This document shows, one piece after another, positions 1-64,000 of a DNA stretch of 64,000 nucleotides. The position numbers and the translations under genes were made by a program. Location of the stretch: positions 288,001 to 352,000 of the forward strand of contig CAVSTP010000004.1 of NCBI GenBank assembly GCA_963730935.1, written 5' to 3'. Position 1 is the first letter of the stretch; each line of letters starts with the position of its first letter. This DNA comes from an uncultured Nitrospiraceae bacterium. Its GTDB lineage: Bacteria; Nitrospirota; Nitrospiria; Nitrospirales; Nitrospiraceae. The notes below the pieces were generated by a model. It was given only the letters and a program-made list of their open reading frames with translations. It made no database searches and was not told the DNA's origin.

Positions 1-2
1 TT

Positions 3-2030
3 GTGCTGCTCTATGTCTTCCTGGGGAACTTTCGGGCGGCCGGCATCGTTGCACTGACGATTCCGATGTCGCTCTTGTTTACGTTCGCCATGATGGTCTT
101 GATCGGGCAATCGGCCAATCTCATTTCGCTCGGGGCCATCGATTTCGGGATTATCGTCGACGCCACGCTGATCATGGTGGAAAGCATTTTCTTTCATCTG
201 GCCCATGCGAAAACGCCGGGCCTCACCGTGCACCAGCAGATCGTCCGGGCCGCCCGCCAGGTGGGCCAGCCGATTTTCTATTCGACCGCGATCATCGTGG
301 TGGCCTTCATTCCCCTGTTCACGATGACAGGCGTACCGGGAAAGATTTTCGCGCCAATGTCGATCACCTATGGATTCGCCTTATTGGGTGCGCTGCTCAT
401 GGCCTTTACGCTGGCTCCCGTGCTCTGCTCGTTTTTGCTCACGGGACCAATTAGTGAAGAAGATACATTTCTGGTCAAGCCGCTGCGGAAACTGTATCAG
501 AGCACACTCCATTGGGCGCTGGATCACCGCCAAGTGGTGGTGGCGCTGGCCGCGGGCTTGTTGATCGTGGCCCTCGTCGCCCTTCAGTTTTTGGGAGGAG
601 AGTTCATGCCGGCGCTCGAAGAGGGCAATCTCTGGGTGCGGGCCACGATGCCCGTGGACATTTCATTCGACCAAGCGGCGCGGCTGGCCACCGACATCCG
701 GGGCATGTTCAGGCAGTCGCCAGAAGTGACGACAGTCGTGTCACAGCTCGGCCGACCGGACGACGGAACCGATCCCACGAGTTTTTTTAACGCCGAATTT
801 TTGGCAAACCTGAAACCGCAGGCTGAATGGCGACGAGGGCTCAGCAAAGACGATCTCGTGGAAGAGATCGAGCAACGCTTGAAGACCATTCCCGGGGTGA
901 TCTTCAATTTTTCACAGGTCATCCAGGATAACGTGGAAGAAGCCATGTCGGGCGTCAAAGGGGAAAATTCCATCAAACTGTTCGGCGCCGACTTGAAAAC
1001 GATGGAAACACTCGCCGGCCAGATCGAAAAGCAAATGCACCAGATCCGTGGCGTCAAGGACCTGGGCATTTTCCGGCTCCTCGGCCAGCCCAATCTCTTG
1101 ATCAAGGTGGACCGACAGGCAAGCGCTCGCTATGGGCTGCAAGTGTCCGATGTGAACGCGGTGGTGCAGGCCGCCATCGGCGGCCAGGCGGTGACGCAGG
1201 TCTACGAAGGGGAACGGCTCTTTGATCTCGTCGTCCGGTTTCTTCCGGAATACCGGCAGGATGTCGAGGCGATCAGCAACATTCTGGTCAGTACACCGGA
1301 CGGCGCCAGAATTCCCCTGAAGCAGCTGGCCACCATCGCCACCCAGACCGGGGCGTTCATCATCTATCGCGAGAACAATGAGCGCTATATCCCAATCAAG
1401 TTCAGCGTTCGCGATCGTGATCTGGAAAGCACCGTTGAAGAGGCCCAGGCGCTCCTCACGAAGACCATCACGCTTCCGGAGCGGTACCGTATGGAATGGG
1501 CCGGCCAGTACGATCAGCTCAAAGATGAACAGAAACGCCTCGCCAAGATCGTCCCGTTGAGTCTGTTGCTCATCCTTCTGCTGCTCTATATCACCTTCGA
1601 TTCGCTGAAGAATGCACTCCTGGTGCTTTCGGCCGTCCCATTTGCGCTGATCGGCGGCGTGATTGCGCTGGTGGCGACCCACACGAACTTCAGTATTTCG
1701 GCGGCGGTGGGCATTATTTCGACCCTCGGCGTGGCCATTTTGGGGGGAGTCCTGCTGATTTCGCGAATCGAAGACGGCCGTCAGGCGGGGTTGAATCTTC
1801 GCGAAGCGATCATGCAGGCAGCTGCCGTACAAATGCGGCCCATTCTCATGGCAACCGTCGGTGCAGCCATCGGCCTCCTGCCTGCAGCAGTGGCCACCGG
1901 GATTGGATCGCAGGCCCAAAAGCCGTTGGCCAGAGTCGTGGTCGGGGGGATGCTGACCGCCGCCTTCTTGATTCTGGTAGTGTTGCCGGTGTTATATGAA
2001 TTAGTACATCGCCGAACGGACCGCGAATAA
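3..2030 (+). CDS. CzcA/CusA heavy-metal RND efflux permease (5'-truncated by window edge)
   Basis: SLGAIDFGIIVD, GKIFAPM, RPILM and GSQAQKPLARVVVGG motifs; many TM segments. Confidence 0.92.
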   Translation: MLLYVFLGNFRAAGIVALTIPMSLLFTFAMMVLIGQSANLISLGAIDFGIIVDATLIMVESIFFHLAHAKTPGLTVHQQIVRAARQVGQPIFYSTAIIVVAFIPLFTMTGVPGKIFAPMSITYGFALLGALLMAFTLAPVLCSFLLTGPISEEDTFLVKPLRKLYQSTLHWALDHRQVVVALAAGLLIVALVALQFLGGEFMPALEEGNLWVRATMPVDISFDQAARLATDIRGMFRQSPEVTTVVSQLGRPDDGTDPTSFFNAEFLANLKPQAEWRRGLSKDDLVEEIEQRLKTIPGVIFNFSQVIQDNVEEAMSGVKGENSIKLFGADLKTMETLAGQIEKQMHQIRGVKDLGIFRLLGQPNLLIKVDRQASARYGLQVSDVNAVVQAAIGGQAVTQVYEGERLFDLVVRFLPEYRQDVEAISNILVSTPDGARIPLKQLATIATQTGAFIIYRENNERYIPIKFSVRDRDLESTVEEAQALLTKTITLPERYRMEWAGQYDQLKDEQKRLAKIVPLSLLLILLLLYITFDSLKNALLVLSAVPFALIGGVIALVATHTNFSISAAVGIISTLGVAILGGVLLISRIEDGRQAGLNLREAIMQAAAVQMRPILMATVGAAIGLLPAAVATGIGSQAQKPLARVVVGGMLTAAFLILVVLPVLYELVHRRTDRE

Positions 2031-2045
2031 CGAAAGAGGAGAAAT

Positions 2046-2849
2046 GTGCGTACGAGACTATGTGTTTGGACGCTGACCATGACAGTCGTCCTGGGCCTGG
2101 ACGCATCGCTCACCTTGGCTGATCAAGCACTGCAGGCCCGGCCCGTGCCGGTGCAAATGCCCTATGAGATGCCGCCGCAGTTCCAGGATGCCCCGCCGGC
2201 GGTCACGGTTCCGCCGAATACCAAACCCCTCACGCAGGACGAGCTTCAACGCGCCGAAGCCTTGCTTCCCTTACTCGAAGGCAAGCAAGAATTCTGGGCC
2301 ATGGGCGAATTCGTGCATCTGGGGGAATCCAGCGTGCCTGTGCTGGTCAAGGCCTTGAGCATGCCAGGGCCTCGAACCCGCTACAACGCCATTGAGACGC
2401 TCTCGATGCTGAATGCCGCCTCGGGGGTGCCGGCGTTGATCAATACGGCGAAGGACCCCAATGAGCTGCCCCGCGTGCGTGAGCATGCGTTGCGGGTCGC
2501 GATTCGTCTGGATCCTTCAAAAACGCCTGAGGCCATTCAAGCCATGGCGAAGGACCAAAATTCGTCCATCCGCAAGGCGGCTGCCTTTGGCTCCCGTTAC
2601 GTGCGTGACAAGGCCGTCGTCCCGATTCTCATCGGAATGATCGCAGATGACGAGCGCTTCGTGGCCATGTCGGCCGTGCAATCACTCTGGATCCTGACGC
2701 TGCACGAGACAGAATTCCATGATTGGGACGCGTCGACGAAAGCCGACCGGCAGGAGTGGATGGCGGAATGGATGGAGTGGTGGAACGGAGAGAAAGAGAC
2801 GTTTCAGATTCCGGAGCCTCGTCGGAGGTCGTCCAAAATCCAAGGCTGA
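2046..2849 (+). CDS. Exported HEAT/PBS-lyase-repeat protein
   Basis: Signal-peptide-like N-terminus; repeated helical units (VPVLVKAL..RYNAIETL, IRKAAAF, VVPILIGMI); GAGGA RBS. Confidence 0.7.
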   Translation: MRTRLCVWTLTMTVVLGLDASLTLADQALQARPVPVQMPYEMPPQFQDAPPAVTVPPNTKPLTQDELQRAEALLPLLEGKQEFWAMGEFVHLGESSVPVLVKALSMPGPRTRYNAIETLSMLNAASGVPALINTAKDPNELPRVREHALRVAIRLDPSKTPEAIQAMAKDQNSSIRKAAAFGSRYVRDKAVVPILIGMIADDERFVAMSAVQSLWILTLHETEFHDWDASTKADRQEWMAEWMEWWNGEKETFQIPEPRRRSSKIQG

Positions 2850-2931
2850 TGGGCGCCTTGCGGCTCAAAAAAACCGTATGTTATACGTGTCATGGCCGGC
2901 GTTGACCGGTCAATTCCACTAGGACGATCTG

Positions 2932-3462
2932 ATGGCTGTGCTGCCGATTGCAAAACTCGGAAATCCGGTGCTCCGGAAGATTGCCGCTCGGGTGGATCCG
3001 CGCGAGATCCGGACCAAGGAGTTCCAGCAACTCATCGACGACATGTTCGAGACTATGCTCGAAGAGCCCGGGATCGGCCTGGCGGCGCCGCAGGTGTCGC
3101 AGTCGGTTCAGCTCGTGGTCATGGGCTGCGAAGGGGAAGGCGGATTTCCCACGACGACGCTGATCAACCCGACGATCGTCTATTACGGCCCGCAGCAGGT
3201 TGAGAACTGGGAAGGCTGTTTGAGCGTGGATGGTTTCCGGGGAAAAGTCACCAGGCCGGCAGTGGTGCGTGTCCAAGCACTCGACCGTGACGGCAAATCC
3301 ATTGATGTCGAGGCCGATGGCCTCTATGCGGTATGCATCCAACACGAAATGGATCATCTGATCGGCAAGGTGTTCCTCGATCGCATGACGGACCTGTCCA
3401 CCCTCACCCAGCTGAGCGAGTTCGAGAAATTCTGGCGGAAAGAGCCCACCCCGGTCATTTGA
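2932..3462 (+). CDS. def: Peptide deformylase
   Basis: GIGLAAPQV, EGCLS and QHEMDHL motifs. Confidence 0.97.
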   Translation: MAVLPIAKLGNPVLRKIAARVDPREIRTKEFQQLIDDMFETMLEEPGIGLAAPQVSQSVQLVVMGCEGEGGFPTTTLINPTIVYYGPQQVENWEGCLSVDGFRGKVTRPAVVRVQALDRDGKSIDVEADGLYAVCIQHEMDHLIGKVFLDRMTDLSTLTQLSEFEKFWRKEPTPVI

Positions 3463-3577
3463 CGCGTTCGCATTGGCAATGTGTAATGAGCAATGGGCGA
3501 GCGGCCGACTCTGGACTCTTGTCGCTCCCCATGCCGTATAGGTAATTTCTCGGAAACCTTCCGCTCCGGTCATCATC

Positions 3578-5302
3578 GTGAAAACCTTGTTGCGCGTGCT
3601 TCAATATCTTCGTCCCCATCGCTCGATGGTCATTGGCACGTTTGTGTTTGCCGGACTGACCACCACGTTCGAGCTCGTGCCACCATGGTTGATCAAAGTC
3701 CTCATCGATGACGTGATCCAGGCGGGCAAGACGCATCTGCTCTCACTCGTCTTCGCGGGGCTCTGCACCGCCTATGTGTTGCGGAATATCTGCGCATCGG
3801 CGCGAATCAAGCTGAACAATAGCCTCGAGCAGCAGATCGTGCATGATCTGCACGTGCAGGTGTTCGCCGCCCTTCAGCGCTTGTCGATCAGTTTCTTCGA
3901 GAACCGCTCGACGGGCGAAATCATGTCGCGCGTCTTGAACGACACCGAGCACATGCAGCGCATTTTTGTGGACGGCCTCGAGGAAATCATCACGGCGGGT
4001 TTGACTCTGGTCGGCATCATGGCCGTGCTGTTCTGGCTCAATTGGAAATTAGCGCTGCTGGCACTTGTCCCCATCCCGTTGCTGATTCTGGGCGCCATCG
4101 CCTTTACCAAGCGGATTCATAATTACTATCGGAAAATTCGGAAGGGTTCCGCCGAGCTGAACGCCTTGCTGCAGGATTCGCTGGCCGGCATCAGAGAGAC
4201 CATGGGATACAACCGGCAGGCCTATGAACAGGATCGATTCGACGGCAAGAGCGACCAGTGCCGCCGCGATACCCTGAAGGCGATGTATCTGTGGTCGTAT
4301 TACTCGCCTGGCATGATGCTCGTTGGAAGCTTGGGCGGGGCGCTCGTGCTGTGGAACGGGGCGCAGGAAGTCCTTCGGCTGCATTTGTCCGTCGGCGAGC
4401 TCGTGATGTTCATGTCCTATCTCGCCCTCTTTTACGTGCCCATCAATCAGATCCATTCGGTCAATCACATGCTGCAGCATGCGCTTGCCGCGAGCGAGCG
4501 GGTGTTCGAGGTCCTCGACATTGTGCCCGACGTCAAGGATGAGCCGGGTGTCCGGGCACCGGCGACCCGATTGACTGGGGAAATCGAATTCCGGCAGGTA
4601 CATTTTCACTATCGGCCGGAGGCGCCCATTCTCAACGAGGTGTCGCTCATTGTCCGTGCCGGCGAACGGGTGGCGTTGGTGGGCCCCAGCGGTGCCGGCA
4701 AGAGCACAACCTTGAAGCTGCTGTCGCGGTTCTACGACGTGACGGGAGGCGAGATCACCATCGACGGCTATGACCTCCGACGCATGCCCGTCGCTTTTCT
4801 CCGTAGCCAGATTGGGCTGGTGCAGCAGGAACCCTTCCTCTTCAATGGGACCGTGCGTGAGAATCTGTTGTACGGCAACCTCTCGGCCAGCCATGACGAC
4901 GTTGTCTCGGCTGCGAAAGCCGCGCGTGCCCATGAGTTCATTGTCAAGCTGCCGGAAGGGTATGACACCTGGATCGGGGAGCGGGGGGTGAAGTTATCGG
5001 TCGGCCAGCGTCAGCGGGTCTCCATTGCCCGTGTGCTGTTGAAAGACCCGCCCATCGTCATGTTCGACGAAGCGACGTCCAACATCGATACGGAAACGGA
5101 AGTCAAAATCAGGGAAGCGTTAGACGAACTGACGAAGGGCAGGACGACGATTGTGATTGCCCACCGCCTTTCGACCGTGCACGGCATGGACCGCATCATT
5201 GTGGTGGATCATGGACGCGTGGTCGAAGACGGCCCGCACGAGGTGCTGATAGCGCGGGGCGGGCTGTATGCCGGCTTGTATGAGGCGCAATTCCAGACCT
5301 AA
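3578..5302 (+). CDS. ABC exporter, fused permease/ATPase (MsbA-like)
   Basis: N-terminal TMD; Walker A GPSGAGKST, LSVGQRQR signature, DEATSNID, IAHRLST. Confidence 0.93.
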   Translation: MKTLLRVLQYLRPHRSMVIGTFVFAGLTTTFELVPPWLIKVLIDDVIQAGKTHLLSLVFAGLCTAYVLRNICASARIKLNNSLEQQIVHDLHVQVFAALQRLSISFFENRSTGEIMSRVLNDTEHMQRIFVDGLEEIITAGLTLVGIMAVLFWLNWKLALLALVPIPLLILGAIAFTKRIHNYYRKIRKGSAELNALLQDSLAGIRETMGYNRQAYEQDRFDGKSDQCRRDTLKAMYLWSYYSPGMMLVGSLGGALVLWNGAQEVLRLHLSVGELVMFMSYLALFYVPINQIHSVNHMLQHALAASERVFEVLDIVPDVKDEPGVRAPATRLTGEIEFRQVHFHYRPEAPILNEVSLIVRAGERVALVGPSGAGKSTTLKLLSRFYDVTGGEITIDGYDLRRMPVAFLRSQIGLVQQEPFLFNGTVRENLLYGNLSASHDDVVSAAKAARAHEFIVKLPEGYDTWIGERGVKLSVGQRQRVSIARVLLKDPPIVMFDEATSNIDTETEVKIREALDELTKGRTTIVIAHRLSTVHGMDRIIVVDHGRVVEDGPHEVLIARGGLYAGLYEAQFQT

Positions 5303-5328
5303 CGCCCGTTAAGGCGTGCGAGACTTTT

Positions 5329-5523
5329 ATGGTCTTGATCTACGAAACCGATCCACTGGATAATGAAGATGCGCGTGGACGGTTCTACCATGTCTGCCGC
5401 GGGCGGATTGTCAGGACCGAAATTCAATTGCCGTCAGGCGAGACCGTGTACGAGTGTCCGGAGTGCGGCATTGACCTCGAGCCGGAAGATTTTTGGATCG
5501 CGAGACAGAAAGGATCGGTGTAG
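5329..5523 (+). CDS. Small putative zinc-ribbon protein
   Basis: HxC...CPEC pattern in 64 aa. Confidence 0.55.
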   Translation: MVLIYETDPLDNEDARGRFYHVCRGRIVRTEIQLPSGETVYECPECGIDLEPEDFWIARQKGSV

Positions 5524-5528
5524 ACAAG

Positions 5529-5738
5529 ATGCCTAGCAGCGCAGGTCGGAAGACCGTGGCCGTCATGCGGGGGCTCATGATGCTCTGCGACAGTTGCTAT
5601 GACCAGGTCATGGCCGAAAAACTCACGGACCACAAGAATTTCGTCCAGAACTATGAAGCGCTCTTTGATACGATTTGTCCCGGGTGTACAGACATTAATC
5701 GACCGCTCGTCGATGATATGTTGGGGAGTTCCGAGTAA
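5529..5738 (+). CDS. Small protein with two CxxC motifs
   Basis: CDSC and CPGC; ATG 5 nt after upstream stop. Confidence 0.6.
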   Translation: MPSSAGRKTVAVMRGLMMLCDSCYDQVMAEKLTDHKNFVQNYEALFDTICPGCTDINRPLVDDMLGSSE

Positions 5739-5757
5739 GGTACGGCAAGCCCGCCCG

Positions 5758-6090
5758 TTATTTGCACTCTTTTCCGTTGAAATACATACAGGTCGACTCT
5801 CCTGATTTGATCTTCCACGTCTTGATCAGGGGCAGTTGACCGTTGCCTCGCATCTCGACGACAAAATCGACCAGGCCTGAGACAGGAAGTTTGTCCATGT
5901 GGGGCTGACCGGCCTCCGGCACCTCGATATAAAACACGGAGCCGAGCGTTGAAATCAGCACCCGGTGGTTGTCTTTGTCGACTTGAATGACAGGACTGTA
6001 AAAACTCTTGTCCTCGGCACTGGCGAAACTGGCGAGAAACAACAGACAGAAGGCGGGAAGTATCGTACGCAAAGAGGGCATAGCGATCAC
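5758..6090 (-). CDS. Hypothetical exported protein
   Basis: Signal peptide ending ASA-E; AGGAG RBS; C-terminal Cys pair. Confidence 0.7.
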   Translation of the reverse strand: MIAMPSLRTILPAFCLLFLASFASAEDKSFYSPVIQVDKDNHRVLISTLGSVFYIEVPEAGQPHMDKLPVSGLVDFVVEMRGNGQLPLIKTWKIKSGESTCMYFNGKECK

Positions 6091-6203
6091 TCCTTCCTAA
6101 TAAAGGCGCGTAAAAGCTCGAAGATGGCGTCATTATCGCATCCAAACGGGCAGGAAGGAAATACGAATCTCTAGGGTTTTAACGGAGCGGCAACAAAGAG
6201 GTC

Positions 6204-6713
6204 TCAGGTGACGGTAATCTCGGCCGGCGACACCCCACCGTTTTTGATCCAATAGGTCTTGATGTCCGGCTTGGCCTGCATCAGCGAGACGAGCAGGTAC
6301 GCGGGAGTCGGCAGATTGATCTTCGGCCAGATCTCTTCGTAATCGGTGGCGATCTTGATGTCGGTCACCGAGGGTCTGGCGGGATCGTGAGGGTGGGAAT
6401 GGTAGACCACTTGCAGGTCGAGGCCTTTGTTCCGCATGTCTTTCTTGGCAGCCGAAAAATCCTGCATGTCCATGACGAAGGCGATCTCCGCGCGCTCGGC
6501 CGGTGACAACCGTTCCAGATGGGCAGCCTTGGCGGGGTCGAACGATGAGAGGTTCTGAGCGCCTTCCAGCGCGACGATATTCTTTACCCGATAGACGGTA
6601 GTGACGGTCTGGTCGGTGCCTGCGAGAAGTCCGCAGCATTCGTAGGGTGCAAGCTCCTGCGCATGTGCCACGATGTCGTCGAGAATGTGCTGGGGGATGG
6701 TCAGATCCGCCAC
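6204..6713 (-). CDS. JAB/MPN (Mov34) metallopeptidase, Mec/HcyD-like
   Basis: ECCGLLAG and YHSHP..PARPSVTD JAMM motif; GTG start 8 nt after moeB stop. Confidence 0.9.
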   Translation of the reverse strand: MADLTIPQHILDDIVAHAQELAPYECCGLLAGTDQTVTTVYRVKNIVALEGAQNLSSFDPAKAAHLERLSPAERAEIAFVMDMQDFSAAKKDMRNKGLDLQVVYHSHPHDPARPSVTDIKIATDYEEIWPKINLPTPAYLLVSLMQAKPDIKTYWIKNGGVSPAEITVT

Positions 6714-6721
6714 GTGCCTGC

Positions 6722-7525
6722 CTAGATGGTGCAGGAGACCGTATAGTCCATGCTCAGGTCCTTGATCTTGGGATTGGGACCGCAGAGCGGGCACGCCGGA
6801 TCTTTGGGGCGGCCGACCTTTCGAAATGTCATCTCGAGCGCGTCGTAGATCAGCAGTTTGTCTGCGAGCGTTTCACCGATGCCCAGAATCTCTTTGATGG
6901 CTTCCGAGGCTTGGAGAATACCCATCGTGCCGGCCAGCACACCCAGCACGCCGGCTTCCTGACAATTCGGCACCAAACCGGCCGGAGGAGGCTCCGGATA
7001 CAGGCAGCGATAGCAGGGGTAGCCTGCATGCGGCTTAATCGTGGTCAATTGCCCTTCGAAGCGGAACATGCTCGCTGAGATCAGTGTTTTTCGGGCAAAG
7101 AAGCAGGCGTCATTGACCAGAAAGCGCGTGGTGAAATTATCGGAGCCGTCGAGAATGACGTCATAGGCGTTGATCAGGGAGAGGATGTTATCCGCATCGA
7201 CGAGCTGGTGATAGGCATTGACGGTGATCTCGGGATTGATGGCCGTCAACGTACGCTTTCCCGATTCCACTTTGGGCTGTCCGACCGTCGCCGTCGTATG
7301 GAGGATCTGCCGCTGGAGGTTGGACAGGTCGACGACGTCCCCGTCCACCAGCCCAATGGTGCCGATGCCGGCTGCGGCCAGATAGAGACCGGCAGGGGAT
7401 CCCAGTCCACCGGCGCCGATGAGCAGCACTTTGGCCTTGCTCAGCTTAAGCTGGCCTTTGCCGCCGACGTCCTGCAGGATGATGTGGCGGCTATAGCGTT
7501 CGATCTGTTGCTCGGTCAGTTCCAT
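6722..7525 (-). CDS. ThiF/MoeB family sulfur-carrier adenylyltransferase (copy 2)
   Basis: RYSRHI, GAGGLG, SNLQRQ, CYRC and CPLC Zn site, CQEAGV; no rhodanese domain. Confidence 0.93.
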   Translation of the reverse strand: MELTEQQIERYSRHIILQDVGGKGQLKLSKAKVLLIGAGGLGSPAGLYLAAAGIGTIGLVDGDVVDLSNLQRQILHTTATVGQPKVESGKRTLTAINPEITVNAYHQLVDADNILSLINAYDVILDGSDNFTTRFLVNDACFFARKTLISASMFRFEGQLTTIKPHAGYPCYRCLYPEPPPAGLVPNCQEAGVLGVLAGTMGILQASEAIKEILGIGETLADKLLIYDALEMTFRKVGRPKDPACPLCGPNPKIKDLSMDYTVSCTI

Positions 7526-7528
7526 CCG

Positions 7529-7768
7529 TTATTCCACGACGTTCAATTCGATCGGATCGACGACGCATCCTTTGTGACGGAGTCCCTGAAGCGCGCGCTC
7601 GATCTCGGCGGTCTCGCCGGAGAGTTCAACGTCGACCCATCCGGTCGTCTCGCGAACATCGGCGCGGCGCACGTTGGTGACGATGTTGTATTCCCTGCCG
7701 ATTTGATAAATGATCGGTTCCTTGACCTTGTCTTCTGGAAACCTGACATGGAAACGGAGGTGTGCCAT
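7529..7768 (-). CDS. Stand-alone NIL domain protein
   Basis: EPIIYQIGREYNIVTNVRRADV...GWVDVELSG pattern typical of the NIL (MetN C2-like) domain. Confidence 0.85.
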   Translation of the reverse strand: MAHLRFHVRFPEDKVKEPIIYQIGREYNIVTNVRRADVRETTGWVDVELSGETAEIERALQGLRHKGCVVDPIELNVVE

Positions 7769-8043
7769 TATCGACCTCCTGCAATGGCGGGAACGATTGA
7801 CACTTCATCGCCGGCTTTGAGCGAGGTGTCCTTTCCCTTCAAGAATCGGATGTCTTCCTCATTGACGTAAATGTTCACAAAACGGCGCAGTTCTCCGCTA
7901 TCGTCGCACAGACGCGCTTTGATGCCCGGATGCGCCGCATTCAAATTCTCGATCAGGTCGAGGATAGACCCTGCGGCGATCTCTACCTCGCCCTGGCCCT
8001 TGGTCAGCGGTCGCAGTGGAGTCGGAATTCGAACTTTGATCAT
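7768..8043 (-). CDS. MoaD/CysO-like ubiquitin-fold sulfur carrier (C-terminus AGG-R)
   Basis: [34 protein letters not shown]. Confidence 0.93.
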
Positions 8044-9290
8044 GCGTCACCGCCGCCGTTCTTGCCCATCTTGAACGTTTTCTCGAACGCGACGAGGCTA
8101 GGCTGAATCCGGAACGGTCTGCCCACCGCGTCAACGACGGCTTCTTGGGTTTTCAAGCCGTTGCCCGTCACATAGGCTACGGTGACGTCGCCCTTCTTGA
8201 TCGTGCCGTTTTTGACCAACTTCTGGAGGACGCCGATGGTCACGCCGCCTGCCGTTTCGGCAAAGATGCCTTCCGTCTGCGCCAGCAGCTTGATGGATTC
8301 CACCACCTCATCGTCCGTCACCATGTCCATTGACCCCTGGCTTTCTGCCGTCGCCTTCAGCGCGTAATAGCCGTCGGCCGGATTACCGATCGCCAGCGAT
8401 TTCGCGATGGTCTTGGGCTTCACGGGCTTAAAGAAATCGCGTCCGGCCTTGAAGGCGGTCGAAATGGGGGAGCAGCCTTCCGCCTGCGCGCCGTTGATCT
8501 TCGTGCGCACGTCGTTGATCAGGCCCACCGCCTTCATTTCATGAAGGCCTTTCCATATCTTGGTGAGCAGGGAGCCGGAGGCCATGGGAATCACCACCTG
8601 GTCTGGCGTGCGCCAGCCAAGCTGCTCGACGGTCTCAAAGGCCAGCGTCTTGGATCCTTCGGCATAATACGGCCGCACATTGATGTTGACGAAGGCCCAT
8701 CCGTGCTCAGCTGCGATTTCGCTGCAGAGGCGGTTGACGTCGTCGTAATTGCCTTCGACCTCCACGACGTTGGGCTTGAAAATCAGGTTGCCGAGAACCT
8801 TGGCGGCTTCCAAATCGCCGGGAATGAACACGTAACAGCGCATGCCGGCCGCCGCGGCGTGTGCGGCGACAGAATTCGCTAGGTTTCCGGTGGAGGCGCA
8901 GGCCACCGTCTCGAAGCCGAGTTCCCGAGCACGGGTCAAGGCCACTGCGACGACGCGATCCTTGAACGACAAGGTGGGATGATTGACCGTGTCGTTCTTG
9001 ATGTACAACTCGTCGATGCCTAAGTAGGCCCCCAAGTTCTTCGCCCGGACCAGCGGTGTCAGTCCGGCATGTGGACCGAGATAATTGGTGCCCTCCACCG
9101 GGAGCAGGTCGGCATACCGCCACATGCTCCGCGGCCCCTCCTCAATCTTCTTACGGGAAATGAGCTGCTTCACTTCGGCGTAATTGTACTTGACCTCGAG
9201 CGGGCCGAAGCACATTTCGCACACGTGAATGGCCTTCGTCGGATATTCCTTCCCGCATTCTCTGCACACGAGCGCTTTCATCTTGGCCAT
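8040..9290 (-). CDS. thrC: Threonine-synthase-like PLP enzyme with N-terminal Zn ribbon
   Basis: CREC...[13 protein letters not shown] (PLP Lys), ASTGN, TGNGLK; exact reaction uncertain (see findings). Confidence 0.8.
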
Positions 9291-9344
9291 CGTCGCACCA
9301 TCCTGATTATGAAACGAACAGACGCACTTGCTGCATCTTTTTTG

Positions 9345-10157
9345 TTACGGTCGCACGGCACAACCTGCATACGGGTCGCCGTCGTCGAAGAGCTCGGTAA
9401 TCGTCGGATGCTCGCCGCAGAGCGCACATTGCGGATTGCGCTTGACCTTGATTTCCCTGAAAAGTGTCTTGCGGGCGTCGAAATCCAGCAGGCGGTCCGT
9501 CAACGGCCGGCCGATTCCAAGCACCAGTTTGAGTGCCTCCGTGGCTTGAATCGTTCCGATGATACCCGCAAGCACCCCGATGACTCCAGCCTCCTGGCAT
9601 GAGGCGACCAATCCGGGCGGCGGCGGCGTCTTGAACACGCAGCGATAGCAGGCGGATTTCCTGGGGATGATGGTCGTCACGCGGCCGTCGAAGCGCAGGA
9701 TGCCGCCGTGGACAAGCGGCTTATCGGCAAAGAAACAGGCATCGTTGATGAGAAACTTGGCGGTGAAGTTGTCGACTCCGTCGATCATGACGTCGTAGTC
9801 TGAAAACAATTTGAGGGCGTTGCCGGCCGTCAGCCGTTCTTCATACATCGACACCGAGACATCGGGATTGAGGGCTTGGATTTTCTCTTTTCCAGACAGC
9901 ACCTTGGGGCGGCCCACGTCGGGCGTGTGGTGAAGAATTTGCCGCTGTAGGTTGGTCAAATCGACGACGTCGCTGTCGATCAAACCGATGCGCCCGACGC
10001 CGGCGGCCGCCAGGTACAGCGCGGCAGGAGAGCCTAAGCCGCCGGCGCCGACGAGAAGAATTTTCGCGTTCGCGATTTTCTTCTGTCCCTTGCCGCCGAC
10101 CTCTGGCAAGAGAATATGCCGGCTGTAGCGGGAGATTTGATCTTCGGAAAATTCCAT
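9345..10157 (-). CDS. ThiF/MoeB family adenylyltransferase (copy 1)
   Basis: RYSRHI, GAGGLG, NLQRQ, CYRC, CQEAGV, CALC. Confidence 0.93.
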   Translation of the reverse strand: MEFSEDQISRYSRHILLPEVGGKGQKKIANAKILLVGAGGLGSPAALYLAAAGVGRIGLIDSDVVDLTNLQRQILHHTPDVGRPKVLSGKEKIQALNPDVSVSMYEERLTAGNALKLFSDYDVMIDGVDNFTAKFLINDACFFADKPLVHGGILRFDGRVTTIIPRKSACYRCVFKTPPPPGLVASCQEAGVIGVLAGIIGTIQATEALKLVLGIGRPLTDRLLDFDARKTLFREIKVKRNPQCALCGEHPTITELFDDGDPYAGCAVRP

Positions 10158-10166
10158 TGTGACCCG

Positions 10167-11095
<929 letters not shown>

Positions 11096-11096
<1 letters not shown>

Positions 11097-11293
11097 CAGC
11101 CGCCACCCATGTAAAACAGAAATTCCAAGCGATCGCCTTCCTTCAGTTCGGTCGTGGCCAAACGCTCCCGTTCGACCATGCTATCGTTGACCTCCACGGC
11201 CACCATCTGAGGTTCGATCTTTTTGGTTTTCAGGAGATCGAGGACGCTGCCTCCGGGAAACTCCTCAGACTTGCCGTTGATCTTCAGCTGCAT
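11096..11293 (-). CDS. thiS: ThiS-like sulfur carrier (C-terminus MGGG)
   Basis: 65 aa; VAVEVN..LKEGDRLEFLFYMGGG; AGGAG RBS. Confidence 0.9.
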
Positions 11294-11330
11294 GAAATCT
11301 CCTAACCTGGCCCAATAATTAAGGAATTTC

Positions 11331-11363
11331 GACAGATTAACAAACTGTCTTCGAGCTTGTCAA
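11331..11363 (-). promoter_or_regulatory. Sigma70-type promoter of the sulfur-carrier operon with overlapping inverted repeat
   Basis: Minus strand TTGACA (11358-63), 18 nt, TGn-TAATCT (11334-39); GACAG-N9-CTGTC (11331-49) overlaps the -10. Confidence 0.6.
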
Positions 11364-11445
11364 GGCAACGTACCGGCAGGATCCGTTGCTTGACTTTACC
11401 ACGCACTCGTCGCCACTATGCCGTTCTTTTGGAGGACGCTTTGAC

Positions 11446-11823
11446 ATGTGGAAACGCAATTTCATGTTCAGGGCGACGGAGGCTACTCCTTTAAATGAAT
11501 CCGAGAACGAATTGTTCCATGAGACTGATCCGGCCATGGACAGCGCCGGGTTACACTTAGAGAAGTTTTTGTCCGTTTGGATTCAAGGCGCAGGCGATGA
11601 TGAACGGCCGGCGGCCTTCACCAACATGTATGTGCGGACCGCCACGCTAGATTTTCAGAAGCGGGTCGGATTTCTCCAGCCTTTACAAGGGCGTACCCAT
11701 CAAATTAAGCAATTGCTCACACCAGGCCAAAAGGACTACCTGCGTTCGTGGCTGGCGCGGGCGGCGCCCCAGGCATGGGAAGCGACCGACGAACACTTCA
11801 AGATGCTGTTTGAGTTGGAATGA
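11446..11823 (+). CDS. Hypothetical protein
   Basis: GGAGG RBS before ATG; protein-like composition. Confidence 0.75.
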   Translation: MWKRNFMFRATEATPLNESENELFHETDPAMDSAGLHLEKFLSVWIQGAGDDERPAAFTNMYVRTATLDFQKRVGFLQPLQGRTHQIKQLLTPGQKDYLRSWLARAAPQAWEATDEHFKMLFELE

Positions 11824-11858
11824 TCGGTTCCAGAGCCTCGGTGAACATCGGCGGCACC

Positions 11859-12380
11859 ATGTACGTCAGGGCGGCTGTACTCTGTCTGTGCCTTCTGTTG
11901 CAACCTCAAAGGCTGTTCAGCGCCAACGTCGAAGTGCTCTATGCTCCCGAGGATGCCCCGCTCGATCGTCTGGTCACGCTCTATCAGCACGCCAAGCGTT
12001 ATATCTACGTCTCGGTATATGGATTGACGTACCCCCGGGCGGTACAAGCGCTGGTTGCCGCGAAGAAACGCGGTGTGGATGTTCGGATGTTGACCGACCA
12101 AGAGCGCACGCAGGAAGTGAAGCAGCGCACGGCCTTGGAGACGTTGCGTCTTGCCGGGATTCCCATCCGGGTCAACCAGCATGAGGGGCTCATGCATCTC
12201 AAACAGGTCGTCATCGACGATGAAATCAATACGTCCGGCTCGATGAACCACACGACGAGCGGTAATTCATACAACGATGAGCGCATGGACATCATCACCG
12301 ATCGCGCCATTTCACTGAAGGCGCGTGAACAATTCCTGTCCCTGTGGAACGACCGTGCCCGTTTTGCAGAATGGAAATGA
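11859..12380 (+). CDS. Phospholipase D-like (Nuc-type, single HKD) exported protein
   Basis: HLKQVVID...SGSMN motif; signal peptide; alternative start 11820. Confidence 0.85.
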   Translation: MYVRAAVLCLCLLLQPQRLFSANVEVLYAPEDAPLDRLVTLYQHAKRYIYVSVYGLTYPRAVQALVAAKKRGVDVRMLTDQERTQEVKQRTALETLRLAGIPIRVNQHEGLMHLKQVVIDDEINTSGSMNHTTSGNSYNDERMDIITDRAISLKAREQFLSLWNDRARFAEWK

Positions 12381-12414
12381 AGGGAGAGCGCTCGATGCGG
12401 CGGCAGGCAGTCAG

Positions 12415-13710
12415 ATGACAACGCAAGAAGCCGACGTCGCGATCGTCGGGGCCGGCGGGGGTGGCGCAGTGCTGGCTCTGGCCTTAGGCCAGAAAGGCAT
12501 CCGCACGGTGGTCCTCGATCAGGCGCCGGGGCCTCCCAAAGGCCTGCGTGGCGAACTGCTCCAGCCGAACGGTCAAGCAGTGCTCGACCGATTGGGCGTG
12601 CTCGGAGCCTTGCCGTCGGACGCGACCCGTGCAATCCGTAAGTTTCATTTCTGCCGGGCCGGCGGCGAGCGACTGTGTTCGGTCGACTACGGCGATCTGC
12701 CGCCTCCGTACAATCGAGCGATCGTGACCATGCCGAACGTGGCGCACCATGCCATCGTCGATGCGGTTGCCAGGCAACGCACCGCCGGGCTTCGGTACAG
12801 CACGTCGTTTGTCAGCTTGACGAGGGAAGGGGATCGTGTGGCCGGTCTGACGGTCCAGGGACCGGAAGGGCCATATATCATCAAGAGCCGGCTCGTGGTC
12901 GGTGCCGACGGTGCGTTTTCAAAGGTGCGGGAGGCGCTTGCGATTCCTGCCGACGTGCACTTGTATCCGGAAGCCTATTTGATCGCCATCCTCGAATCCG
13001 CGGAACCCATCTCCGAATCGTTCTACTACGTCGGCCATAGACAAATTCTGGGACTCTTTCCTGCCACCGGTAACAAGGTCTATCTGTTTTATATGATCCC
13101 AAGCGGATCCTACGAGAGCCTGAAGCAGAAGGGTATGCGTGAGTTGACGCGGGCTTGGACGGCGATCGCTCCGCGGTTTGCCTCTCTCTTTTCCAATCTG
13201 TCTAATTGGAATCAGACGGCCTACATGCCAACCGGGAGGGTGCGGACATCCCGCTGGGTTGCCGACGGAGCCGCTCTCATCGGTGATGCGGCTCATGCGA
13301 TGAACCCCCATGCCTCCCAAGGACGCATGCAGGCCATGGTGGATGCCATGACGTTGGCCGAGATCATCCCGGCATGTCTGGCCGACGGGGATTGCTCCGC
13401 GACACGATTACATGTCTATGAAACGGCGCGACGACAACAAGTGATGATGCTTCAGCGCCTAGCCGATCAACAGGTCTTTTATTGGAACACGGGAAATCCC
13501 CTTATTGCTTGGCTGAGGGATCGCGTCTTTCACACGCTGGATCGAAACGCCCGTCTTCGCTATCAAGTGCTGTCGACGACAGCTGGATTGCGCAAGACGG
13601 CACCGTTTTCATTCGTCGATCGCGTGATTGCGGCAGGATTGCTGCCCGACCTGTTCACGCTGACCCCAGCAGGCGCATCCTCTACCACGAGGCCGCATGG
13701 GAACGACTGA
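12415..13710 (+). CDS. FAD-dependent monooxygenase (UbiH/squalene epoxidase-like)
   Basis: GAGGGG, RGELLQP, GADG..S.VR, IGDAAHAMNP..SQG. Confidence 0.88.
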   Translation: MTTQEADVAIVGAGGGGAVLALALGQKGIRTVVLDQAPGPPKGLRGELLQPNGQAVLDRLGVLGALPSDATRAIRKFHFCRAGGERLCSVDYGDLPPPYNRAIVTMPNVAHHAIVDAVARQRTAGLRYSTSFVSLTREGDRVAGLTVQGPEGPYIIKSRLVVGADGAFSKVREALAIPADVHLYPEAYLIAILESAEPISESFYYVGHRQILGLFPATGNKVYLFYMIPSGSYESLKQKGMRELTRAWTAIAPRFASLFSNLSNWNQTAYMPTGRVRTSRWVADGAALIGDAAHAMNPHASQGRMQAMVDAMTLAEIIPACLADGDCSATRLHVYETARRQQVMMLQRLADQQVFYWNTGNPLIAWLRDRVFHTLDRNARLRYQVLSTTAGLRKTAPFSFVDRVIAAGLLPDLFTLTPAGASSTTRPHGND

Positions 13711-14437
13711 ACGCATTATTGAAGGATTGCCGGAGGAGACCCAGAAGCTCCTGCAAGCGTATTCCAAGGACGTCAAGGGCGTTTTCGGCGACCGGCTCGA
13801 AGGGCTGATTCTCTATGGAAGCGCCGTCCGCGGCGAGTTCATGCCTGGCCGCTCGAATCTCAATCTGCTGCTGGTCGTCACCGGATACGATGCGGCGATG
13901 TTGAAGCGCTATGAGCCGGTCCATAAGCGTTGGAGTAAGGAAGGGATCATTATTCCGTTATTTCTCACCGACCAGGAGATCAGAACATCTTCGGCGCTGT
14001 TTCCTCTCGAATTTCTGGAAATTCAGGAACACCACCGTGTGTTGGGCGGGTGCGATCCGTTCGTCGGTTTTCACGTGGACGTGAGCAGAGTCGCAGATGC
14101 CGTGCTGCAGGGGCTGGCCGGCCATGTGCTGAGGCTGCGGCAACGGTTTGCCGAAACAGGCGGCGCCAACGATGCTGTCATGATTCTGCTTCCGCTTGCC
14201 GTCACGTCGACCGTTCCGCTGCTGCGAGGCATACAACGAATGCGGGGATGGCCGGTGCTCACACAATCGGATGCCGTCATCAAGGACATCGCCGATCGTT
14301 TGCAGATCGACCTTCAGGGGTTGCACGACGCCTTGATGCTGAAACGCGGGATCATTTCGCCGGGGCCTTTAGAAGTCCCCCGCGTATTTGATCGCTATTT
14401 GAAGGCGGCGACCATGCTTTCGGAGGCACTTCACTGA
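13697..14437 (+). CDS. Nucleotidyltransferase-fold protein
   Basis: LYGSAVRGE..GRSNLNLLLV (pol-beta GS motif); FPLEFLEI. Confidence 0.75.
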   Translation: MGTTERIIEGLPEETQKLLQAYSKDVKGVFGDRLEGLILYGSAVRGEFMPGRSNLNLLLVVTGYDAAMLKRYEPVHKRWSKEGIIIPLFLTDQEIRTSSALFPLEFLEIQEHHRVLGGCDPFVGFHVDVSRVADAVLQGLAGHVLRLRQRFAETGGANDAVMILLPLAVTSTVPLLRGIQRMRGWPVLTQSDAVIKDIADRLQIDLQGLHDALMLKRGIISPGPLEVPRVFDRYLKAATMLSEALH

Positions 14438-15165
14438 TGAGCCAGTACCTGACGCTCATCGTGGTCTGCGTCCTGGCGGTCAATCCGTCGATGACGACGG
14501 CGAGTCCCTACGAGCGCCCTACCGCCAAGCTACCCGATCCCATGGGCTATGTCAGTGACCACGCGAAGGTCCTCGAGGAGGATTGGCGGGCGCGAATCCG
14601 TTCTGTGGCGCAGGATCTGGAACGGAAGACGGGGGTGGAGATGGTTGTTGTGACCGTGCCCAGCGTGAAACCGTTCCGATCCGCCAACGACTATGCGACG
14701 GCTATCTACGAGAAATGGGGCATCGGGTCGGCGCAACAAGAGCACGGTATCCTTGTGCTGCTCGCGGTGGAGGAGCGCCAAGCGGCACTGACACTGGGTC
14801 GGAAGATGCTGCCGGTCATCACGCCGCCGGTCATGAGCCAAATCGGCAGCGACTATCTGCACCCCTCGATTGAGCGCGGCCATTTCGGCGAAGGACTGTA
14901 TCGCACGGCGGTCGCGTTGGCTTCTCACAGCCAGGACGTCCGTGTCGGAAGCCTTTCGAGAACGCATTATAGAGGGATCGGAATCTGGATCACGCTGTTC
15001 ACCAGCATCGGTGCCATCGCCTTCTTCTGGTGGATCAGCCGGCCCGACCTGCGTCATCCCTATCGCCGGATTCAGCGCGGCGAGTATTGGGGAACAGGGC
15101 AGGGCGGATTCGGCGGAAACTGGGGCGGCTTCGGCGGAAGCACCAGCGGGGAAGGGTACCGATAA
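14437..15165 (+). CDS. TPM domain membrane protein
   Basis: GYVSDHAKVL, KTGVEMVVVTV, WGIG..HGILVLLA; C-terminal TM plus Gly-rich tail. Confidence 0.88.
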   Translation: MSQYLTLIVVCVLAVNPSMTTASPYERPTAKLPDPMGYVSDHAKVLEEDWRARIRSVAQDLERKTGVEMVVVTVPSVKPFRSANDYATAIYEKWGIGSAQQEHGILVLLAVEERQAALTLGRKMLPVITPPVMSQIGSDYLHPSIERGHFGEGLYRTAVALASHSQDVRVGSLSRTHYRGIGIWITLFTSIGAIAFFWWISRPDLRHPYRRIQRGEYWGTGQGGFGGNWGGFGGSTSGEGYR

Positions 15166-15271
15166 CCAAGCAGAAGCCGCGATGCCGGTGCTGGGTCCTC
15201 GACGATTTTCCTCAGCGCATTTCTGAGCCGCCCGCGCAGGCAAGAGCGGTGCGGGCGGCACCTTCTGCCGG

Positions 15272-15706
15272 TTAACGCCGTGGTACGCTGCGACCTTCCT
15301 CTAGATCTTGAAGATCGGCCCAGGCCGTAATGTCGGTCCTCGAAGGATCGGCGGCATCGCGGTATTTGTTGAATCGCTCGGCGCTTCCCGGAGAACTAGG
15401 CCCGCGTGCCAAGAGCTCGGTGTTCCACGCCTCAACGTCGGCCGCCGGATGGGATCTTGCGGTCTTCTGGAACCAGGTTTCGACGCCTTCATCGGTCGGA
15501 TGCGTTTTGACGGCGGCAGTGAATTGTTCACTGGTAATTCCGACAAAATTCATCAGCCGCTCATCCATCGGACAGGGGTAAATGTATTCTCCCTCCATGC
15601 CCGCCAGGACGGCCCGGCACTTATCGACCATGCGCGCCAAATGGACGTAGCCCGCCAGCGTCGTGCGCATGCTTCGCGGAAACTGTGTGCGCAGGTCCAT
15701 GGTCAC
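15272..15706 (-). CDS. DUF5069-like protein
   Basis: PRS...LAGYVHLARMVDKCRA...GEYIYPCPMD...DLEEGR. Confidence 0.8.
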   Translation of the reverse strand: MTMDLRTQFPRSMRTTLAGYVHLARMVDKCRAVLAGMEGEYIYPCPMDERLMNFVGITSEQFTAAVKTHPTDEGVETWFQKTARSHPAADVEAWNTELLARGPSSPGSAERFNKYRDAADPSRTDITAWADLQDLEEGRSVPRR

Positions 15707-16377
15707 AGCAATTGATGCCGGCTCAGTGCGAAACTTTTTACGACCACGCTGCCGTTCTCGAACGCAATGATGCGCCGGGTGGACGGCAGATCGGCTGAGC
15801 CTACCCGCGCGTGGGTGTCGGTGAAGCTCTCGACATTTTTCAACTTCCCGTCTTCGGGCGAAAAATAATACACGGTGTACTTCGTCGTGAGATTTTTCTT
15901 GTCTTGCGTGAGGGCGCTCTCCTCAACGTTGATCGTAAAGGCAAAGGGCGCCATGTTGGGATGCGACATAGTCCGATTGATCTGCGTAATGCGGTTGTCT
16001 TTCACGCGGTAAAACGAGTGTGAGCCATGAATGTCCAGCCTGGCTCCCAGCGGGTGCCCGTCCTCATCCATCGTGAGCGTGTACTTGCCGTCCGATTCGT
16101 CGAACGTGCGCGGCCCGCGGTGAACGGCGATCATGGCGAGCTGATCCTGCGCCCATTTCTGAACCTCACCGTCGCTCAGCTGAACGGATACCTCGCGAGG
16201 GCCCTTCACCGTCACAGGGCCGTGAAATTCCTTTCCATTGATGTTGATGGTGAGTTCGGCCGTGAAACCTTTGAAGCCCTGCGGCCAGCGGGCGGTATTC
16301 TCGAAGGCGAGCCGAAGCGTTTCGCGTGCTTTCGGGTCATCGGCAACGGTCGCCTGATCGGGCGAGTATGTTTTCAT
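15703..16377 (-). CDS. DUF3386-like protein
   Basis: AFENTARWPQGFKGFTA, HRGPRTFDESDGK, SFYRVKDNRITQINR. Confidence 0.75.
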   Translation of the reverse strand: MKTYSPDQATVADDPKARETLRLAFENTARWPQGFKGFTAELTININGKEFHGPVTVKGPREVSVQLSDGEVQKWAQDQLAMIAVHRGPRTFDESDGKYTLTMDEDGHPLGARLDIHGSHSFYRVKDNRITQINRTMSHPNMAPFAFTINVEESALTQDKKNLTTKYTVYYFSPEDGKLKNVESFTDTHARVGSADLPSTRRIIAFENGSVVVKSFALSRHQLL

Positions 16378-16418
16378 GATGAATCTCCTTCATATGATAG
16401 AGGTCAGAGGAACGCCCA

Positions 16419-16448
16419 ATTATACCTGTGGCGTTTTCCGCCTCTCAA
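16419..16448 (-). promoter_or_regulatory. Sigma70-type promoter for the DUF3386-DUF5069 operon
   Basis: Minus strand TTGAGA, 18 nt, TATAAT, about 40 nt upstream of the ATG. Confidence 0.6.
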
Positions 16449-16624
16449 CCATAAGAAACCAGGGGCACGTCGAAACAGACGGCATTTCAAATCGCCCCCG
16501 ATTCTGATATAGTTCGACAATTTTCCTCCTACCGTCCACTGACGGAACGGAGAATTGCGAAGCGAGACTTGGCAAAGGGGTTGGCATGGAACGACGGGCC
16601 GCATCTCACACCGAAGAAGAAGAG

Positions 16625-16915
16625 ATGAATCAGCGCCGGCGTCTTCTGAACGCCGCCAAAAAGGGCGATCAAAAGGCGGTCGCGAAGCTCTTCGAGTTGT
16701 ATCAGGTACGCGTGTACAACAATGAAATGGTGACCAAGCTCAATCGCACGGCCGGAACTCACAAGCTTCAAGCGGAGGTGGCGCAGGCCAAGGCTGCCTC
16801 GAAAGGCGCCTCTTCGCGGAAATCGTCTCAGAAGTCTGCAGGCGCGCCGGTCAAGGTGAAGCCAAAACACACTTCCAAGGCCAAGCCGGACGGCAAGCTG
16901 CACAGGAAAAAGTGA
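16625..16915 (+). CDS. Hypothetical basic protein with Lys/Ala-rich tail
   Basis: LLNAAKKGDQKAVAKLFELY followed by low-complexity K-rich C-terminus. Confidence 0.65.
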   Translation: MNQRRRLLNAAKKGDQKAVAKLFELYQVRVYNNEMVTKLNRTAGTHKLQAEVAQAKAASKGASSRKSSQKSAGAPVKVKPKHTSKAKPDGKLHRKK

Positions 16916-16917
16916 AC

Positions 16918-17214
16918 CTACTGCACGACCACACGTAATCCGCCCCCGGCCAGCTTCCCGGCGATTTCTTCCGATTGCTTCCAACTTCCTGTAAAGACCA
17001 CCGCCTCACCTTGGTGGTCGATTTTCCAGGCCAATTCAAAGGCCTTCGACGGCGTCATTCCCGGTATGCACTGACAAAACAGGGCGATGACTTGCTGATA
17101 CGTATGACAATCACAGTTGTACACCACGACGCGGGCTTCGAGGTCGTCACCCGTTCCGGTAGAGGGAGTTTCAGTCGCTAGCGGTGTCGCAACAGGGGCG
17201 GGGGAGTCGGCCAT
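16918..17214 (-). CDS. clpS: Clp protease adaptor ClpS-like
   Basis: RVVVYNCDCHTYQQVI...AWKIDHQGEAVV. Confidence 0.82.
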   Translation of the reverse strand: MADSPAPVATPLATETPSTGTGDDLEARVVVYNCDCHTYQQVIALFCQCIPGMTPSKAFELAWKIDHQGEAVVFTGSWKQSEEIAGKLAGGGLRVVVQ

Positions 17215-17335
17215 GGGGGGCGATTCTAACAGAGTTTACGGCCGCGATTGAAATCCTTTTATCCCGTCCACGCCCGCGAGGCGTCAAAGGGCGAACGCAG
17301 TTCTCTCCAGTGTTCATCGACAAAGTGCATGCCTC

Positions 17336-18433
17336 ATGCTAACGTTCGCCGCCATGACCCGACCGGTGCTGACATCATGGCTCGATCTCCTGCTGATCTT
17401 CGTCCCGGTGACGCTCGTACTGGCACTCGTGCAGCGAAACGACCTCGGGGTTTTTATTTCTGCTGCGCTTGCGATCATTCCACTCGCCGGCCTTTTGGGA
17501 CGGGCGACGGAACATCTGACCGCGTATGTCGGAGCTGGAGTGGGGGGCCTGTTGAACGCATCGTTAGGCAACGCGGCGGAACTCATCATCGCGCTCGCTG
17601 CCCTGCGCGAAGGATTGCACGACGTCGTCAAGGCTTCTCTCACCGGATCAATTCTTGGCAATATCCTTCTCGTACTAGGCGTGTCGATGATTGCCGGAGG
17701 TGTGAAGTACGAACGCCAGAAGTTCAATCAGACCGCCGCCGGTTTGGGTGCCAGCCTGCTCCTGCTTTCCGCGGTAGGACTCATTATCCCGGCCTTATTC
17801 CATCTCACGGCCTCCGACCGAGGCGCTGCGGTTGAGCGTGAACTGAGCCTTGAGATTTCACTTGTGTTATTTGCGATCTATGTGATGAGCCTCGTCTTCT
17901 CCTTGAGAACCCATCGGCACGTGTATCAAGGAGAGCACGAAATGTCCGCCTCGGGCGAAAAGCTCTGGAGTCGCGGCCGCGCCATCGCCGTCCTGACCGT
18001 CTCGACGGTCTTGGTCGCTGTGATGAGCGAACTGCTCGTCGGAGCGCTTGAGCATGCGGCGGCGACCTTGGGCCTCACGCAGGTATTTGTTGGCGTGATT
18101 CTGGTGGCGCTGGTCGGCAATGCGGCCGAGCATTCGACTGCCGTCATGGTGGCCATGAAAAACAAGATGGACCTGGCACTCGGTATTGCAGTGGGATCCA
18201 GTCTGCAAATTGCCCTGCTCGTCGCACCGGTCCTGGTGTTCTGCAGCTATCTGTTCGGGACGCCGTTGGATTTGATCTTTACGCCGTTTGAGGTCGCTGC
18301 CGTTACGATCTCTGTCTTGATCGTCGGATTTGTGTCGATGGACGGCGAATCACACTGGATGGAAGGGGTGATGCTGGTTGGAGTCTATGCCATGCTGGCG
18401 ATGGCCTTCTACTTCCTGCCGCCGCACGGATAG
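17336..18433 (+). CDS. chaA: Ca2+/H+ antiporter (CAX)
   Basis: Two GNAAE alpha repeats, [14 protein letters not shown]. Confidence 0.92.
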
Positions 18434-18465
18434 TGTCACTCTCTGAGCGCCGAGTGCTTCCCCGC

Positions 18466-18669
18466 CTAAAACGTGTCCATGTCGATGACTTCCGTGGCAT
18501 CCCACAGATTTTTCTTTTCCGCGTCCGCCAACGCCTTGAGCCGGTCTTCGTCCGTTTCTTCTCCGAACTGTTTTCTGCTGGATGGCGCCTGGGGCGCGCC
18601 CGACTGAATCGGGGCATCGGCAGGCCGTCGACGACGATGCTTCTTTGCTGGATCCATGTTGACTGGCAT
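18466..18669 (-). CDS. Hypothetical small protein
   Basis: GGAGG RBS; 67 aa. Confidence 0.6.
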   Translation of the reverse strand: MPVNMDPAKKHRRRRPADAPIQSGAPQAPSSRKQFGEETDEDRLKALADAEKKNLWDATEVIDMDTF

Positions 18670-18770
18670 TGGTCCTCCAATCGCTGCCGTTAGTCTCTCG
18701 TTTACCAGAGCAGAATGTCAACCAGAGGCCGCATTGACCTCCCGTCGAAGCCTTGTTACAGTCGCCGCCC

Positions 18771-19130
18771 ATGCTCGATGCGAAAGTCTGGTGGCCGCTC
18801 TTTCCGCTCCTCCTGCTGATCGTTATCGTCTGTTTGACGTGGGCATTGGTAGTGGCGGTCCGTGGCGGGCACGATCCGCGTGCCAGGTGGCTGCAGGGTG
18901 GAGCGTTCACCTGCTATCTCCTCGCCGCCGTTTCAGCGGTGGCCAGCGAGCGTGGCGCAGTCTCCGCGAACCTTCACCGGCCTTTTTCCCTGGCTACCCA
19001 ACTCTGCCTGTTGCTGGCCCTGATCCATCATTGGAGGTCGCCACCTCGCGCGCTGCGGTGGCTGAATGCCGCGGCTTGGGCTGGCATCCTGGCCGACACC
19101 GCTCTCCATGTGCTGATGGTCCGGCGCTAA
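18771..19130 (+). CDS. Hypothetical membrane protein
   Basis: About four hydrophobic segments; ATG 8 nt after a TTGACC-17-TACAGT promoter. Confidence 0.65.
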   Translation: MLDAKVWWPLFPLLLLIVIVCLTWALVVAVRGGHDPRARWLQGGAFTCYLLAAVSAVASERGAVSANLHRPFSLATQLCLLLALIHHWRSPPRALRWLNAAAWAGILADTALHVLMVRR

Positions 19131-19137
19131 TCGGGAA

Positions 19138-20271
19138 CTAGAACAATTTCTCTGCAACGCTATCGGCGTGAAGCTGACCCTGGGCGGATAGGCGGGTGCA
19201 TTCGTCTTCCTCTTCTAACAAGTTGCTGGTGTGCAGGAGCTTGACCACCTTCTCATAGCCGTAATTGACGGCATGATGGTTGAGATGCGATGTCGGAATA
19301 CCACGTTCAAGCCGCAGTCCGAAAATCACGGCATCACGCAGCTGCTCCTCGGCCGTGAGCACCAACCGATCTTGGACCGGCAAGCGGCCCTCGCCCAACG
19401 CCGATTCGTAGGCAGCGAGATTCGCGATGTTCCCGAACCGAACACCGTCAACGAACGACTGCGCGCTGGGTCCGAGCCCGAGATAGTGACCTTGGGTCCA
19501 GTGCAAGAGATTGTGACGGCATTCGAAGCCTGGCTTGGCATAATTGGAGATCTCGTACCGCGCATACCCAACCGCAGTCAGCATCCGCCGTGCGGCTTGT
19601 TCCATCTCTACTTGCAGTACCTCATCAGGAGTCCGACTTGGTTCCCGACGGACGTCCTGGGCTAAGCGTGTTCCGTCCTCCACTGTTAAGGCATAGCAGG
19701 ACAGATGCGTGGGGAACAGGTCACAACAAGCGCTAAGCGTACGCTGCCAGCTCTCTAGGGTTTGACCAGGAAGGCCGTACATGAGATCGAGGTTGATGTT
19801 CGTAAACCCTGCTGTGCGTGCGGCGACGACGGCTTCAACGGTGTCGGCTGTCGCGCCAGGGCGTCCTATCCGCACCAATTCATCATCGTGCATGGATTCG
19901 GCGCCGAAGCTGAGACGTGTCACGCCGGCTCGCCGTAAGGCGAAGAGGTCAGTGACTCCGACTGTGGCAGGATGGGCTTCCACCGTGATTTCACAATCCC
20001 GATCCACGTCAAAGGACTCCCGAATGGCAGAAAGAATCCTGGTCAGTTGACCGGCCGAGAGCACGGTCGGCGTTCCGCCGCCGAAGTACACGGATCGCAG
20101 GGGCCTTCCCGTGGTCATTTTCTCAGCCCCGTAGAGGCGGAGTTCGGTGTGAAGGGCGCGGAGGAAGTTCTCGGCCGCCGCGTCACGGTGGAGTTCGAGA
20201 TAGAAGGCGCAAAAATGACACCGCTGCCGGCAGAACGGAATATGGAGGTAGAGGCCAAAGGCGGCGTTCAT
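19138..20271 (-). CDS. hemW: Radical SAM heme chaperone HemW (HemN-like)
   Basis: YLHIPFCRQRCHFC, YFGGGTPT, DLMYGLP, YEISNYA..CRHNL. Confidence 0.9.
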   Translation of the reverse strand: MNAAFGLYLHIPFCRQRCHFCAFYLELHRDAAAENFLRALHTELRLYGAEKMTTGRPLRSVYFGGGTPTVLSAGQLTRILSAIRESFDVDRDCEITVEAHPATVGVTDLFALRRAGVTRLSFGAESMHDDELVRIGRPGATADTVEAVVAARTAGFTNINLDLMYGLPGQTLESWQRTLSACCDLFPTHLSCYALTVEDGTRLAQDVRREPSRTPDEVLQVEMEQAARRMLTAVGYARYEISNYAKPGFECRHNLLHWTQGHYLGLGPSAQSFVDGVRFGNIANLAAYESALGEGRLPVQDRLVLTAEEQLRDAVIFGLRLERGIPTSHLNHHAVNYGYEKVVKLLHTSNLLEEEDECTRLSAQGQLHADSVAEKLF

Positions 20272-20540
20272 CGTCTCAATGAGAATGGGGGTGGCTTGGA
20301 AAAATCCCGTGCCAGAACGATCTCAATTTCGTCCGTGGACGCGCGGCCCCGGTTACGAACATGCGACGTCCAGGCCGGATGCCGGCGCAACGCCTCAAAT
20401 ATCTGCTTCAACATGCCGGGTTTGATGTCAGACTCCCATTCTTGAACCCAGGCCAGATGGTCATCTTCGCCTTCATAATCCTCCGGGAATGACGCTTCTA
20501 AACTGAACCGCAAGACGAATGTTTTTTCTTCCTGATACAT
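20268..20540 (-). CDS. Hypothetical protein
   Basis: GAGG RBS; stop overlaps hemW start. Confidence 0.7.
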   Translation of the reverse strand: MYQEEKTFVLRFSLEASFPEDYEGEDDHLAWVQEWESDIKPGMLKQIFEALRRHPAWTSHVRNRGRASTDEIEIVLARDFSKPPPFSLRR

Positions 20541-20608
20541 CTTCAGCCTCGTGCGTTGCGAACCGCTGTCCGTCACTTCTATAATGGAAGTCCACAGGAG
20601 TGACAATT

Positions 20609-20830
20609 ATGCCTATCTTCGAATATGTCTGCCGCGAATGCAATCATCGCTTCGAGCTCTTACTCCAAGGGTCGTCACAAGCCGTGTGTCCGAAATGCCA
20701 GGCCACGACACTGGAAAAGCAATTTTCCTCGTTCGGCGTTGGGGCCACCGGAGGGTGGGCGCCTTCCGGTGGGGGAGCCTGCGGGAGCTGCGGTGATCCC
20801 AGGGGGCCTGGGGCTTGTTCCATGAATTAG
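20609..20830 (+). CDS. FmdB-family zinc-ribbon protein
   Basis: MPIFEYVCRECNHRFE...CPKC...KQFSSF; TATAAT at 20580. Confidence 0.88.
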   Translation: MPIFEYVCRECNHRFELLLQGSSQAVCPKCQATTLEKQFSSFGVGATGGWAPSGGGACGSCGDPRGPGACSMN

Positions 20831-20831
20831 C

Positions 20832-21152
20832 ATGAACGACGTCGAACACCTGCTCCATAGAACCATCGCCGTTATTTCGCAATCCGACCCGCTGATCAAG
20901 CTTCTCGAGCAAGTTCGGCTCGGTCGGATGACCCGTTCGGATCCAGGATTGCGGGTCATCACCGACACATGGGTTGCCACCTACCGGAAAGCGGTTGTCA
21001 CGCCCGGTTTGACCAAACAAGCACTCCGTCGCATTGATCCCTCGCCTCGTCTCGACCTCTTGGCCCAGGAAGGCCTGTTGCCTGTCGACCATGCCGCAGC
21101 CCGCGAATTGCTCGCCGATTTCAAGCAGGCGATCGCGCGTGCACCGGCCTGA
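20832..21152 (+). CDS. Hypothetical protein
   Basis: Operonic spacing; protein-like composition. Confidence 0.7.
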   Translation: MNDVEHLLHRTIAVISQSDPLIKLLEQVRLGRMTRSDPGLRVITDTWVATYRKAVVTPGLTKQALRRIDPSPRLDLLAQEGLLPVDHAAARELLADFKQAIARAPA

Positions 21153-21186
21153 CTTTTCACTCGGTTCAGTCAGGTGCGTCCGCGCG

Positions 21187-21831
21187 GTGATTCTGCTCAT
21201 TGCCTTGGTCCTCACGGGCGAGGGAAGGAGCGGAGAACTGGGCGGCTCCAGTGCGCTTAGGCATCTGAGCCTCGATGAACTCGACAGTATCCTTCCTCCC
21301 GGCACCGCAGTCCTGACACGTCCGACCTCGATCGATGAATTTCTGACCGAATTAGACGGGGAGCCGCCGGACTGGAGTGCCGTATATGGTCATGGGCATC
21401 ACGATCCAGGACACGACGACCGGCTGTTTGCTCTCAATCGCGAACGGGATGCGAAACGCGAAGGGAAGCCGGCGTTATTGAAACAGGTTGCGTTTATATG
21501 GACCGGCGCGTTGTCTCGATACGATCCTGTGATCGGCGGATTTCCGGTGGCCCTTGGACCGAATTTCACCAAGACCAGGTGGGGAATGGTCCGGTTCAAG
21601 CCGGAAGAGACTCCTGGAAATCTCAGTGTCGCCACCGACACCTCTCAACAGATTCACCTTGAACGTCTGCTAGCACAAGGTCAGCTAGTGGAAATTGATG
21701 TCGTCATGACCGGAAGGCTCATTCCCGAAGAGTCCATCGTCTATGATTTCTCACATGACGAGGAGGGGCTTGGACTGATCATGCCGTTCGTGCGGGTCGA
21801 GCAGGTGGATTGCATCATGTTTAAACCATGA
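21187..21831 (+). CDS. Hypothetical exported protein (start uncertain)
   Basis: Hydrophobic N-terminus; HGHHDPGHDD His cluster. Confidence 0.65.
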   Translation: MILLIALVLTGEGRSGELGGSSALRHLSLDELDSILPPGTAVLTRPTSIDEFLTELDGEPPDWSAVYGHGHHDPGHDDRLFALNRERDAKREGKPALLKQVAFIWTGALSRYDPVIGGFPVALGPNFTKTRWGMVRFKPEETPGNLSVATDTSQQIHLERLLAQGQLVEIDVVMTGRLIPEESIVYDFSHDEEGLGLIMPFVRVEQVDCIMFKP

Positions 21832-21838
21832 CAGCGAA

Positions 21839-22783
21839 CTAGTAGGCGTCTTGCGCGCAGCGGAAACCCGTGCCGCTGGGGCGGCTGTCGATGGTGCCCC
21901 AATCGCGGTCGCTCGTCCGCAGACTTGCCGCCGGCTTCAGCCAAGAGCCTCCGCGCATCGACTTGATCGCGCCCCGAGGTGGGCCCGTTGGGTTCGTGAG
22001 CGGCCCGGAAGGATAATAGTTGGGATCGTACCAATCTTGTACCCACTCGGCCACATTCCCGGCCATGTCGAAGAGCCCATAGGCGCTTACCGAGCCAGGG
22101 AAACTGCCGACCGGCATCGTCAGTACCTCTCCGTTGAGGCCCTTCTGTTTGGCGATGTGGGCTCCCTCGCCCTTGATCCAAAACGCTTCCCAGTCCGCCC
22201 CGCTGTCGAATTGGACCGTGCGGCCGGCCCAATAACTGGCGCTGTTGGCCAAGAACAGATCCCATTGGTCGCCCCATGGATACCGGCGCCCATCCGTTCC
22301 TCTGGCCGCCTTTTCCCATTCGGCTTCTGTTGGAAGCCGCTTGCCGGCCCAACGGCAATAGGCGTCAGCATCGGCCCAGCTGACATTCACGACGGGATGC
22401 CGTTCGATGCCCGGCATCGGTCTCCGATCCTCCCAGAGCGTCGCCGCGGGATTGGAGTTTTCCGGCATCCGGTGGCCGGTCATGGAGACGAAGAGGAGAT
22501 AGGCCTCGTTGGTGACTTCGAAGCGGTCGATGTAGAAGGCCGAGAGCAGCACGGATCGCTCCGGTTGCTCGTCTGGAAGACCGCCGCTCCCCGCTGCAGC
22601 GCCCATCCGGAATTCGCCAGCGGGCACGCGGACCATGTCGTCTGGTTTTTCGGAAGCGAGGGCCATATCAACTGGGCTTACGGTAAGAGCACAGAAGAGG
22701 AGAACGCGTGCAACGAGGCTGGACAATGTCACCGCTTGCGGATGCCGCAGGCGCGCGCGACTCCATCGCGGTAGGCAGTCCAC
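21839..22783 (-). CDS. Formylglycine-generating enzyme (SUMF1/EgtB-fold) family protein
   Basis: VPAGEFRMG, FEVTN, RLPTEAEWEKAARG, DMAGNVAEW, RGGSW, GFRC; catalytic Cys pair after RGGS absent. Confidence 0.92.
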   Translation of the reverse strand: MDCLPRWSRARLRHPQAVTLSSLVARVLLFCALTVSPVDMALASEKPDDMVRVPAGEFRMGAAAGSGGLPDEQPERSVLLSAFYIDRFEVTNEAYLLFVSMTGHRMPENSNPAATLWEDRRPMPGIERHPVVNVSWADADAYCRWAGKRLPTEAEWEKAARGTDGRRYPWGDQWDLFLANSASYWAGRTVQFDSGADWEAFWIKGEGAHIAKQKGLNGEVLTMPVGSFPGSVSAYGLFDMAGNVAEWVQDWYDPNYYPSGPLTNPTGPPRGAIKSMRGGSWLKPAASLRTSDRDWGTIDSRPSGTGFRCAQDAY

Positions 22784-23478
22784 AGTTTGAGCGCCCTGTT
22801 CAGATACCGTAGGATTGTCTCCTGTTGACTGAGCGTCTTGGCATGATTGACGACCATGTGATAGGCGTCATGGCGATGACCCGCTTCCACCATCTGGTGG
22901 GAGCGGATGAGGTCCATGGCATCCGGTGGAAGACCATAATGCCTGACCAGTGGATGTTGCTGGACGATCGACTCAATCTCTTCCGGTGTTCTTGGCTTCG
23001 ACGGTTCGGCCAACTCCTTACGGTCCTTGATGCTGCCTTCGACGAAAACGGTCATGACGGCGGCTCCCACAATCCAATCCCGGTGGTTTGACGCACGTTC
23101 GAGCCACGCACGGTACCGGCGCGCGCCAGGAAGGAGCCTCACATCCTCGAACGTCCGCGGCGGATAACCGAGTCCTCCCATCATTTGCAGAAACAGTTCC
23201 GGGTGCGACCTGCCCAAGGACAAACCACCGGTGTCTTCCTCATAGATGTTCTCTGCGAGCATGCGCCGCACCGACGGCGGAGGATTGCGGCCGTGAATCC
23301 GGGCCAACAACACCGGAAAGTCCCGCACATATACAGCATATTCCTGCTGAAAATGTTGTTTCAACTGAGAGACCGTCGCCGTTCCGTCGGAAAACGTCGG
23401 CCATGCCCAATGATGTTTGCAATCCATGACGCGCAACAGCTCTTCCTGAAATCGGTTTGTCGTCAAAGGTCGTGTCAT
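22729..23478 (-). CDS. Heme-oxygenase-like (PqqC/CADD/TenA) enzyme
   Basis: ENIYEEDTG..SHPELF, VEGS, HQMVEAGH metal-ligand pattern. Confidence 0.8.
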   Translation of the reverse strand: MTRPLTTNRFQEELLRVMDCKHHWAWPTFSDGTATVSQLKQHFQQEYAVYVRDFPVLLARIHGRNPPPSVRRMLAENIYEEDTGGLSLGRSHPELFLQMMGGLGYPPRTFEDVRLLPGARRYRAWLERASNHRDWIVGAAVMTVFVEGSIKDRKELAEPSKPRTPEEIESIVQQHPLVRHYGLPPDAMDLIRSHQMVEAGHRHDAYHMVVNHAKTLSQQETILRYLNRALKLWTAYRDGVARACGIRKR

Positions 23479-23530
23479 GCGGGTTGCCTTCCTCATTGAG
23501 CCCTCGTTACAATCCCTAGTAGAGGTGTGG

Positions 23531-23815
23531 ATGCAGCAGGTAACCGTTCAAAATCCAGAGGACATTCTCTCGCTTCTCGCAGAAGTCGCACTCCGCGGCT
23601 CCGGTTTCGTTACTGAATGCCTGCTCGACTACGTATTGGACGAGGGATTTACCGAGCCGATTTACTTGAACGCCAGCGGTGAAGATCCGGATGCCTACTT
23701 TAAGGGACAATCACCGGCCTGGGCGGTGTATCAGGTCCGCGAATGGAAGCGTGTGCTGACCATCTCCGGAGGCCCTGGCAAACAACGGCGCGTCCAGATT
23801 ACTGAGACGCCGTAG
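23531..23815 (+). CDS. Hypothetical protein
   Basis: GAGGT RBS; divergent from the HDO gene. Confidence 0.7.
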   Translation: MQQVTVQNPEDILSLLAEVALRGSGFVTECLLDYVLDEGFTEPIYLNASGEDPDAYFKGQSPAWAVYQVREWKRVLTISGGPGKQRRVQITETP

Positions 23816-23907
23816 CCTCTCGGTGAGTGTAGGGGGATTAGGCTGAAAAAGCAACGAAACGGCGAGATGTCCATCATGCAGGAACAACGCACGAAGGATG
23901 AAATGAT

Positions 23908-24150
23908 ATGAATCTCGTTCGTCTAGCCGAGCCATACAACGTTGGAGAACTGATTCTACTGCAGAGTCTGCTAGAAGGCAGCGGGATCGCGTACCTGATC
24001 CGCCATGCCAATATCAGCAGTCTGTATCCGGGTCTGCCCGGTCTCACTTCTCATGTGATGGTTGAGGAGCGGGATTATCCACGCGCCGAAAAGATTCTTC
24101 AGCGCTTGAGACTTGACGTGCGAGAGGTGCCCGGTGAAATGGGTGGATGA
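23908..24150 (+). CDS. DUF2007 (putative signal-transducing) protein
   Basis: LLQSLLEGSGIAY...VMVEERDYPRAEKIL. Confidence 0.78.
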   Translation: MNLVRLAEPYNVGELILLQSLLEGSGIAYLIRHANISSLYPGLPGLTSHVMVEERDYPRAEKILQRLRLDVREVPGEMGG

Positions 24151-24151
24151 A

Positions 24152-24592
24152 TCATCCGCTCTGCTTGGGTATGTGCGGGTTAGAAGGTGATTGTGTCGGC
24201 AGCCTCTCGCCGGAGCCTTGAAACCATCCGCCGATCAACATACCTTCCTCGAAATACAGATAGCGGTGCTTAACGATCGCCGCGCTTTCCCAGTCCTCGA
24301 AGATCCATTCTTCCTGCCGAATGCCGTCCTTCGTGAAGTTGGTGTGGATGGTTTGCGGCCCTCCCCATGCTTGCAGGACCTGTTCTTTTGACATCCCCAC
24401 CATCACGCGATGTTCCGCGATGTGCTTTTCGAAACTGGGGTCACGTAGCTTCGCGACCAACGGCATGATGATCATGAACACCGCAAAAAGGGCCAATCCC
24501 GCATAGATGGTCAGGCGGACGGACTTCCTGCGAATGAACGACTCGGGTTCGTGATTAACCGCAGAGGAGGCGATGGGTTCGAGCGATTTCAT
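24152..24592 (-). CDS. Membrane-anchored SmpA/OmlA-like protein
   Basis: TM segment then VMVGMSKEQVLQAWGGP...EEWIF...YLYFEEG. Confidence 0.65.
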   Translation of the reverse strand: MKSLEPIASSAVNHEPESFIRRKSVRLTIYAGLALFAVFMIIMPLVAKLRDPSFEKHIAEHRVMVGMSKEQVLQAWGGPQTIHTNFTKDGIRQEEWIFEDWESAAIVKHRYLYFEEGMLIGGWFQGSGERLPTQSPSNPHIPKQSG

Positions 24593-24702
24593 AGGACTGT
24601 CTCGTGCGCATGGTAACAATCGGTCCCTCCGGGCGTCAAGGAACGCGGGCCAAATTAATTTAGTATTATCAACAACATCCGGGATGGAGCTATACTTATC
24701 GT

Positions 24703-25221
24703 ATGACTCTTCCTCTGGTCTGGCGTGGCGCAATTGTCGCTCTGCTGGTGATCCTCACGAATTGGATCTCATGGTCAGGCGTGGACGCAAAACCTCTCTA
24801 CTCCTATGCGGATGAGAAGGGCACGAGGATCATTACGGACGACTACAATAAGATTCCTCCTTCCTATCGAGCGAAAGTCACGACCGTGGAACAGGAAACA
24901 GACGGATATGTCGGGGATATCGAGCGGGTGGGTGACCTGGTTGGATCCGCGAAGGGATTCGTCGTTCCGGTGCCCGGCATGTCGCTTCAGCAATCCAAAA
25001 TCATTACGTATGCCTCGCTGTTCGGGTTGCTCTGTTTGGTCGCTATGAATCTCAGCCGCAGCGAAGCCATCCGAGCGCTCGCACTCTGGTGTCTCGTCCT
25101 CATCGGCATTTGTGCGCCGGTGCTCGTGTACATCGCCGACGACGGCGCCGCGGCCGTCATGAAAAACAAAGCCGCCGAAATCCAACAGAAGCAGCAAGAC
25201 CGCCTATCGCACGCCCAATAA
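24703..25221 (+). CDS. DUF4124-like domain membrane protein
   Basis: Signal peptide, LYSYADEKG...TDD..IPPSYR, two C-terminal TMs. Confidence 0.7.
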   Translation: MTLPLVWRGAIVALLVILTNWISWSGVDAKPLYSYADEKGTRIITDDYNKIPPSYRAKVTTVEQETDGYVGDIERVGDLVGSAKGFVVPVPGMSLQQSKIITYASLFGLLCLVAMNLSRSEAIRALALWCLVLIGICAPVLVYIADDGAAAVMKNKAAEIQQKQQDRLSHAQ

Positions 25222-25257
25222 GCGGCGTCGTCCACTCCGACCACAATCAATCGCGCA

Positions 25258-26199
25258 TCAGTCGGCGTATTTCGGGACGGGAACCTTCTTGGCCGCTTGG
25301 GAGGGCCGAGGAGCCGTCTGTTGCTGGGAGAATTCTGGTGAGTAGGGGTTCATCATGGCTTCGTGAGTGTGCTTCTGGCGGCGTTTCACGAGGTCCACGC
25401 TTTGCGTGCTGATCTCCATCCGGTCAACGGGAGATTTGACCGTGAGCGGATCCGGCAGTCCCTGCAACGAGAACAACTGGTAGGCGAGCGTCCAATCGAG
25501 TGAATCTTTGCTGGCTTCTTTGACGATGAATCGAGCCTGAGGCGACGGAGGGCCCTTGAAGAGAAGCACCCAAATGTTCGAGCGGAACGCGGGCGAAGCG
25601 GCATCTGTCGGCGGCTTGAATTCAGGTACAAGCGAAGGGACTTGGCTGATCGGAACTGCCGGAGAAAATTCGATGTCGACTAGGCGGACATATAACGTCC
25701 GATTCTCATTCTGGTCATTCGGATCGACGGCATAACTAAACGAATAACGCACCTCGATCCCATCGCGCTTGAACGTATAAACATCTTCTCCGTTCTCCGG
25801 CGACACGAGCTTCCTGAAATATTTGTCCCAATCGGTGATCGCATAATAGGTAAAGACGCGGAGCGCCGATTTGCGATCGCGCACAGCCTGCGGCATGCCC
25901 ATCTTGTCGTGCAATTCTTTTTGTGTCAGGCCCAGGAATCCATCTTCGAAGTAAGGTGCGGCAGGGACCGAAAAGGGAAGTAGAAATAGGATGCCGGCGG
26001 CGCAGAGCCCTTTAAAGGTCGAGCGTTGGAAGTGATTTCGCTGCAGCAAGAGCTTCTCTCCGGCCGTGGCGCCATCGTATCGGCAGCCCTCGCTGCTGTC
26101 AAGACAGCGTGGATTGGTTGCCGGTTGGCGGATGAACCAGTATGATGGCACGATTCGGGTTTCACACAGGACGGTGAGGACGGAATGCAGATCGATCAA
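25258..26199 (-). CDS. Hypothetical exported protein (true start probably near 26030-26050)
   Basis: Long ORF with internal signal-peptide-like stretch; protein-like composition downstream. Confidence 0.7.
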
Positions 26200-29100
26200 C
26201 TACTTCAGGAACGCATCGTCATCCTTGATGGCGCCATGGGTACCATGATTCAGCAGAGGCGGCTGGACGAGGCCGCGTTCAGAGGCGAGCGGTTCCGGGA
26301 TTGGCGGAAAGATCTCAAGGGCCACAACGATCTCCTGAATCTCACTCAACCCGCCATCATCGAGGAGATCCATCGTGAGTATCTGGAGGCCGGCGCCGAT
26401 ATCATCGAGACGAACACGTTCAATTCCCAGGCGATATCGCTCGCTGACTACCAGATGCACAGTCTGGGCTACGAGCTCTCGAAAGCCGGCGCTGAATGTG
26501 CCCGGCGTGCCGTCGAGGCAGTCCGGGCCGCCCAGCCGGAACGCCGGTGTTTCGTGGCGGGCGCCATCGGTCCGACGACCAAAACCTCGTCGATCTCGAC
26601 GGATGTGAACAATCCCGGCGCCCGTGGAACGAACTACGACGAATTGGTCGCAGCGTATACCGACCAGGCACGGGGCCTGTTAGACGGCGGCGCCGACCTG
26701 CTGCTCGTGGAAACCATTTTCGACACGCTCAACGCCAAGGCAGCGTTCTTTGCCATCCAACAGCTGTTTGCCTCTGGCGCGCGACGCGTACCCATCATGG
26801 CCTCCGTGACGTTCATTCAAGCCGGCAGTAACCGCGGGGTCACGGGACAGACCGTCGAAGCCTTCTGGAATTCAATCTCGCACGTCCCGCTGCTCAGCGT
26901 CGGCATGAATTGCGCTCTCGGCCCGAAAGAAATGCGGCCGCTCATTGAAGAGCTGTCGGGGATCGCGCCGGTCTATGTGAGCGCGCATCCGAACGCCGGG
27001 TTGCCGAATCCGCTGCTGCCGACGGGTTTCCCGGAAACTCCGGACACCTTGGCTCCACAACTCCGTGAGTGGGCCCAGAACGGCTGGCTCAACATCCTCG
27101 GCGGATGCTGTGGCACCACGCCGGCGCACATCAAGAGTCTGGCCGAGGCGGTTCGAGACATAGGGCCGCGGAGGATTCCGGCCGTGGAACCTTATACCCG
27201 GCTGAGCGGGCTCGAGGCGGTCACGATTCGTCCCGATGCCAATTTCGTGAACATCGGTGAGCGGACCAATGTAACCGGTTCGCCGGCATTTGCGAAGCTC
27301 ATCCTGCAGGGCAAGTATGACGACGCCCTGTCGGTGGCGCGGCAACAAGTAGAAGGCGGAGCCCAGATCATCGACATCAACATGGATGAGGGCATGTTGG
27401 ATTCGAAGGCTGCGATGGAGAAATTCCTTCGCCTCGTCGCCGCCGAACCGGATATCTGCAAGGTCCCTATCATGGTCGACAGCTCCAAATGGGAGGTGCT
27501 GGAGACAGGGCTCAAGAACATCCAAGGCAAGGCGGTCGTCAACAGCATCAGCTTGAAGGAAGGCGAGGGTAAGTTCATCGAGCAGGCCACCTTGGTTCGG
27601 CGGTATGGGGCGGCCGTGGTCGTGATGGCGTTCGACGAAAAAGGCCAGGCCGACAACCTCGAGCGCAAGAAGGAAATTTGCGCCAGATCGTACAAGATTC
27701 TCACGGAACAGGTCGGCTTCAGTCCGACCGATATCATTTTTGATCCCAACATCCTGACGGTGGCGACCGGGATGGAGGAGCACAACGATTATGCACTGAA
27801 TTTTATCGAGGCGACGAGGTGGATCAAGCAACACTTGCCGGGCGCCAAGGTCAGCGGCGGCATCAGCAACATTTCGTTCTCGTTCCGCGGCAACAACGTC
27901 GTGCGCGAAGCGATGCACTCGGCCTTCCTCTATCATGCCATCAGGGCCGGTCTCGACATGGGTATCGTGAATGCCGGCCAACTGGCCGTCTATGAAGAGA
28001 TCCCAAAGGACTTGCTTGAGCTCGTGGAGGATGTGCTGCTGAACCGCCGTCCGGATTCAACAGAACGTCTGGTGGCCTTCGCAGAAACCGTCAAACGTCA
28101 GGACAAGACCGTCATCAAGGACGATGAATGGCGCAAGGGGACCGTCGAAGAACGGCTATCGCACGCCTTGGTCAGAGGTATCACGGACTACATTGACCAA
28201 GACACGGAAGAGGCACGGCTAAAGTATCCGAAGCCGCTCAGGGTGATCGAAGGTCCCCTTATGGCAGGGATGAACATCGTGGGCGATCTGTTCGGATCGG
28301 GCAAGATGTTTCTGCCGCAGGTCGTGAAAAGCGCCCGTGTGATGAAGAAGGCCGTCGCCTATTTGCTGCCGTTCATGGAAGAAGAAAAGAAACGGCTGGG
28401 CGGGTACCAATCACAAGGCAGGGTCGTTCTCGCCACCGTGAAGGGAGACGTTCACGACATCGGGAAGAACATCGTCGGCGTCGTCCTCGGCTGCAACAAC
28501 TATGAGGTCATCGATCTGGGCGTGATGGTGCCGTGTGAGCACATTCTGGCCGCTGCCCGCGACCAGAAGGCGGACATCGTCGGCTTGAGCGGGCTCATTA
28601 CGCCGTCGCTCGACGAAATGGTGCATGTGGCCAAGGAGATGACGCGCGAAGGATTCGACGTCCCCCTCCTGATCGGCGGGGCGACGACCAGTAAAGCACA
28701 TACGGCCGTCAAGATCGCGCCGTCCTATGCGCCATCTGTCATCCATGTGCTGGACGCCTCACGCGCCGTCGGGGTGGTCGGCAACCTCATGAATCGAGAG
28801 CAGAAGGGCGCCTTCGTGCAGGGGATACGGGATGACTACGATCGTGTCCGGCAGGCGCATCAGGATCGGGAAGCCAGACCGGTGCTTCCCCTGGCGGAAG
28901 CCCGTGCCCGCCAGTTGGTTTCCGACTGGAGGGCTCTCGAGATTCCTGAGCCAGAAGGACTTGGGACTCACGTGATCGCCGATCAGCCGCTCGCCGACCT
29001 GCTGCCCTACATCGATTGGTCTCCGTTTTTCCACACGTGGGAATTGAAAGGGCGCTATCCGACAATTTTTGAACACCCGACAATCGGTGCGAAGGCGAAG

Positions 29101-29862
29101 GAGCTTTTTGCCGATGCTCAGCAGCTGCTCGCCCGGATCGTCGAGGAGAAGTTGTTGACCGCAAAAGGGGTCTATGGGTTCTTCGCCGCCTGCAGCATCG
29201 GTGACGACATCGAAGTGTATGCGGATGCTTCGAGAAAGGCCCCTCTGGCGACCATTCATACGTTGCGGCAGCAGGGAGAAAAACCCCAAGGCCAGCCCAA
29301 TCTTGCGCTGGCCGATTACGTCGCGCCTCAATCGTCCGGACGAACGGACCATGTCGGGGCCTTTGCCGTCACCACGGGTATCCGGTTGGATGAGCTTTGC
29401 CGCCACTTCGATCAGGATCACGACGATTACAATTCGATCATGGCCAAGGCGCTGGCAGACCGTTTGGCCGAGGCGTTCGCCGAATACCTCCACAAACGAG
29501 TCCGGGAGGAATGGAGGTACGGCAGGCTGGAGCAGTTGACTAACGAGGATCTGATCCGGGAAAAGTATCGGGGGATTCGCCCTGCGCCGGGATATCCGGC
29601 TTGTCCGGACCATACCGAAAAGCGGACGCTGTTCGACCTGTTACAGGTTGAACGGCATACGGGTATTGTCCTGACCGAGAGTTTCGCGATGCTGCCGGCC
29701 GCCGCCGTGAGCGGATGGTATTTTGCACATCCAGAGGCAAAGTATTTTGCCGTGGGAAAGATCGGCAGGGATCAAGTGGAAGACTATGCCCACCGGAAGG
29801 GAATGGACCTTCGAACGATCGAACGCTGGCTTTCGCCCAACCTGAACTACGAGCCCCGGTGA
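26185..29862 (+). CDS. metH: Cobalamin-dependent methionine synthase
   Basis: [44 protein letters not shown]. Confidence 0.98.
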
Positions 29863-29869
29863 TGCGCTC

Positions 29870-30379
29870 TTAGGAAACTTCCGCCAGAAGTGGTTGGTTG
29901 ACCGGCTTTCCAATGGCCGCCGTCAGCGCCGATTTTAACAGTCGAAAACGGTCCTCCGCCCAGCGATTAAAGGTATCCGAGTCCTGGAAGACCAGATCCC
30001 AGGCTTTTGCGGCATCCAGCATTAAGAGTTGATGCGGTTGCCCTTCTGCAGGGAAATACACGACGATAACCGCGGACTTTCCAGTCAGGCTGATGTCGGT
30101 GAACACGTGCAGCATGGCGCCGTGTGGCAGGTTGACTTCGCGTGACGCCGCTTCGGCCAGCGGCTGGTACATGCGGTGAAGGAACTGCGATGTGACTTCA
30201 TACGCATTGTTGGTGCCGAGCAGACGCGGATTCGGGGATTCGCCGAAGAGATTTTCTGTGAGATACGTGGCAGCTTCCCAGGTCGGCATCACGCCGGACG
30301 TCACGAGGGCTTCGCACAGATAGGCGATCCAGTTTCTCGTAATTCCAGCTTTCTTCACGGACGCAGCTTTTTTGGCCAT
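29870..30379 (-). CDS. Hypothetical protein
   Basis: AAGGA RBS; protein-like composition. Confidence 0.7.
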   Translation of the reverse strand: MAKKAASVKKAGITRNWIAYLCEALVTSGVMPTWEAATYLTENLFGESPNPRLLGTNNAYEVTSQFLHRMYQPLAEAASREVNLPHGAMLHVFTDISLTGKSAVIVVYFPAEGQPHQLLMLDAAKAWDLVFQDSDTFNRWAEDRFRLLKSALTAAIGKPVNQPLLAEVS

Positions 30380-30526
30380 GATCGTGGTCCTTTCGATGCG
30401 AGCGCGACGGCCTTCCTGGTGAGAGACGCCCCTGTCGACTCATTGCAGTATAGCGACCGCCCGAGGACAGTCAACGAAATGCAACAAATGATGCGGCGTC
30501 TGTCGCGTGGAGCGCTGAGTGCAGGA

Positions 30527-31669
30527 CTACACTTGGCGGGGCAGGCCCGAACTTATGCGGTCGGCATACTGCTCGTGGATGCGCTTGATATCCCCAAGCG
30601 AGGCCAGGAAGACGTCGAGCAGCTCGGGATCGAAATGTTCTGCCCGATGCTTGCTCATCAAATCGACGGCGTGATTGAAGTCGAACGCCGGCTTGTACAC
30701 CCGTGCGGTTGTGAGGGCATCGAAGGCGTCCGCGATTGCGGCGATGCGGCCCTCGATCGGGATCGCTTCGCCTTTCAACTTACGAGGATAGCCGCTGCCG
30801 TCCCACCGCTCATGATGGGTGAGCGCAATAGTCGCGGCCACATTGAGAATTTCCGCATCTGATCCGGCCAGAATGCGGTATCCGATTTCCGCATGCTGGG
30901 CGATCACGTTGAATTCGTCTTGCGTGAATTTCCCCGGTTTCAGCAACACATGGTCCGGCGTGCCGATCTTGCCGATATCGTGCATAGGGCTGGCCGTCCG
31001 AATCAAATCGCAGCGCTCGCTCGAGAGCCCATAACGGCGGGCCAACAACTCACAGTAATGGCTCATCCGTTGAATGTGCTGAGCCGTGGCGCTGTCACGG
31101 TATTCCGCCGCAATCGCGAGCCGTTGAATCGTTTCTTCCCGGGAGAGTCGTAACTCCTTCTCACTCCGTTCAAGCCACTCCAACGCCTGCTGCAACGCCA
31201 TTGTTCTGGTTCGGACGACGTCTTCGAGGTTGTCACGGTGCAGGCGGCTTTCCATTTCGAGACGGCGGCGACGCAAGGCGTTGGCGACGTTGATGAGGAC
31301 TTCATTGGCTTCGAACGGCTTGATGATGTACCCGAAGGCGCCCATGTCGAGCGCCGCGTTGGCCAGCAGCGGGCTGTCGAGGCCGGTGACCATGATGGCG
31401 GCGGTATGGGGATGCTGCCGGAAGGTGTGGCGGACCAAGTCCATGCCAGATTCCCCTGGCATGTTTACATCGCACAGCACCAACGCAAATGGCGTTTCAT
31501 CGAGCCTCAGCCGGGCCTCCCTCGCATCTGCGGCAAGCACCACCTCATAGCCGTGCGATTGCAGCATATAGCCGAGCAGACGGCGGATCGGCTCTTCGTC
31601 ATCGACAATCAATACCCGTTTGAGTTCCAGGAGAGCTTGCTGGCTGGGGCGATCGAGCAGCAACGTCAT
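30527..31669 (-). CDS. Response regulator with HD-GYP phosphodiesterase domain (RpfG-like)
   Basis: REC (IVDDE, CDVNMP, KPF); HDIGKIG, HHERWDGSGYP. Confidence 0.95.
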   Translation of the reverse strand: MTLLLDRPSQQALLELKRVLIVDDEEPIRRLLGYMLQSHGYEVVLAADAREARLRLDETPFALVLCDVNMPGESGMDLVRHTFRQHPHTAAIMVTGLDSPLLANAALDMGAFGYIIKPFEANEVLINVANALRRRRLEMESRLHRDNLEDVVRTRTMALQQALEWLERSEKELRLSREETIQRLAIAAEYRDSATAQHIQRMSHYCELLARRYGLSSERCDLIRTASPMHDIGKIGTPDHVLLKPGKFTQDEFNVIAQHAEIGYRILAGSDAEILNVAATIALTHHERWDGSGYPRKLKGEAIPIEGRIAAIADAFDALTTARVYKPAFDFNHAVDLMSKHRAEHFDPELLDVFLASLGDIKRIHEQYADRISSGLPRQV

Positions 31670-31752
31670 AGGCGAAGACTCTATCGGTTCAATGAGGTTC
31701 GATGCGCGTTGTCGGTTTGGCTTCGATCGTCTTGGAAGACTCTAAAACGGGG

Positions 31753-31768
31753 TGCAGCTTTTATGCCA
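31753..31768 (-). promoter_or_regulatory. Sigma54 (-24/-12) promoter of the HD-GYP gene
   Basis: Minus strand TGGCATAAAAGCTGCA, GG-N10-GC, about 84 nt upstream of the ATG. Confidence 0.6.
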
Positions 31769-32079
31769 CTAATTAATGATTTTCTGCTGAGTTGCAGGGC
31801 CGTAAAAAGTGCAGTGACGGTCTATTCACTCGCGGCAATATTATCCATATCAGGAGATGGTTTTGGCGTCCGAAGTATTCGTGTGAACAGCCAAGTGAGT
31901 GCCTGCAACCGATGGTAGGCATCCTAGGGGACACTGTACAGAATTCGACCGTGTGCCACGAGATTGTACACCGATCGCATTCGGAGCCGTTACGTACAAT
32001 GCCGCGCGTCGCCGGCTCGTTTCATTGCGCTTTGGGAGGTGGTTCACTATAATGCCCCAATTTCTTTGGGAGAGATTTC

Positions 32080-32823
32080 ATGAATGCAGGAGCGGGGTTG
32101 CTACGCGCAGATGGTCGGCGAAAGGATCAACTTCGCCCCGTCAAAATCACGAGAAATTTCATTAAACATGCCGAGGGATCTGTGCTGATCGAAATGGGCG
32201 ATACGAAGGTGATCTGCACGGCGTCCGTCGAAGAAAAAGTGCCTCCCTTTCTCAAAGGCAAGGGCACGGGGTGGGTTACGGCGGAATATGCCATGTTGCC
32301 GCGGGCCACGCACGACCGGTCGCCGCGGGAAGCCGTCAAGGGTAAACAGGGCGGACGGACGTTGGAAATTCAACGCCTCGTGGGACGTTCACTACGAGCC
32401 GTCACCGATATGGCACAGATGGGAGAACGGTCCATCTGGATCGATTGCGACGTGATTCAGGCTGACGGCGGCACACGGACCGCTTCGATCACCGGGTCAT
32501 TCATCGCCCTTGCCGATGCCATGGCAATCTTGAAAACGCGCGGCCTCATTAAAAAGCGGCCGCTGACTGACTATCTCGCGGCGATCAGCGTCGGCAAGGT
32601 GGGCGGAGAAATCCTCGTAGACTTGGCCTATATCGAGGATTCGACAGCTGATGTGGATCTGAATCTGGTCATGACCGGGAAGGGGCAATTTGTCGAAATT
32701 CAGGGAACGGCGGAAAAGACCCCATTCTCCAAGCAGGACATGGACGGATTTCTCGCACAGGGGTGGGGGGCCATTCAAACACTGACCGCATTGCAGCGTG
32801 ATCTCATCGGGTCTTTGGACTAA
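32080..32823 (+). CDS. rph: Ribonuclease PH
   Basis: [45 protein letters not shown]. Confidence 0.97.
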
Positions 32824-32843
32824 CCTCTCTCGGATCAGCCCCA

Positions 32844-33464
32844 ATGCACAGGGAACTCGTTCTCGCCACCCGTAATAGGCACAAAGGAGCAGAGCTTGCT
32901 GTGCTCCTCGCAGACCTGCCCATTCGGATCCGCACGATGGATGAATTTCCGGAGGTGCCCGACGTCGTCGAGGACGGCGACACCTGCGAGGCCAACGCGA
33001 TCAAAAAAGCCCGTGCGGTCTCACAAGCGACCGGCCTGTTAGCCGTAGCCGACGACACTGGATTGGAAGTGGATGCCTTGGGGGGACGACCCGGTGTCTT
33101 TGCGGCACGCTATGCCGGCCTGCAGGCGACGTATGAAGACAATTGGCGAAAATTGCTGGGCGAGATGACCGGGGTGCCGCGCGACCGCCGGACAGCCCGG
33201 TTTGTGACGGTGGCCGCGGTGGCACTGCCTTCCCAGGCGGTAGAGGTGACGACCGGTCGGCTTGACGGACTGATCGCAGAGGAGCCGGCCGGGGCCCGAG
33301 GGTTTGGCTACGATCCCGTGTTTTACGTGCCCGAATTGGGTAAGACCTTGGCCGAACTTTCGAGCGAAGAGAAGAATCGCATCAGCCATCGAGCGAAAGC
33401 CTTTGCACAAGTGCGCGACTTGTTGCAAAATAGATTCGGATCGGGGCGTAGCGCAGCCAGGTAG
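32844..33464 (+). CDS. rdgB: Non-canonical purine NTP pyrophosphatase (Ham1)
   Basis: ATRNRHK, ADDTGL.VDAL.G.PGV, GFGYDPVF, KNRISHR. Confidence 0.96.
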   Translation: MHRELVLATRNRHKGAELAVLLADLPIRIRTMDEFPEVPDVVEDGDTCEANAIKKARAVSQATGLLAVADDTGLEVDALGGRPGVFAARYAGLQATYEDNWRKLLGEMTGVPRDRRTARFVTVAAVALPSQAVEVTTGRLDGLIAEEPAGARGFGYDPVFYVPELGKTLAELSSEEKNRISHRAKAFAQVRDLLQNRFGSGRSAAR

Positions 33465-33480
33465 CGCGCCTGCTTTGGGA
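33442..33480 (+). repeat. Displaced 5' half of tRNA-Pro (att site of island A)
   Basis: 39 nt matching 36393-36431 with one mismatch (A33459 vs C36410); identity ends exactly after the anticodon loop TTTGGGA. Confidence 0.93.
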
Positions 33481-33489
33481 TCAAAGAAC

Positions 33490-33537
33490 GGGGATTGCTG
33501 AGAGGCCTTGATGGCTGCGACAATCCCCTCTTTTATT
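33490..33537 (+). terminator. Candidate intrinsic terminator just inside island A
   Basis: GGGGATTG (33490-97) / CAATCCCC (33521-28) stem followed by TCTTTTATT. Confidence 0.45.
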
Positions 33538-33611
33538 GACGGTTCTCCTTCTCAGTCGTTTGCCTCTCTTAGCATCTGTTGGCCGCCCATCACCCACGTT
33601 TGTCTGATTCC

Positions 33612-33629
33612 CTAACACCGTAATAACAC
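33612..33629 (+). repeat. 18-bp direct repeat CTAACACCGTAATAACAC, copy 1 (putative integrase arm site)
   Basis: Identical to 36323-36340. Confidence 0.8.
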
Positions 33630-33851
33630 CTGGCTGAAAACCCCCGGCCGTTAACCCTTGGCGGGTGTCCGTGTGTGAAGGTCGGAGGGATACTGATTGA
33701 CAAGATGGACATTTATGTCTGAGCAACATGTTACCGTGCCGCCGACGAATAACGCGCTGGGCGCGGTGACATGAATACGAATGATGGGCGTGTCCTGTCC
33801 TGTTGACAGTCACTTAAGGTGCGACATATCGTTGAGGAATAAAGGGAATTT

Positions 33852-35420
33852 ATGGAACTTAGGCCTAGCGCGAATTTCTCCCTGCCCAAACTCGCGTGGA
33901 TTGCCGAGGTAAATCGTACCGATCAAATTGTAACTCTTCACCACGGTCCCCTAGTTGAGGTGCGACAGAACTTCTTCATTGAGGGGGTATGGGATGGCCC
34001 GTTCGCGAAGGGCGATTTCGGTGAGACTGAGTGTGTATTCGGCACTGGGGCAATCCTCAAAGATGGATCAGTGCGATTCGTCACAAGCGCCGCAACGACT
34101 GACTTTCTGTATTACGAAGATAGGGGAGCCCAAGTAACAGTATCCAATTCTTTGCCGCTCTTGCTGGCATGCGTCCAAGACGCTCTTGACCCTCACTATC
34201 GGGATTATCCGTTAATTTGCGACTCCGTGATGGACGGTATTGATGACTATCGTCGCGATATTCCTACGAAGCGGGGAAAAGTACGGCGACAGATGTTCCG
34301 GAATCTTGATGTTTCTAGAGAGAAGGTTTCGGAGGCAGAAAAGAGAATGCCACCCCCATTCAAGTGTTTTGATGACTACCGGAACTATCTGCGAGGCAGA
34401 TATGGACTCATTGCGGCCAATGCGCGAGATGGTGCACGCTTGCAACCCCTTGAGATATGCTCCACCCAGTCTCGAGGTTACGACACCACCGCCGTGAATT
34501 CGATTGCCTGTGCGTATGGGATAGACAAGGTTTTTACCGTCTCCAAGGCAAAAAGTAATTTCTATCTGGCCCATAATGATGAGGGCAAGTTGCCTAGTGA
34601 TGACGGTGAAGATATATGCACGTCTCTAGGTCTCAAGTTTATTCGGCTCAATAGACGCGCATTTACAGAAGAATTCGGGCAGGAGCACCTTTTTTACTGT
34701 GTTCTCCACCATAACCAGGATGCAAACCTTAAAGACATCGCTAAACATGTCCCGAGGGTCAGCCTCCTTCTGACGGGAACATACGGGTCGATCTGGGACA
34801 CGGAAAAGTGCTTCAGCAATAGAGTAGTTCTGGATGGCAGCTTGAGAAGATCTGACCTAAGCACCCATGGAATGTCAGAATTCCGTCTGGTCGCTGGCTT
34901 TATTCAGCTGCCATTTCCCTACATAGGTGCGCGGCGAATGTCAGATATTCTTAGGATTACAGAGTCTTCCGAAATGGATCCCTGGCGCTTGGGCAATCTG
35001 TACGATCGGCCTATTGCGAGACGGATTGCTGAAGAAGCCGGGGTTCCAAGGCAAATCTTTGGCCAGTCCAAAATGGGATCTGTGGTTATTTTTTCTGCGC
35101 CCTCAATACCGTATGGTAAGGCGCTTCGGCGAGAATTCTTTGACTATTTGGCATACGAACGGATTATGACGCGATCTACAACATTGCTGTGGCCCATCGT
35201 TCGATGGGTGAATTCTATCCTGATGTTGAAAAGAGAGGACCGGTTTGCGGTTGTCCACTATACTGAGCGGCTGATTTCCAAGCTGACCAGGCGCGAATTT
35301 CATTTCAAGCGCATATGGTCGAAGCTTGATGGCGCGCTGTTCTGTTTCTGTGTCAATAGAACGGCGGAAACATATATTAGACATCTCTTCCAAGTGAAGC
35401 GACCAGCCTCGTCCTTATAA
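33852..35420 (+). CDS. Island cargo protein with PP-loop-like motif (asparagine synthetase-like?)
   Basis: 522 aa; TQSRGYDTTAV resembles SxGxDS; TTGACA-18-TATCGT promoter at 33803-33832. Confidence 0.7.
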   Translation: MELRPSANFSLPKLAWIAEVNRTDQIVTLHHGPLVEVRQNFFIEGVWDGPFAKGDFGETECVFGTGAILKDGSVRFVTSAATTDFLYYEDRGAQVTVSNSLPLLLACVQDALDPHYRDYPLICDSVMDGIDDYRRDIPTKRGKVRRQMFRNLDVSREKVSEAEKRMPPPFKCFDDYRNYLRGRYGLIAANARDGARLQPLEICSTQSRGYDTTAVNSIACAYGIDKVFTVSKAKSNFYLAHNDEGKLPSDDGEDICTSLGLKFIRLNRRAFTEEFGQEHLFYCVLHHNQDANLKDIAKHVPRVSLLLTGTYGSIWDTEKCFSNRVVLDGSLRRSDLSTHGMSEFRLVAGFIQLPFPYIGARRMSDILRITESSEMDPWRLGNLYDRPIARRIAEEAGVPRQIFGQSKMGSVVIFSAPSIPYGKALRREFFDYLAYERIMTRSTTLLWPIVRWVNSILMLKREDRFAVVHYTERLISKLTRREFHFKRIWSKLDGALFCFCVNRTAETYIRHLFQVKRPASSL

Positions 35421-35433
35421 GGTCTCTCTTTGT

Positions 35434-35870
35434 ATGGGTCTCTCCCCTTTGATTCGCTTCGGCACTTCCGCGTGGACCTATGAAGGGTGGCAAGGGCAGG
35501 TCTATAACAGAGCCTACAAGAAGACGACCTTTGCGCGAGAATGCTTAGGCGAGTACTGCCAGTATCTCTACAACGGAGAACCGCTCTTTCGCACCGTCGG
35601 GAACGATTCGACCTTCTACCGGCCACCGACCGCCAATCAGCTCAAAAACTACCTCAACCAGATCCCTGAAGACTTTGAGATGTGTTTCAAGGTGTGGGAA
35701 GAACTCACCATCCCCACGTTCTCGAGTCACCCACGCTACGGTGTGAAAGCCGGCCAAGCGAACCCTCGGTTTCTTGATGCCAGCCTCTTCAAGGATCTCG
35801 TCCTTACGCGCTACCGAGAGGCGAATTTCAGACCGCATACGGGACCGTTCCTCTTCGAATTTCAGCGCAC
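35434..35870 (+). pseudogene. DUF72 protein, 3'-truncated
   Basis: FGTSAWTYEGWQG, DSTFYRPP, FEMCFKV, GPFLFEFQR then similarity is lost. Confidence 0.8.
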
Positions 35871-36005
35871 CCAGACTCCAACCCATGCCTTTCAATCCGT
35901 GACGGCGATAGGGGTGTCTTAGTGCACTGCTGGGCTGGATGCACATTGAAAGACATTACCCAAAAACTCGGCATCAACGTCAAAGATCTCTTTCATGACA
36001 ACTTG
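35862..36005 (+). pseudogene. Primase-type zinc-finger fragment
   Basis: Frame reads SAHPDSNPCLSIRDGDRGVLVHCWAGCTLKDITQKLGINVKDLF, resembling the CxAHxD..PSLSI..HCxAGC Zn finger with the first Cys lost. Confidence 0.7.
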
Positions 36006-36025
36006 CTCAGTTCTCGCCAGCGCCA

Positions 36026-36392
36026 AGATTCACGGTTCTGCATGGGGAACGTCGCCTGGACACCCCCAAGGTCTTCCTGTATAAACGGGAAGCCTTGGAA
36101 GAATCCCCGAACCGCTTTTGCTGCGGCCTGTCGTCGGGCTGGAATCACCGGCTTACGCCTCCATGATCTATGGCATACCGCCATCACGAACCTGAGGAGG
36201 GCAGGGGCAGATACCATGACCGCCATGAAGATTGTCGGCCACAAGTCTGAACAGATGCATCGGCGCTATAATACGATCCAGCCCGAAGACAGAGGCTGCG
36301 GCGAAGCTGCAAAAGTACGTGGCTAACACCGTAATAACACTTGCATCTCAGCCTATCGCGAGGCAGAGTGTAAGTGGTTATAATTCCAACGT

Positions 36393-36402
<10 letters not shown>
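36026..36402 (+). pseudogene. Tyrosine integrase C-terminal remnant
   Basis: AFAAACRRAGI..LRLHDLWHT (HxxR to HxxW), IVGHKS..MHRRY; apparent frameshifts near 36083 and 36290. Confidence 0.88.
36323..36340 (+). repeat. 18-bp direct repeat CTAACACCGTAATAACAC, copy 2
   Basis: Identical to 33612-33629. Confidence 0.8.
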
Positions 36403-36470
<68 letters not shown>

Positions 36471-37234
36471 TATCCATAATGAAAATCGGATCTAGCTTCC
36501 GTCTCAGGACAATCTGGGGTCACGGTTGGGGTTACAAAATTACCTCGGTTTGCCCACCATTACGCTGCCTGCGCAATGACGGCTAATGTCAATCGATAAG
36601 CCCTCCGCACCAGCCAAACATCAGGCCTCGCCGAAAACAGAAGCAAACTGGAGGACGCACAATCCAGACACTTACTCTAGTTCGCCTCGAATCGGTAGCA
36701 CCATGGCGAATTCTGAAATCATCGGATATGGAAGGATAAAAAGAGCCACCGTTTCGTGACCTCATTTTATTAATCACCGTCCTGAATAGCGCCTGCACCT
36801 ACCATGGAGATTCTACCCCCTCATCGAAAATCCGATACCGACGCAACATCATGAAGGCCCACCGCTCACGCCGCCGACAATGGCGAAGGAGAGCCTGTAT
36901 TGCCGTGGTCAGGTCGTACCGGCCATGGCGATCTGGTGCAATCACGCCCGCCTGCCGCAGCCGAGCGAGGCTAGAGGTCGGAAGTTTTCCAGTACCTTCG
37001 TTATCAATGACTTATGCCGCGCAGTCGCCAGACCGTTCAATCCGGCACTGAGCACTTTTGACCATTAACTGCGACCTCTATTCAGCGAGAATGCTCTTAC
37101 ACACCAAATGCCGAGGTGGATTCTGCCTATTGGCCAGCGGATTGCTTCTTCGACGAGCCGATCATTTGAAAGAGGGCGGACTAGTCTCCGGGCCATGTTT
37201 TTCTTCAACCTTATTCTCACGCTCCTTCTTACAT

Positions 37235-37652
37235 TCCTACTGCTGAATGGCTGATTATCGAGCAGCCGCCGAACAGCCACCTGACGCTGGACACCAAGCC
37301 CGGACGGCACAGTGCGCAACCCCTAGAGAGAGCTGGCCGACCGTTTGAGTCGGCCAGCCCCACCGTGCCAGAGCGGTAGGAGGCCATGTGAAAGGGCCGA
37401 ATTGAAATGGACAGGCCTTCGGGGTCCACCTGCAGGAATGGAAGCGAAGTGAGTTCCTGAAAATAGAGCGGGCTGTGCGTCGGGCTAGGCGACGGTTTCC
37501 TTTTTCAGTCGGGTACGTTGCCGAACATGTCGCTAGAGGTACGGTGTCAAGTACCTGGCAAGTGGCTGACATGTCCTCGTTACTCCTGCTCTGTTCCCCC
37601 GTACATCCGATCAATAAAGACAGCCAACGCAGCAGAGCGGGGCCCGGCGAGG
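37235..37652 (+). ncRNA. Candidate large structured RNA of unknown family
   Basis: About ten nested or adjacent helices found by eye (up to 10-11 bp), mostly G-U wobbles on the + strand, a cUUCGg loop, and no credible ORF. Confidence 0.45.
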
Positions 37653-37683
37653 AAGTGGCGACAGAGTGCAAAGGCGACCAACC

Positions 37684-38070
37684 ATGAAACAGCTGTTTTT
37701 CGTTGCACTCATGCTGCTCAGCAGTGGACCGGCGTATGCGGAGTGGGTCGTCATCGACACTTTCGAAGATGAAACGATATACATGGACCTAGATACGATC
37801 CATCGCAAAGAGGACCTCGCAGAAATTTCAGTGATCTCCGATTTCAACGCTGCGAAACACCTCCAGGACGGGTCGCGTTACCGTTCTGCACGACTACTAC
37901 ATCAATATAATTGCATCGAACAACGCTTTCGATTGTTGGCGGTCACCTTGTTCGCTGGCAATATGGGGAACGGCGCGATGTTAGATGCTTTGGCTAAAGA
38001 AGGCACATGGCATCCTATCCATTCCGATAATGTTAGCCGACAGTTGATGGAATTGGCCTGCCCCAAGTGA
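37684..38070 (+). CDS. Surface-adhesin E-like exported protein
   Basis: Signal peptide AYA-EWV, IYMDLDTI, QYNC..RFR, GNMGNG, WHPI, terminal AC. Confidence 0.75.
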   Translation: MKQLFFVALMLLSSGPAYAEWVVIDTFEDETIYMDLDTIHRKEDLAEISVISDFNAAKHLQDGSRYRSARLLHQYNCIEQRFRLLAVTLFAGNMGNGAMLDALAKEGTWHPIHSDNVSRQLMELACPK

Positions 38071-38092
38071 GCGCCCCCTAGGGAATGAATCA

Positions 38093-38397
38093 ATGAAACG
38101 GGACCAAACGCTGGTCATCGGTTACCGTTCGGTTGACCGTGCCCGCGAAGGGCGAATGCTCGGCATACGTCAGCCGCTCGATGGACCGATCTTTGACAGC
38201 TGGAGGATGCGCAGAACTGGTGCATCCACGCCATGATCAGCCATTACGACCGTCGGCTCGGCATGTCCGATGCGCAGATCGAGCCGTTCAAGGGCATGGT
38301 GGACTGCGGTGGAGAGCCCTCAAATCCAACCCAACTTCGGGACATCGAGCGGATCTGTGAGCAAGCGGCGAGGGAGCGAGCGATACGGCCACGCTGA
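38093..38397 (+). pseudogene. Frameshifted hypothetical gene (~101 aa)
   Basis: MKRDQTLVIGYRS...GPIFDSW continues in the -1 frame as EDAQNWCIHAMISHYD...RPR*; 305 nt, one short of a whole frame. Confidence 0.5.
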
Positions 38398-38581
38398 TAT
38401 GTGGAGCGGTTGATGGTTTGTTTCAGGGTTCCTCGTCGTGGCCTCCTTCAGATTTCGTCGTCGAAGACTACCTGATCTACCTGATCACTTTTGAACAGTT
38501 ATGGCCGTTCTATACGCCTATGCTCTGTACGGTGAGGCGCGTTTTTCTGTGCCGTTGAAAGGCATCTGAAAGGCATCTGCC

Positions 38582-38797
38582 ATGAAACCCGAGCACACCC
38601 TTATCGATTGCATCCTCGACATCATAGTTCACCAACCGGGCTGTCGGATCCAGGACGTGGCCGACTTCCTGCCGGATCTGACATTGAATGAGATCCTTGA
38701 CTCATTGCGTTACCTCAGCCGGAAGGGGCAGTTGGAGTTGATAGTAGACCGCCAGGGTAGATTCGCTGTTACCCCAACGTCGCGAGTGTTCAATTAG
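38582..38797 (+). CDS. Small winged-helix-like protein
   Basis: ILDIIVHQPGCRIQDVADFLPDLTLNEILDSLRYLSRKGQL. Confidence 0.6.
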   Translation: MKPEHTLIDCILDIIVHQPGCRIQDVADFLPDLTLNEILDSLRYLSRKGQLELIVDRQGRFAVTPTSRVFN

Positions 38798-38893
38798 ACC
38801 TCAACCTCATGTTCAAAAAACTGCATTCGCAACCTTCGCAACTTCCTAATCTTCAAAACTCCTCCATCTCATAGTCACCAGAAAGGACGGTCC

Positions 38894-39127
38894 ATGATTC
38901 GTCATACTCGTATGTCCGTGTTTGTTGAGGAAAATATGTTAACCCATCCTACCCAGGGGGGAATTAGCCGTATCGCGAAGGATTTCATGAACCAAGGAAA
39001 AGAATTATTGAGACGCCTTCGCACAACTGAGGCGAACACGCTGACAAAGGGGGAAATACGCATGCTGCGACTGCAGCTCCATCTCTTAGACATCGAAGCC
39101 TCTAACAGAGCACTGGAACCTGAGTGA
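38894..39127 (+). CDS. Hypothetical small helical protein (start uncertain)
   Basis: AAGGA RBS; amphipathic helices. Confidence 0.5.
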   Translation: MIRHTRMSVFVEENMLTHPTQGGISRIAKDFMNQGKELLRRLRTTEANTLTKGEIRMLRLQLHLLDIEASNRALEPE

Positions 39128-39274
39128 ATCAGAACGGAAGCGTTTTCAGTCGAATGCCCGCTTGACTCAGTCTTCTAGAGCGCCTAAGGTACCTTCACTC
39201 CGCTCCACCTGCTCCTGCTGCGGCTTCCTGGGAAGACCCGACCGCCAGATACATAATGAAAGGCGGTCGTCCTC

Positions 39275-39481
39275 TTGTCTGACCCATCATTTCTACCCAT
39301 CCGCGAAGACCTTCACAATTTTTGCCGGTACTGCGAGCGACTGTTAGCCAGCGCCCATGCGCCTGACCATGCCCCATTCTCGCAAGATGAACTGCAGATG
39401 ATCTGTCGCTACGCCAACGAAGTCGCCAAGCTTGCCGATTCGCAGAGGTTTGACGAGCAGAGCAACGGGAAACCGGCGTGA
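39275..39481 (+). CDS. Hypothetical small protein
   Basis: EDLHNFCRYCERLL...FSQDELQMICRYANEV; protein-like. Confidence 0.55.
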   Translation: MSDPSFLPIREDLHNFCRYCERLLASAHAPDHAPFSQDELQMICRYANEVAKLADSQRFDEQSNGKPA

Positions 39482-40015
39482 CAGCGGTCACAGTTCATTG
39501 CGCCATCCTCAAGCGGTAGTCCTCGGCAATCAGCACGTCAGGCGGCCAGTGCTCCCGATGGATCAGCCACAAAACTGCGAGCGCGCCGACCCACAGCCTT
39601 TGTTCACTGTAGGACAGTCTGGGAATTGACAGGTTCTGCTTCGCGAATATACTCGTGCAAATTCCTGTATGTCTTGTTTCGGGAGGCCAGCCATGCACAA
39701 ATCAGGTTCGCGAGTTGCTACCGCCAATCAAATTGTTCCTGTTTGCTGCGTATGCGGCCTCCTCAGCGACGAGGCGGGTCCGTTGACCGTGAGCGCTGGG
39801 TGACAAAGCAAACCCTTTCGAAAAACTCATGGTGTAGAGCCAGGCGCTTACCGGTTCAGTCACACCTACTGCCCTGTGTGTTATAGGTTGTTCCTGAATC
39901 GCATTGCCGCCGCGTAGCGAAACTGAGGGCTGAGCCCAATTCTGTCCCTCCATGGCTCTACCGTAGGCTGCACTCCGGCGTTTGTCCCTAGCTGACCTTA
40001 CAAGCGACCAGAAAT

Positions 40016-40381
40016 TCAAGCAGCAATATCCGCCCTACCCCCCTCTTCAAAGCCGAGAGGAAAAGGAGGATGACTATCGCGAGCAACGGAGGGAATTGGA
40101 ATCGGTCCCGCCCATAGTGCATCGATGTTTTGAGGATCGACGACTGCCCCTGGTACCTTGGGATAGCGAGAAGCTGGAACAAGCGCTACGAAGCGATCGG
40201 TTTCCCAGTCACGTTCGACTTGTACGATCGTCGGCAAACCTGGGCCCACATGAGAGTTTAGCATCCAATACCACCCCGCTCGTCGAGGCTTCACCTCCGT
40301 CCAAGTTAACGGCTGGTCTTTGTAATGTGTCGGCATGAAATCCGACCTCGTGTGCATAAAGCTACCAATTAAGTTATTCAC
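40016..40381 (-). CDS. Hypothetical phage-like small protein
   Basis: WT..KP..AGWYW...WAGPIP.P pattern; GGAGG RBS. Confidence 0.6.
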   Translation of the reverse strand: MNNLIGSFMHTRSDFMPTHYKDQPLTWTEVKPRRAGWYWMLNSHVGPGLPTIVQVERDWETDRFVALVPASRYPKVPGAVVDPQNIDALWAGPIPIPSVARDSHPPFPLGFEEGGRADIAA

Positions 40382-40895
40382 GACTCACCCTCCTTGTAAA
40401 CTGATCAAAAACGATGACGTCGCCTATCGCGCTATTAGGTAATTGACAACCGGGGGTATTTTTACGAAATTACAAGGGACCAGCAGGAGGATCGGACTGG
40501 GAGGGACTTGATACGTAACGGTGGTGATTTTTGTCTGGCATAATGGTGAGGTACACTACGTAAAAACAAGACCCATGATAGGAATCAATGCAAAAGACAT
40601 CAATAGTTCATTGGAGTAGGGATGAATGGCACCATTGCTTCGAAGACTTTAGATGAGGGGTTTCAACACTTCAGGGGGATGCGGACCGGATGAAAATGCG
40701 CTGAGGTGCTGAAGCGAAGGAGGGGGAGAATGTCATAAACCGATAGGGTTACCCGAACAATGAAATACCACCATTTCGCTACAGGACTTGCTTGTTGATG
40801 GGAAAATGCTTTAACGGTGTTTGCTCGTACCTCCATTTTTAAGTACACTTTCCAACACTGACGACTGCTAGAACTCTCACCGTAAGGAAGAGGTT

Positions 40896-41315
40896 ATGCC
40901 AAAAACAATGGTGAGGATTAGAACGAGTGGCAACTTGAATCCGACGGCATCGCGGTCAAGTCAGACGATTACAACGGTGCCAGCGAAAAAAGTACTTGTC
41001 ATCGAAACAATCAGCGCAAATATCCGTATACCGGTGGCTACACCAGCACCGGAAATTGCAAGACTAGTAGTGGTCACCGGATCAGCATTTCCTCCTGGAA
41101 CTGGTTCGCCGCTAATAGACATTCCAATGACCCGGATGGCCACTGATCCGGCAGGGAACTTTGTAAATCATGTCGCGTTGGCACACATGAGAGCCTATGC
41201 CACCGGTGGAATAGTACAGTATTCGATAGATCTCAGCATTCCCAGCAGTGGGTCTTTTGATCTGAGTCTGTTTGGGTATCTATTACCAGCCAATAGCCAA
41301 AGTCTCGCTCCGTGA
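40896..41315 (+). CDS. Hypothetical beta-rich protein
   Basis: GAGGT RBS; TVPAKKVLVIETIS...LSLFGYL. Confidence 0.65.
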   Translation: MPKTMVRIRTSGNLNPTASRSSQTITTVPAKKVLVIETISANIRIPVATPAPEIARLVVVTGSAFPPGTGSPLIDIPMTRMATDPAGNFVNHVALAHMRAYATGGIVQYSIDLSIPSSGSFDLSLFGYLLPANSQSLAP

Positions 41316-41845
41316 TAGGGAAACCGCCATCAGCGTTACACGATCGGGGATATTTGGCTCGCTCTCCAGGAACCACACTGCTGATTTTCACCTTGCTTGC
41401 TGCATGCCCTGTAAACACCAGGGGGCAAGAGCGAGTGACGACCATTGACCATGGTAGTATGACCGAGTCCGCTAAATCACCAACCTCACAAGCGGAACCT
41501 CTGGACCTTCATGAACAGATGCTTGCTGGCAAACGGTTCAAAAAGGCTAAGTTGAAGGGTGCAAACCTTCGCGGAGCGATGCTGGCGGGTGCTGACTTTC
41601 GAGGGGCAAATCTCGAGTATGCCGATCTAGGGGGTGCGATGATGCTTGGAGCCAATCTGAGTGGCGCCAATTTGATGAATGCGAACTTTAAGGAGGCCAA
41701 TTTATTAGGCGCTCACCTGGAAGGGGCACGCATTGAGGGCACAAATTTCCATAAAACAGTATTCCTCACTCAAGACCAACTCGACGACGCATGCGGTAAA
41801 CCTAGAGCTCTTCCGGAAGGACTCAAAGCGCCGAAGGCTTGCTAG
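41312..41845 (+). CDS. Pentapeptide repeat protein
   Basis: Tandem A(N/D)LxG units; LTQDQLDDACG...LPEGL tail. Confidence 0.88.
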   Translation: MIGKPPSALHDRGYLARSPGTTLLIFTLLAACPVNTRGQERVTTIDHGSMTESAKSPTSQAEPLDLHEQMLAGKRFKKAKLKGANLRGAMLAGADFRGANLEYADLGGAMMLGANLSGANLMNANFKEANLLGAHLEGARIEGTNFHKTVFLTQDQLDDACGKPRALPEGLKAPKAC

Positions 41846-42184
41846 CTGTTAAGAAGAGAAGTCCTCAACTATCGTACTCTCCCAGGGGCCTGTTGGGGTA
41901 TAAGCTTTCAAATGTGAAGCGTCGTGGGTCTCTCTCTTGTTAGGGCATGGGCCACCCGTGAAGGCTACCGTCTCAATGAAACCGTAGGCGTGGGAGTCCT
42001 CAAACAGACCCCGTCCTGCCGACAAAGGCCGGGGTCTTCCTGCCATCAAATCCCGGCTTCGGCACCAACCCTCCACCCCGGTTCTACAAAGGGTTCTCGC
42101 GCGTATTCAGTCCCAGAGAATGACAAATGCAGATAGAACTCCTTCTTCCTGATGTAATCACTGCCCCGAAGTGAGCCGGCGGAT

Positions 42185-43582
42185 TTGCTTGACACCTCAA
42201 ACTTAATAGCTGAGGCACGAAGAGGATGTTTTTTCTTATTAGCCATGTTTATATACCAGGGCTGCTGCTCGCTGCTAGCCCTGAAGAGGCGGTTTGTCTT
42301 GAAACGAGTCGCATATCATTTAATCCTTGGCGTATTCCTTTTTGCTTTGACATTAGCCCTGCTTGAGACCGTAGCAGCTGTTTTTACACCATCCTGGCCC
42401 TACCGTGATTTACGTTCTGTCGGGCCAGAGTTTCTTCAGGGAGAGCGGAGCATAATTTCGTACCACCCTCAGTGGTGGGCCCCCGTAAATTCGTGGGGCA
42501 TGAGAGACTTTGAACGGGCAGTACAAGTACCGAACGGTAGAAAAAGACTGCTCTTTATCGGTGACAGCTTCCTTGAAGGAGGATTTACTGATTACCCACT
42601 GTCATTGCTAGTGGAAAAAGATCTATTCATGGGTGGAATGACATTGTTGGAAACGATAAACCTTGGTGTTTCGGCAACCGATCCGAAAAGTTATTTCTTC
42701 AGACTAAAGCACATAGGATTGAAGCTCGCTCCTGATCTTGCGTTTATCTTTTTCTATTCTGGGAACGACTTTCTTCGTAGTGAAGAAAGTTTCGAGGGAA
42801 GTCGCCTTTTCTCCGTGATTGATGAGTTGCCAAAGCCGTCGCTCCTTGGGTCGATCGCTCCGCGGCTTACGTGGCTTTTGGTTAACCGGTTTCGACTCTC
42901 GGAACTACTCCGAGCAAATCCGTCTATGCCGGCCGAGTTCGATGCGCTTTTCACAGCCACGCAGCTACCATACGAAGAAGGACTGCAAAGGATTACGGAA
43001 CATGCTCGTCGCTTTTATTTCCCGAATCTCGACGAGAAAGCCATATCGTCGATCCTTGGCCGAGGAGGCGTCTCATTCTGGAGATCGCTCAAGTTCAGAG
43101 AGACTGATCCCGAGTTTTTTCAGGGATGGATTCTAAAGAATCTGTTGCTCTGGGAAACCCAGAGCGGGGAATATGCGACGAGTACCGCACACGCTGATAC
43201 AATGCTGGCTCCGGATGAGATCGAGGCGACCCTAACCTGGCTCCGTGCCGCGAATGATCTTGCTGCAAGAAATAGAATAAAAGTAGTCTTATTCTTAGTG
43301 CCGGTTGGGACGACCGATCCGTCATTTGTAGCGTATTGGAAACCATGGCCTCGCTATTTCAGCTGGAATTACATCTCTGATGCGCGTCACTTGCGGTTGA
43401 GTCATCGTCTAAAAGAGGAAGGATTACGGTTTGTGGATTTGAGAGACGTGCTCGATGGGATACCCGACACTTACAGGAAGACCGACGGCCATTGGACAGT
43501 AAAGGGACAGAGTGTTGTAGCGGCTAGGGTTCTTCAGGAAATCGGGAAACTCTATCCGGAAATCCGAGCAAGTCATCAGTAG
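42185..43582 (+). CDS. Membrane-anchored SGNH/GDSL hydrolase (AlgX/AlgJ-like); start uncertain
   Basis: FIGDSF, INLGVS, SGND and DGHW blocks; N-terminal TM. Confidence 0.8.
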   Translation: MLDTSNLIAEARRGCFFLLAMFIYQGCCSLLALKRRFVLKRVAYHLILGVFLFALTLALLETVAAVFTPSWPYRDLRSVGPEFLQGERSIISYHPQWWAPVNSWGMRDFERAVQVPNGRKRLLFIGDSFLEGGFTDYPLSLLVEKDLFMGGMTLLETINLGVSATDPKSYFFRLKHIGLKLAPDLAFIFFYSGNDFLRSEESFEGSRLFSVIDELPKPSLLGSIAPRLTWLLVNRFRLSELLRANPSMPAEFDALFTATQLPYEEGLQRITEHARRFYFPNLDEKAISSILGRGGVSFWRSLKFRETDPEFFQGWILKNLLLWETQSGEYATSTAHADTMLAPDEIEATLTWLRAANDLAARNRIKVVLFLVPVGTTDPSFVAYWKPWPRYFSWNYISDARHLRLSHRLKEEGLRFVDLRDVLDGIPDTYRKTDGHWTVKGQSVVAARVLQEIGKLYPEIRASHQ

Positions 43583-43716
43583 GAGTGGGTCCCATCTAGG
43601 TCTAGGTTTCCTGTACTGTACTCTGCCGTGTCTTGCTGTTGCCATAACTACATGGGAGTGTTGATCTCCCGTGTGCGGCTTTGTCCCGCCGGATCCTCTC
43701 GTATATTCGCCTAATG

Positions 43717-43764
43717 TGCTTTGGGAACAGGATCTCGGAGGTTCAAATCCTCTCGCTCCGACCA
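43717..43764 (+). repeat. Displaced 3' half of tRNA-Pro (att site of island B)
   Basis: 48 nt vs 36422-36469 with three mismatches; starts at TGCTTTGGGA and ends in ACCA. Confidence 0.92.
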
Positions 43765-43855
43765 AACAAAGCTAGCTCGTACTGGCGCCTCATCGGCGTT
43801 AGCCCTCTTCATATATTGGTGCCGAATAAAGACCCCTCCAGTAGTTTCTTGCTAT

Positions 43856-44647
43856 CTAGCTCGTGTGTACCTGCGGTTCATCACGCGCTGCTCTCTTCAT
43901 TTGCGCCGCCAGATCACAATATTGTTCTGCTTCCTGACAAGCGCTCCGCTCAGCGACGTTGAGAAGCGCAACTTTCATTCGGGATCTGGGCCACAATTCC
44001 ATCTCGGTATCGGCATGCCAAGCGTTGGCGATCGCCTGCTTCATTTCATGGAGGGGTGCATCGATGGTGTATAAGAAATCGCTGTGCGGCCGATCAGCGC
44101 GGTAGTCTGGTTGCCGCTTAGGTTGCTTCAAATAGCGGGAAATGATGTGTGCATGCATCCGGTAGAGAACCGTGCCGTGAAATAAGAGGGCATTTCTCTT
44201 TCTCCGCTGTGCACTTCCCGAGATCTTTCGGCCATTGACGGTCAAATCACTGATGCCTTGCACCGCAATTGCTGGTTGCCATCGCGAGAGTGCATTGGCC
44301 ATACGCTGTAAAATAAATGTATTGGTCAGACGGATATCTCGTAAATCAGCATGTAGCGAGATGGGAAGGACGACGGCATATGAAAGGCATCCGGGGCCTT
44401 GTAATACCGTGCCGCCGCCGCTCGCCCGCCGCCAAATAGGTACGCTGTCTTGACGGCAAGCGTCGACATGGACATCGTCAACGAGGCTAGAGGAACGTCC
44501 TAGTACGACAAAGTAACGGTCGCTTTCCCACAAACGAAGGACCGGATGGCTGTGGTTCTCTTCTAGGTCGTCAAGCAAGGCCTCGTCGAGGGCAAGATTC
44601 TCTAGAGGGGAGAGCAGGGTCAGGTCGAGCAGATTAAATGAGACCAT
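43856..44647 (-). CDS. Lipoate-protein ligase family protein
   Basis: NLALDEALL, RRASGGGTV, DL...GRKISGSAQ, HGT. Confidence 0.9.
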   Translation of the reverse strand: MVSFNLLDLTLLSPLENLALDEALLDDLEENHSHPVLRLWESDRYFVVLGRSSSLVDDVHVDACRQDSVPIWRRASGGGTVLQGPGCLSYAVVLPISLHADLRDIRLTNTFILQRMANALSRWQPAIAVQGISDLTVNGRKISGSAQRRKRNALLFHGTVLYRMHAHIISRYLKQPKRQPDYRADRPHSDFLYTIDAPLHEMKQAIANAWHADTEMELWPRSRMKVALLNVAERSACQEAEQYCDLAAQMKRAARDEPQVHTS

Positions 44648-44682
44648 GTCTACATCCAGTTAGGTCATCGAGAGTGTGCGAT

Positions 44683-45696
44683 TCACAGCTTATACTTGCC
44701 TTCGAGTACCTGTACGAGCACTTTGCCCATCGGCCCTTGTGCCAACCGGGCGAACCCTTCTTTTGCCTTTTCGAAGGGAACAGTGCTGTCTATTTGTGGG
44801 CGTCGTCCAATGGCATCCAGCCGACCAACGATCTCCTTCCATATGGCTTGAGCTTGCTCGGCGCTGTAGTCACCAACCGAGACACCGCCGATGCGAATGC
44901 GGCGGAACAAGAGAGTGGCCGTATTGAACTCAGGCACAGGCCCTCCGCTTCTCCCAACCACGCTCATTCGGCCACCATAGTCGAGTAGCCCTACGAGCTG
45001 AGAAAATAGCGGGCCGCCGACGCTGTCGATCACAAGGTCAAGTTTTTTCGGCGCAACAGCGCCTACGATCACCTTTGCAAGATTAGGGTCGTTCGGATCG
45101 AACACGAAATCGGCTCCGAGTTCAGTCAGCCTAGCTCGCTTGTGCACGCTGCGTGACAACGCTGCCACGGTAAGATTCATCGATTTCCCGAGCAGCACCG
45201 CCGCCACTCCGACACCGCCTGACGCGCCGGTCACGAGAACCTTGGATCCCGCCGGGGGAGGAGCTGGAGGATCGGTCCATTGAGTGAGTGCCTGCCAAGC
45301 AGTTAAGAAGACCAACGGGGCGGCAGCCATCTCTTCGAGCGCCCAGCCTTGCGGGGGACGGGCCACGCTGTGGGCGGGTACGACGACTTTCTCGGCCAAC
45401 GTACCCCAGACATCGACACCGACATCACAACGTAAGATCCCGACCGTTTCTCCTGGTCGGACGTCGCGCACCCCGGCTCCGACTGCCGCCACGTCGCCGA
45501 CTCCATCGCGACCGAGAACGTGGGGAAGCCGTGGCTTGGCTGGATACATCCCAGAAGCAAGAAAGGCATCCGCGGGATTGAGTCCTGCGAGTCGCACGTT
45601 CAAGAGCACGTCGTCCGGACCAGGACGAGGATCAGGTACTTCACCAAGCCGAAGCCCCTCGATTCCTTCATGGGAATCCATCAACCATGCGCGCAT
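44683..45696 (-). CDS. NADPH:quinone oxidoreductase (MDR family)
   Basis: GLNPAD, PHVLGRDGVG, VTGASGGVG, GKVL. Confidence 0.9.
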   Translation of the reverse strand: MRAWLMDSHEGIEGLRLGEVPDPRPGPDDVLLNVRLAGLNPADAFLASGMYPAKPRLPHVLGRDGVGDVAAVGAGVRDVRPGETVGILRCDVGVDVWGTLAEKVVVPAHSVARPPQGWALEEMAAAPLVFLTAWQALTQWTDPPAPPPAGSKVLVTGASGGVGVAAVLLGKSMNLTVAALSRSVHKRARLTELGADFVFDPNDPNLAKVIVGAVAPKKLDLVIDSVGGPLFSQLVGLLDYGGRMSVVGRSGGPVPEFNTATLLFRRIRIGGVSVGDYSAEQAQAIWKEIVGRLDAIGRRPQIDSTVPFEKAKEGFARLAQGPMGKVLVQVLEGKYKL

Positions 45697-45768
45697 CGAC
45701 GGGTCCTAGCCAAGAGGAAGTTGGAATAGCGCAGCATACTTTCAACGCGTGCATGCGTCACAACTGCA

Positions 45769-47712
45769 TCAGACCACGGCGTGCTCCTGCTTTTCCACAG
45801 CACTTGAAGGAGCGTCTGCCTGTGCCCGATAATCTTCAAGGTTGCGTTCAATGATTCCCTTGGAGAGAGATGGATAGGTACCGCCGAGTGCCTTTCTGCC
45901 GATGATCGTGACTGGCGTGTCGTGGTTGAAAATCAGCTCTCGAATCTGCTGTTTCACACGTGATCTGGCCTGATCAACCACTTCTTGGGCAAGATCCCAG
46001 ACTTCCGTCTGTCCCGCTGTCCGTTGTTGCTCCTCCGCGTAGAGGCTGGTCACCGCAATCAATAGGAGATCTTCGCCGACCGCTTCAATGCGGTTCTGGC
46101 GCCCCTGGTCGTCTCGAAACGCCTGCCGCAGCCAAAGCATCGCGTAAAACACCGCACGAGCAAGCCGGCGACTCGCACGCTCGACAAAAAGAAGGTGCGA
46201 CCGTACGTGTGGGGCCCGGAAGAGTGTCCCAGCGGGCAACCGCCCCGGCATCCATCGCCTGGCATACCAGGGCACGTAGAATTTGATCAGGCGCGCGATT
46301 TCCGTGAGCCGCCGGGCCGCCGACATCCTGTCATCAAAATAATCCCGCACACGCTCCAGGTGCATGTTGAGTGCTTCGCGGGCCACGAACGGACGCAAAA
46401 CGTCGGTTGCGCCTTCCCCGATGCGGTACATCTCAGCATCACGGACCAATTGTTCGATCCCGAAAGCCGGTTCACCGCGTACCCGCTTCGAATCCGCGGT
46501 CTCATACCCCATGCCTCCGAAGATAGTCTGAGCATCTTTTAGGAAGTGGATGGTAGTTTCGGAACAGAACAGTTTGGCAATTGCGGCCTCGATTCGGACG
46601 TCATAGCGGTGGTGGTCCGCCATGCGCCAGACTGTGAAAGCCAGAGCCTCCATTGCGAAAAGGCGTGCGGCCATCCGACCAACCCGCATCCGCTGGGTCT
46701 GCGACTCGGCGAGACGTCTTTGGAACGTGACTCGGCTGTTGGCTCGATCGAGCGTCGGCTGCCATGCTTGTTTCGCCATGCCCAGGCAGATCGCCGGAAT
46801 GCTCACCGCGCGACCGACATTAAGAATCGTCAGGGCGTATTTGAGTCCGCGTCCGACTTCGCCGATCAGACATGAGGCGGGAATGCGGACATCGTTTAGC
46901 GTGATGTGTGCATTTTCGATGCCCCGGCATCCCTCGAATTGACATCGCTGCCGGATCACCACTCCAGGAGTCTTCATATCTAGAACAAAGGCGGTATGAA
47001 CTGATTGCTCCGCTTCTTTCCCTTCCGGAACAGGAGTCCAGACGACATGGCCGCCTTGCTCTTCACGTCTTGCCGGCACACGAGCGATCAGCGTGAGATA
47101 TCGGGCGATGGGAGCGTTCGTACACCACAGTTTCTCACCGTTGACCACATAGTTCCCGCTGACATCAAGAACCGCTTGGGTTCTGATATTGGCGGCATCT
47201 GATCCGGTGAGGGGTTCGGTGAGCGCGAAAGCGGAGACCGCTTCACGGGCCACGATCGGCAGATACTGACGCTTCTGTTCTTCGCTCCCGAACAGGAGCA
47301 CCGGCATCGCGATACCAATCGATTGGGGAACGGCCACCGTGAGGGCAAGAATATTGCTCCATCCCGCGATGAGTACGAGAGCACGCCCGTAGTTCTGGTA
47401 CGAGAAGCCCAAACCGCCGTACTCTCTGGGAATCTTCATGGCGAACGCGCCAATCGAGAACAGACCGCTAATGACAGAATCCGGAATCTTCGCGGTCCGC
47501 TCAATTTCGTCCGGATCAACGTGGTGAGTGAGAAAGTGTTCCAATCGGGGCCGGAACTCTTCCCATGTGGCTTTCTGTTCGGGAGATTCGTCCGGGGTGA
47601 GAAGGAGAGAGAAATTTGGTTCACCGGCGTAGAGACCCGCCATGAAGCTATCCCCGGCAAGTCGCTCGCGCGCTTCTTCGATTCGCTCCAGGCCTTTGAA
47701 GAGCTGGGTCAC
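45769..47712 (-). CDS. Acyl-CoA dehydrogenase (long, VLCAD-like)
   Basis: AFALTEP..GSD, NGEKLWCTN, IFGGMGY, RIGEGA. Confidence 0.92.
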   Translation of the reverse strand: MTQLFKGLERIEEARERLAGDSFMAGLYAGEPNFSLLLTPDESPEQKATWEEFRPRLEHFLTHHVDPDEIERTAKIPDSVISGLFSIGAFAMKIPREYGGLGFSYQNYGRALVLIAGWSNILALTVAVPQSIGIAMPVLLFGSEEQKRQYLPIVAREAVSAFALTEPLTGSDAANIRTQAVLDVSGNYVVNGEKLWCTNAPIARYLTLIARVPARREEQGGHVVWTPVPEGKEAEQSVHTAFVLDMKTPGVVIRQRCQFEGCRGIENAHITLNDVRIPASCLIGEVGRGLKYALTILNVGRAVSIPAICLGMAKQAWQPTLDRANSRVTFQRRLAESQTQRMRVGRMAARLFAMEALAFTVWRMADHHRYDVRIEAAIAKLFCSETTIHFLKDAQTIFGGMGYETADSKRVRGEPAFGIEQLVRDAEMYRIGEGATDVLRPFVAREALNMHLERVRDYFDDRMSAARRLTEIARLIKFYVPWYARRWMPGRLPAGTLFRAPHVRSHLLFVERASRRLARAVFYAMLWLRQAFRDDQGRQNRIEAVGEDLLLIAVTSLYAEEQQRTAGQTEVWDLAQEVVDQARSRVKQQIRELIFNHDTPVTIIGRKALGGTYPSLSKGIIERNLEDYRAQADAPSSAVEKQEHAVV

Positions 47713-47722
47713 GAAAACCTCC

Positions 47723-49129
47723 TTAGGAGATCATCTCCTGTACAGGAGTTGTCTGGTCCAATTCTTCGAATCGAGCCGTAAAATGTCGCAGCATCGGCGC
47801 CTCGTAGATCATCGTGAGACCATGAATGCTCTCTCGGCGGCGATATAGGTCGACGATCGATTCGGCCACGTAGCCGATCTGCATGTTCGTATAGACCCGA
47901 CGCGGGATGGCGAGCCGAACCATTTCGAGCTCCGGATGGAGGATGCGACCGGTCGCGGCCTCCCGCTTTCCGAACATCACCGTGCCGATTTCGACTCCTC
48001 GGATCCCATAGTCCCTATACAGTGCGACGGCTAACGATTGGGCTGGAAATTGGTCCTGCGGGATGTGTGGAAGAAATTCTTTGGCGTTCAGATAGACGGC
48101 ATGTCCGCCGATCGGTTTGAGAATTGGCACGCCGGCTTGATCGAGGAGTTCTCCCAGATACCGGACCTGCCCGACGCGGAAGCTGAGGTAGTCCTCGTCG
48201 AGGACTTCACGGAGTCCTCTGGCCATCGCTTCCAGGTCGCGCCCCGCCAGCCCGCCGTAAGTCGGGAACCCTTCGACCAGAATGAGCATGTTCGTAATCT
48301 CCCGGGCCCATTCTTCGTTATTGAGGCTGAGAAATCCGCCGATGTTCACGAGGCCGTCCTTCTTGGCGGACATGGTGCAACCGTCGCCATAACCGAACAG
48401 CTCTTGAGCGATTTCCAGAATGGAACGGTCCACATAAGCCTGCTCACGCTCCTTGATGAAGAAGCAATTTTCGGCGAAACGACAGGCGTCGAAAAAGAGA
48501 GGAATGCCATGCCGATGCAGGAGCGCCCGGGTCTGTCTGATGTTTTCCATCGAGACCGGCTGCCCGCCGCCGCTGTTGTTTGTAATCGTCAGTAACACCA
48601 ATGGAATCCGGTCCCGACCGACGCGGTTGATGATCTCTTCCAGCCTCATCACATCCATGTTCCCTTTGAAGGGTGATTCATTGTGCGGGTCGTAGGCCTC
48701 TTTCACCACCGCATTGATCGCCTGTGCGCCTTGATGTTCAATGTTGGCCCTCGTCGTATCAAAGTGAATATTGTTGGGAACGCACATGTCAGGCTTCACG
48801 ACGGTGGAAAACAGGAGGTTCTCGGCCATGCGGCCTTGATGGGTGGGAATGACGTGTTTGTACCCAAAGATGGAGCGTACCGTCTCTTCGAAGTGATAAT
48901 AATTCTTGCTGCCGGCATAGGATTCGTCGCCCATCATCAAGCCGGCCCATTGATAGTCGCTCATGGCAGAGGTGCCGCTGTCGGTCAACAGGTCGACGTA
49001 AACGCTTTCGGCCGGGATTCGAAAGAGGTTGTAGCCGGCATCATTCAACAGGCGGTCACGTTCGGCGCGCGTGGTACGCCGAATCGGCTCTACGACTTTG
49101 ATCTTGAACGGCTCGGAGGGAAACTTCAT
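47723..49129 (-). CDS. tnaA: Tryptophanase
   Basis: EPFKIK, DLLTDSG, MSAKKDG (PLP Lys); VEIG and LRHFTA match tryptophanase rather than tyrosine phenol-lyase (MERG, LRFFTA). Confidence 0.88.
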   Translation of the reverse strand: MKFPSEPFKIKVVEPIRRTTRAERDRLLNDAGYNLFRIPAESVYVDLLTDSGTSAMSDYQWAGLMMGDESYAGSKNYYHFEETVRSIFGYKHVIPTHQGRMAENLLFSTVVKPDMCVPNNIHFDTTRANIEHQGAQAINAVVKEAYDPHNESPFKGNMDVMRLEEIINRVGRDRIPLVLLTITNNSGGGQPVSMENIRQTRALLHRHGIPLFFDACRFAENCFFIKEREQAYVDRSILEIAQELFGYGDGCTMSAKKDGLVNIGGFLSLNNEEWAREITNMLILVEGFPTYGGLAGRDLEAMARGLREVLDEDYLSFRVGQVRYLGELLDQAGVPILKPIGGHAVYLNAKEFLPHIPQDQFPAQSLAVALYRDYGIRGVEIGTVMFGKREAATGRILHPELEMVRLAIPRRVYTNMQIGYVAESIVDLYRRRESIHGLTMIYEAPMLRHFTARFEELDQTTPVQEMIS

Positions 49130-50088
49130 GCCAATGACCTCTTGACTCGAGCCAGTTCTGCCTTGAAAGCCTGTGGACCTGAATACTCAAACACATACCG
49201 AGTCATATCGAAGAGCGGAGCGGGATCCAAATCCCTGAGGAGGTCCGGCTTCCACGTAATCTCCAATTGGTTGATCATCGTTATGGGAGTCGGCGTCCCG
49301 ACCACGCCGAGTTCCATCTGCCCGTATGACTGAGAAAAGATGAGAATCTCGCGGTCAAACATCGCGGCATTGAGATCGGTCGCGGCCCCTTGGCGTCTAT
49401 AATCCTCTTCGAATCGCCGGAACGCCGGGGAGCGATCGAGTTGCTCCCTAAAGGCGTAGAAGATATTGATGCCGGCCCGGTGTTGATCGTCCATGACCTG
49501 CACCGCATCGGCCACCACTGCCTCGTGTTGCATCTGCTCCCGGGTTAGCACCAATAGGCGGCGAATGACGACTCCACGCTTGGCTGCGACCTGGTTTGCC
49601 AAGAGATAGTTCGGATACAGTGCCTCGCCTTTCTTCCAGATGTTCCAGCGCTCCATGACCGCATCAATGGAGCGGTCGGCCGTTTGAACAAGGCGGACCG
49701 CTTCGGCATTGGCCTCCGCACCTTCGTAGGTCAAGGTTTGGGTCTCGAGTTGCCGCAGTTCGCGCCCGATCGCCTCGACCTTCCGTGGGATGTATCGTGG
49801 TGTCTTGGGCACGTGGAGCATGACGTCGACCGCCGTCAATGCCAGGGTCCAATATTGTTTGGCAGAGCTCGGGGCCTTCTCTTTCTGAGCGATGAGCAGA
49901 AGTTCCACGGGGTTCTTATCCAGCAGTTTGGCGATCTTCATGCAGATTTCCGGTTTCGGAATCTTGAGTCCGCGGCGGATCAAATTGGCATCCGGTTGCG
50001 CAATCCCCAGCCTTTTTGCCAACGCGTAGTCGCTGGCAAGGTCATACCGTTCTTTGATTGCCTCAAGATACGCCGAAATCTCAGACAT
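49126..50088 (-). CDS. Xre-type HTH regulator with large C-terminal domain
   Basis: SDYALAKRLGI...KIAKLLDKNP N-terminal HTH; GAGGAG RBS; stop overlaps tnaA start. Confidence 0.78.
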   Translation of the reverse strand: MSEISAYLEAIKERYDLASDYALAKRLGIAQPDANLIRRGLKIPKPEICMKIAKLLDKNPVELLLIAQKEKAPSSAKQYWTLALTAVDVMLHVPKTPRYIPRKVEAIGRELRQLETQTLTYEGAEANAEAVRLVQTADRSIDAVMERWNIWKKGEALYPNYLLANQVAAKRGVVIRRLLVLTREQMQHEAVVADAVQVMDDQHRAGINIFYAFREQLDRSPAFRRFEEDYRRQGAATDLNAAMFDREILIFSQSYGQMELGVVGTPTPITMINQLEITWKPDLLRDLDPAPLFDMTRYVFEYSGPQAFKAELARVKRSLA

Positions 50089-50139
50089 TGAGCTCCTCTT
50101 CCCTGATGACGGCGACATCCTCGTGATGCCAAGACATCA

Positions 50140-50871
50140 TCATGCCGCGTGATGGTACGTGGGATGGATCGTCTTATCAGGGAACGTTTGCCGCTCCAGG
50201 CCCATCCAAAATCCTTCAAGATAATCAAGCACCGCACTCACGCCAGTCCGAAAGTCTTCCTTGTCGCGTTCCGACAGCCCGTCTTGTGCGGCGCCTTGAA
50301 CTGCCTCCACTGCATGCTTCATCGCCTCCTCATGAGTACTTTCGAGCTCGCGATGAAAGGTGAAGTAGGTGATGTCCATTTGAGGATAGCGGGTATTCTT
50401 CAACTGAGTGAGGCCCGGAATCAGGTGGTCCCACATCGTAATTGCCATATTTTCAAGGCCGAAGGATGCGCCGAGCGCCTTTGTGTGATTGCCGTCGCTA
50501 TAGAGCCGTTCCATTCCCTCGATGTAACTTCGAGTTGAAGGGAGCATCGGCCGCGTCATGGCGTCATGGATATCGACTCCTGCTGATCGAAGAAAGTCCC
50601 GATAGAGGAGTTCGTGCCGATGTCGGCTCTGGCCGTCACCCAACTCGGAATACAGAACTTTGGTCAGCTCATCAGCGACTTGTTCATCTTCGGTATTCAC
50701 GAGCTGCGAGATGAGAATACGTGGAAAGAACCGCGCGAAGTTATAGAACTCGATGGCGAATTCTCTAAACTCACTGTCCGAAACATTTCCCGCGCGAAAG
50801 CGGGTGAGATAGACATTGTTGATCGCACCATGCCCGAGCACGAGGCGCCGCATGTCTTGATGGAATGTCAT
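50140..50871 (-). CDS. Heme-oxygenase-like dimetal enzyme (CADD/PqqC-like)
   Basis: SELG...RHE, GLENM, YFTFHRELESTH give six E/H ligands; GGAGG RBS. Confidence 0.85.
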   Translation of the reverse strand: MTFHQDMRRLVLGHGAINNVYLTRFRAGNVSDSEFREFAIEFYNFARFFPRILISQLVNTEDEQVADELTKVLYSELGDGQSRHRHELLYRDFLRSAGVDIHDAMTRPMLPSTRSYIEGMERLYSDGNHTKALGASFGLENMAITMWDHLIPGLTQLKNTRYPQMDITYFTFHRELESTHEEAMKHAVEAVQGAAQDGLSERDKEDFRTGVSAVLDYLEGFWMGLERQTFPDKTIHPTYHHAA

Positions 50872-51040
50872 GAGAGTCCCTCCAGGACGAGGAGTGGAGC
50901 GGGGGAGGCGCGATTCATAGTCAACCTGGCTCGATGATATACCTTTTATATCACCCATGCAAGAAGAGACTGTTGGCCAGAACCAATGGCCTGTATGGTC
51001 ATATGGAGGATGTGCGGCGTGGTATCATTACTAAAACATG

Positions 51041-51114
51041 TTGCCATTGGAATACAATAATAGTAGTATCCTATCATACAATGTAATAAGGGCATTGCTG
51101 TGATGACTCACAGC
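51041..51114 (+). promoter_or_regulatory. Promoter and palindromic site for the rightward catabolic operon
   Basis: TTGCCA (51041-46), 17 nt, TAGTAT (51064-69); GCTGTGA-N4-TCACAGC (51097-51114). Confidence 0.6.
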
Positions 51115-51163
51115 CAACGGAATGCATCCTAAGTAACGTTTGCGGTGAGGAGGGACCTTCACC

Positions 51164-51751
51164 ATGATAGAGCCAAGAAGCATCGATCACATCACGCTCT
51201 GCGTGGAAAATCTGGCCGAGGCCGAATTCCTCTTCACAAAGGTTCTAGGTTTTGAAGTGATTTGGTCGGCGCGCGACGTCGGCACCGACAAATCGTCGAT
51301 GGATACCGTGGTCGTCCAGTGCGGCGCCGCAAGAATTGCTCTCATGCAAGGCCGAGACAAGGCCATGAAATCCCAAATTACCGACTTTATCGAGCGGTAC
51401 GGCCAAGGGGTGCAACATGTCGCGCTCGAAGTGGATGACATCGAGGCCGTATGTCGTGAGTGGGAAGCTCACGGCGTCAAATTCAGTGGAGCGGTGAAGG
51501 AAGGCCGCGATGGATTCGGACCGCTCAAGCAACGATTTACCTATCCGCTCTTTCCGGGGAGCGGCCTGTTCATTGAATTGACTCAAAGAGAGCATGGAGA
51601 GGAAAGGGCCAAGACCTTTGTCCGCAGCACGGTCGAGTCATTGTACAAGGATATCGAACGGGACCAAGCCTCCGGAGCTCAACGAACGATCATCGATTAC
51701 GACTCCAGAGAGCCTCGTACGCCACCTGCGCCGTTGAAGAAGGCGTCATGA
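51164..51751 (+). CDS. Single-domain 4-hydroxyphenylpyruvate dioxygenase-like VOC protein
   Basis: IDHIT, SQITDFIERYGQGVQHVAL, LKQRFT, LFIELTQR, LYKDIERDQ match the HPPD C-terminal catalytic domain; directly upstream of hmgA. Confidence 0.8.
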   Translation: MIEPRSIDHITLCVENLAEAEFLFTKVLGFEVIWSARDVGTDKSSMDTVVVQCGAARIALMQGRDKAMKSQITDFIERYGQGVQHVALEVDDIEAVCREWEAHGVKFSGAVKEGRDGFGPLKQRFTYPLFPGSGLFIELTQREHGEERAKTFVRSTVESLYKDIERDQASGAQRTIIDYDSREPRTPPAPLKKAS

Positions 51752-51775
51752 TCACGCCTGATTGCGGAGGTCCGC

Positions 51776-52864
51776 ATGTATCTCAACAGTAAAGGGAAAG
51801 TTCCCCGGCAAGCGCATGTCGGCATTCCCGAGGGCCTTTGCGAAGAGGAACACGGCCGAAACGGCTTTGCCGGGCCCGTGTCCCATCTCTACAGAACCCA
51901 TCCGCCGACTGGTTGGGTTCGGATCGACGGACCGCTGAGGCCTCGTGCCTTTATGTGTCAGTTGCCGGCTTCCGCCGAGCCCGTTCTCATGATGCACAGT
52001 CCTGACGCCAGCCTCTCTTTCTCGCACCGGATCGAAACCATGCGCTATTTCGTGCGCGACTCGGACGGGGATGCAGTCTATTTTGTCCATCGGGGAACAG
52101 GGCGGTTCGAGACGGATTATGGAACGCTGCCCTACGAGCCCGGCGATTACGTCACCATTCCCAAAGGAACGACCTACCGGATTCATGTTGATTCGGGTCC
52201 GGCGGTCTTTCTCATTATCGACACACCCGAGCCAATTGCGTTGGCGGAGCGAGGGCCGCTGGGTCAGCATGCGCTTTTCGACAGGGGAGTCCTCGTTGTG
52301 CCGGAATTGACCACGCTCGAGCGCTCCGAGCCGGAGGGAACAGAGTGGGAAGTCCGCATTAAACGTCAAGGAAGCTGGACACGGGTTATCTATCCGTTTT
52401 ATCCAATGGATGTCGTCGGATGGAAGGGTGATCTCTGGGTCGCAAAACTCAATGTGCGCGACTTCAGGCCGGTCACGAGCCCCCGTTACCATCTTCCACC
52501 GAGTGTTCACGGAACGTTTCAAGCGGGCGGCTGCCTCATCTCCACGTTCGCGCCGCGGCCGCTTGAGACCGATCCCGAGGCACTACGGGTCCCCTTTTAC
52601 CATCGGAACATGGACTATGATGAAGTGCTCTTCTACCACGATGGCGAGTTTTTCAGCCGCGCCGGTATGCAGCCGGGCATGCTGACCTTGCATCCACAAG
52701 GCATTCATCACGGGCCGCAACCGAATGCGGTGGAAGCCAGCAAGGCCAAGACTCACACGACCGAAGTCGCAGTAATGATCGAATCCAAGCGTCCATTTAC
52801 CGTGGACAATGCCATGGAGGCGATCGAAATCAAGGACTATGCCTTGAGTTGGAGTCATCGATGA
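51776..52864 (+). CDS. hmgA: Homogentisate 1,2-dioxygenase
   Basis: EEEHGRNGF, DVVGWKG, HLPPSVH, PFYHRNMDYDEVLFY, HPQGIHHGP. Confidence 0.93.
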   Translation: MYLNSKGKVPRQAHVGIPEGLCEEEHGRNGFAGPVSHLYRTHPPTGWVRIDGPLRPRAFMCQLPASAEPVLMMHSPDASLSFSHRIETMRYFVRDSDGDAVYFVHRGTGRFETDYGTLPYEPGDYVTIPKGTTYRIHVDSGPAVFLIIDTPEPIALAERGPLGQHALFDRGVLVVPELTTLERSEPEGTEWEVRIKRQGSWTRVIYPFYPMDVVGWKGDLWVAKLNVRDFRPVTSPRYHLPPSVHGTFQAGGCLISTFAPRPLETDPEALRVPFYHRNMDYDEVLFYHDGEFFSRAGMQPGMLTLHPQGIHHGPQPNAVEASKAKTHTTEVAVMIESKRPFTVDNAMEAIEIKDYALSWSHR

Positions 52865-53838
52865 AACTGGTGACGTTTCAGATCGGCACGCCACTCGGCC
52901 CCTTTAGCCGCGTGGGCGCGTTGCACGGTCAGCATGTGGTGGATTTGAACATGGCCTATGTCCGATGGTTGTCAGATCAAGGGGAGGCGCAGCCACACCG
53001 GTTGGCCGATGCCCAGGTGCCATCGATCATGTTGGCATTCCTGGAAGGAGGCCCATCGACAATGGCAGCGGCGCGACGTGCATTGGATTATGTCGTCGCG
53101 ATTGGTTCTTCAGCCCAAGGTCCAGACGCGGAAACGCTTTTTTATCCGCTGAACACAGTGAAGCTCGCCGCGCCACTTCCAAATCCTTCTTCTCTCCGTG
53201 ACTTTATCGCGTTTGAAGACCACATTGCCGCGACATCAAAGAAACGGGGTCAGCCAATTCCGCCGGAATGGTACAAGTTTCCCGTGTACTACAAGGGGAA
53301 CCATCGCTCGATTATCGGGCCGGATGAAGCGTTGCCGTGGCCGCTGGACACAGCCAAGCTGGACTACGAATTAGAGCTTGCCTGCGTTATCGGACGGAAA
53401 GGACGGGACATTTCTGAACGGAATGCCGGGGACTATATCGCCGGCTATACTATTATGAACGACTTCAGCGCTCGCGACATCCAGTTTCAAGAAATGGCCT
53501 GCCGCCTGGGCCCTGCAAAAGGAAAAGACTTCGCGACAGCTCTCGGACCTAGTCTCATGACCCCTGAAGAAATTGTCGATCTCGATGCATTGACCATGAT
53601 TGCCAGAGTAAACGGAGAGGAGTGGTCCAGGGGTCGCTTTGGGACCATCCACTGGTCCTTTCCCCAAATGATCGCACATGTCTCGCGGGGAGAGACAATT
53701 TACCCCGGCGATGTGTTCGGTTCGGGAACCGTGGGAGGGGGCTGCGGGTTGGAGTTGGACCGCTACTTGAAGCCGGGTGATGTTGTGGAGTTGGAAATTC
53801 AGCCCATCGGCGTGTTGAGGACCCAAGTCGTCGCATAG
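52861..53838 (+). CDS. fahA: Fumarylacetoacetate hydrolase family protein
   Basis: RDFIAFEDH, PVYYKGN, LDYELE, NDFSARD, GPAKGKDF, SGT. Confidence 0.88.
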   Translation: MKLVTFQIGTPLGPFSRVGALHGQHVVDLNMAYVRWLSDQGEAQPHRLADAQVPSIMLAFLEGGPSTMAAARRALDYVVAIGSSAQGPDAETLFYPLNTVKLAAPLPNPSSLRDFIAFEDHIAATSKKRGQPIPPEWYKFPVYYKGNHRSIIGPDEALPWPLDTAKLDYELELACVIGRKGRDISERNAGDYIAGYTIMNDFSARDIQFQEMACRLGPAKGKDFATALGPSLMTPEEIVDLDALTMIARVNGEEWSRGRFGTIHWSFPQMIAHVSRGETIYPGDVFGSGTVGGGCGLELDRYLKPGDVVELEIQPIGVLRTQVVA

Positions 53839-53853
53839 GCACCGGGAGGCCGC

Positions 53854-54606
53854 ATGGCAACAATGACGGTGGAGCAGACCCTCGCCGAACTGGAGCAACG
53901 CCATCGAGCCCTCTACGCCACACCGGAGATTGATGCGAGACTCGCCAGCATCGTTCGGGCAGGACCCCACACCAACCTAACCGACGGAGACATCCTGCAC
54001 ATTTTGCGCTCGGCTCGCTCCGTCTTTTTCGATACCCATGTCGAAGTGGTGTCGGGTCATCACACGGCCACCTACCTTAGATTCGAATCCATCGCCCGTT
54101 ATCCCGATTTGCTCAGACTGATCGCCGATGATATGGCGGCCTGGATCAAACAAACATTCCAACACGGGGCCGTCGCCGGATTGCTGACAACGGCCTCGGC
54201 GGCCCGAACCCTGGCTCAGGGAGTGGCAGAGCGGCTTCAGGGGGCACCGCCTTTGCGCGTGACATTGACTCCCTACAACTGCGAGACAGGACGAATCGGA
54301 ACCGACATCAAGGCTGGAGCCGTTGCAGCCCAGGAAGCCTTTCTTGCGCTCAATGACGTCACCACACGCGGCAATTGTGTGAGCAAGCTCGGAAAGGTCA
54401 TCACCGACAACGGCGGGCGCCTCGTCGGCATGATGGTTTTTGCCAGGCGCGACAGCGGCCAGTTCCCCCTGGTGAAGGACTTGGTCGCCCAATACCCGTT
54501 TTATTACGCCGCGGACCTCGAGATGCCGCAGTGGGAACCGGCACAGTGTCCTCTGTGCCGGAGCAACAAGCCGCTCGTGTCTTGGAAAGACATGCCTGAA
54601 CTCTGA
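53854..54606 (+). CDS. Type I phosphoribosyltransferase-fold protein (PyrE-like, degenerate)
   Basis: SGHHTATY, LNDVTTRGN PRPP-loop variant, WEPAQCPLC tail. Confidence 0.7.
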   Translation: MATMTVEQTLAELEQRHRALYATPEIDARLASIVRAGPHTNLTDGDILHILRSARSVFFDTHVEVVSGHHTATYLRFESIARYPDLLRLIADDMAAWIKQTFQHGAVAGLLTTASAARTLAQGVAERLQGAPPLRVTLTPYNCETGRIGTDIKAGAVAAQEAFLALNDVTTRGNCVSKLGKVITDNGGRLVGMMVFARRDSGQFPLVKDLVAQYPFYYAADLEMPQWEPAQCPLCRSNKPLVSWKDMPEL

Positions 54607-54633
54607 CGCCCATTACTCTGCGAGGAGGGACTC

Positions 54634-55662
54634 ATGGACCTGGCAGACGTGACCAGCCAAATCAAACGAGCCGACCTGCTCCACATGTATTACTACCTCC
54701 GGCTTACCAGAGCTCTGGAGGATCGCATCACCGCGCTCTATCGTCAGGGGCGGATCGTCGGCGGCTGTTACACCAGCCACGGCATGGAGGCCATCGCAGT
54801 CGGGTATGCCTCCGCACTCGAGCATGACGATGTCATCGCCCCCTTCCACCGCGACATGGGAGCCTTCCTGATTCGAGGCATCACGCCGGGCGAAGTGCTT
54901 GCGCAGTATTTGGGAAAGCGGACAGGCCCGACGAAGGGCAAAGATGGCAACGTGCACATGGGTGATCTCAAACGTGGGATCATCGGCTTTGTCAGTCACT
55001 TGGCCGATAATTTACCGGTGGCAACCGGCGCGGCCTTGGCCTTCAAGATGAGAGGAGAGTCGCGCATTGTCGTCGCCGGGACCGGCGACGGGGGAACCAG
55101 CCGCGGAGATTTCCACGAAGCCATGAATTTTGCGGCGGTGCGGAAGCTTCCCGTGGTGTTCTTCTGCACCAACAATCAGTACGCCTATTCGACGCCGCTC
55201 CGCTTACAGATGGCGATTACCGACGTTGTTGAGCGGGCTAAGGCGTACGGAATGCCGGGGGAGATTGTGGATGGGAACGATGTCGCGGCCGTCTATCTGG
55301 CGGCCAAGCGCGGAATCGCTAAAGCCCGTGCCGGTGAGGGACCAACTTTCTTCGAGTTCAAGACCATGCGCATGCATGGCCACTCCGAGCACGACCCGGC
55401 CAAATACGTCCCCCCAGAGCTCCTTGAAGAATGGAAAAAACGAGATCCGATTCTAGCAGCAGAGCGCCTGCTCCTTGAGGCGGGTTATGGGGATGAAACC
55501 TACTTCCATGAGATCGGCGAGCGGGTGAAAAAAGAACTGGAAGCCGCCCTGGAATTTGCCGAGAAGAGTCCGTTGCCGGAAGGACCGGAAGCCTTGGAAG
55601 GAGTTTTTGCCACAGACGCCGATATCTCTCACCAAGCCACCCATTCAAGGAGCGCCGCATGA
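54634..55662 (+). CDS. 2-oxoacid (probably branched-chain) dehydrogenase E1 alpha
   Basis: GDGG..GDFHEAMN...NNQYAYST TPP motif; RMHGHSEHD. Confidence 0.92.
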   Translation: MDLADVTSQIKRADLLHMYYYLRLTRALEDRITALYRQGRIVGGCYTSHGMEAIAVGYASALEHDDVIAPFHRDMGAFLIRGITPGEVLAQYLGKRTGPTKGKDGNVHMGDLKRGIIGFVSHLADNLPVATGAALAFKMRGESRIVVAGTGDGGTSRGDFHEAMNFAAVRKLPVVFFCTNNQYAYSTPLRLQMAITDVVERAKAYGMPGEIVDGNDVAAVYLAAKRGIAKARAGEGPTFFEFKTMRMHGHSEHDPAKYVPPELLEEWKKRDPILAAERLLLEAGYGDETYFHEIGERVKKELEAALEFAEKSPLPEGPEALEGVFATDADISHQATHSRSAA

Positions 55663-56657
55663 CTACTGCAACATCGCACGCGACTGGAGAGGTCACATAC
55701 CTGGAGGCCATTTCCCAAGCGCTGGATGAGGAGATGACGCGAGACGAGCGAGTGTTTCTGATGGGGGAGGATATCGGGCAGTATGGGGGGGCATTCAGGA
55801 TTACCGAAGGCTTCTTAGACAAGTATGGCGAATGGAGAATTCTCGATACCCCGCTGGCCGAATCCGGATTTGTCGGCGCAGCGATCGGCGCAGCGATGAT
55901 GGGGTTGCGTCCGGTCGTCGAGATGCAGTTTGCGGATTTCATTTCTTGCGCCTTCGATCAAATCACCGAGGTGGCGGCCAAGAATCACTACCGCTGGGGT
56001 GCTGCGGTGCCGATGGTCATCCGTGCACCCTTTGGTGGAGGTATCCACGGTGGGCCGTTCCATTCGGAATGCCCGGAAGGTTGGTTCTTTCACTCGCCCG
56101 GGCTCAAGCTTGTCGCGCCGTCAACGCCCTACGATGCGAAAGGCTTGCTCAAAGCGGCAATCCGCGACCCGAATCCGGTCATTTACTTCGAACACAAATT
56201 TCTTTACCGGCGCATCAAGGCGACTCTGCCAACGGACGATTACATCGTCCCAATCGGCAAAGCCGACGTAAAGCGGCCGGGCAACGACATCTCGGTCATC
56301 ACGTACGGCGCCATGGTGCATCTGGCCCTAGAAGCGGCGCAGATGCTGGCTAAGGAAGGCATTGACCTGGAAGTCGTGGATCTCCGCACGCTGGCGCCTC
56401 TCGACAAGGAGGCGATCTTCTCATCGGTGCAGAAGACGAGCAAGGCCATTGTCTTGCACGAGGACAATAAGACCGGTGGCATCGGCGCCGAGATCGCTGC
56501 ACTCCTGGCGGAAGAATGCTTCGACAGTTTGGACGGCCCGATTGTGCGCATTGCCGCGCCCGATACGCCGGTGCCCTTCAGTACACCACTGGAGGAGTTT
56601 TTTCTGCCGAAGACGGCTGACATTGTGACTGCAGCGCGCACACTGGCCGCATATTGA
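55659..56657 (+). CDS. 2-oxoacid dehydrogenase E1 beta
   Basis: GEDIG, DTPLAE, EMQFADF, HGGPFHS, FEHK. Confidence 0.93.
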   Translation: MTTATSHATGEVTYLEAISQALDEEMTRDERVFLMGEDIGQYGGAFRITEGFLDKYGEWRILDTPLAESGFVGAAIGAAMMGLRPVVEMQFADFISCAFDQITEVAAKNHYRWGAAVPMVIRAPFGGGIHGGPFHSECPEGWFFHSPGLKLVAPSTPYDAKGLLKAAIRDPNPVIYFEHKFLYRRIKATLPTDDYIVPIGKADVKRPGNDISVITYGAMVHLALEAAQMLAKEGIDLEVVDLRTLAPLDKEAIFSSVQKTSKAIVLHEDNKTGGIGAEIAALLAEECFDSLDGPIVRIAAPDTPVPFSTPLEEFFLPKTADIVTAARTLAAY

Positions 56658-56676
56658 ACGCACATTGGGTGTGATT

Positions 56677-57819
56677 GTGGCCACCGATATCATCATGCCT
56701 CAACTCGGCGAAAGCATCGCGGAGGGCACCGTGGTGAAGTGGCTCATTCCCCTTGGCGGCGCGATTGAAAAGGACCAATCCTTGTTGGAGGTCGAAACCG
56801 AAAAAGTTGATCTCGAAGTCCCCTCGCCGGCGACCGGCGTGCTGAACGAGATCCTCGTCAAAGAGGGTGAAACAGTGGCCGTCGGAACGCTGTTGGCACG
56901 AATCGACAGTGCGCCTCCGGCGGAGGTGATCAGCCGCGTGGGCGGCGTCGTGGTTCGTCCCGTCGACTCGGACGCCGCAGGTGAGGAGCATCATTCTCCT
57001 GCCGTCCGGCAGTTGGCGAAAGAACATGGTGTGGACCTTGCGCATCTGAAAGGGACAGGGGCCGGCGGGCGGGTCAGCAAGAAAGATGTGCTTGAATTCG
57101 TTGCGCGGAATTCAGCACCTGGTAAGGCGACAGCGGCGAACGGGGAGCCCTCCATGGGGGAGGAGATTCTCCCCCTCAGCCAGATGCGCAAAACCATCGC
57201 GGACCGGATGGTCAAAAGCCGACAGACCTCCGCACACGTCAGCACGTTTTTTGAAGCCGACTTTTCCAGCATCGCGTCCTTCCGGGCAGGCCGAGATCTG
57301 ACGTATTTGCCGTTTGTCGTCCGTGCCGTCACGCGCGCCCTCCGCGATGTGCCCATTGTCAATTCGACATGGGGAGACCAAGGCATCGTCATCAAGAAGG
57401 ACCTTCATATCGGGATCGCCACTGCGCTGGAAGAGGGATTGCTTGTTCCGGTGGTGCGGCATGCCGATCGCAAGGGCCTTACGCAGTTGGGGAAAGAAAT
57501 CGCGGATCTGGCCGAGCGCGCGAGATCCAAGAAGCTTAGCCCCGATGAGGTGCAGGGCGGGACATTCACGATTACGAACCATGGCGGCTTCGGCAGCTTG
57601 TTCAGCACCCCGATTATTCACCAGCCGCAAATTGCCATCCTCGGAGTGGGCGCTGTCCAGAAGCGTGCTGTCGTGGTCAACGAGGCGATTGCGATCAGAC
57701 CGATGGGGTACCTGAGCCTCTCGTTCGACCACCGGGTCATCGATGGGGCAACGGCGGATCATTTTATGGCAAAGGTGAAACACTATCTTGAAGCCGGTCA
57801 CTGGGAGCAGATCTTGTGA
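56677..57819 (+). CDS. Dihydrolipoamide acyltransferase E2
   Basis: Lipoyl domain ETEK, E3-binding GTGAGGRV, DHRVIDG. Confidence 0.93.
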   Translation: MATDIIMPQLGESIAEGTVVKWLIPLGGAIEKDQSLLEVETEKVDLEVPSPATGVLNEILVKEGETVAVGTLLARIDSAPPAEVISRVGGVVVRPVDSDAAGEEHHSPAVRQLAKEHGVDLAHLKGTGAGGRVSKKDVLEFVARNSAPGKATAANGEPSMGEEILPLSQMRKTIADRMVKSRQTSAHVSTFFEADFSSIASFRAGRDLTYLPFVVRAVTRALRDVPIVNSTWGDQGIVIKKDLHIGIATALEEGLLVPVVRHADRKGLTQLGKEIADLAERARSKKLSPDEVQGGTFTITNHGGFGSLFSTPIIHQPQIAILGVGAVQKRAVVVNEAIAIRPMGYLSLSFDHRVIDGATADHFMAKVKHYLEAGHWEQIL

Positions 57820-59000
57820 AACCATCATTAAATGCCGTCATTGTCAGTGCCGTACGAACTCCGATGGGCAGTTTCAACGGCGTCTTTAGTTCCGTACCGG
57901 CGACGAAATTGGGTAGCGTCGCCATTGCCGGAGCGCTGCAGCGGGTTCGCGTGTCCCCGGGGAGTGTGGATGGCGTCTATATGGGGTGCGTGCTGAGCGC
58001 CGGCCTCGGTCAGGCTCCGGCCAGACAGGCATCGATTGGAGCGGGAATCCCGCAGTCGGTCGGTGCCGTGACGGTCAACAAGGTCTGCGGCTCGAGTATC
58101 CAGACCGTCATCATGGCCTCGCACGCCGTTGCACTTGGTGAGGCCAAGATCGTCGTGGCAGGCGGGATGGAGAACATGACTCGCGCTCCCTATCTTCTCG
58201 AGAACGCGCGTCAGGGTTATAAGCTTGGCCATAAAGAGTTGGTGGATAGCCTCATCAAAGACGGATTATGGGATGTTTACAACAATTTCCATATGGGCGA
58301 CGGCGGGGAGTTGTGCGCAAGTAAATACCGGCTGACACGACAGCAGGTCGACGACTTTGCCCTGGAAAGCTATCGGCGCGCGCGTGAAGCCATGGCGTCG
58401 GGCGTGTTCAAACGAGAGATCGTGCCGGTCGATGTGCCGCAACGCAAAGGTCCGGCTGTAACGGTTTCCGACGACGAGGAGCCCAATCGAGCCGATCTCC
58501 GCAAGATGCGCGACTTGAAGCCGGCGTTCCAGGAGAACGGCATTTTGACTGTCGGCAATTCGCCTTCCTGTAACGATGGAGCCGCAGCGTTGATTGTCAT
58601 GGCTGAAGGGGAGGCTGCGCGTCTTGGACTTACCCCGATGGCGCGCATCGTCGGATATGCCGGAGCCGCGCTGGCGCCCGAGTGGTTCACGATCGCGCCG
58701 ATCGAGGCGATCCAACGTGTGCTCAAGAACACAGGGTTGACGATCGGAGACATCGATCTGTTCGAAATCAACGAAGCATTTTCGGCCGTGTCTCTCGCCA
58801 TCCACCGCGAACTAGGCCTCGACGACAAGAAGGTGAATGTGAACGGCGGGGCGGTCGCCCTCGGGCATCCCATCGGTGCGACCGGCGCCAGAATCCTGAC
58901 GACACTGCTTCATGGTATGGAAGCGCGCGGCGCAAGGCGGGGATTGGCCAGCCTCTGTATCGGCGGCGGAGAAGCGTTGGCAATGATCGTGGAGCGGTAA
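57816..59000 (+). CDS. Acetyl-CoA C-acetyltransferase (thiolase)
   Basis: NKVCGS, NEAF, GHPIGATG, CIGGG. Confidence 0.95.
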   Translation: MKPSLNAVIVSAVRTPMGSFNGVFSSVPATKLGSVAIAGALQRVRVSPGSVDGVYMGCVLSAGLGQAPARQASIGAGIPQSVGAVTVNKVCGSSIQTVIMASHAVALGEAKIVVAGGMENMTRAPYLLENARQGYKLGHKELVDSLIKDGLWDVYNNFHMGDGGELCASKYRLTRQQVDDFALESYRRAREAMASGVFKREIVPVDVPQRKGPAVTVSDDEEPNRADLRKMRDLKPAFQENGILTVGNSPSCNDGAAALIVMAEGEAARLGLTPMARIVGYAGAALAPEWFTIAPIEAIQRVLKNTGLTIGDIDLFEINEAFSAVSLAIHRELGLDDKKVNVNGGAVALGHPIGATGARILTTLLHGMEARGARRGLASLCIGGGEALAMIVER

Positions 59001-59004
59001 CCGG

Positions 59005-59916
59005 ATGGCGAACGGCTCGATCATGCAATCCGACGATATCAAGATCATCGGCGTCGTGGGCGCGGGCCAGATGGGCCGCGGAATCGCGCAGGTCTGCGCG
59101 ACGGCTGGATATCACGTGCTGCTCGTGGACGTTGCCGAGCCGCTGTTAGCCGGGGCCGTCTCTAAGATACGCGCCAGCCTTGATCGCGCCATTGAACGTG
59201 GCGTGCAGTGCCAGATCGAAGAGGTGCTTGCACGGATCCAACCGGTGATGCAGATCGATCGCTTACGCGACGCCCAGTTGGTCATCGAGGCGATTCCCGA
59301 GGTTCTGGCTCGCAAGCAGGCCCTCTTCGGTGAATTGAACCGGCACTGTCAGCCGCATGCGATTCTGGCCAGCAACACCTCGTCGATTTCAATTACCAAA
59401 TTGGGTGCCGCATCCGGCCGACCCGATCGAGTCCTCGGCGTGCATTTCATGAATCCGGTTCCCGTGATGCGGCTCGTGGAGATTGTCCAGGGTCCCGAAA
59501 CTTCGCAACATACTTTGCAGATGGCCATGGAGCTCTCGCGCAGACTGGGGAAGGTGCCGGTCGTGGCCAAAGATGTTCCCGGTTTTATCGTGAACCGCGT
59601 GCTGATGCCCATGATCAACGAAGCCGTGTTCGCATTAGAAGAGGGAGTCGCCTCTGCGGAGGATATCGATCTGGCGATGACTACCGGAGCGAATCATCCC
59701 GTCGGACCGCTGGCGCTGGCGGACCGCATCGGCTTGGACACGGTGCTCGCGATCTGCGAGGTGCTCTATCAGGATCTGGCTGATCCCAAATTCCGTCCGT
59801 GCCCAATCCTGCGCCGCTACGTCGAGGCTGGCTGGCTGGGTCGAAAAGCGGGACGCGGATTCTATTTCTACGAAGCAAGGGGAGCGCGCCAGGAGGCCAC
59901 CAGCAATAAGATGTGA
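59005..59916 (+). CDS. hbd: 3-hydroxybutyryl-CoA dehydrogenase
   Basis: [32 protein letters not shown]. Confidence 0.9.
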
Positions 59917-59926
59917 GGATGGATCG

Positions 59927-61522
59927 ATGCAAGAACGCCGCGATCGCTTTCACACACTGTCCGGACTCGAGATCAACAGCCTGTACACCCGCGACGATCT
60001 GAAGAATTGGTCGGCCGGGGAGGATCTGGGCACTCCAGGCTCATACCCCTACACCCGCGGCGTCTATCCCACGATGTACCGCGGCCGGCTCTGGACGATG
60101 CGGCAATTCGCCGGCTTCGGCTCAGCCGATGACACCAACGTTCGCTTTAAATATTTACTCGAGCACGGGCAAACCGGTCTCAGCGTCGCATTCGACATGC
60201 CCACACTAATGGGGATCGATGCGGATGATCCGCGCGCTCACGGTGAAATCGGACACTGCGGTGTGGCGGTGTCCTCCCTGGATGATATGGAACGTCTGTT
60301 CGCCGGAATTCCGCTCGATCGGGTCACGACGTCCATGACGATCAATGGACCGGCGGCCGTCATTTTTGCCATGTACCTCGCAGTCGCGCAACGGCGTGGC
60401 GTCCCTCACGAACAGCTGGGCGGCACGTTACAGAATGACATCCTGAAGGAATATATCGCCCAGAAGGAATGGCTGTTCCCGCCCGAACCTTCGCTCCGTC
60501 TCATCACCGACACGGTGGCGTACTGCACAACGCACATACCCAAATGGCACCCGATCAGTATCAGCGGCTACCACATTCGGGAGGCCGGTTCGACGGCGGC
60601 CCAGGAGTTGGCCTTTACCCTGTACGATGGACTGACGTACGTGGAGGAGGGCATTAAGGCCGGTCTTCCTGTGGATCGCTTCGCCCCGCAGTTGTCTTTC
60701 TTCTTTAACGTGCACAATGACTTCTTCGAAGAAGTCGCCAAGTTCAGAGCGGCCCGGAGGCTTTGGGCCCGTGAGATGACGCGTCGATATCGCCCCAACG
60801 ATCCGCGGTCGGCTCAGCTCCGCTGTCATGCGCAGACAGCGGGGTGCTCGCTTACGGCTCAGCAGCCGATGAACAATGTGGTGCGGACGACGCTTCAGGC
60901 CCTGGCAGCCGTATTGGGCGGAACCCAATCGCTCCACACGAATTCAATGGACGAAACGCTCGCCCTGCCGACTGAACAGGCCGTGAAGCTCGCGTTGCGT
61001 ACGCAGCAAATCATCGCTCACGAAAGCGAGGTCGCGAACAGCGTGGATCCGTTAGGCGGTTCGTACTTGGTCGAAACGCTCACGAATCGACTCGAAGAGG
61101 CGGCGCTCGAGTATTTCAGGAAGCTGGACGACATGGGCGGCATGGTCAACGCGATCGAGCGGGGCTATCCACAGCGGGAAATCCTCGATGCCTCACAGCG
61201 CTACCAGCGGGAAGTGGAGCAGGGACAACGGATCATCGTGGGCGTCAACCAGCACGTTGAGGAAGAGGTGCATCCGATACCGACGTTGAAAATCGGGGCG
61301 GAGGTCGAGCAGGAACAGGTGGCGCGGCTGTCGGATCTCCGAAAGACCCGCGACCCGTTCAGAATGGCCGGCGCCGTGGAAGAGCTGCAGGAAGCGGCGT
61401 CTTGCGGTGAGAACGTGATGCCCTATTTGATCGAGGCAGTGAAGGCCAAGGCGACACTCGGGGAAATTTGTACGGCATTGCAGGAAGTCTATGGGGTCTA
61501 TCGGGAACCGGTAGTGCTCTGA
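59927..61522 (+). CDS. icmA: B12-dependent acyl-CoA mutase large subunit, isobutyryl-CoA mutase type
   Basis: RQFAGF (Phe at the MCM Tyr89 position), [14 protein letters not shown] (Gln at the MCM Arg207 position), SGYHIREAG. Confidence 0.8.
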
Positions 61523-61537
61523 AGCGGAGGCCATACG

Positions 61538-62386
61538 ATGAAGCTCGGGGCATTCGACATTTATCCCGTCAGCGACGGCCGGTTTGCGCTGGACGGTGGG
61601 GCCATGTTCGGAGTTGTTCCGAAGGTTATCTGGGGGCGATGCTGCCCGGCGGATGAGTTGAACCGCATTCCGCTGAGTCTCACCGCTCTTCTCATCAGGG
61701 CCCATGGCAAACACATCCTGGTCGATACAGGGCTGGGGGCCAAAGAAAACGAAAAATTTCACACCATGTTTGCCGTGGAACGCGTGCCGACGCTGCAGGA
61801 GTCACTGAAGCGTCTCGGCCTGTACCCGGAAGACATTGACTTCGTGATCAATACGCACCTCCATTTCGATCACGCGGGAGGTAATACGACGACGGCGGAC
61901 GACGGGACCGTGCGTCCGGCCTTTCCAAAAGCGCGCTATGTGGTTCAGCACGGCGAATTTGAAGACGCTGCCCGCACCAACGAACGCACGCGGGCCAGTT
62001 ACCGGCGGGACAACTTTACTCCGGTCGCACACCTCAATCAGTGGGAATTCCTTCACGGCGATACTGAACTGGTTCCGGGAGTGAAGGCCATCGTCACCGC
62101 CGGTCACACGCGCTGGCATCAAAGCGTCAGAATTGAATCGGAAGGAAAGATCGCGTTCTTTCTCGGCGATTTGATCCCGACCGTCTCCCATCTCCCGCTT
62201 CCGTACATCATGGGCTACGACCTTTTCCCCATTCAGACGTTGGAGACGAAACGCTGGGTGCTGGATCGCGCATTCGAGGAGCAGTGGCTGCTGCTCTTTG
62301 AGCATGATCCGGTCGTCCAGGCCGGATACGTGCGGAAGGATGAGGAAGGCAAATATCTTCTTCAGGAGGAGACAGCATGGCAGTAA
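61538..62386 (+). CDS. Metallo-beta-lactamase-fold hydrolase (YtnP-like)
   Basis: [35 protein letters not shown]. Confidence 0.9.
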
Positions 62387-62784
62387 CAGCGGCGCCGATG
62401 CGCATCCTCATCGGCAAAGTGGGGCTCGATGGTCATGACCGGGGAGTGAAACTGATCGCGCGTGCGTTGCGGGACGCCGGCATGGAAGTGATTTACACCG
62501 GACTGCATCAAACGCCGGAACAGGTGGTGAGCACCGCCATTCAGGAGGACGTCGACGCGATCGGTCTGAGCATCCTCTCCGGGGCGCACAATACGCTGTT
62601 CCGTCGCGTGTTGGAGTCGCTCAAGGAGCAGGGTGCCGAGGATATCGTTGTGTTTGGCGGAGGCATCATTCCCGACCAAGACATTCCCGCGCTCAATGCG
62701 GCCGGGGTGAAGGCGCTGTTCAAACCGGGAGCACCCATGCAGGAGATCGTCGCATTCGTGAAGGGAATCGAACCTCGGCATTGA
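62377..62784 (+). CDS. icmB: Cobalamin-binding small subunit of acyl-CoA mutase
   Basis: [24 protein letters not shown]. Confidence 0.88.
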
Positions 62785-62791
62785 GGGGAAC

Positions 62792-64000
62792 ATGCGAACT
62801 CTCACGACTGCGATCGTCTCCACATCGGACGAATTCAGGTCGAATCGCGCACATTACGAAGGCCTCCTTGCCGACTTCCGGAAGCATCTGGCCCTCGCCA
62901 AAGCCGGGGGGTCTGCTGAAGCGGTCGCACTTCATAAACAACGAGGCAAGCTGACGGCCCGCGAACGGATTGCCGCTTTGCTCGACCTTCACGCTCCTTG
63001 GCTGGAACTCAGCCCCCTCGCCGCATCCGGGATGTATGAGGATCAGCTCCCCGCCGCCGGTCTTGTCACCGGCATCGGGTATGTGTCGGGCCGACCCTGC
63101 GTGATTGCCGCCAACGATGCGACCGTCAAAGGCGGCACCTATTTTCCGATCACCATCAAGAAACATCTTCGCGCTCAGGAGATCGCCCTCGAAAACCGGC
63201 TGCCGGCGATCTACCTGGTGGACTCCGGCGGAGTGTTCCTGCCGATGCAGGCCGAGGTGTTTGCCGACCGGGAGCACTTTGGACGCATCTTCTATAACCA
63301 GGCCAGGATGTCTGCACTTGGCATTCCGCAAATTGCCGTGGTGATGGGCATGTGCACGGCGGGCGGGGCCTATGTGCCAGCCATGTGCGATGAGAACGTG
63401 ATCGTGAAGGGCACCGGCACTATCTATTTGGCGGGACCGCCTCTTGTCAAAGCCGCGACCGGCGAAGACGTCACTGCAGAGGAGCTGGGCGGCGCAGATC
63501 TTCATACCAGATTGTCCGGCGTCAGCGACCACCTCGCGGACGACGACAGAGACGCGCTGGAGATCTGCCGATCGATTATCGAGACGCTGCCGCGGCGGCC
63601 AGTCCTGCGCAGGCGGGGCGAGATTGACGAACCTGCTTATCCAGCCGGCGACCTCTATGGACTCATCCCGAGCAATCCGCGCGTGACCTTTGAGGCTCGA
63701 GAGGTCATCGCCCGTCTGGTGGACGGAAGCCAGTTCCATGAGTTCAAGGCCCGCTATGGACGGACTCTGACATGCGGGTTCGCCCGCTGGACAGGCCACG
63801 ATGTCGGCATTCTCGCCAACAATGGCGTCCTCCTCTCAGAGGCCGCGTTGAAAGGCGCGCATTTCGTGCAGCTCTGTGCTCAGCGGCGGCTGCCCCTGAT
63901 CTTTCTTCAGAACATCACCGGCTTCATGGTGGGTAAGGACTATGAAGCACGGGGAATTATCAAGGACGGCGCCAAAATGGTGCAGGCCGTGGCCACGGCC
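62792..64000 (+). CDS. Methylcrotonyl-CoA carboxylase beta subunit (3'-truncated by window edge; absent from ORF track)
   Basis: Manual translation from ATG 62792: [60 protein letters not shown]. Confidence 0.9.

Follow-up and report, generated by a model that had tools for sequence, protein, structure and literature searches.

A short fold, seen in an RNA library, within the gene-less arm of a tRNA-Pro island of a soil Nitrospira species

A 418-nt stretch of Nitrospira DNA (positions 37235-37652 of a 64,000-nt window, by which we mean the whole stretch of DNA that was analysed) is no more structured, taken as a whole, than expected by chance; within it lies a core, 37298-37490, that folds stably on either strand and coincides with a contig from an RNA library. 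The explanation that we favour, tentatively and at a little under an even chance, is that the stretch belongs to a long + strand leader or spacer transcript, unconserved and created by rearrangement in a decaying island, whose one stable domain is seen as RNA. The core may be a short RNA confined to this species, probably as part of a long leader in front of an Adhesin_E gene. None of the readings weighed here amounts to a new kind of system, and the core is not a new class of RNA. The features concerned, by window coordinates, are as follows.

36393-36469, + strand: tRNA-Pro (anticodon TGG), the integration target (Rfam tRNA, 67.4 bits; ARAGORN)
36422-36470, no strand assigned: left 49-nt direct repeat, the tRNA 3' end and left border of island B (repeat search; 94% identical to 43717-43765)
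36471-37683, no strand assigned: gene-less, single-copy left arm of island B, 1.2 kb, which holds the candidate; found solely in this species among those searched
37049-37093, + strand: promoter-like motif of 45 nt, with TTGACC at 37058-37063, a 15-nt spacer and TATTCA at 37079-37084 (similarity to genome G044)
37235-37652, + strand: the stretch singled out by the first-pass annotation (helix check, shuffles, pair probabilities)
37298-37490, no strand assigned: core domain, an interrupted 17-bp closing helix around four hairpins, coinciding with the RNA-library contig
37332-37358, no strand assigned: perfect hairpin of 10 bp with a 7-nt loop (pair probability 0.98)
37478-37505, + strand: terminator-like site, a 5-bp stem then GTTTCCTTTTT (consensus scan)
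37684-38070, + strand: Adhesin_E family gene, 128 aa, with a signal peptide (Pfam PF16747, E 4.9e-24)
38093-38397, + strand: frameshifted copy of gene X, protein of ~100 aa, split into ORFs 38093-38236 and 38233-38397
43717-43765, no strand assigned: right 49-nt direct repeat, a partial tRNA-Pro 3' end and right border of island B (repeat search)

The first-pass annotation, made by eye, had taken 37235-37652 for a highly structured RNA of about 420 nt, possibly a ribozyme, and this is not supported by shuffling. The + strand has a minimum free energy (MFE) of -161.6 kcal/mol, against a dinucleotide-shuffle mean of -155.7 +/- 6.1, and 17 of 100 shuffles are at least as stable; the z-score is thus near zero (-0.97), the very outcome that the annotation itself had named as speaking against its reading. 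The helices as such are real, and to that extent the observation is partly confirmed: all 11 pairs of arms lie where they had been placed, ten of them fully complementary with the G-U pairs counted for them and one (37306-37314/37361-37369) with an internal mismatch, and the cUUCGg loop is present at 37417-37422. The large structure assembled from these helices is not upheld and is not the favoured fold, as the complete set evaluates at -107.2 kcal/mol, 54 above the MFE. Four of the 11 (37235-37244/37372-37381, 37306-37314/37361-37369, 37408-37412/37424-37428 and 37478-37482/37490-37494) have a mean pair probability of at most 0.02 in the ensemble, since they are displaced by a long-range helix that the eye had missed; three others (37332-37341/37349-37358, 37433-37438/37454-37459 and 37585-37595/37631-37641) reach 0.96-0.99. 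Selection on the + strand had been read from the G-U pairs. The - strand, however, is at least as stable (MFE -165.5, z -1.84, with 6 of 100 shuffles at least as stable), and these pairs therefore carry no strand signal. As for smaller pieces, sub-domain 37235-37381, with borders chosen at helix ends, scores z -4.26 for + and -3.83 for -, with none of 200 shuffles as stable on either strand, 37400-37500 gives +0.52 and 37525-37652 gives -1.45, and segment 37486-37720 is not significantly structured (z -1.30). A search of Rfam 15, whose families include RNase P, tmRNA, 6S, riboswitches, group I/II introns, HEARO and others, gave no family for the candidate: at the gathering score the tRNA alone passes in the whole window, and at E <= 10 there are three chance-level matches over 37150-37720, whose 8.8-17 bits fall short of cut-offs of 36-100. 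In practice the lesson of the case is chiefly negative, namely that helices picked out by eye in DNA of 55% GC added up to a 420-nt "structure" that shuffling does not support.

The core is closed by 37298-37317 paired with 37468-37485, an interrupted helix of 17 bp whose pair probability is 0.73-1.00 in the 418-nt context, and its fold comprises 57 pairs, five of them G-U. On its own it gives z -3.59 for + and -4.48 for -, and none of the 200 shuffles made per strand was as stable. When the whole 64-kb window was scanned with RNALfold (L=200, SVM z-scores, clusters at z <= -4), the best local folds here were 37297-37487 on + (z -4.34) and 37291-37491 on - (z -5.28). The window contains 28 such clusters on + and 24 on -, and since 15 of the former and four of the latter equal or surpass the folds here, the thermodynamic signal of the core is ordinary for the window, where folds of comparable stability recur every few kb. 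The strongest folds of the window are 42996-43188 (+, z -6.24) and 36057-36106 (-, z -6.19), followed by 62260-62314 (+, z -5.85) and 34975-35049 (+, z -5.83), all four stronger than anything within 37235-37652. Perfect hairpins of at least 10 bp number 118 in the genome, about one per 34 kb; the one at 37332-37358 is GC-rich, intergenic and not just 3' of a stop codon, and no second copy of it was found in the genome.

Parts of 36900-38100 occur in 15 DNA metagenome runs and five RNA runs, and the alignment drew on contigs from two runs of each kind (for RNA, X16 and X18), four of 24 runs in all. In X16, an rRNA-depleted soil metatranscriptome, a 193-nt contig of depth 2.3 corresponds exactly to 37298-37490, with 0 differences. 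Its ends lie 1 and 3 nt from those of the + strand fold, which RNALfold had named before the RNA-library contigs were examined; by a rough estimate, the chance that a random contig would match both ends of any two-ended feature within a few bases in 2.2 kb is <0.01. A different study contributes run X18, with contigs 37645-37795 and 37792-37942, the former of which bridges untranslated DNA and the start codon of the Adhesin_E gene, with 39 nt on one side and 112 nt on the other. Cover in X16 is limited to the core, taking in neither the rest of the arm nor Adhesin_E, and X18 does not cover the core, uncovered parts counting as no evidence. The other RNA runs, X17, X19 and X20, contain small shares (0.10, 0.08 and 0.06). 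We infer that the X16 contig comes from RNA rather than from carried-over DNA, and from the + strand; contigs give neither strand, transcript ends nor level, and RNA libraries can carry DNA.

The DNA runs add information from other strains. One contig, from a strain ~1.6% different, spans 36984-37864, and the arm and the Adhesin_E gene are therefore linked in that strain too. The differences listed for the two DNA runs, whose strains are nearly identical to the sequence here, include four within the core. Two of them, 37434 A>C and 37476 T>C, each cost the fold an A-U pair, and the list has no compensating change for either; 37448 A>G is at a loop position, and the fourth, an extra A inserted after 37349, sits at the apex of the perfect hairpin.

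The first-pass annotation had called the candidate "island-borne", and rightly so, as 37235-37652 lies inside a 7.3-kb insertion in tRNA-Pro. Two relatives (L003 and L004) have an empty site, in which tRNA-Pro is directly followed by the sequence that stands right of 43765 here (43766-43780); because of this and of the 49-nt direct repeats, 36471-43765 can be recognised as an insertion (island B). No Phage_integrase match was obtained among 10 island ORFs, which within 38400-40900 were those of at least 55 aa, or among 19 six-frame pieces of 36353-37874. The region 38400-40900, ~2.5 kb of island B, has short ORFs only (105-121 aa at most, overlapping and on both strands), with no Pfam matches, and may consist of small genes that are either likewise decayed or unknown. 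Next to the tRNA there is another insertion, island A (33484-36391), which is flanked by 43-nt direct repeats corresponding to the 5' part of tRNA-Pro (33441-33483 and 36392-36434) and contains a 522-aa ORF without a Pfam match, a DUF72 fragment and a C-terminal integrase fragment (35922-36326, outside island B); in three relatives, rph-rdgB is directly followed by the tRNA.

Neither homologues nor a coding signal were detected for the candidate stretch. The 19 six-frame pieces of the arm region have no noteworthy Pfam or PHROGs match at E <= 1, the codon log-odds of the arm, negative or close to zero, do not exceed +0.13 in any of the six frames (compared with +0.2 to +0.4 in flanking genes), and a 138-aa ORF that spans the candidate on the - strand has no relative in 5.8 billion protein clusters ("near" lengths). 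Within its own genome the arm has no paralogue by tblastn or blastn, and no part of it of at least 34 nt has another copy beyond chance-level matches; the arm is thus single-copy and therefore no MITE or REP family. A blastn search of the 32 other species of the genus returned nothing except one 49-nt match, to G044, and among ~400 genomes of the order eight others gave matches, all short (26-44 nt, E 3e-4 to 8e-3), which we took as chance. There was no match to plasmids and phages with blastn in distant mode, and no arm homologue in the genome of relative L021. An exact 24-nt pattern from the core gave 0 hits in metagenome contigs and 0 in viral contigs, collections from which records very near the source genome are possibly absent, and a covariance model of the core (R1), built from one sequence entered twice, matched the source genome's own copy alone among the 33 genomes of the genus. 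Lacking relatives, the core cannot define a family. Four of the eight genomes of the order with short matches, all from a single other genus, share the 40-nt piece 37573-37612 at 80-83% identity (E 3e-4 to 8e-3); these four are kin and not independent, and the match may be due to chance.

The part of the arm that is shared with another species is 37049-37093, and it is the only such part (86% over 49-50 nt in G044, E 4.2e-8). Its pattern, with up to three mismatches, is present in 2 of 33 genomes of the genus, and its 5' half recurs in its own genome upstream of a secreted-protein operon that ends in an Adhesin_E paralogue, a copy that has a 9-nt insertion between the two hexamer-like parts. 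A consensus scan of 36300-38300 found no sigma-70-like site on the + strand; the motif goes uncalled because the scan needs a spacer of 16-18 nt. Judged by its sequence, 37049-37093 is a possible start of a + strand transcript, although the 15-nt spacer here and the 9-nt insertion in the paralogous copy make a promoter role doubtful.

Downstream, the candidate ends 31 nt before the ATG at 37684, close to the 30 nt or so given in the first-pass annotation, and the gene that was there described as adhesin-like has the Adhesin_E match listed above. Four Adhesin_E genes are present in the genome (37684-38070, C4:8924-8535, C3:886821-886435 and C3:405682-405335), whose products share 41-48% identity with each other (tblastn), and the nearest relative of the gene in the window, with 80% amino acid identity, is in L021. 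Neither the L021 gene nor any of the three paralogues has the candidate leader upstream; its place is taken by other DNA, which is gene X for L021 and C3:887081 and different genes for C4:8925. The stretch is thus no leader that accompanies the gene. In metagenome contigs, none of 96 pattern matches to the Adhesin_E protein was confirmed (0 of 96). Genome contigs gave two loci, the second of which, a weak 34-residue match in a Bacteroidaceae contig, was discarded.

Taken together, the contig at 37298-37490 and the shared promoter-like motif would place the stretch in a long + strand leader, which makes that option plausible. In such a case, a transcript would start near the motif, at ~37058-37090 (a start site that is our inference), and run into Adhesin_E at 37684. 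Within it, ~37298-37490 would fold as a stable closed domain, and it would be seen as RNA probably through resistance to nucleases or fragmentation. If the mRNA is affected at all, we would expect at most a change in how stable the downstream gene's message is or how well it is translated, and there may well be no effect. Thus, of the "long regulatory leader" originally suggested, the long leader is plausible, while the "regulatory" part finds no support, and the interpretation in the first-pass annotation is partly supported. In favour of our explanation we also count the island borders, the lack of a coding signal, the core fold with its closing helix, the X18 contig across the start codon and the changed order of gene X and Adhesin_E. 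Counting against it, the RNA contig was found in one of the two RNA libraries examined, at a depth of 2.3, the stability of the core is ordinary for the window, two strain variants break pairs, the promoter role of the motif is doubtful, nothing promoter-like directly precedes either end of the core, and the terminator-like hairpin cannot form when the core folds.

One may also consider that these are chance hairpins in decaying, non-functional island DNA with no meaningful transcription, the contig being carried-over DNA or noise, a scenario that we regard as rather unlikely. It would account for the z-score of the whole stretch and for the recurrence of similar z-scores every few kb in the window, for the lack of homologues in the genus, the order, L021, plasmids or phages, for the strain variants that break pairs without compensation, and for the low depth of the contig, and it suits an island whose decay is visible in the frameshifted gene X and in the absence of an integrase among the scanned ORFs. 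However, fragmentation of DNA does not explain why the contig ends so close to both ends of a fold predicted beforehand, and an RNA library does contain the downstream gene, together with 39 nt or more of what precedes it. If a protein gene had decayed here, such as an island integrase, or if the stretch were a DNA-level site (a transposon end, or a recombination or transfer site), some of its properties would fit: an integrase gene is usually found next to the tRNA, the arm has about the size of one, the 138-aa ORF on the - strand spans the candidate, and the similar fold stability of the two strands is what one expects of a DNA palindrome. Yet a decayed gene, which had been put forward at the outset as an alternative identity, receives no support from Pfam, PHROGs, tblastn in its own genome, codon bias or the protein clusters in which the - strand ORF has no relative; a single copy rules against a MITE/REP family, and the candidate lies at least 765 nt from the attachment repeat. 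We therefore consider this combined possibility very improbable.

The remaining alternatives turn on the terminator-like site. Its stem (37478-37494) and the closing helix share 37478-37482, which forms the 5' arm of the stem and lies within the helix's 3' arm, ending at 37485; the stem has a pair probability of 0.00 when the core folds, for which reason its function is doubtful. An orphan sRNA of ~190-210 nt, free-standing, carried by the island on either strand and base pairing with mRNAs like other horizontally acquired sRNAs, would agree with the closed fold and its paired ends, with the contig of equal extent in a metatranscriptome depleted of rRNA, and with the T-run just past the core on the + strand. 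It is nevertheless unlikely, as nothing convincingly promoter-like could be seen by eye directly upstream of 37298 (+) or 37490 (-), homologues are lacking, and the hairpin that might serve as the 3' end of a + strand sRNA, a doubtful candidate for that role, is outcompeted by the far stronger closing helix. Slightly less probable again is that the core is a discrete, abundant and self-contained structured RNA of no described family in a single soil Nitrospira species, with its own five-way fold and 17-bp closing helix, i.e. an orphan with a function beyond that of a leader, for example as a protein- or ligand-binding domain. The same overlap of arms could be the switch of a riboswitch or attenuator that senses a ligand or signal for Adhesin_E, the closing-helix 3' arm alternating with the hairpin at 37478-37505, and the core does lie on the strand of that gene, 194 nt upstream of its ATG. 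Against such a sensing leader, neither the Adhesin_E gene of L021 nor any of the three paralogues has it upstream, conservation and an Rfam match at E <= 10 are lacking, the terminator stem has 5 bp only, and 37486-37720 is not significantly structured; we give it very little credence.

Among known systems, the candidate resembles long structured 5' leaders and the orphan sRNAs of islands or prophages, such as the Isr RNAs of Salmonella, which are island-encoded: it lies in a tRNA-integrated island, is non-coding, folds stably, has no relatives beyond its species and may, to judge by the RNA contig, be transcribed. It differs in that this sign of transcription is a single contig of low depth and that its promoter and terminator are putative. 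Stable RNAs can also derive from a tRNA trailer, as does the 3' external transcribed spacer of leuZ in E. coli, and the candidate likewise follows a tRNA that shares its strand, with 37478-37505 as the first + strand terminator-like site past tRNA-Pro; unlike such RNAs, however, the core starts 829 nt past the tRNA end, far beyond known trailers. With riboswitch and attenuator leaders it shares a position upstream of a gene and a closing helix whose 3' arm overlaps a terminator-like stem, but it has no Rfam match, no conservation and no linkage to the gene in relatives or paralogues. Among the papers that a literature search listed, no title or abstract opening mentions a Nitrospira sRNA catalogue or this island. 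If real, the core RNA would be among the very few non-coding RNAs of Nitrospira with an experimental hint, and an example of an RNA that owes its origin to the rearrangement of island DNA and not to inheritance. No general open question depends on it.

The surroundings of the Adhesin_E genes are themselves variable. In L021 an intact gene X (103 aa, at 2693-3004) is directly upstream of Adhesin_E and overlaps its start (ATGA), whereas in the window gene X is downstream of it and frameshifted. By tblastn the X family, which has no Pfam match, occupies ~12 places in the genome, many of them truncated or frameshifted, including C4:541045, C2:632329 and C3:887111, the last directly upstream of an Adhesin_E gene. 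Another family, Y (68 aa, no Pfam match), has five copies with 70-73% identity, at 39275-39481, C4:735336, C4:8324, C3:31347 and C2:886540, and is found downstream of the Adhesin_E copy in L021 and at C4:8324. X, Y and a further module look like a shuffled set of small-gene cassettes.

Follow-up and report, generated by a model that had tools for sequence, protein, structure and literature searches.

We identified a clade of HDO-fold dimetal proteins that is, in all likelihood, linked to the homogentisate pathway. The conserved partners of the HDO are the homogentisate genes, not tryptophanase. Co-occurrence of the clade with hppD/hmgA had been suggested in an earlier reading of this DNA (the sequence-only reading), and we found the genes physically linked in two unrelated lineages, with a sister family so linked in a third. 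We tentatively propose that the HDO is the O2-dependent entry enzyme of the homogentisate branch, its most likely activity being a pterin-independent hydroxylation of Phe to Tyr.

The locus in a Nitrospira-like genome

The host genome is Nitrospira-like and 99.9% complete. In the window (the whole stretch of DNA analyzed, 64,000 nucleotides), the HDO gene heads a left gene run and faces the homogentisate genes of a right run across a shared intergenic region, just as the sequence-only reading described the ORFs. The features are as follows.

45769..47712, minus strand: acyl-CoA dehydrogenase (profile match), lying downstream in the left run
47723..49129, minus strand: beta-eliminating lyase, putatively tryptophanase-type, tnaA (NF009709, 681 bits, over the cut-off)
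49126..50088, minus strand: XRE-type HTH regulator, its C-terminal domain similar to DUF5919 (HTH_3 match below the cut-off; database leads for DUF5919)
50140..50871, minus strand: HDO-fold dimetal protein, 243 aa, predicted ligands E76, H86, E140, H173, E177 and H180 (PF14518)
50872..51163: divergent intergenic region, 292 bp, between the HDO and HPPD-like genes
51164..51751, plus strand: candidate single-domain HPPD-like Fe dioxygenase, 195 aa (VOC protein, residue alignment)
51776..52864, plus strand: short-type homogentisate 1,2-dioxygenase, hmgA (PF20510 and PF04209)
52861..53838, plus strand: FAH-family hydrolase, fahA/hmgB (PF01557; ATG overlaps the hmgA stop)
53854..54606, plus strand: degenerate phosphoribosyltransferase-fold (PRT-like) protein, beyond the genes covered by the sequence-only reading (pyrE_Therm, 44 bits against a cut-off of 150)
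54634..61522, plus strand: continuation of the cluster with 2-oxoacid dehydrogenase E1a/E1b/E2, thiolase, 3-hydroxyacyl-CoA dehydrogenase and acyl-CoA mutase

On the left strand the order is HDO, XRE-HTH regulator, beta-eliminating lyase and acyl-CoA dehydrogenase. HDO and regulator are separated by 21 nt when the longest ORF of the regulator is taken (its most likely start is 50088), regulator and lyase overlap by 4 nt, and 10 nt lie between lyase and dehydrogenase. Judged from gene spacing, the left and right runs are probably operons. The catabolic cluster runs past 47723..53838 into genes of branched-chain amino acid catabolism, and the locus is best explained as an aerobic amino acid catabolic cluster of Nitrospirales with an aromatic branch via homogentisate. 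A scan of the 292-bp region for sigma-70-like promoters gave one match, at 51041, which is chance level (1 against 1.4 expected). RNA runs yielded contigs only, sharing at most 0.29 of words, and point to related DNA or RNA in soil libraries, not to transcription.

The window lacks a Phe hydroxylase, a Trp dioxygenase and an aromatic aminotransferase, as had been noted earlier. The first two were not found in the whole host genome either (phhA, PF00351; kynA), and the glutathione-type maleylacetoacetate isomerase gene maiA (TIGR01262) is likewise unmatched genome-wide. Class I/II aminotransferases have 14 matches in the genome, none of them inside the window; because they are encoded elsewhere, their absence from the window means little.

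The HDO protein

Close homologs are mostly 240–245 aa in length and GGAGGG lies upstream of position 50871, which is therefore the most likely start, rather than 50958 as first read; the intergenic region is consequently 292 bp. The protein scores 85 bits against PF14518 (cut-off 28.9). An alignment-based structure model has a pLDDT of 94 (only 49 for a single-sequence fold) and matches CADD, HrmI and BesC with Z of 25.2–25.5 and rmsd of 2.0–2.5 Å over 211–221 residues. On this model, the protein has the heme-oxygenase-like seven-helix fold of the HDO superfamily. The six ligands are invariant in 91/91 rows of the clade, and the set of three His and three carboxylates aligns with the ligand positions of BesC and CADD. 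A dimetal (diiron) centre that would bind metal and activate O2 is thus predicted from the alignment. The match to PF03070 (TenA/PqqC) is just above its cut-off (32 bits against 22) and far under that to PF14518; the full dimetal ligand set is present, and no thi or pqq genes occur among the neighbours at the Nitrospira-like locus.

Among solved structures the best sequence match is BesC (4-chloro-allylglycine synthase, PDB 7twa; profile E 1.8e-26), which has the same fold (Z 25.2, rmsd 2.1 Å, 211 residues), the same six ligands and an E-x5-R-x2-P helix common to both. However, the two are only ~24% identical, the HDO scores 60 bits against NF042919 (cut-off 500), and the context of BesC is C-C cleavage in secondary metabolism whereas that of the HDO is catabolic. 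No bes-like genes were seen near the HDO in the neighbourhoods examined. The pABA synthases CtCADD and NePabS (1rcw, 8va9, 9pj4) also share the fold (Z 25.5, rmsd 2.0 Å, 212 residues) and the ligand set. However, the sacrificial Tyr27 and Lys152 of CADD correspond to Leu22 and Leu150 in the HDO (Leu/Ile in 91/91 rows), and there is no folate context. With these residues missing and a score of 54 bits against TIGR04305 (CADD/PabS; cut-off 200), a self-sacrificial pABA synthase, an activity considered in the sequence-only reading, is ruled out.

About a dozen HDOs have been characterized, mostly from natural-product or cofactor synthesis, and arene hydroxylation is not among the reactions given in the available part of a 2026 review (PMC13108848). 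Predicted complexes of the HDO with the HPPD-like protein scored 0.00 in two runs, which speaks neither for nor against an interaction.

Products of the homogentisate genes

The HPPD-like protein shares with HPPD and hydroxymandelate synthase the C-terminal catalytic domain, including the His-His-Glu iron triad (H9/H85/E138) and three Gln residues (Q71/Q84/Q123). It differs from both in having a single domain and in the active-site positions occupied by Ser, Pro, Asn and Phe, which are T48, A59, M61 and V157; across the Ser, Pro, Asn and FG.GNF positions the residues are T48, A59, M61, V153, T156 and V157. Met61, at the canonical Asn position, is Met in 108/110. Although the gene set of the sequence-only reading otherwise stands, its 'mini-HPPD' scores 89 bits against TIGR01263 (cut-off 277) and, judged by its residues, is not a canonical HPPD and has a non-canonical active site. 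According to the portions available of two reports, HPPD variants at the positions matching T48, A59, M61 and V157 yield quinolacetate, oxepinone or hydroxymandelate (PMC13260116, PMC6750108), those at the Asn position releasing quinolacetate or oxepinone (PMC13260116). The JGI label of this VOC gene, methylmalonyl-CoA epimerase, is unlikely (56 against 115 bits, with an HPPD-type C-terminal helix present). The gene is nonetheless the best epimerase match in the host genome.

The hmgA gene shares 32–36% identity with hmgA from the hppD operons of archaea, Bacillota and cyanobacteria. Both HmgA and the FAH-family protein exceed the cut-offs of their families (PF20510, PF04209 and PF01557) and do not reach the equivalog cut-offs of TIGR01015 and TIGR01266. 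A second lineage of archaea encodes a homolog of the PRT-like protein (35% identical), its gene flanked by hmgA and fahA; the PRT-like protein appears to travel with hmgA/fahA and is a probable unrecognised part of the pathway. The hppD-hmgB-hmgA operon of the B. cereus group, as far as the available part of its description goes (PMC4457819), resembles the Nitrospira cluster in its short hmgA, its FAH-family gene and the lack of an identifiable maiA, and has the gene order of Thermoplasmatales. It differs in its full-length HPPD and in a putative phhA elsewhere in the genome, and the same part of the report makes no mention of an HDO or PRT-like gene.

Conservation of the linkage

The HDO is present in 30 of 31 Nitrospirales, and an HPPD-like gene lies within 2.2 kb of it in all 54 Nitrospirales loci with enough flanking sequence. 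The pair persists where the regulator and tnaA have moved away. The regulator remains in the cluster across loci but switches side, tnaA is within 2.5 kb in 18 of 45 loci, and the PRT-like gene is present in 45/45. Fisher tests on these counts were set aside because the genomes are kin. Loss of tyrA as a sign of anabolic HDO use was rejected, as tyrA is kept in 12/12 Nitrospirales including the host genome; archaeal tyrA matches are weak and ambiguous.

In 29 of the 41 Thermoplasmatales genomes with both genes, an HDO of the same clade and hmgA are no more than 10 kb apart, nine of them within 200 bp, and in three genomes the co-oriented order is HDO, hppD, fahA, hmgA. Here the partner is a canonical two-domain HPPD (15/15), and in the tree of archaeal HDOs the hmgA-linked ones are spread over several subclades. 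As the partners differ between lineages (two-domain versus single-domain HPPD, hmgA 32% identical), the cluster was not copied as one block. A maleylacetate-reductase-like gene is found in 14 of 25 archaeal loci, an aminotransferase gene adjoins hmgA in two genomes (G073/G074), and no tnaA match was seen in the archaeal HDO loci examined. The third lineage is represented by a Kovacikia plasmid (NZ_CP083583.1) with the order hppD, hmgA, HDO, acyl-CoA synthetase, class I aminotransferase. This HDO belongs to a sister family of the Nitrospira/archaeal clade and keeps the six ligands; a Gloeothece homolog 70% identical to it lies away from hppD. Four other plasmid HDO matches that were inspected (25–29% identity) have no hppD nearby, and no HDO match was obtained at four further plasmid loci with hppD.

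All 41 hmgA-positive Thermoplasmatales genomes carry an HDO, and three genomes have an HDO without hmgA. COX1 is found in 42 of 44 HDO genomes versus 3 of the 37 others, so that HDO presence in this order largely follows an aerobic-lineage pattern. COX1 and HDO disagree in five genomes in which HDO tracks hmgA, and three other genomes go the opposite way. Six Thermoplasmata have hmgA and no HDO, two of which were shown to carry a similar single-domain HPPD-like gene. An hmgA match was lacking in 12 of 17 archaeal HDO genomes of one search set (MAGs), and HPPD exceeded the cut-off in none of ten archaeal HDO genomes tested. The PF04209 search was insensitive, missing known positives. We found no phhA in 80 HDO genomes, and entire lineages lack it whether or not they carry the HDO; in Thermoplasmata it is absent class-wide (0/251) and its absence there is thus not specific to HDO genomes.

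Neighbours of stand-alone HDOs include an Lrp regulator and a transporter of the EamA or POT type; a single genome of 301 has the HDO directly upstream of tyrS. These neighbours fit an enzyme that acts on a free amino acid and is of use without the pathway. Within one subclade of archaea, Rieske/cytochrome b genes precede the HDO. Surveys of Nitrososphaerales (1/81) and Aenigmatarchaeota (1/301) found the HDO in the seed genome only.

Proposed role and alternatives

In the proposed scheme, the diiron centre (3 His/3 carboxylate) would bind an aromatic amino acid, with L-Phe the likeliest, activate O2 and hydroxylate its ring, yielding Tyr with no pterin involved. Electrons would come from a cellular carrier encoded elsewhere; no reductase gene lies within the HDO cluster. 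A housekeeping aminotransferase would convert Tyr to 4-hydroxyphenylpyruvate. Homogentisate would then be formed by the HPPD-like protein, possibly together with the PRT-like protein, and HmgA and then the FAH-family enzyme would complete the breakdown. The pterin-dependent phenylalanine hydroxylase PhhA, whose cofactor is mononuclear iron plus a pterin, would have the same reaction and place in the pathway and is unrelated in fold. The action of BesC on a free amino acid favours such a substrate for the HDO, and the lack of phhA in HDO genomes, when a putative phhA is described in the available part of the B. cereus group report (PMC4457819), favours the HDO as the entry point for Phe. Against the proposal stand the lack of a reductase gene in the cluster, the absence of arene hydroxylation from the HDO reactions in the available part of the review (PMC13108848), the aerobic-lineage pattern and class-wide lack of phhA in the archaea, the genomes with only one of HDO and hmgA, the Rieske/cytochrome b neighbours, the Gloeothece homolog away from hppD and the retention of tyrA in Nitrospira. 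In the literature open to us, largely outside subscription journals, our searches turned up no paper describing this cluster or connecting an HDO with homogentisate breakdown. It is possible, if rather doubtful, that Nitrospirales break down Phe/Tyr by a rebuilt pathway with three unrecognised parts. These would be a pterin-free HDO Phe hydroxylase (an HDO hydroxylating arenes in primary catabolism, as also in aerobic archaea devoid of PhhA), an HPPD-like dioxygenase of one domain whose pocket departs from the canonical one, and a protein of PRTase fold put to a new use, either finishing the formation of homogentisate or standing in for the isomerase.

An accessory function, either iron and peroxide handling for HPPD and HmgA or rescue of quinolacetate, oxepinone or benzoquinone acetate, is unlikely. 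The near-universal HDO in hmgA-positive Thermoplasmatales and in Nitrospirales is tighter than expected of an optional Phe feeder, and the Nitrospira enzyme has Met at the position where Asn variants of HPPD leak quinolacetate or oxepinone (PMC13260116, available part). However, the HDO is equally linked to canonical HPPDs, persists in genomes without an hmgA or HPPD match, and is missing from the six hmgA genomes described above.

We consider it somewhat less probable still that the HDO is a general gene of aerobic life or amino acid catabolism, whose substrate might be, for example, a damaged amino acid or one without an aromatic ring, and that it lies near hmgA through clustering of catabolic genes. 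COX1 is as good a predictor of the HDO as hmgA is. Genes of branched-chain catabolism share the Nitrospira cluster, and archaea often carry the HDO as an orphan or away from hmgA. However, adjacency or co-orientation with hppD/hmgA recurs in three lineages with differing partner types, and the five genomes in which COX1 disagrees follow hmgA, against three of the opposite kind.

There is a small chance that the HDO is an O2-dependent deaminase that makes the keto acid from Tyr or Phe, in place of an aminotransferase or Phe dehydrogenase. The Nitrospira cluster has no aminotransferase, the position of the HDO is taken in other hppD operons by an aminotransferase (Priestia) or a divergent Glu/Leu/Phe/Val dehydrogenase (Tsukamurella), and HDOs oxidise amines according to the available part of the review (PMC13108848). 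However, the Kovacikia operon has its own class I aminotransferase beside the HDO and G073/G074 have one beside hmgA, so transamination is probably not the HDO's step; the host genome also has its 14 aminotransferase matches.

Replacement of maleylacetoacetate isomerase would account for the missing maiA and is improbable: orphan HDOs would serve no use, the B. cereus group operon likewise has no identifiable isomerase in what is available of its report (PMC4457819), and each HDO lineage has, by hmgA/fahA, another candidate for the step after HmgA (the maleylacetate-reductase-like gene in archaea, the PRT-like gene in Nitrospira).

The lyase, whose gene is closely spaced with the HDO on the same strand, matches tyrosine phenol-lyase (TPL) best in the PDB (537 bits versus 494 for tryptophanase). 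It has Asp, Ile and His where TPL has Thr, Arg and Phe, at what we take to be the tryptophanase/TPL specificity positions, and appears tryptophanase-type there though nearer TPL overall. Trp or indole oxidation had been suggested in the sequence-only reading. That the HDO is a Trp or indole oxygenase partnering the lyase, in the manner of AetD and SktA, which oxidise bromo-Trp (PMC13108848, available part), is very improbable given the loose tnaA link in Nitrospirales, the lack of tnaA matches in the archaeal loci examined, and a Z of 17.8 for AetD against the HDO model versus 25 for CADD/HrmI/BesC. We know of no route from Trp to homogentisate.

A role in quinone (methyl-plastoquinone) synthesis was rejected; two papers make no mention of homogentisate, and a search of 60 related genomes left 30 with no match to the HDO.

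The HDO may thus be a Phe feeder of the homogentisate pathway in Nitrospira, acid-loving archaea and a cyanobacterium. With a clade linked to homogentisate in both bacteria and archaea, the candidate substrates for a large unknown branch of HDOs narrow to a short, testable list, and the cluster points to the use of aromatic and branched-chain amino acids by nitrifying Nitrospira. If the HDO makes Tyr from Phe, it would be a second, pterin-free phenylalanine hydroxylase, would add arene hydroxylation to HDO chemistry, and would account for how Phe might be broken down in aerobic Thermoplasmatales that lack PhhA. Even with another reaction, the HDO would be a component so far missing from a textbook pathway.

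The HDO locus and its genomic context

All genes named in the sequence-only reading were found by gene calls and profile matches. Named close homologs mark the genome as that of a Nitrospira-like bacterium. The HDO, a heme-oxygenase-like dimetal protein, most likely starts at position 50871 (243 aa), in agreement with homolog lengths and a ribosome-binding motif, so that 292 bp separate it from the divergent HPPD-like gene. The locus opens a larger amino-acid catabolic cluster encoding a 2-oxoacid dehydrogenase, thiolase, 3-hydroxyacyl-CoA dehydrogenase and acyl-CoA mutase.

Features of the window
22729-23496 (-), second PF14518 HDO, of another clade, 27 kb from the first and without a tblastn match to it
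49126-50088 (-), XRE regulator with a DUF5919-like C-terminal domain, Nitrospirota-specific and in at least three Atlas clusters
51164-51751 (+), single-domain HPPD-like gene
53854-54606 (+), degenerate PRTase-fold (PRT-like) gene
59927-61522 (+), large subunit of an acyl-CoA mutase, apparently with isobutyryl-CoA-mutase-type residues

Beyond the window (G000:C4, about 350800-359300 of the same genome) are ORFs resembling methylcrotonyl-CoA carboxylase, enoyl-CoA hydratase, HMG-CoA lyase and prpD/prpB/prpC, which by eye look like leucine-degradation and methylcitrate genes. No methylmalonyl-CoA epimerase scored over the cut-off in this genome. The absence of phenylalanine hydroxylase and tryptophan dioxygenase, initially noted for the window, holds across the 99.9%-complete genome, where profile searches gave no match for phhA, Trp dioxygenase or maiA while positive controls matched. 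No second HPPD-like gene was found in the genome, which does have tyrA, and 14 matches to class I/II aminotransferases, at other sites.

The HDO protein

The protein, labeled 'iron-containing redox enzyme', 'TenA' or 'PqqC' in databases, matches PF14518 and is a real member of the HDO superfamily. In superpositions of an alignment-based model (pLDDT 94), CADD, HrmI and BesC are tied (Z 25.2-25.5); BesC is the closest solved sequence. The predicted metal ligands E76, H86, E140, H173, E177 and H180 are invariant in all 91 rows of a clade alignment from which four long-branch rows were excluded. Eight more residues (E41, R47, R85, E87, W147, F172, R174, E181) hardly vary within the clade but are not so conserved among 27 outgroup HDOs, a sequence pattern that suggests one conserved function. 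Judged by eye, Phe49 probably stands in for the seventh ligand, as has been described in substrate-triggered HDOs (PMC13133933). The sacrificial Tyr27 and Lys152 of CADD align with Leu22 and Leu150, which rules out a pABA synthase.

Distribution and linkage

A survey of GTDB species genomes gave 276 matches; among the best 80 of these, ranked against an archaeal sequence, the clade is narrow, comprising Nitrospirales, Thermoplasmatales and scattered other archaea. Close HDO and hmgA occur together in 30 of 60 relatives of this genome and are both missing from 29, with hmgA alone in one (76% complete), a pattern of block gain and loss. The HPPD-like gene is divergent from the HDO within 2.2 kb at all 54 loci with enough flank (of 63 Nitrospirales-like loci), and hmgA, fahA and the PRT-like gene are present at 45/45. 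The regulator directly follows the HDO at 22/45 loci, and tnaA lies within 2.5 kb at only 18/45. The partners of the HDO are therefore the homogentisate genes; the tryptophanase, originally placed in the same system, does not hold its place. Other Nitrospirales have a more distant HDO (27-30% identical) whose gene is coupled to that of a 494-aa SAM methyltransferase (L041:9596-11812, L043, L044).

Among 81 Thermoplasmatales genomes the HDO occurs in 44 and hmgA in 41, all 41 of which have the HDO. The two genes lie less than 10 kb apart in 29 of the 41 (less than 200 bp in nine), so the proposed co-occurrence with hppD/hmgA is borne out as physical linkage in both orders. Three archaeal genomes (G107, G115, G133) have the single-strand order HDO>hppD>fahA>hmgA>Fe-ADH, and in Ferroplasmaceae the HDO and the hppD-fahA-hmgA genes, with acetoacetate-CoA ligase, converge tail to tail. 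HPPD at the Thermoplasmatales loci is canonical (393 bits against a cut-off of 277; Asn kept in 15/15), hmgA is 32% identical to that of the window, and the Nitrospirales and archaeal HDOs form two separate, well-supported clades in the tree. The linkage is thus either old or arose twice. A Kovacikia plasmid (NZ_CP083583.1) has the order hppD>hmgA>HDO>acyl-CoA synthetase>class I aminotransferase; its 307-aa HDO belongs to a sister family and retains the six ligands. A Gloeothece homolog, 70% identical to this cyanobacterial protein, has no hppD beside it.

Features of compared loci
L245:11361-12161 and L247:6310-7086, single-domain HPPD-like gene, second Thermoplasmata lineage
L245:8798-9469 and L246:8635-9318, PRT-like gene, same lineage
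L210:9006-10043 and at 13 further Thermoplasmatales loci, Fe-ADH gene following hmgA; best solved relatives MAR1 (9ph0) and maleylacetate reductases
L269:11543-12436 (Kovacikia) and L273:8322-9164 (Tsukamurella), conserved hypothetical directly before fahA in hppD clusters
L072:9562-11762, small ORF, HDO and tyrosyl-tRNA synthetase on the same strand, HDO and tyrS separated by 37 bp; one Aenigmatarchaeota genome

The HPPD-like and PRT-like genes

The HPPD-like protein retains the Fe triad and three glutamines. In alignments read by eye, Thr, Ala, Met and Val replace what in the human enzyme are Ser226, Pro239, Asn241 and the Phe of GNF. Mutation of the Asn lowers HPPD efficiency 160-fold and of the Ser 12-fold (PMC6750108), and variants at Asn241, Pro214 or Phe337 yield quinolacetate, oxepinone or hydroxymandelate (PMC13260116). 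In a second Thermoplasmata lineage, a single-domain gene of this kind (27-29% identical; L245, L247) shows the same changes. The family appears to have a consistent non-canonical active site and, acting alone, may yield a product other than homogentisate. The same lineage carries a PRT-like gene (25-35% identical) between hmgA and fahA (L245, L246, L248, L249). The PRT-like protein has a conserved His, Cys and CPLC motif and its PRPP loop, by eye, does not have the acidic pair usual there. Together the HPPD-like and PRT-like genes seem to form a separate module, and the PRT-like gene, tied to hmgA and fahA, is a candidate for the missing pathway enzyme.

Possible function of the HDO

The homogentisate pathway converts Phe to Tyr, Tyr to HPP and HPP to homogentisate, followed by ring cleavage, isomerisation and hydrolysis. 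The sequence-only reading proposed that the HDO is an aromatic amino-acid oxygenase feeding this pathway. As a predicted O2-activating dimetal protein, it would hydroxylate the ring of Phe or its keto acid, tentatively its most economical job. This step is left over because transamination has its own gene at some loci and the post-cleavage step has other candidates; the neighbours of orphan HDOs (genes for an Lrp regulator and for EamA or POT transporters) fit a function useful with or without the pathway. The HDO lies directly upstream of tyrS in 1/301 genomes. Arene hydroxylation is known for ferritin-like diiron enzymes. Among HDO reactions, a 2026 review names N-oxygenation, C-C cleavage, desaturation, rearrangement, C-N formation and self-sacrifice; arene hydroxylation is not in its list as seen in part (PMC13108848).

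Several results weigh against a specific pathway role. phhA is absent from all 80 HDO genomes and also from all 251 Thermoplasmata. Of the 17 archaeal HDO genomes considered among the best 80 of 276 matches (MAGs of unknown completeness), 12 gave no match to hmgA, and HPPD exceeded the cut-off in 0 of 10 tested. Six hmgA-positive Thermoplasmata have no HDO (five re-searched at E 0.01), and the Nitrospira HDO cluster contains no reductase gene. An accessory iron/redox or by-product-rescue role is a lesser possibility. COX1 occurs in 42/44 HDO-positive versus 3/37 HDO-negative Thermoplasmatales, so that presence of the HDO mostly marks aerobic lineages, and there only its physical linkage is specific. 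In five discordant genomes the HDO tracks hmgA; in three others it tracks COX1 without hmgA. In one archaeal subclade it follows Rieske/cytochrome b genes. A role in unrelated aerobic catabolism is somewhat less probable still.

A deaminase is unlikely, since the Kovacikia operon and two archaeal genomes (G073, G074) have a separate transamination gene. An isomerase is more doubtful again, as each lineage has other candidates for the post-cleavage step: the PRT-like gene in Nitrospira, the maleylacetate-reductase-like Fe-ADH at 14/25 archaeal loci, possibly a reductive bypass of maleylacetoacetate isomerase judging from its relatives, and in Kovacikia and Tsukamurella the hypothetical before fahA (29% identical, without a Pfam match). 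Priestia (L270) has a 338-aa hypothetical in the same place. The isomerase of the B. cereus-group operon is described as not identifiable, with a putative phhA elsewhere (PMC4457819). A Trp/indole enzyme, also proposed, is very improbable given the loose tie to tnaA.

No published description of the clade or cluster was found in searches of openly licensed literature. Ring hydroxylation is a proposal for the reaction, and the HDO is probably a component, so far overlooked, of a variant of the homogentisate pathway. The region forms an extensive island of amino-acid catabolic genes in a lineage of nitrifiers, and about half of related genomes carry it as a block.
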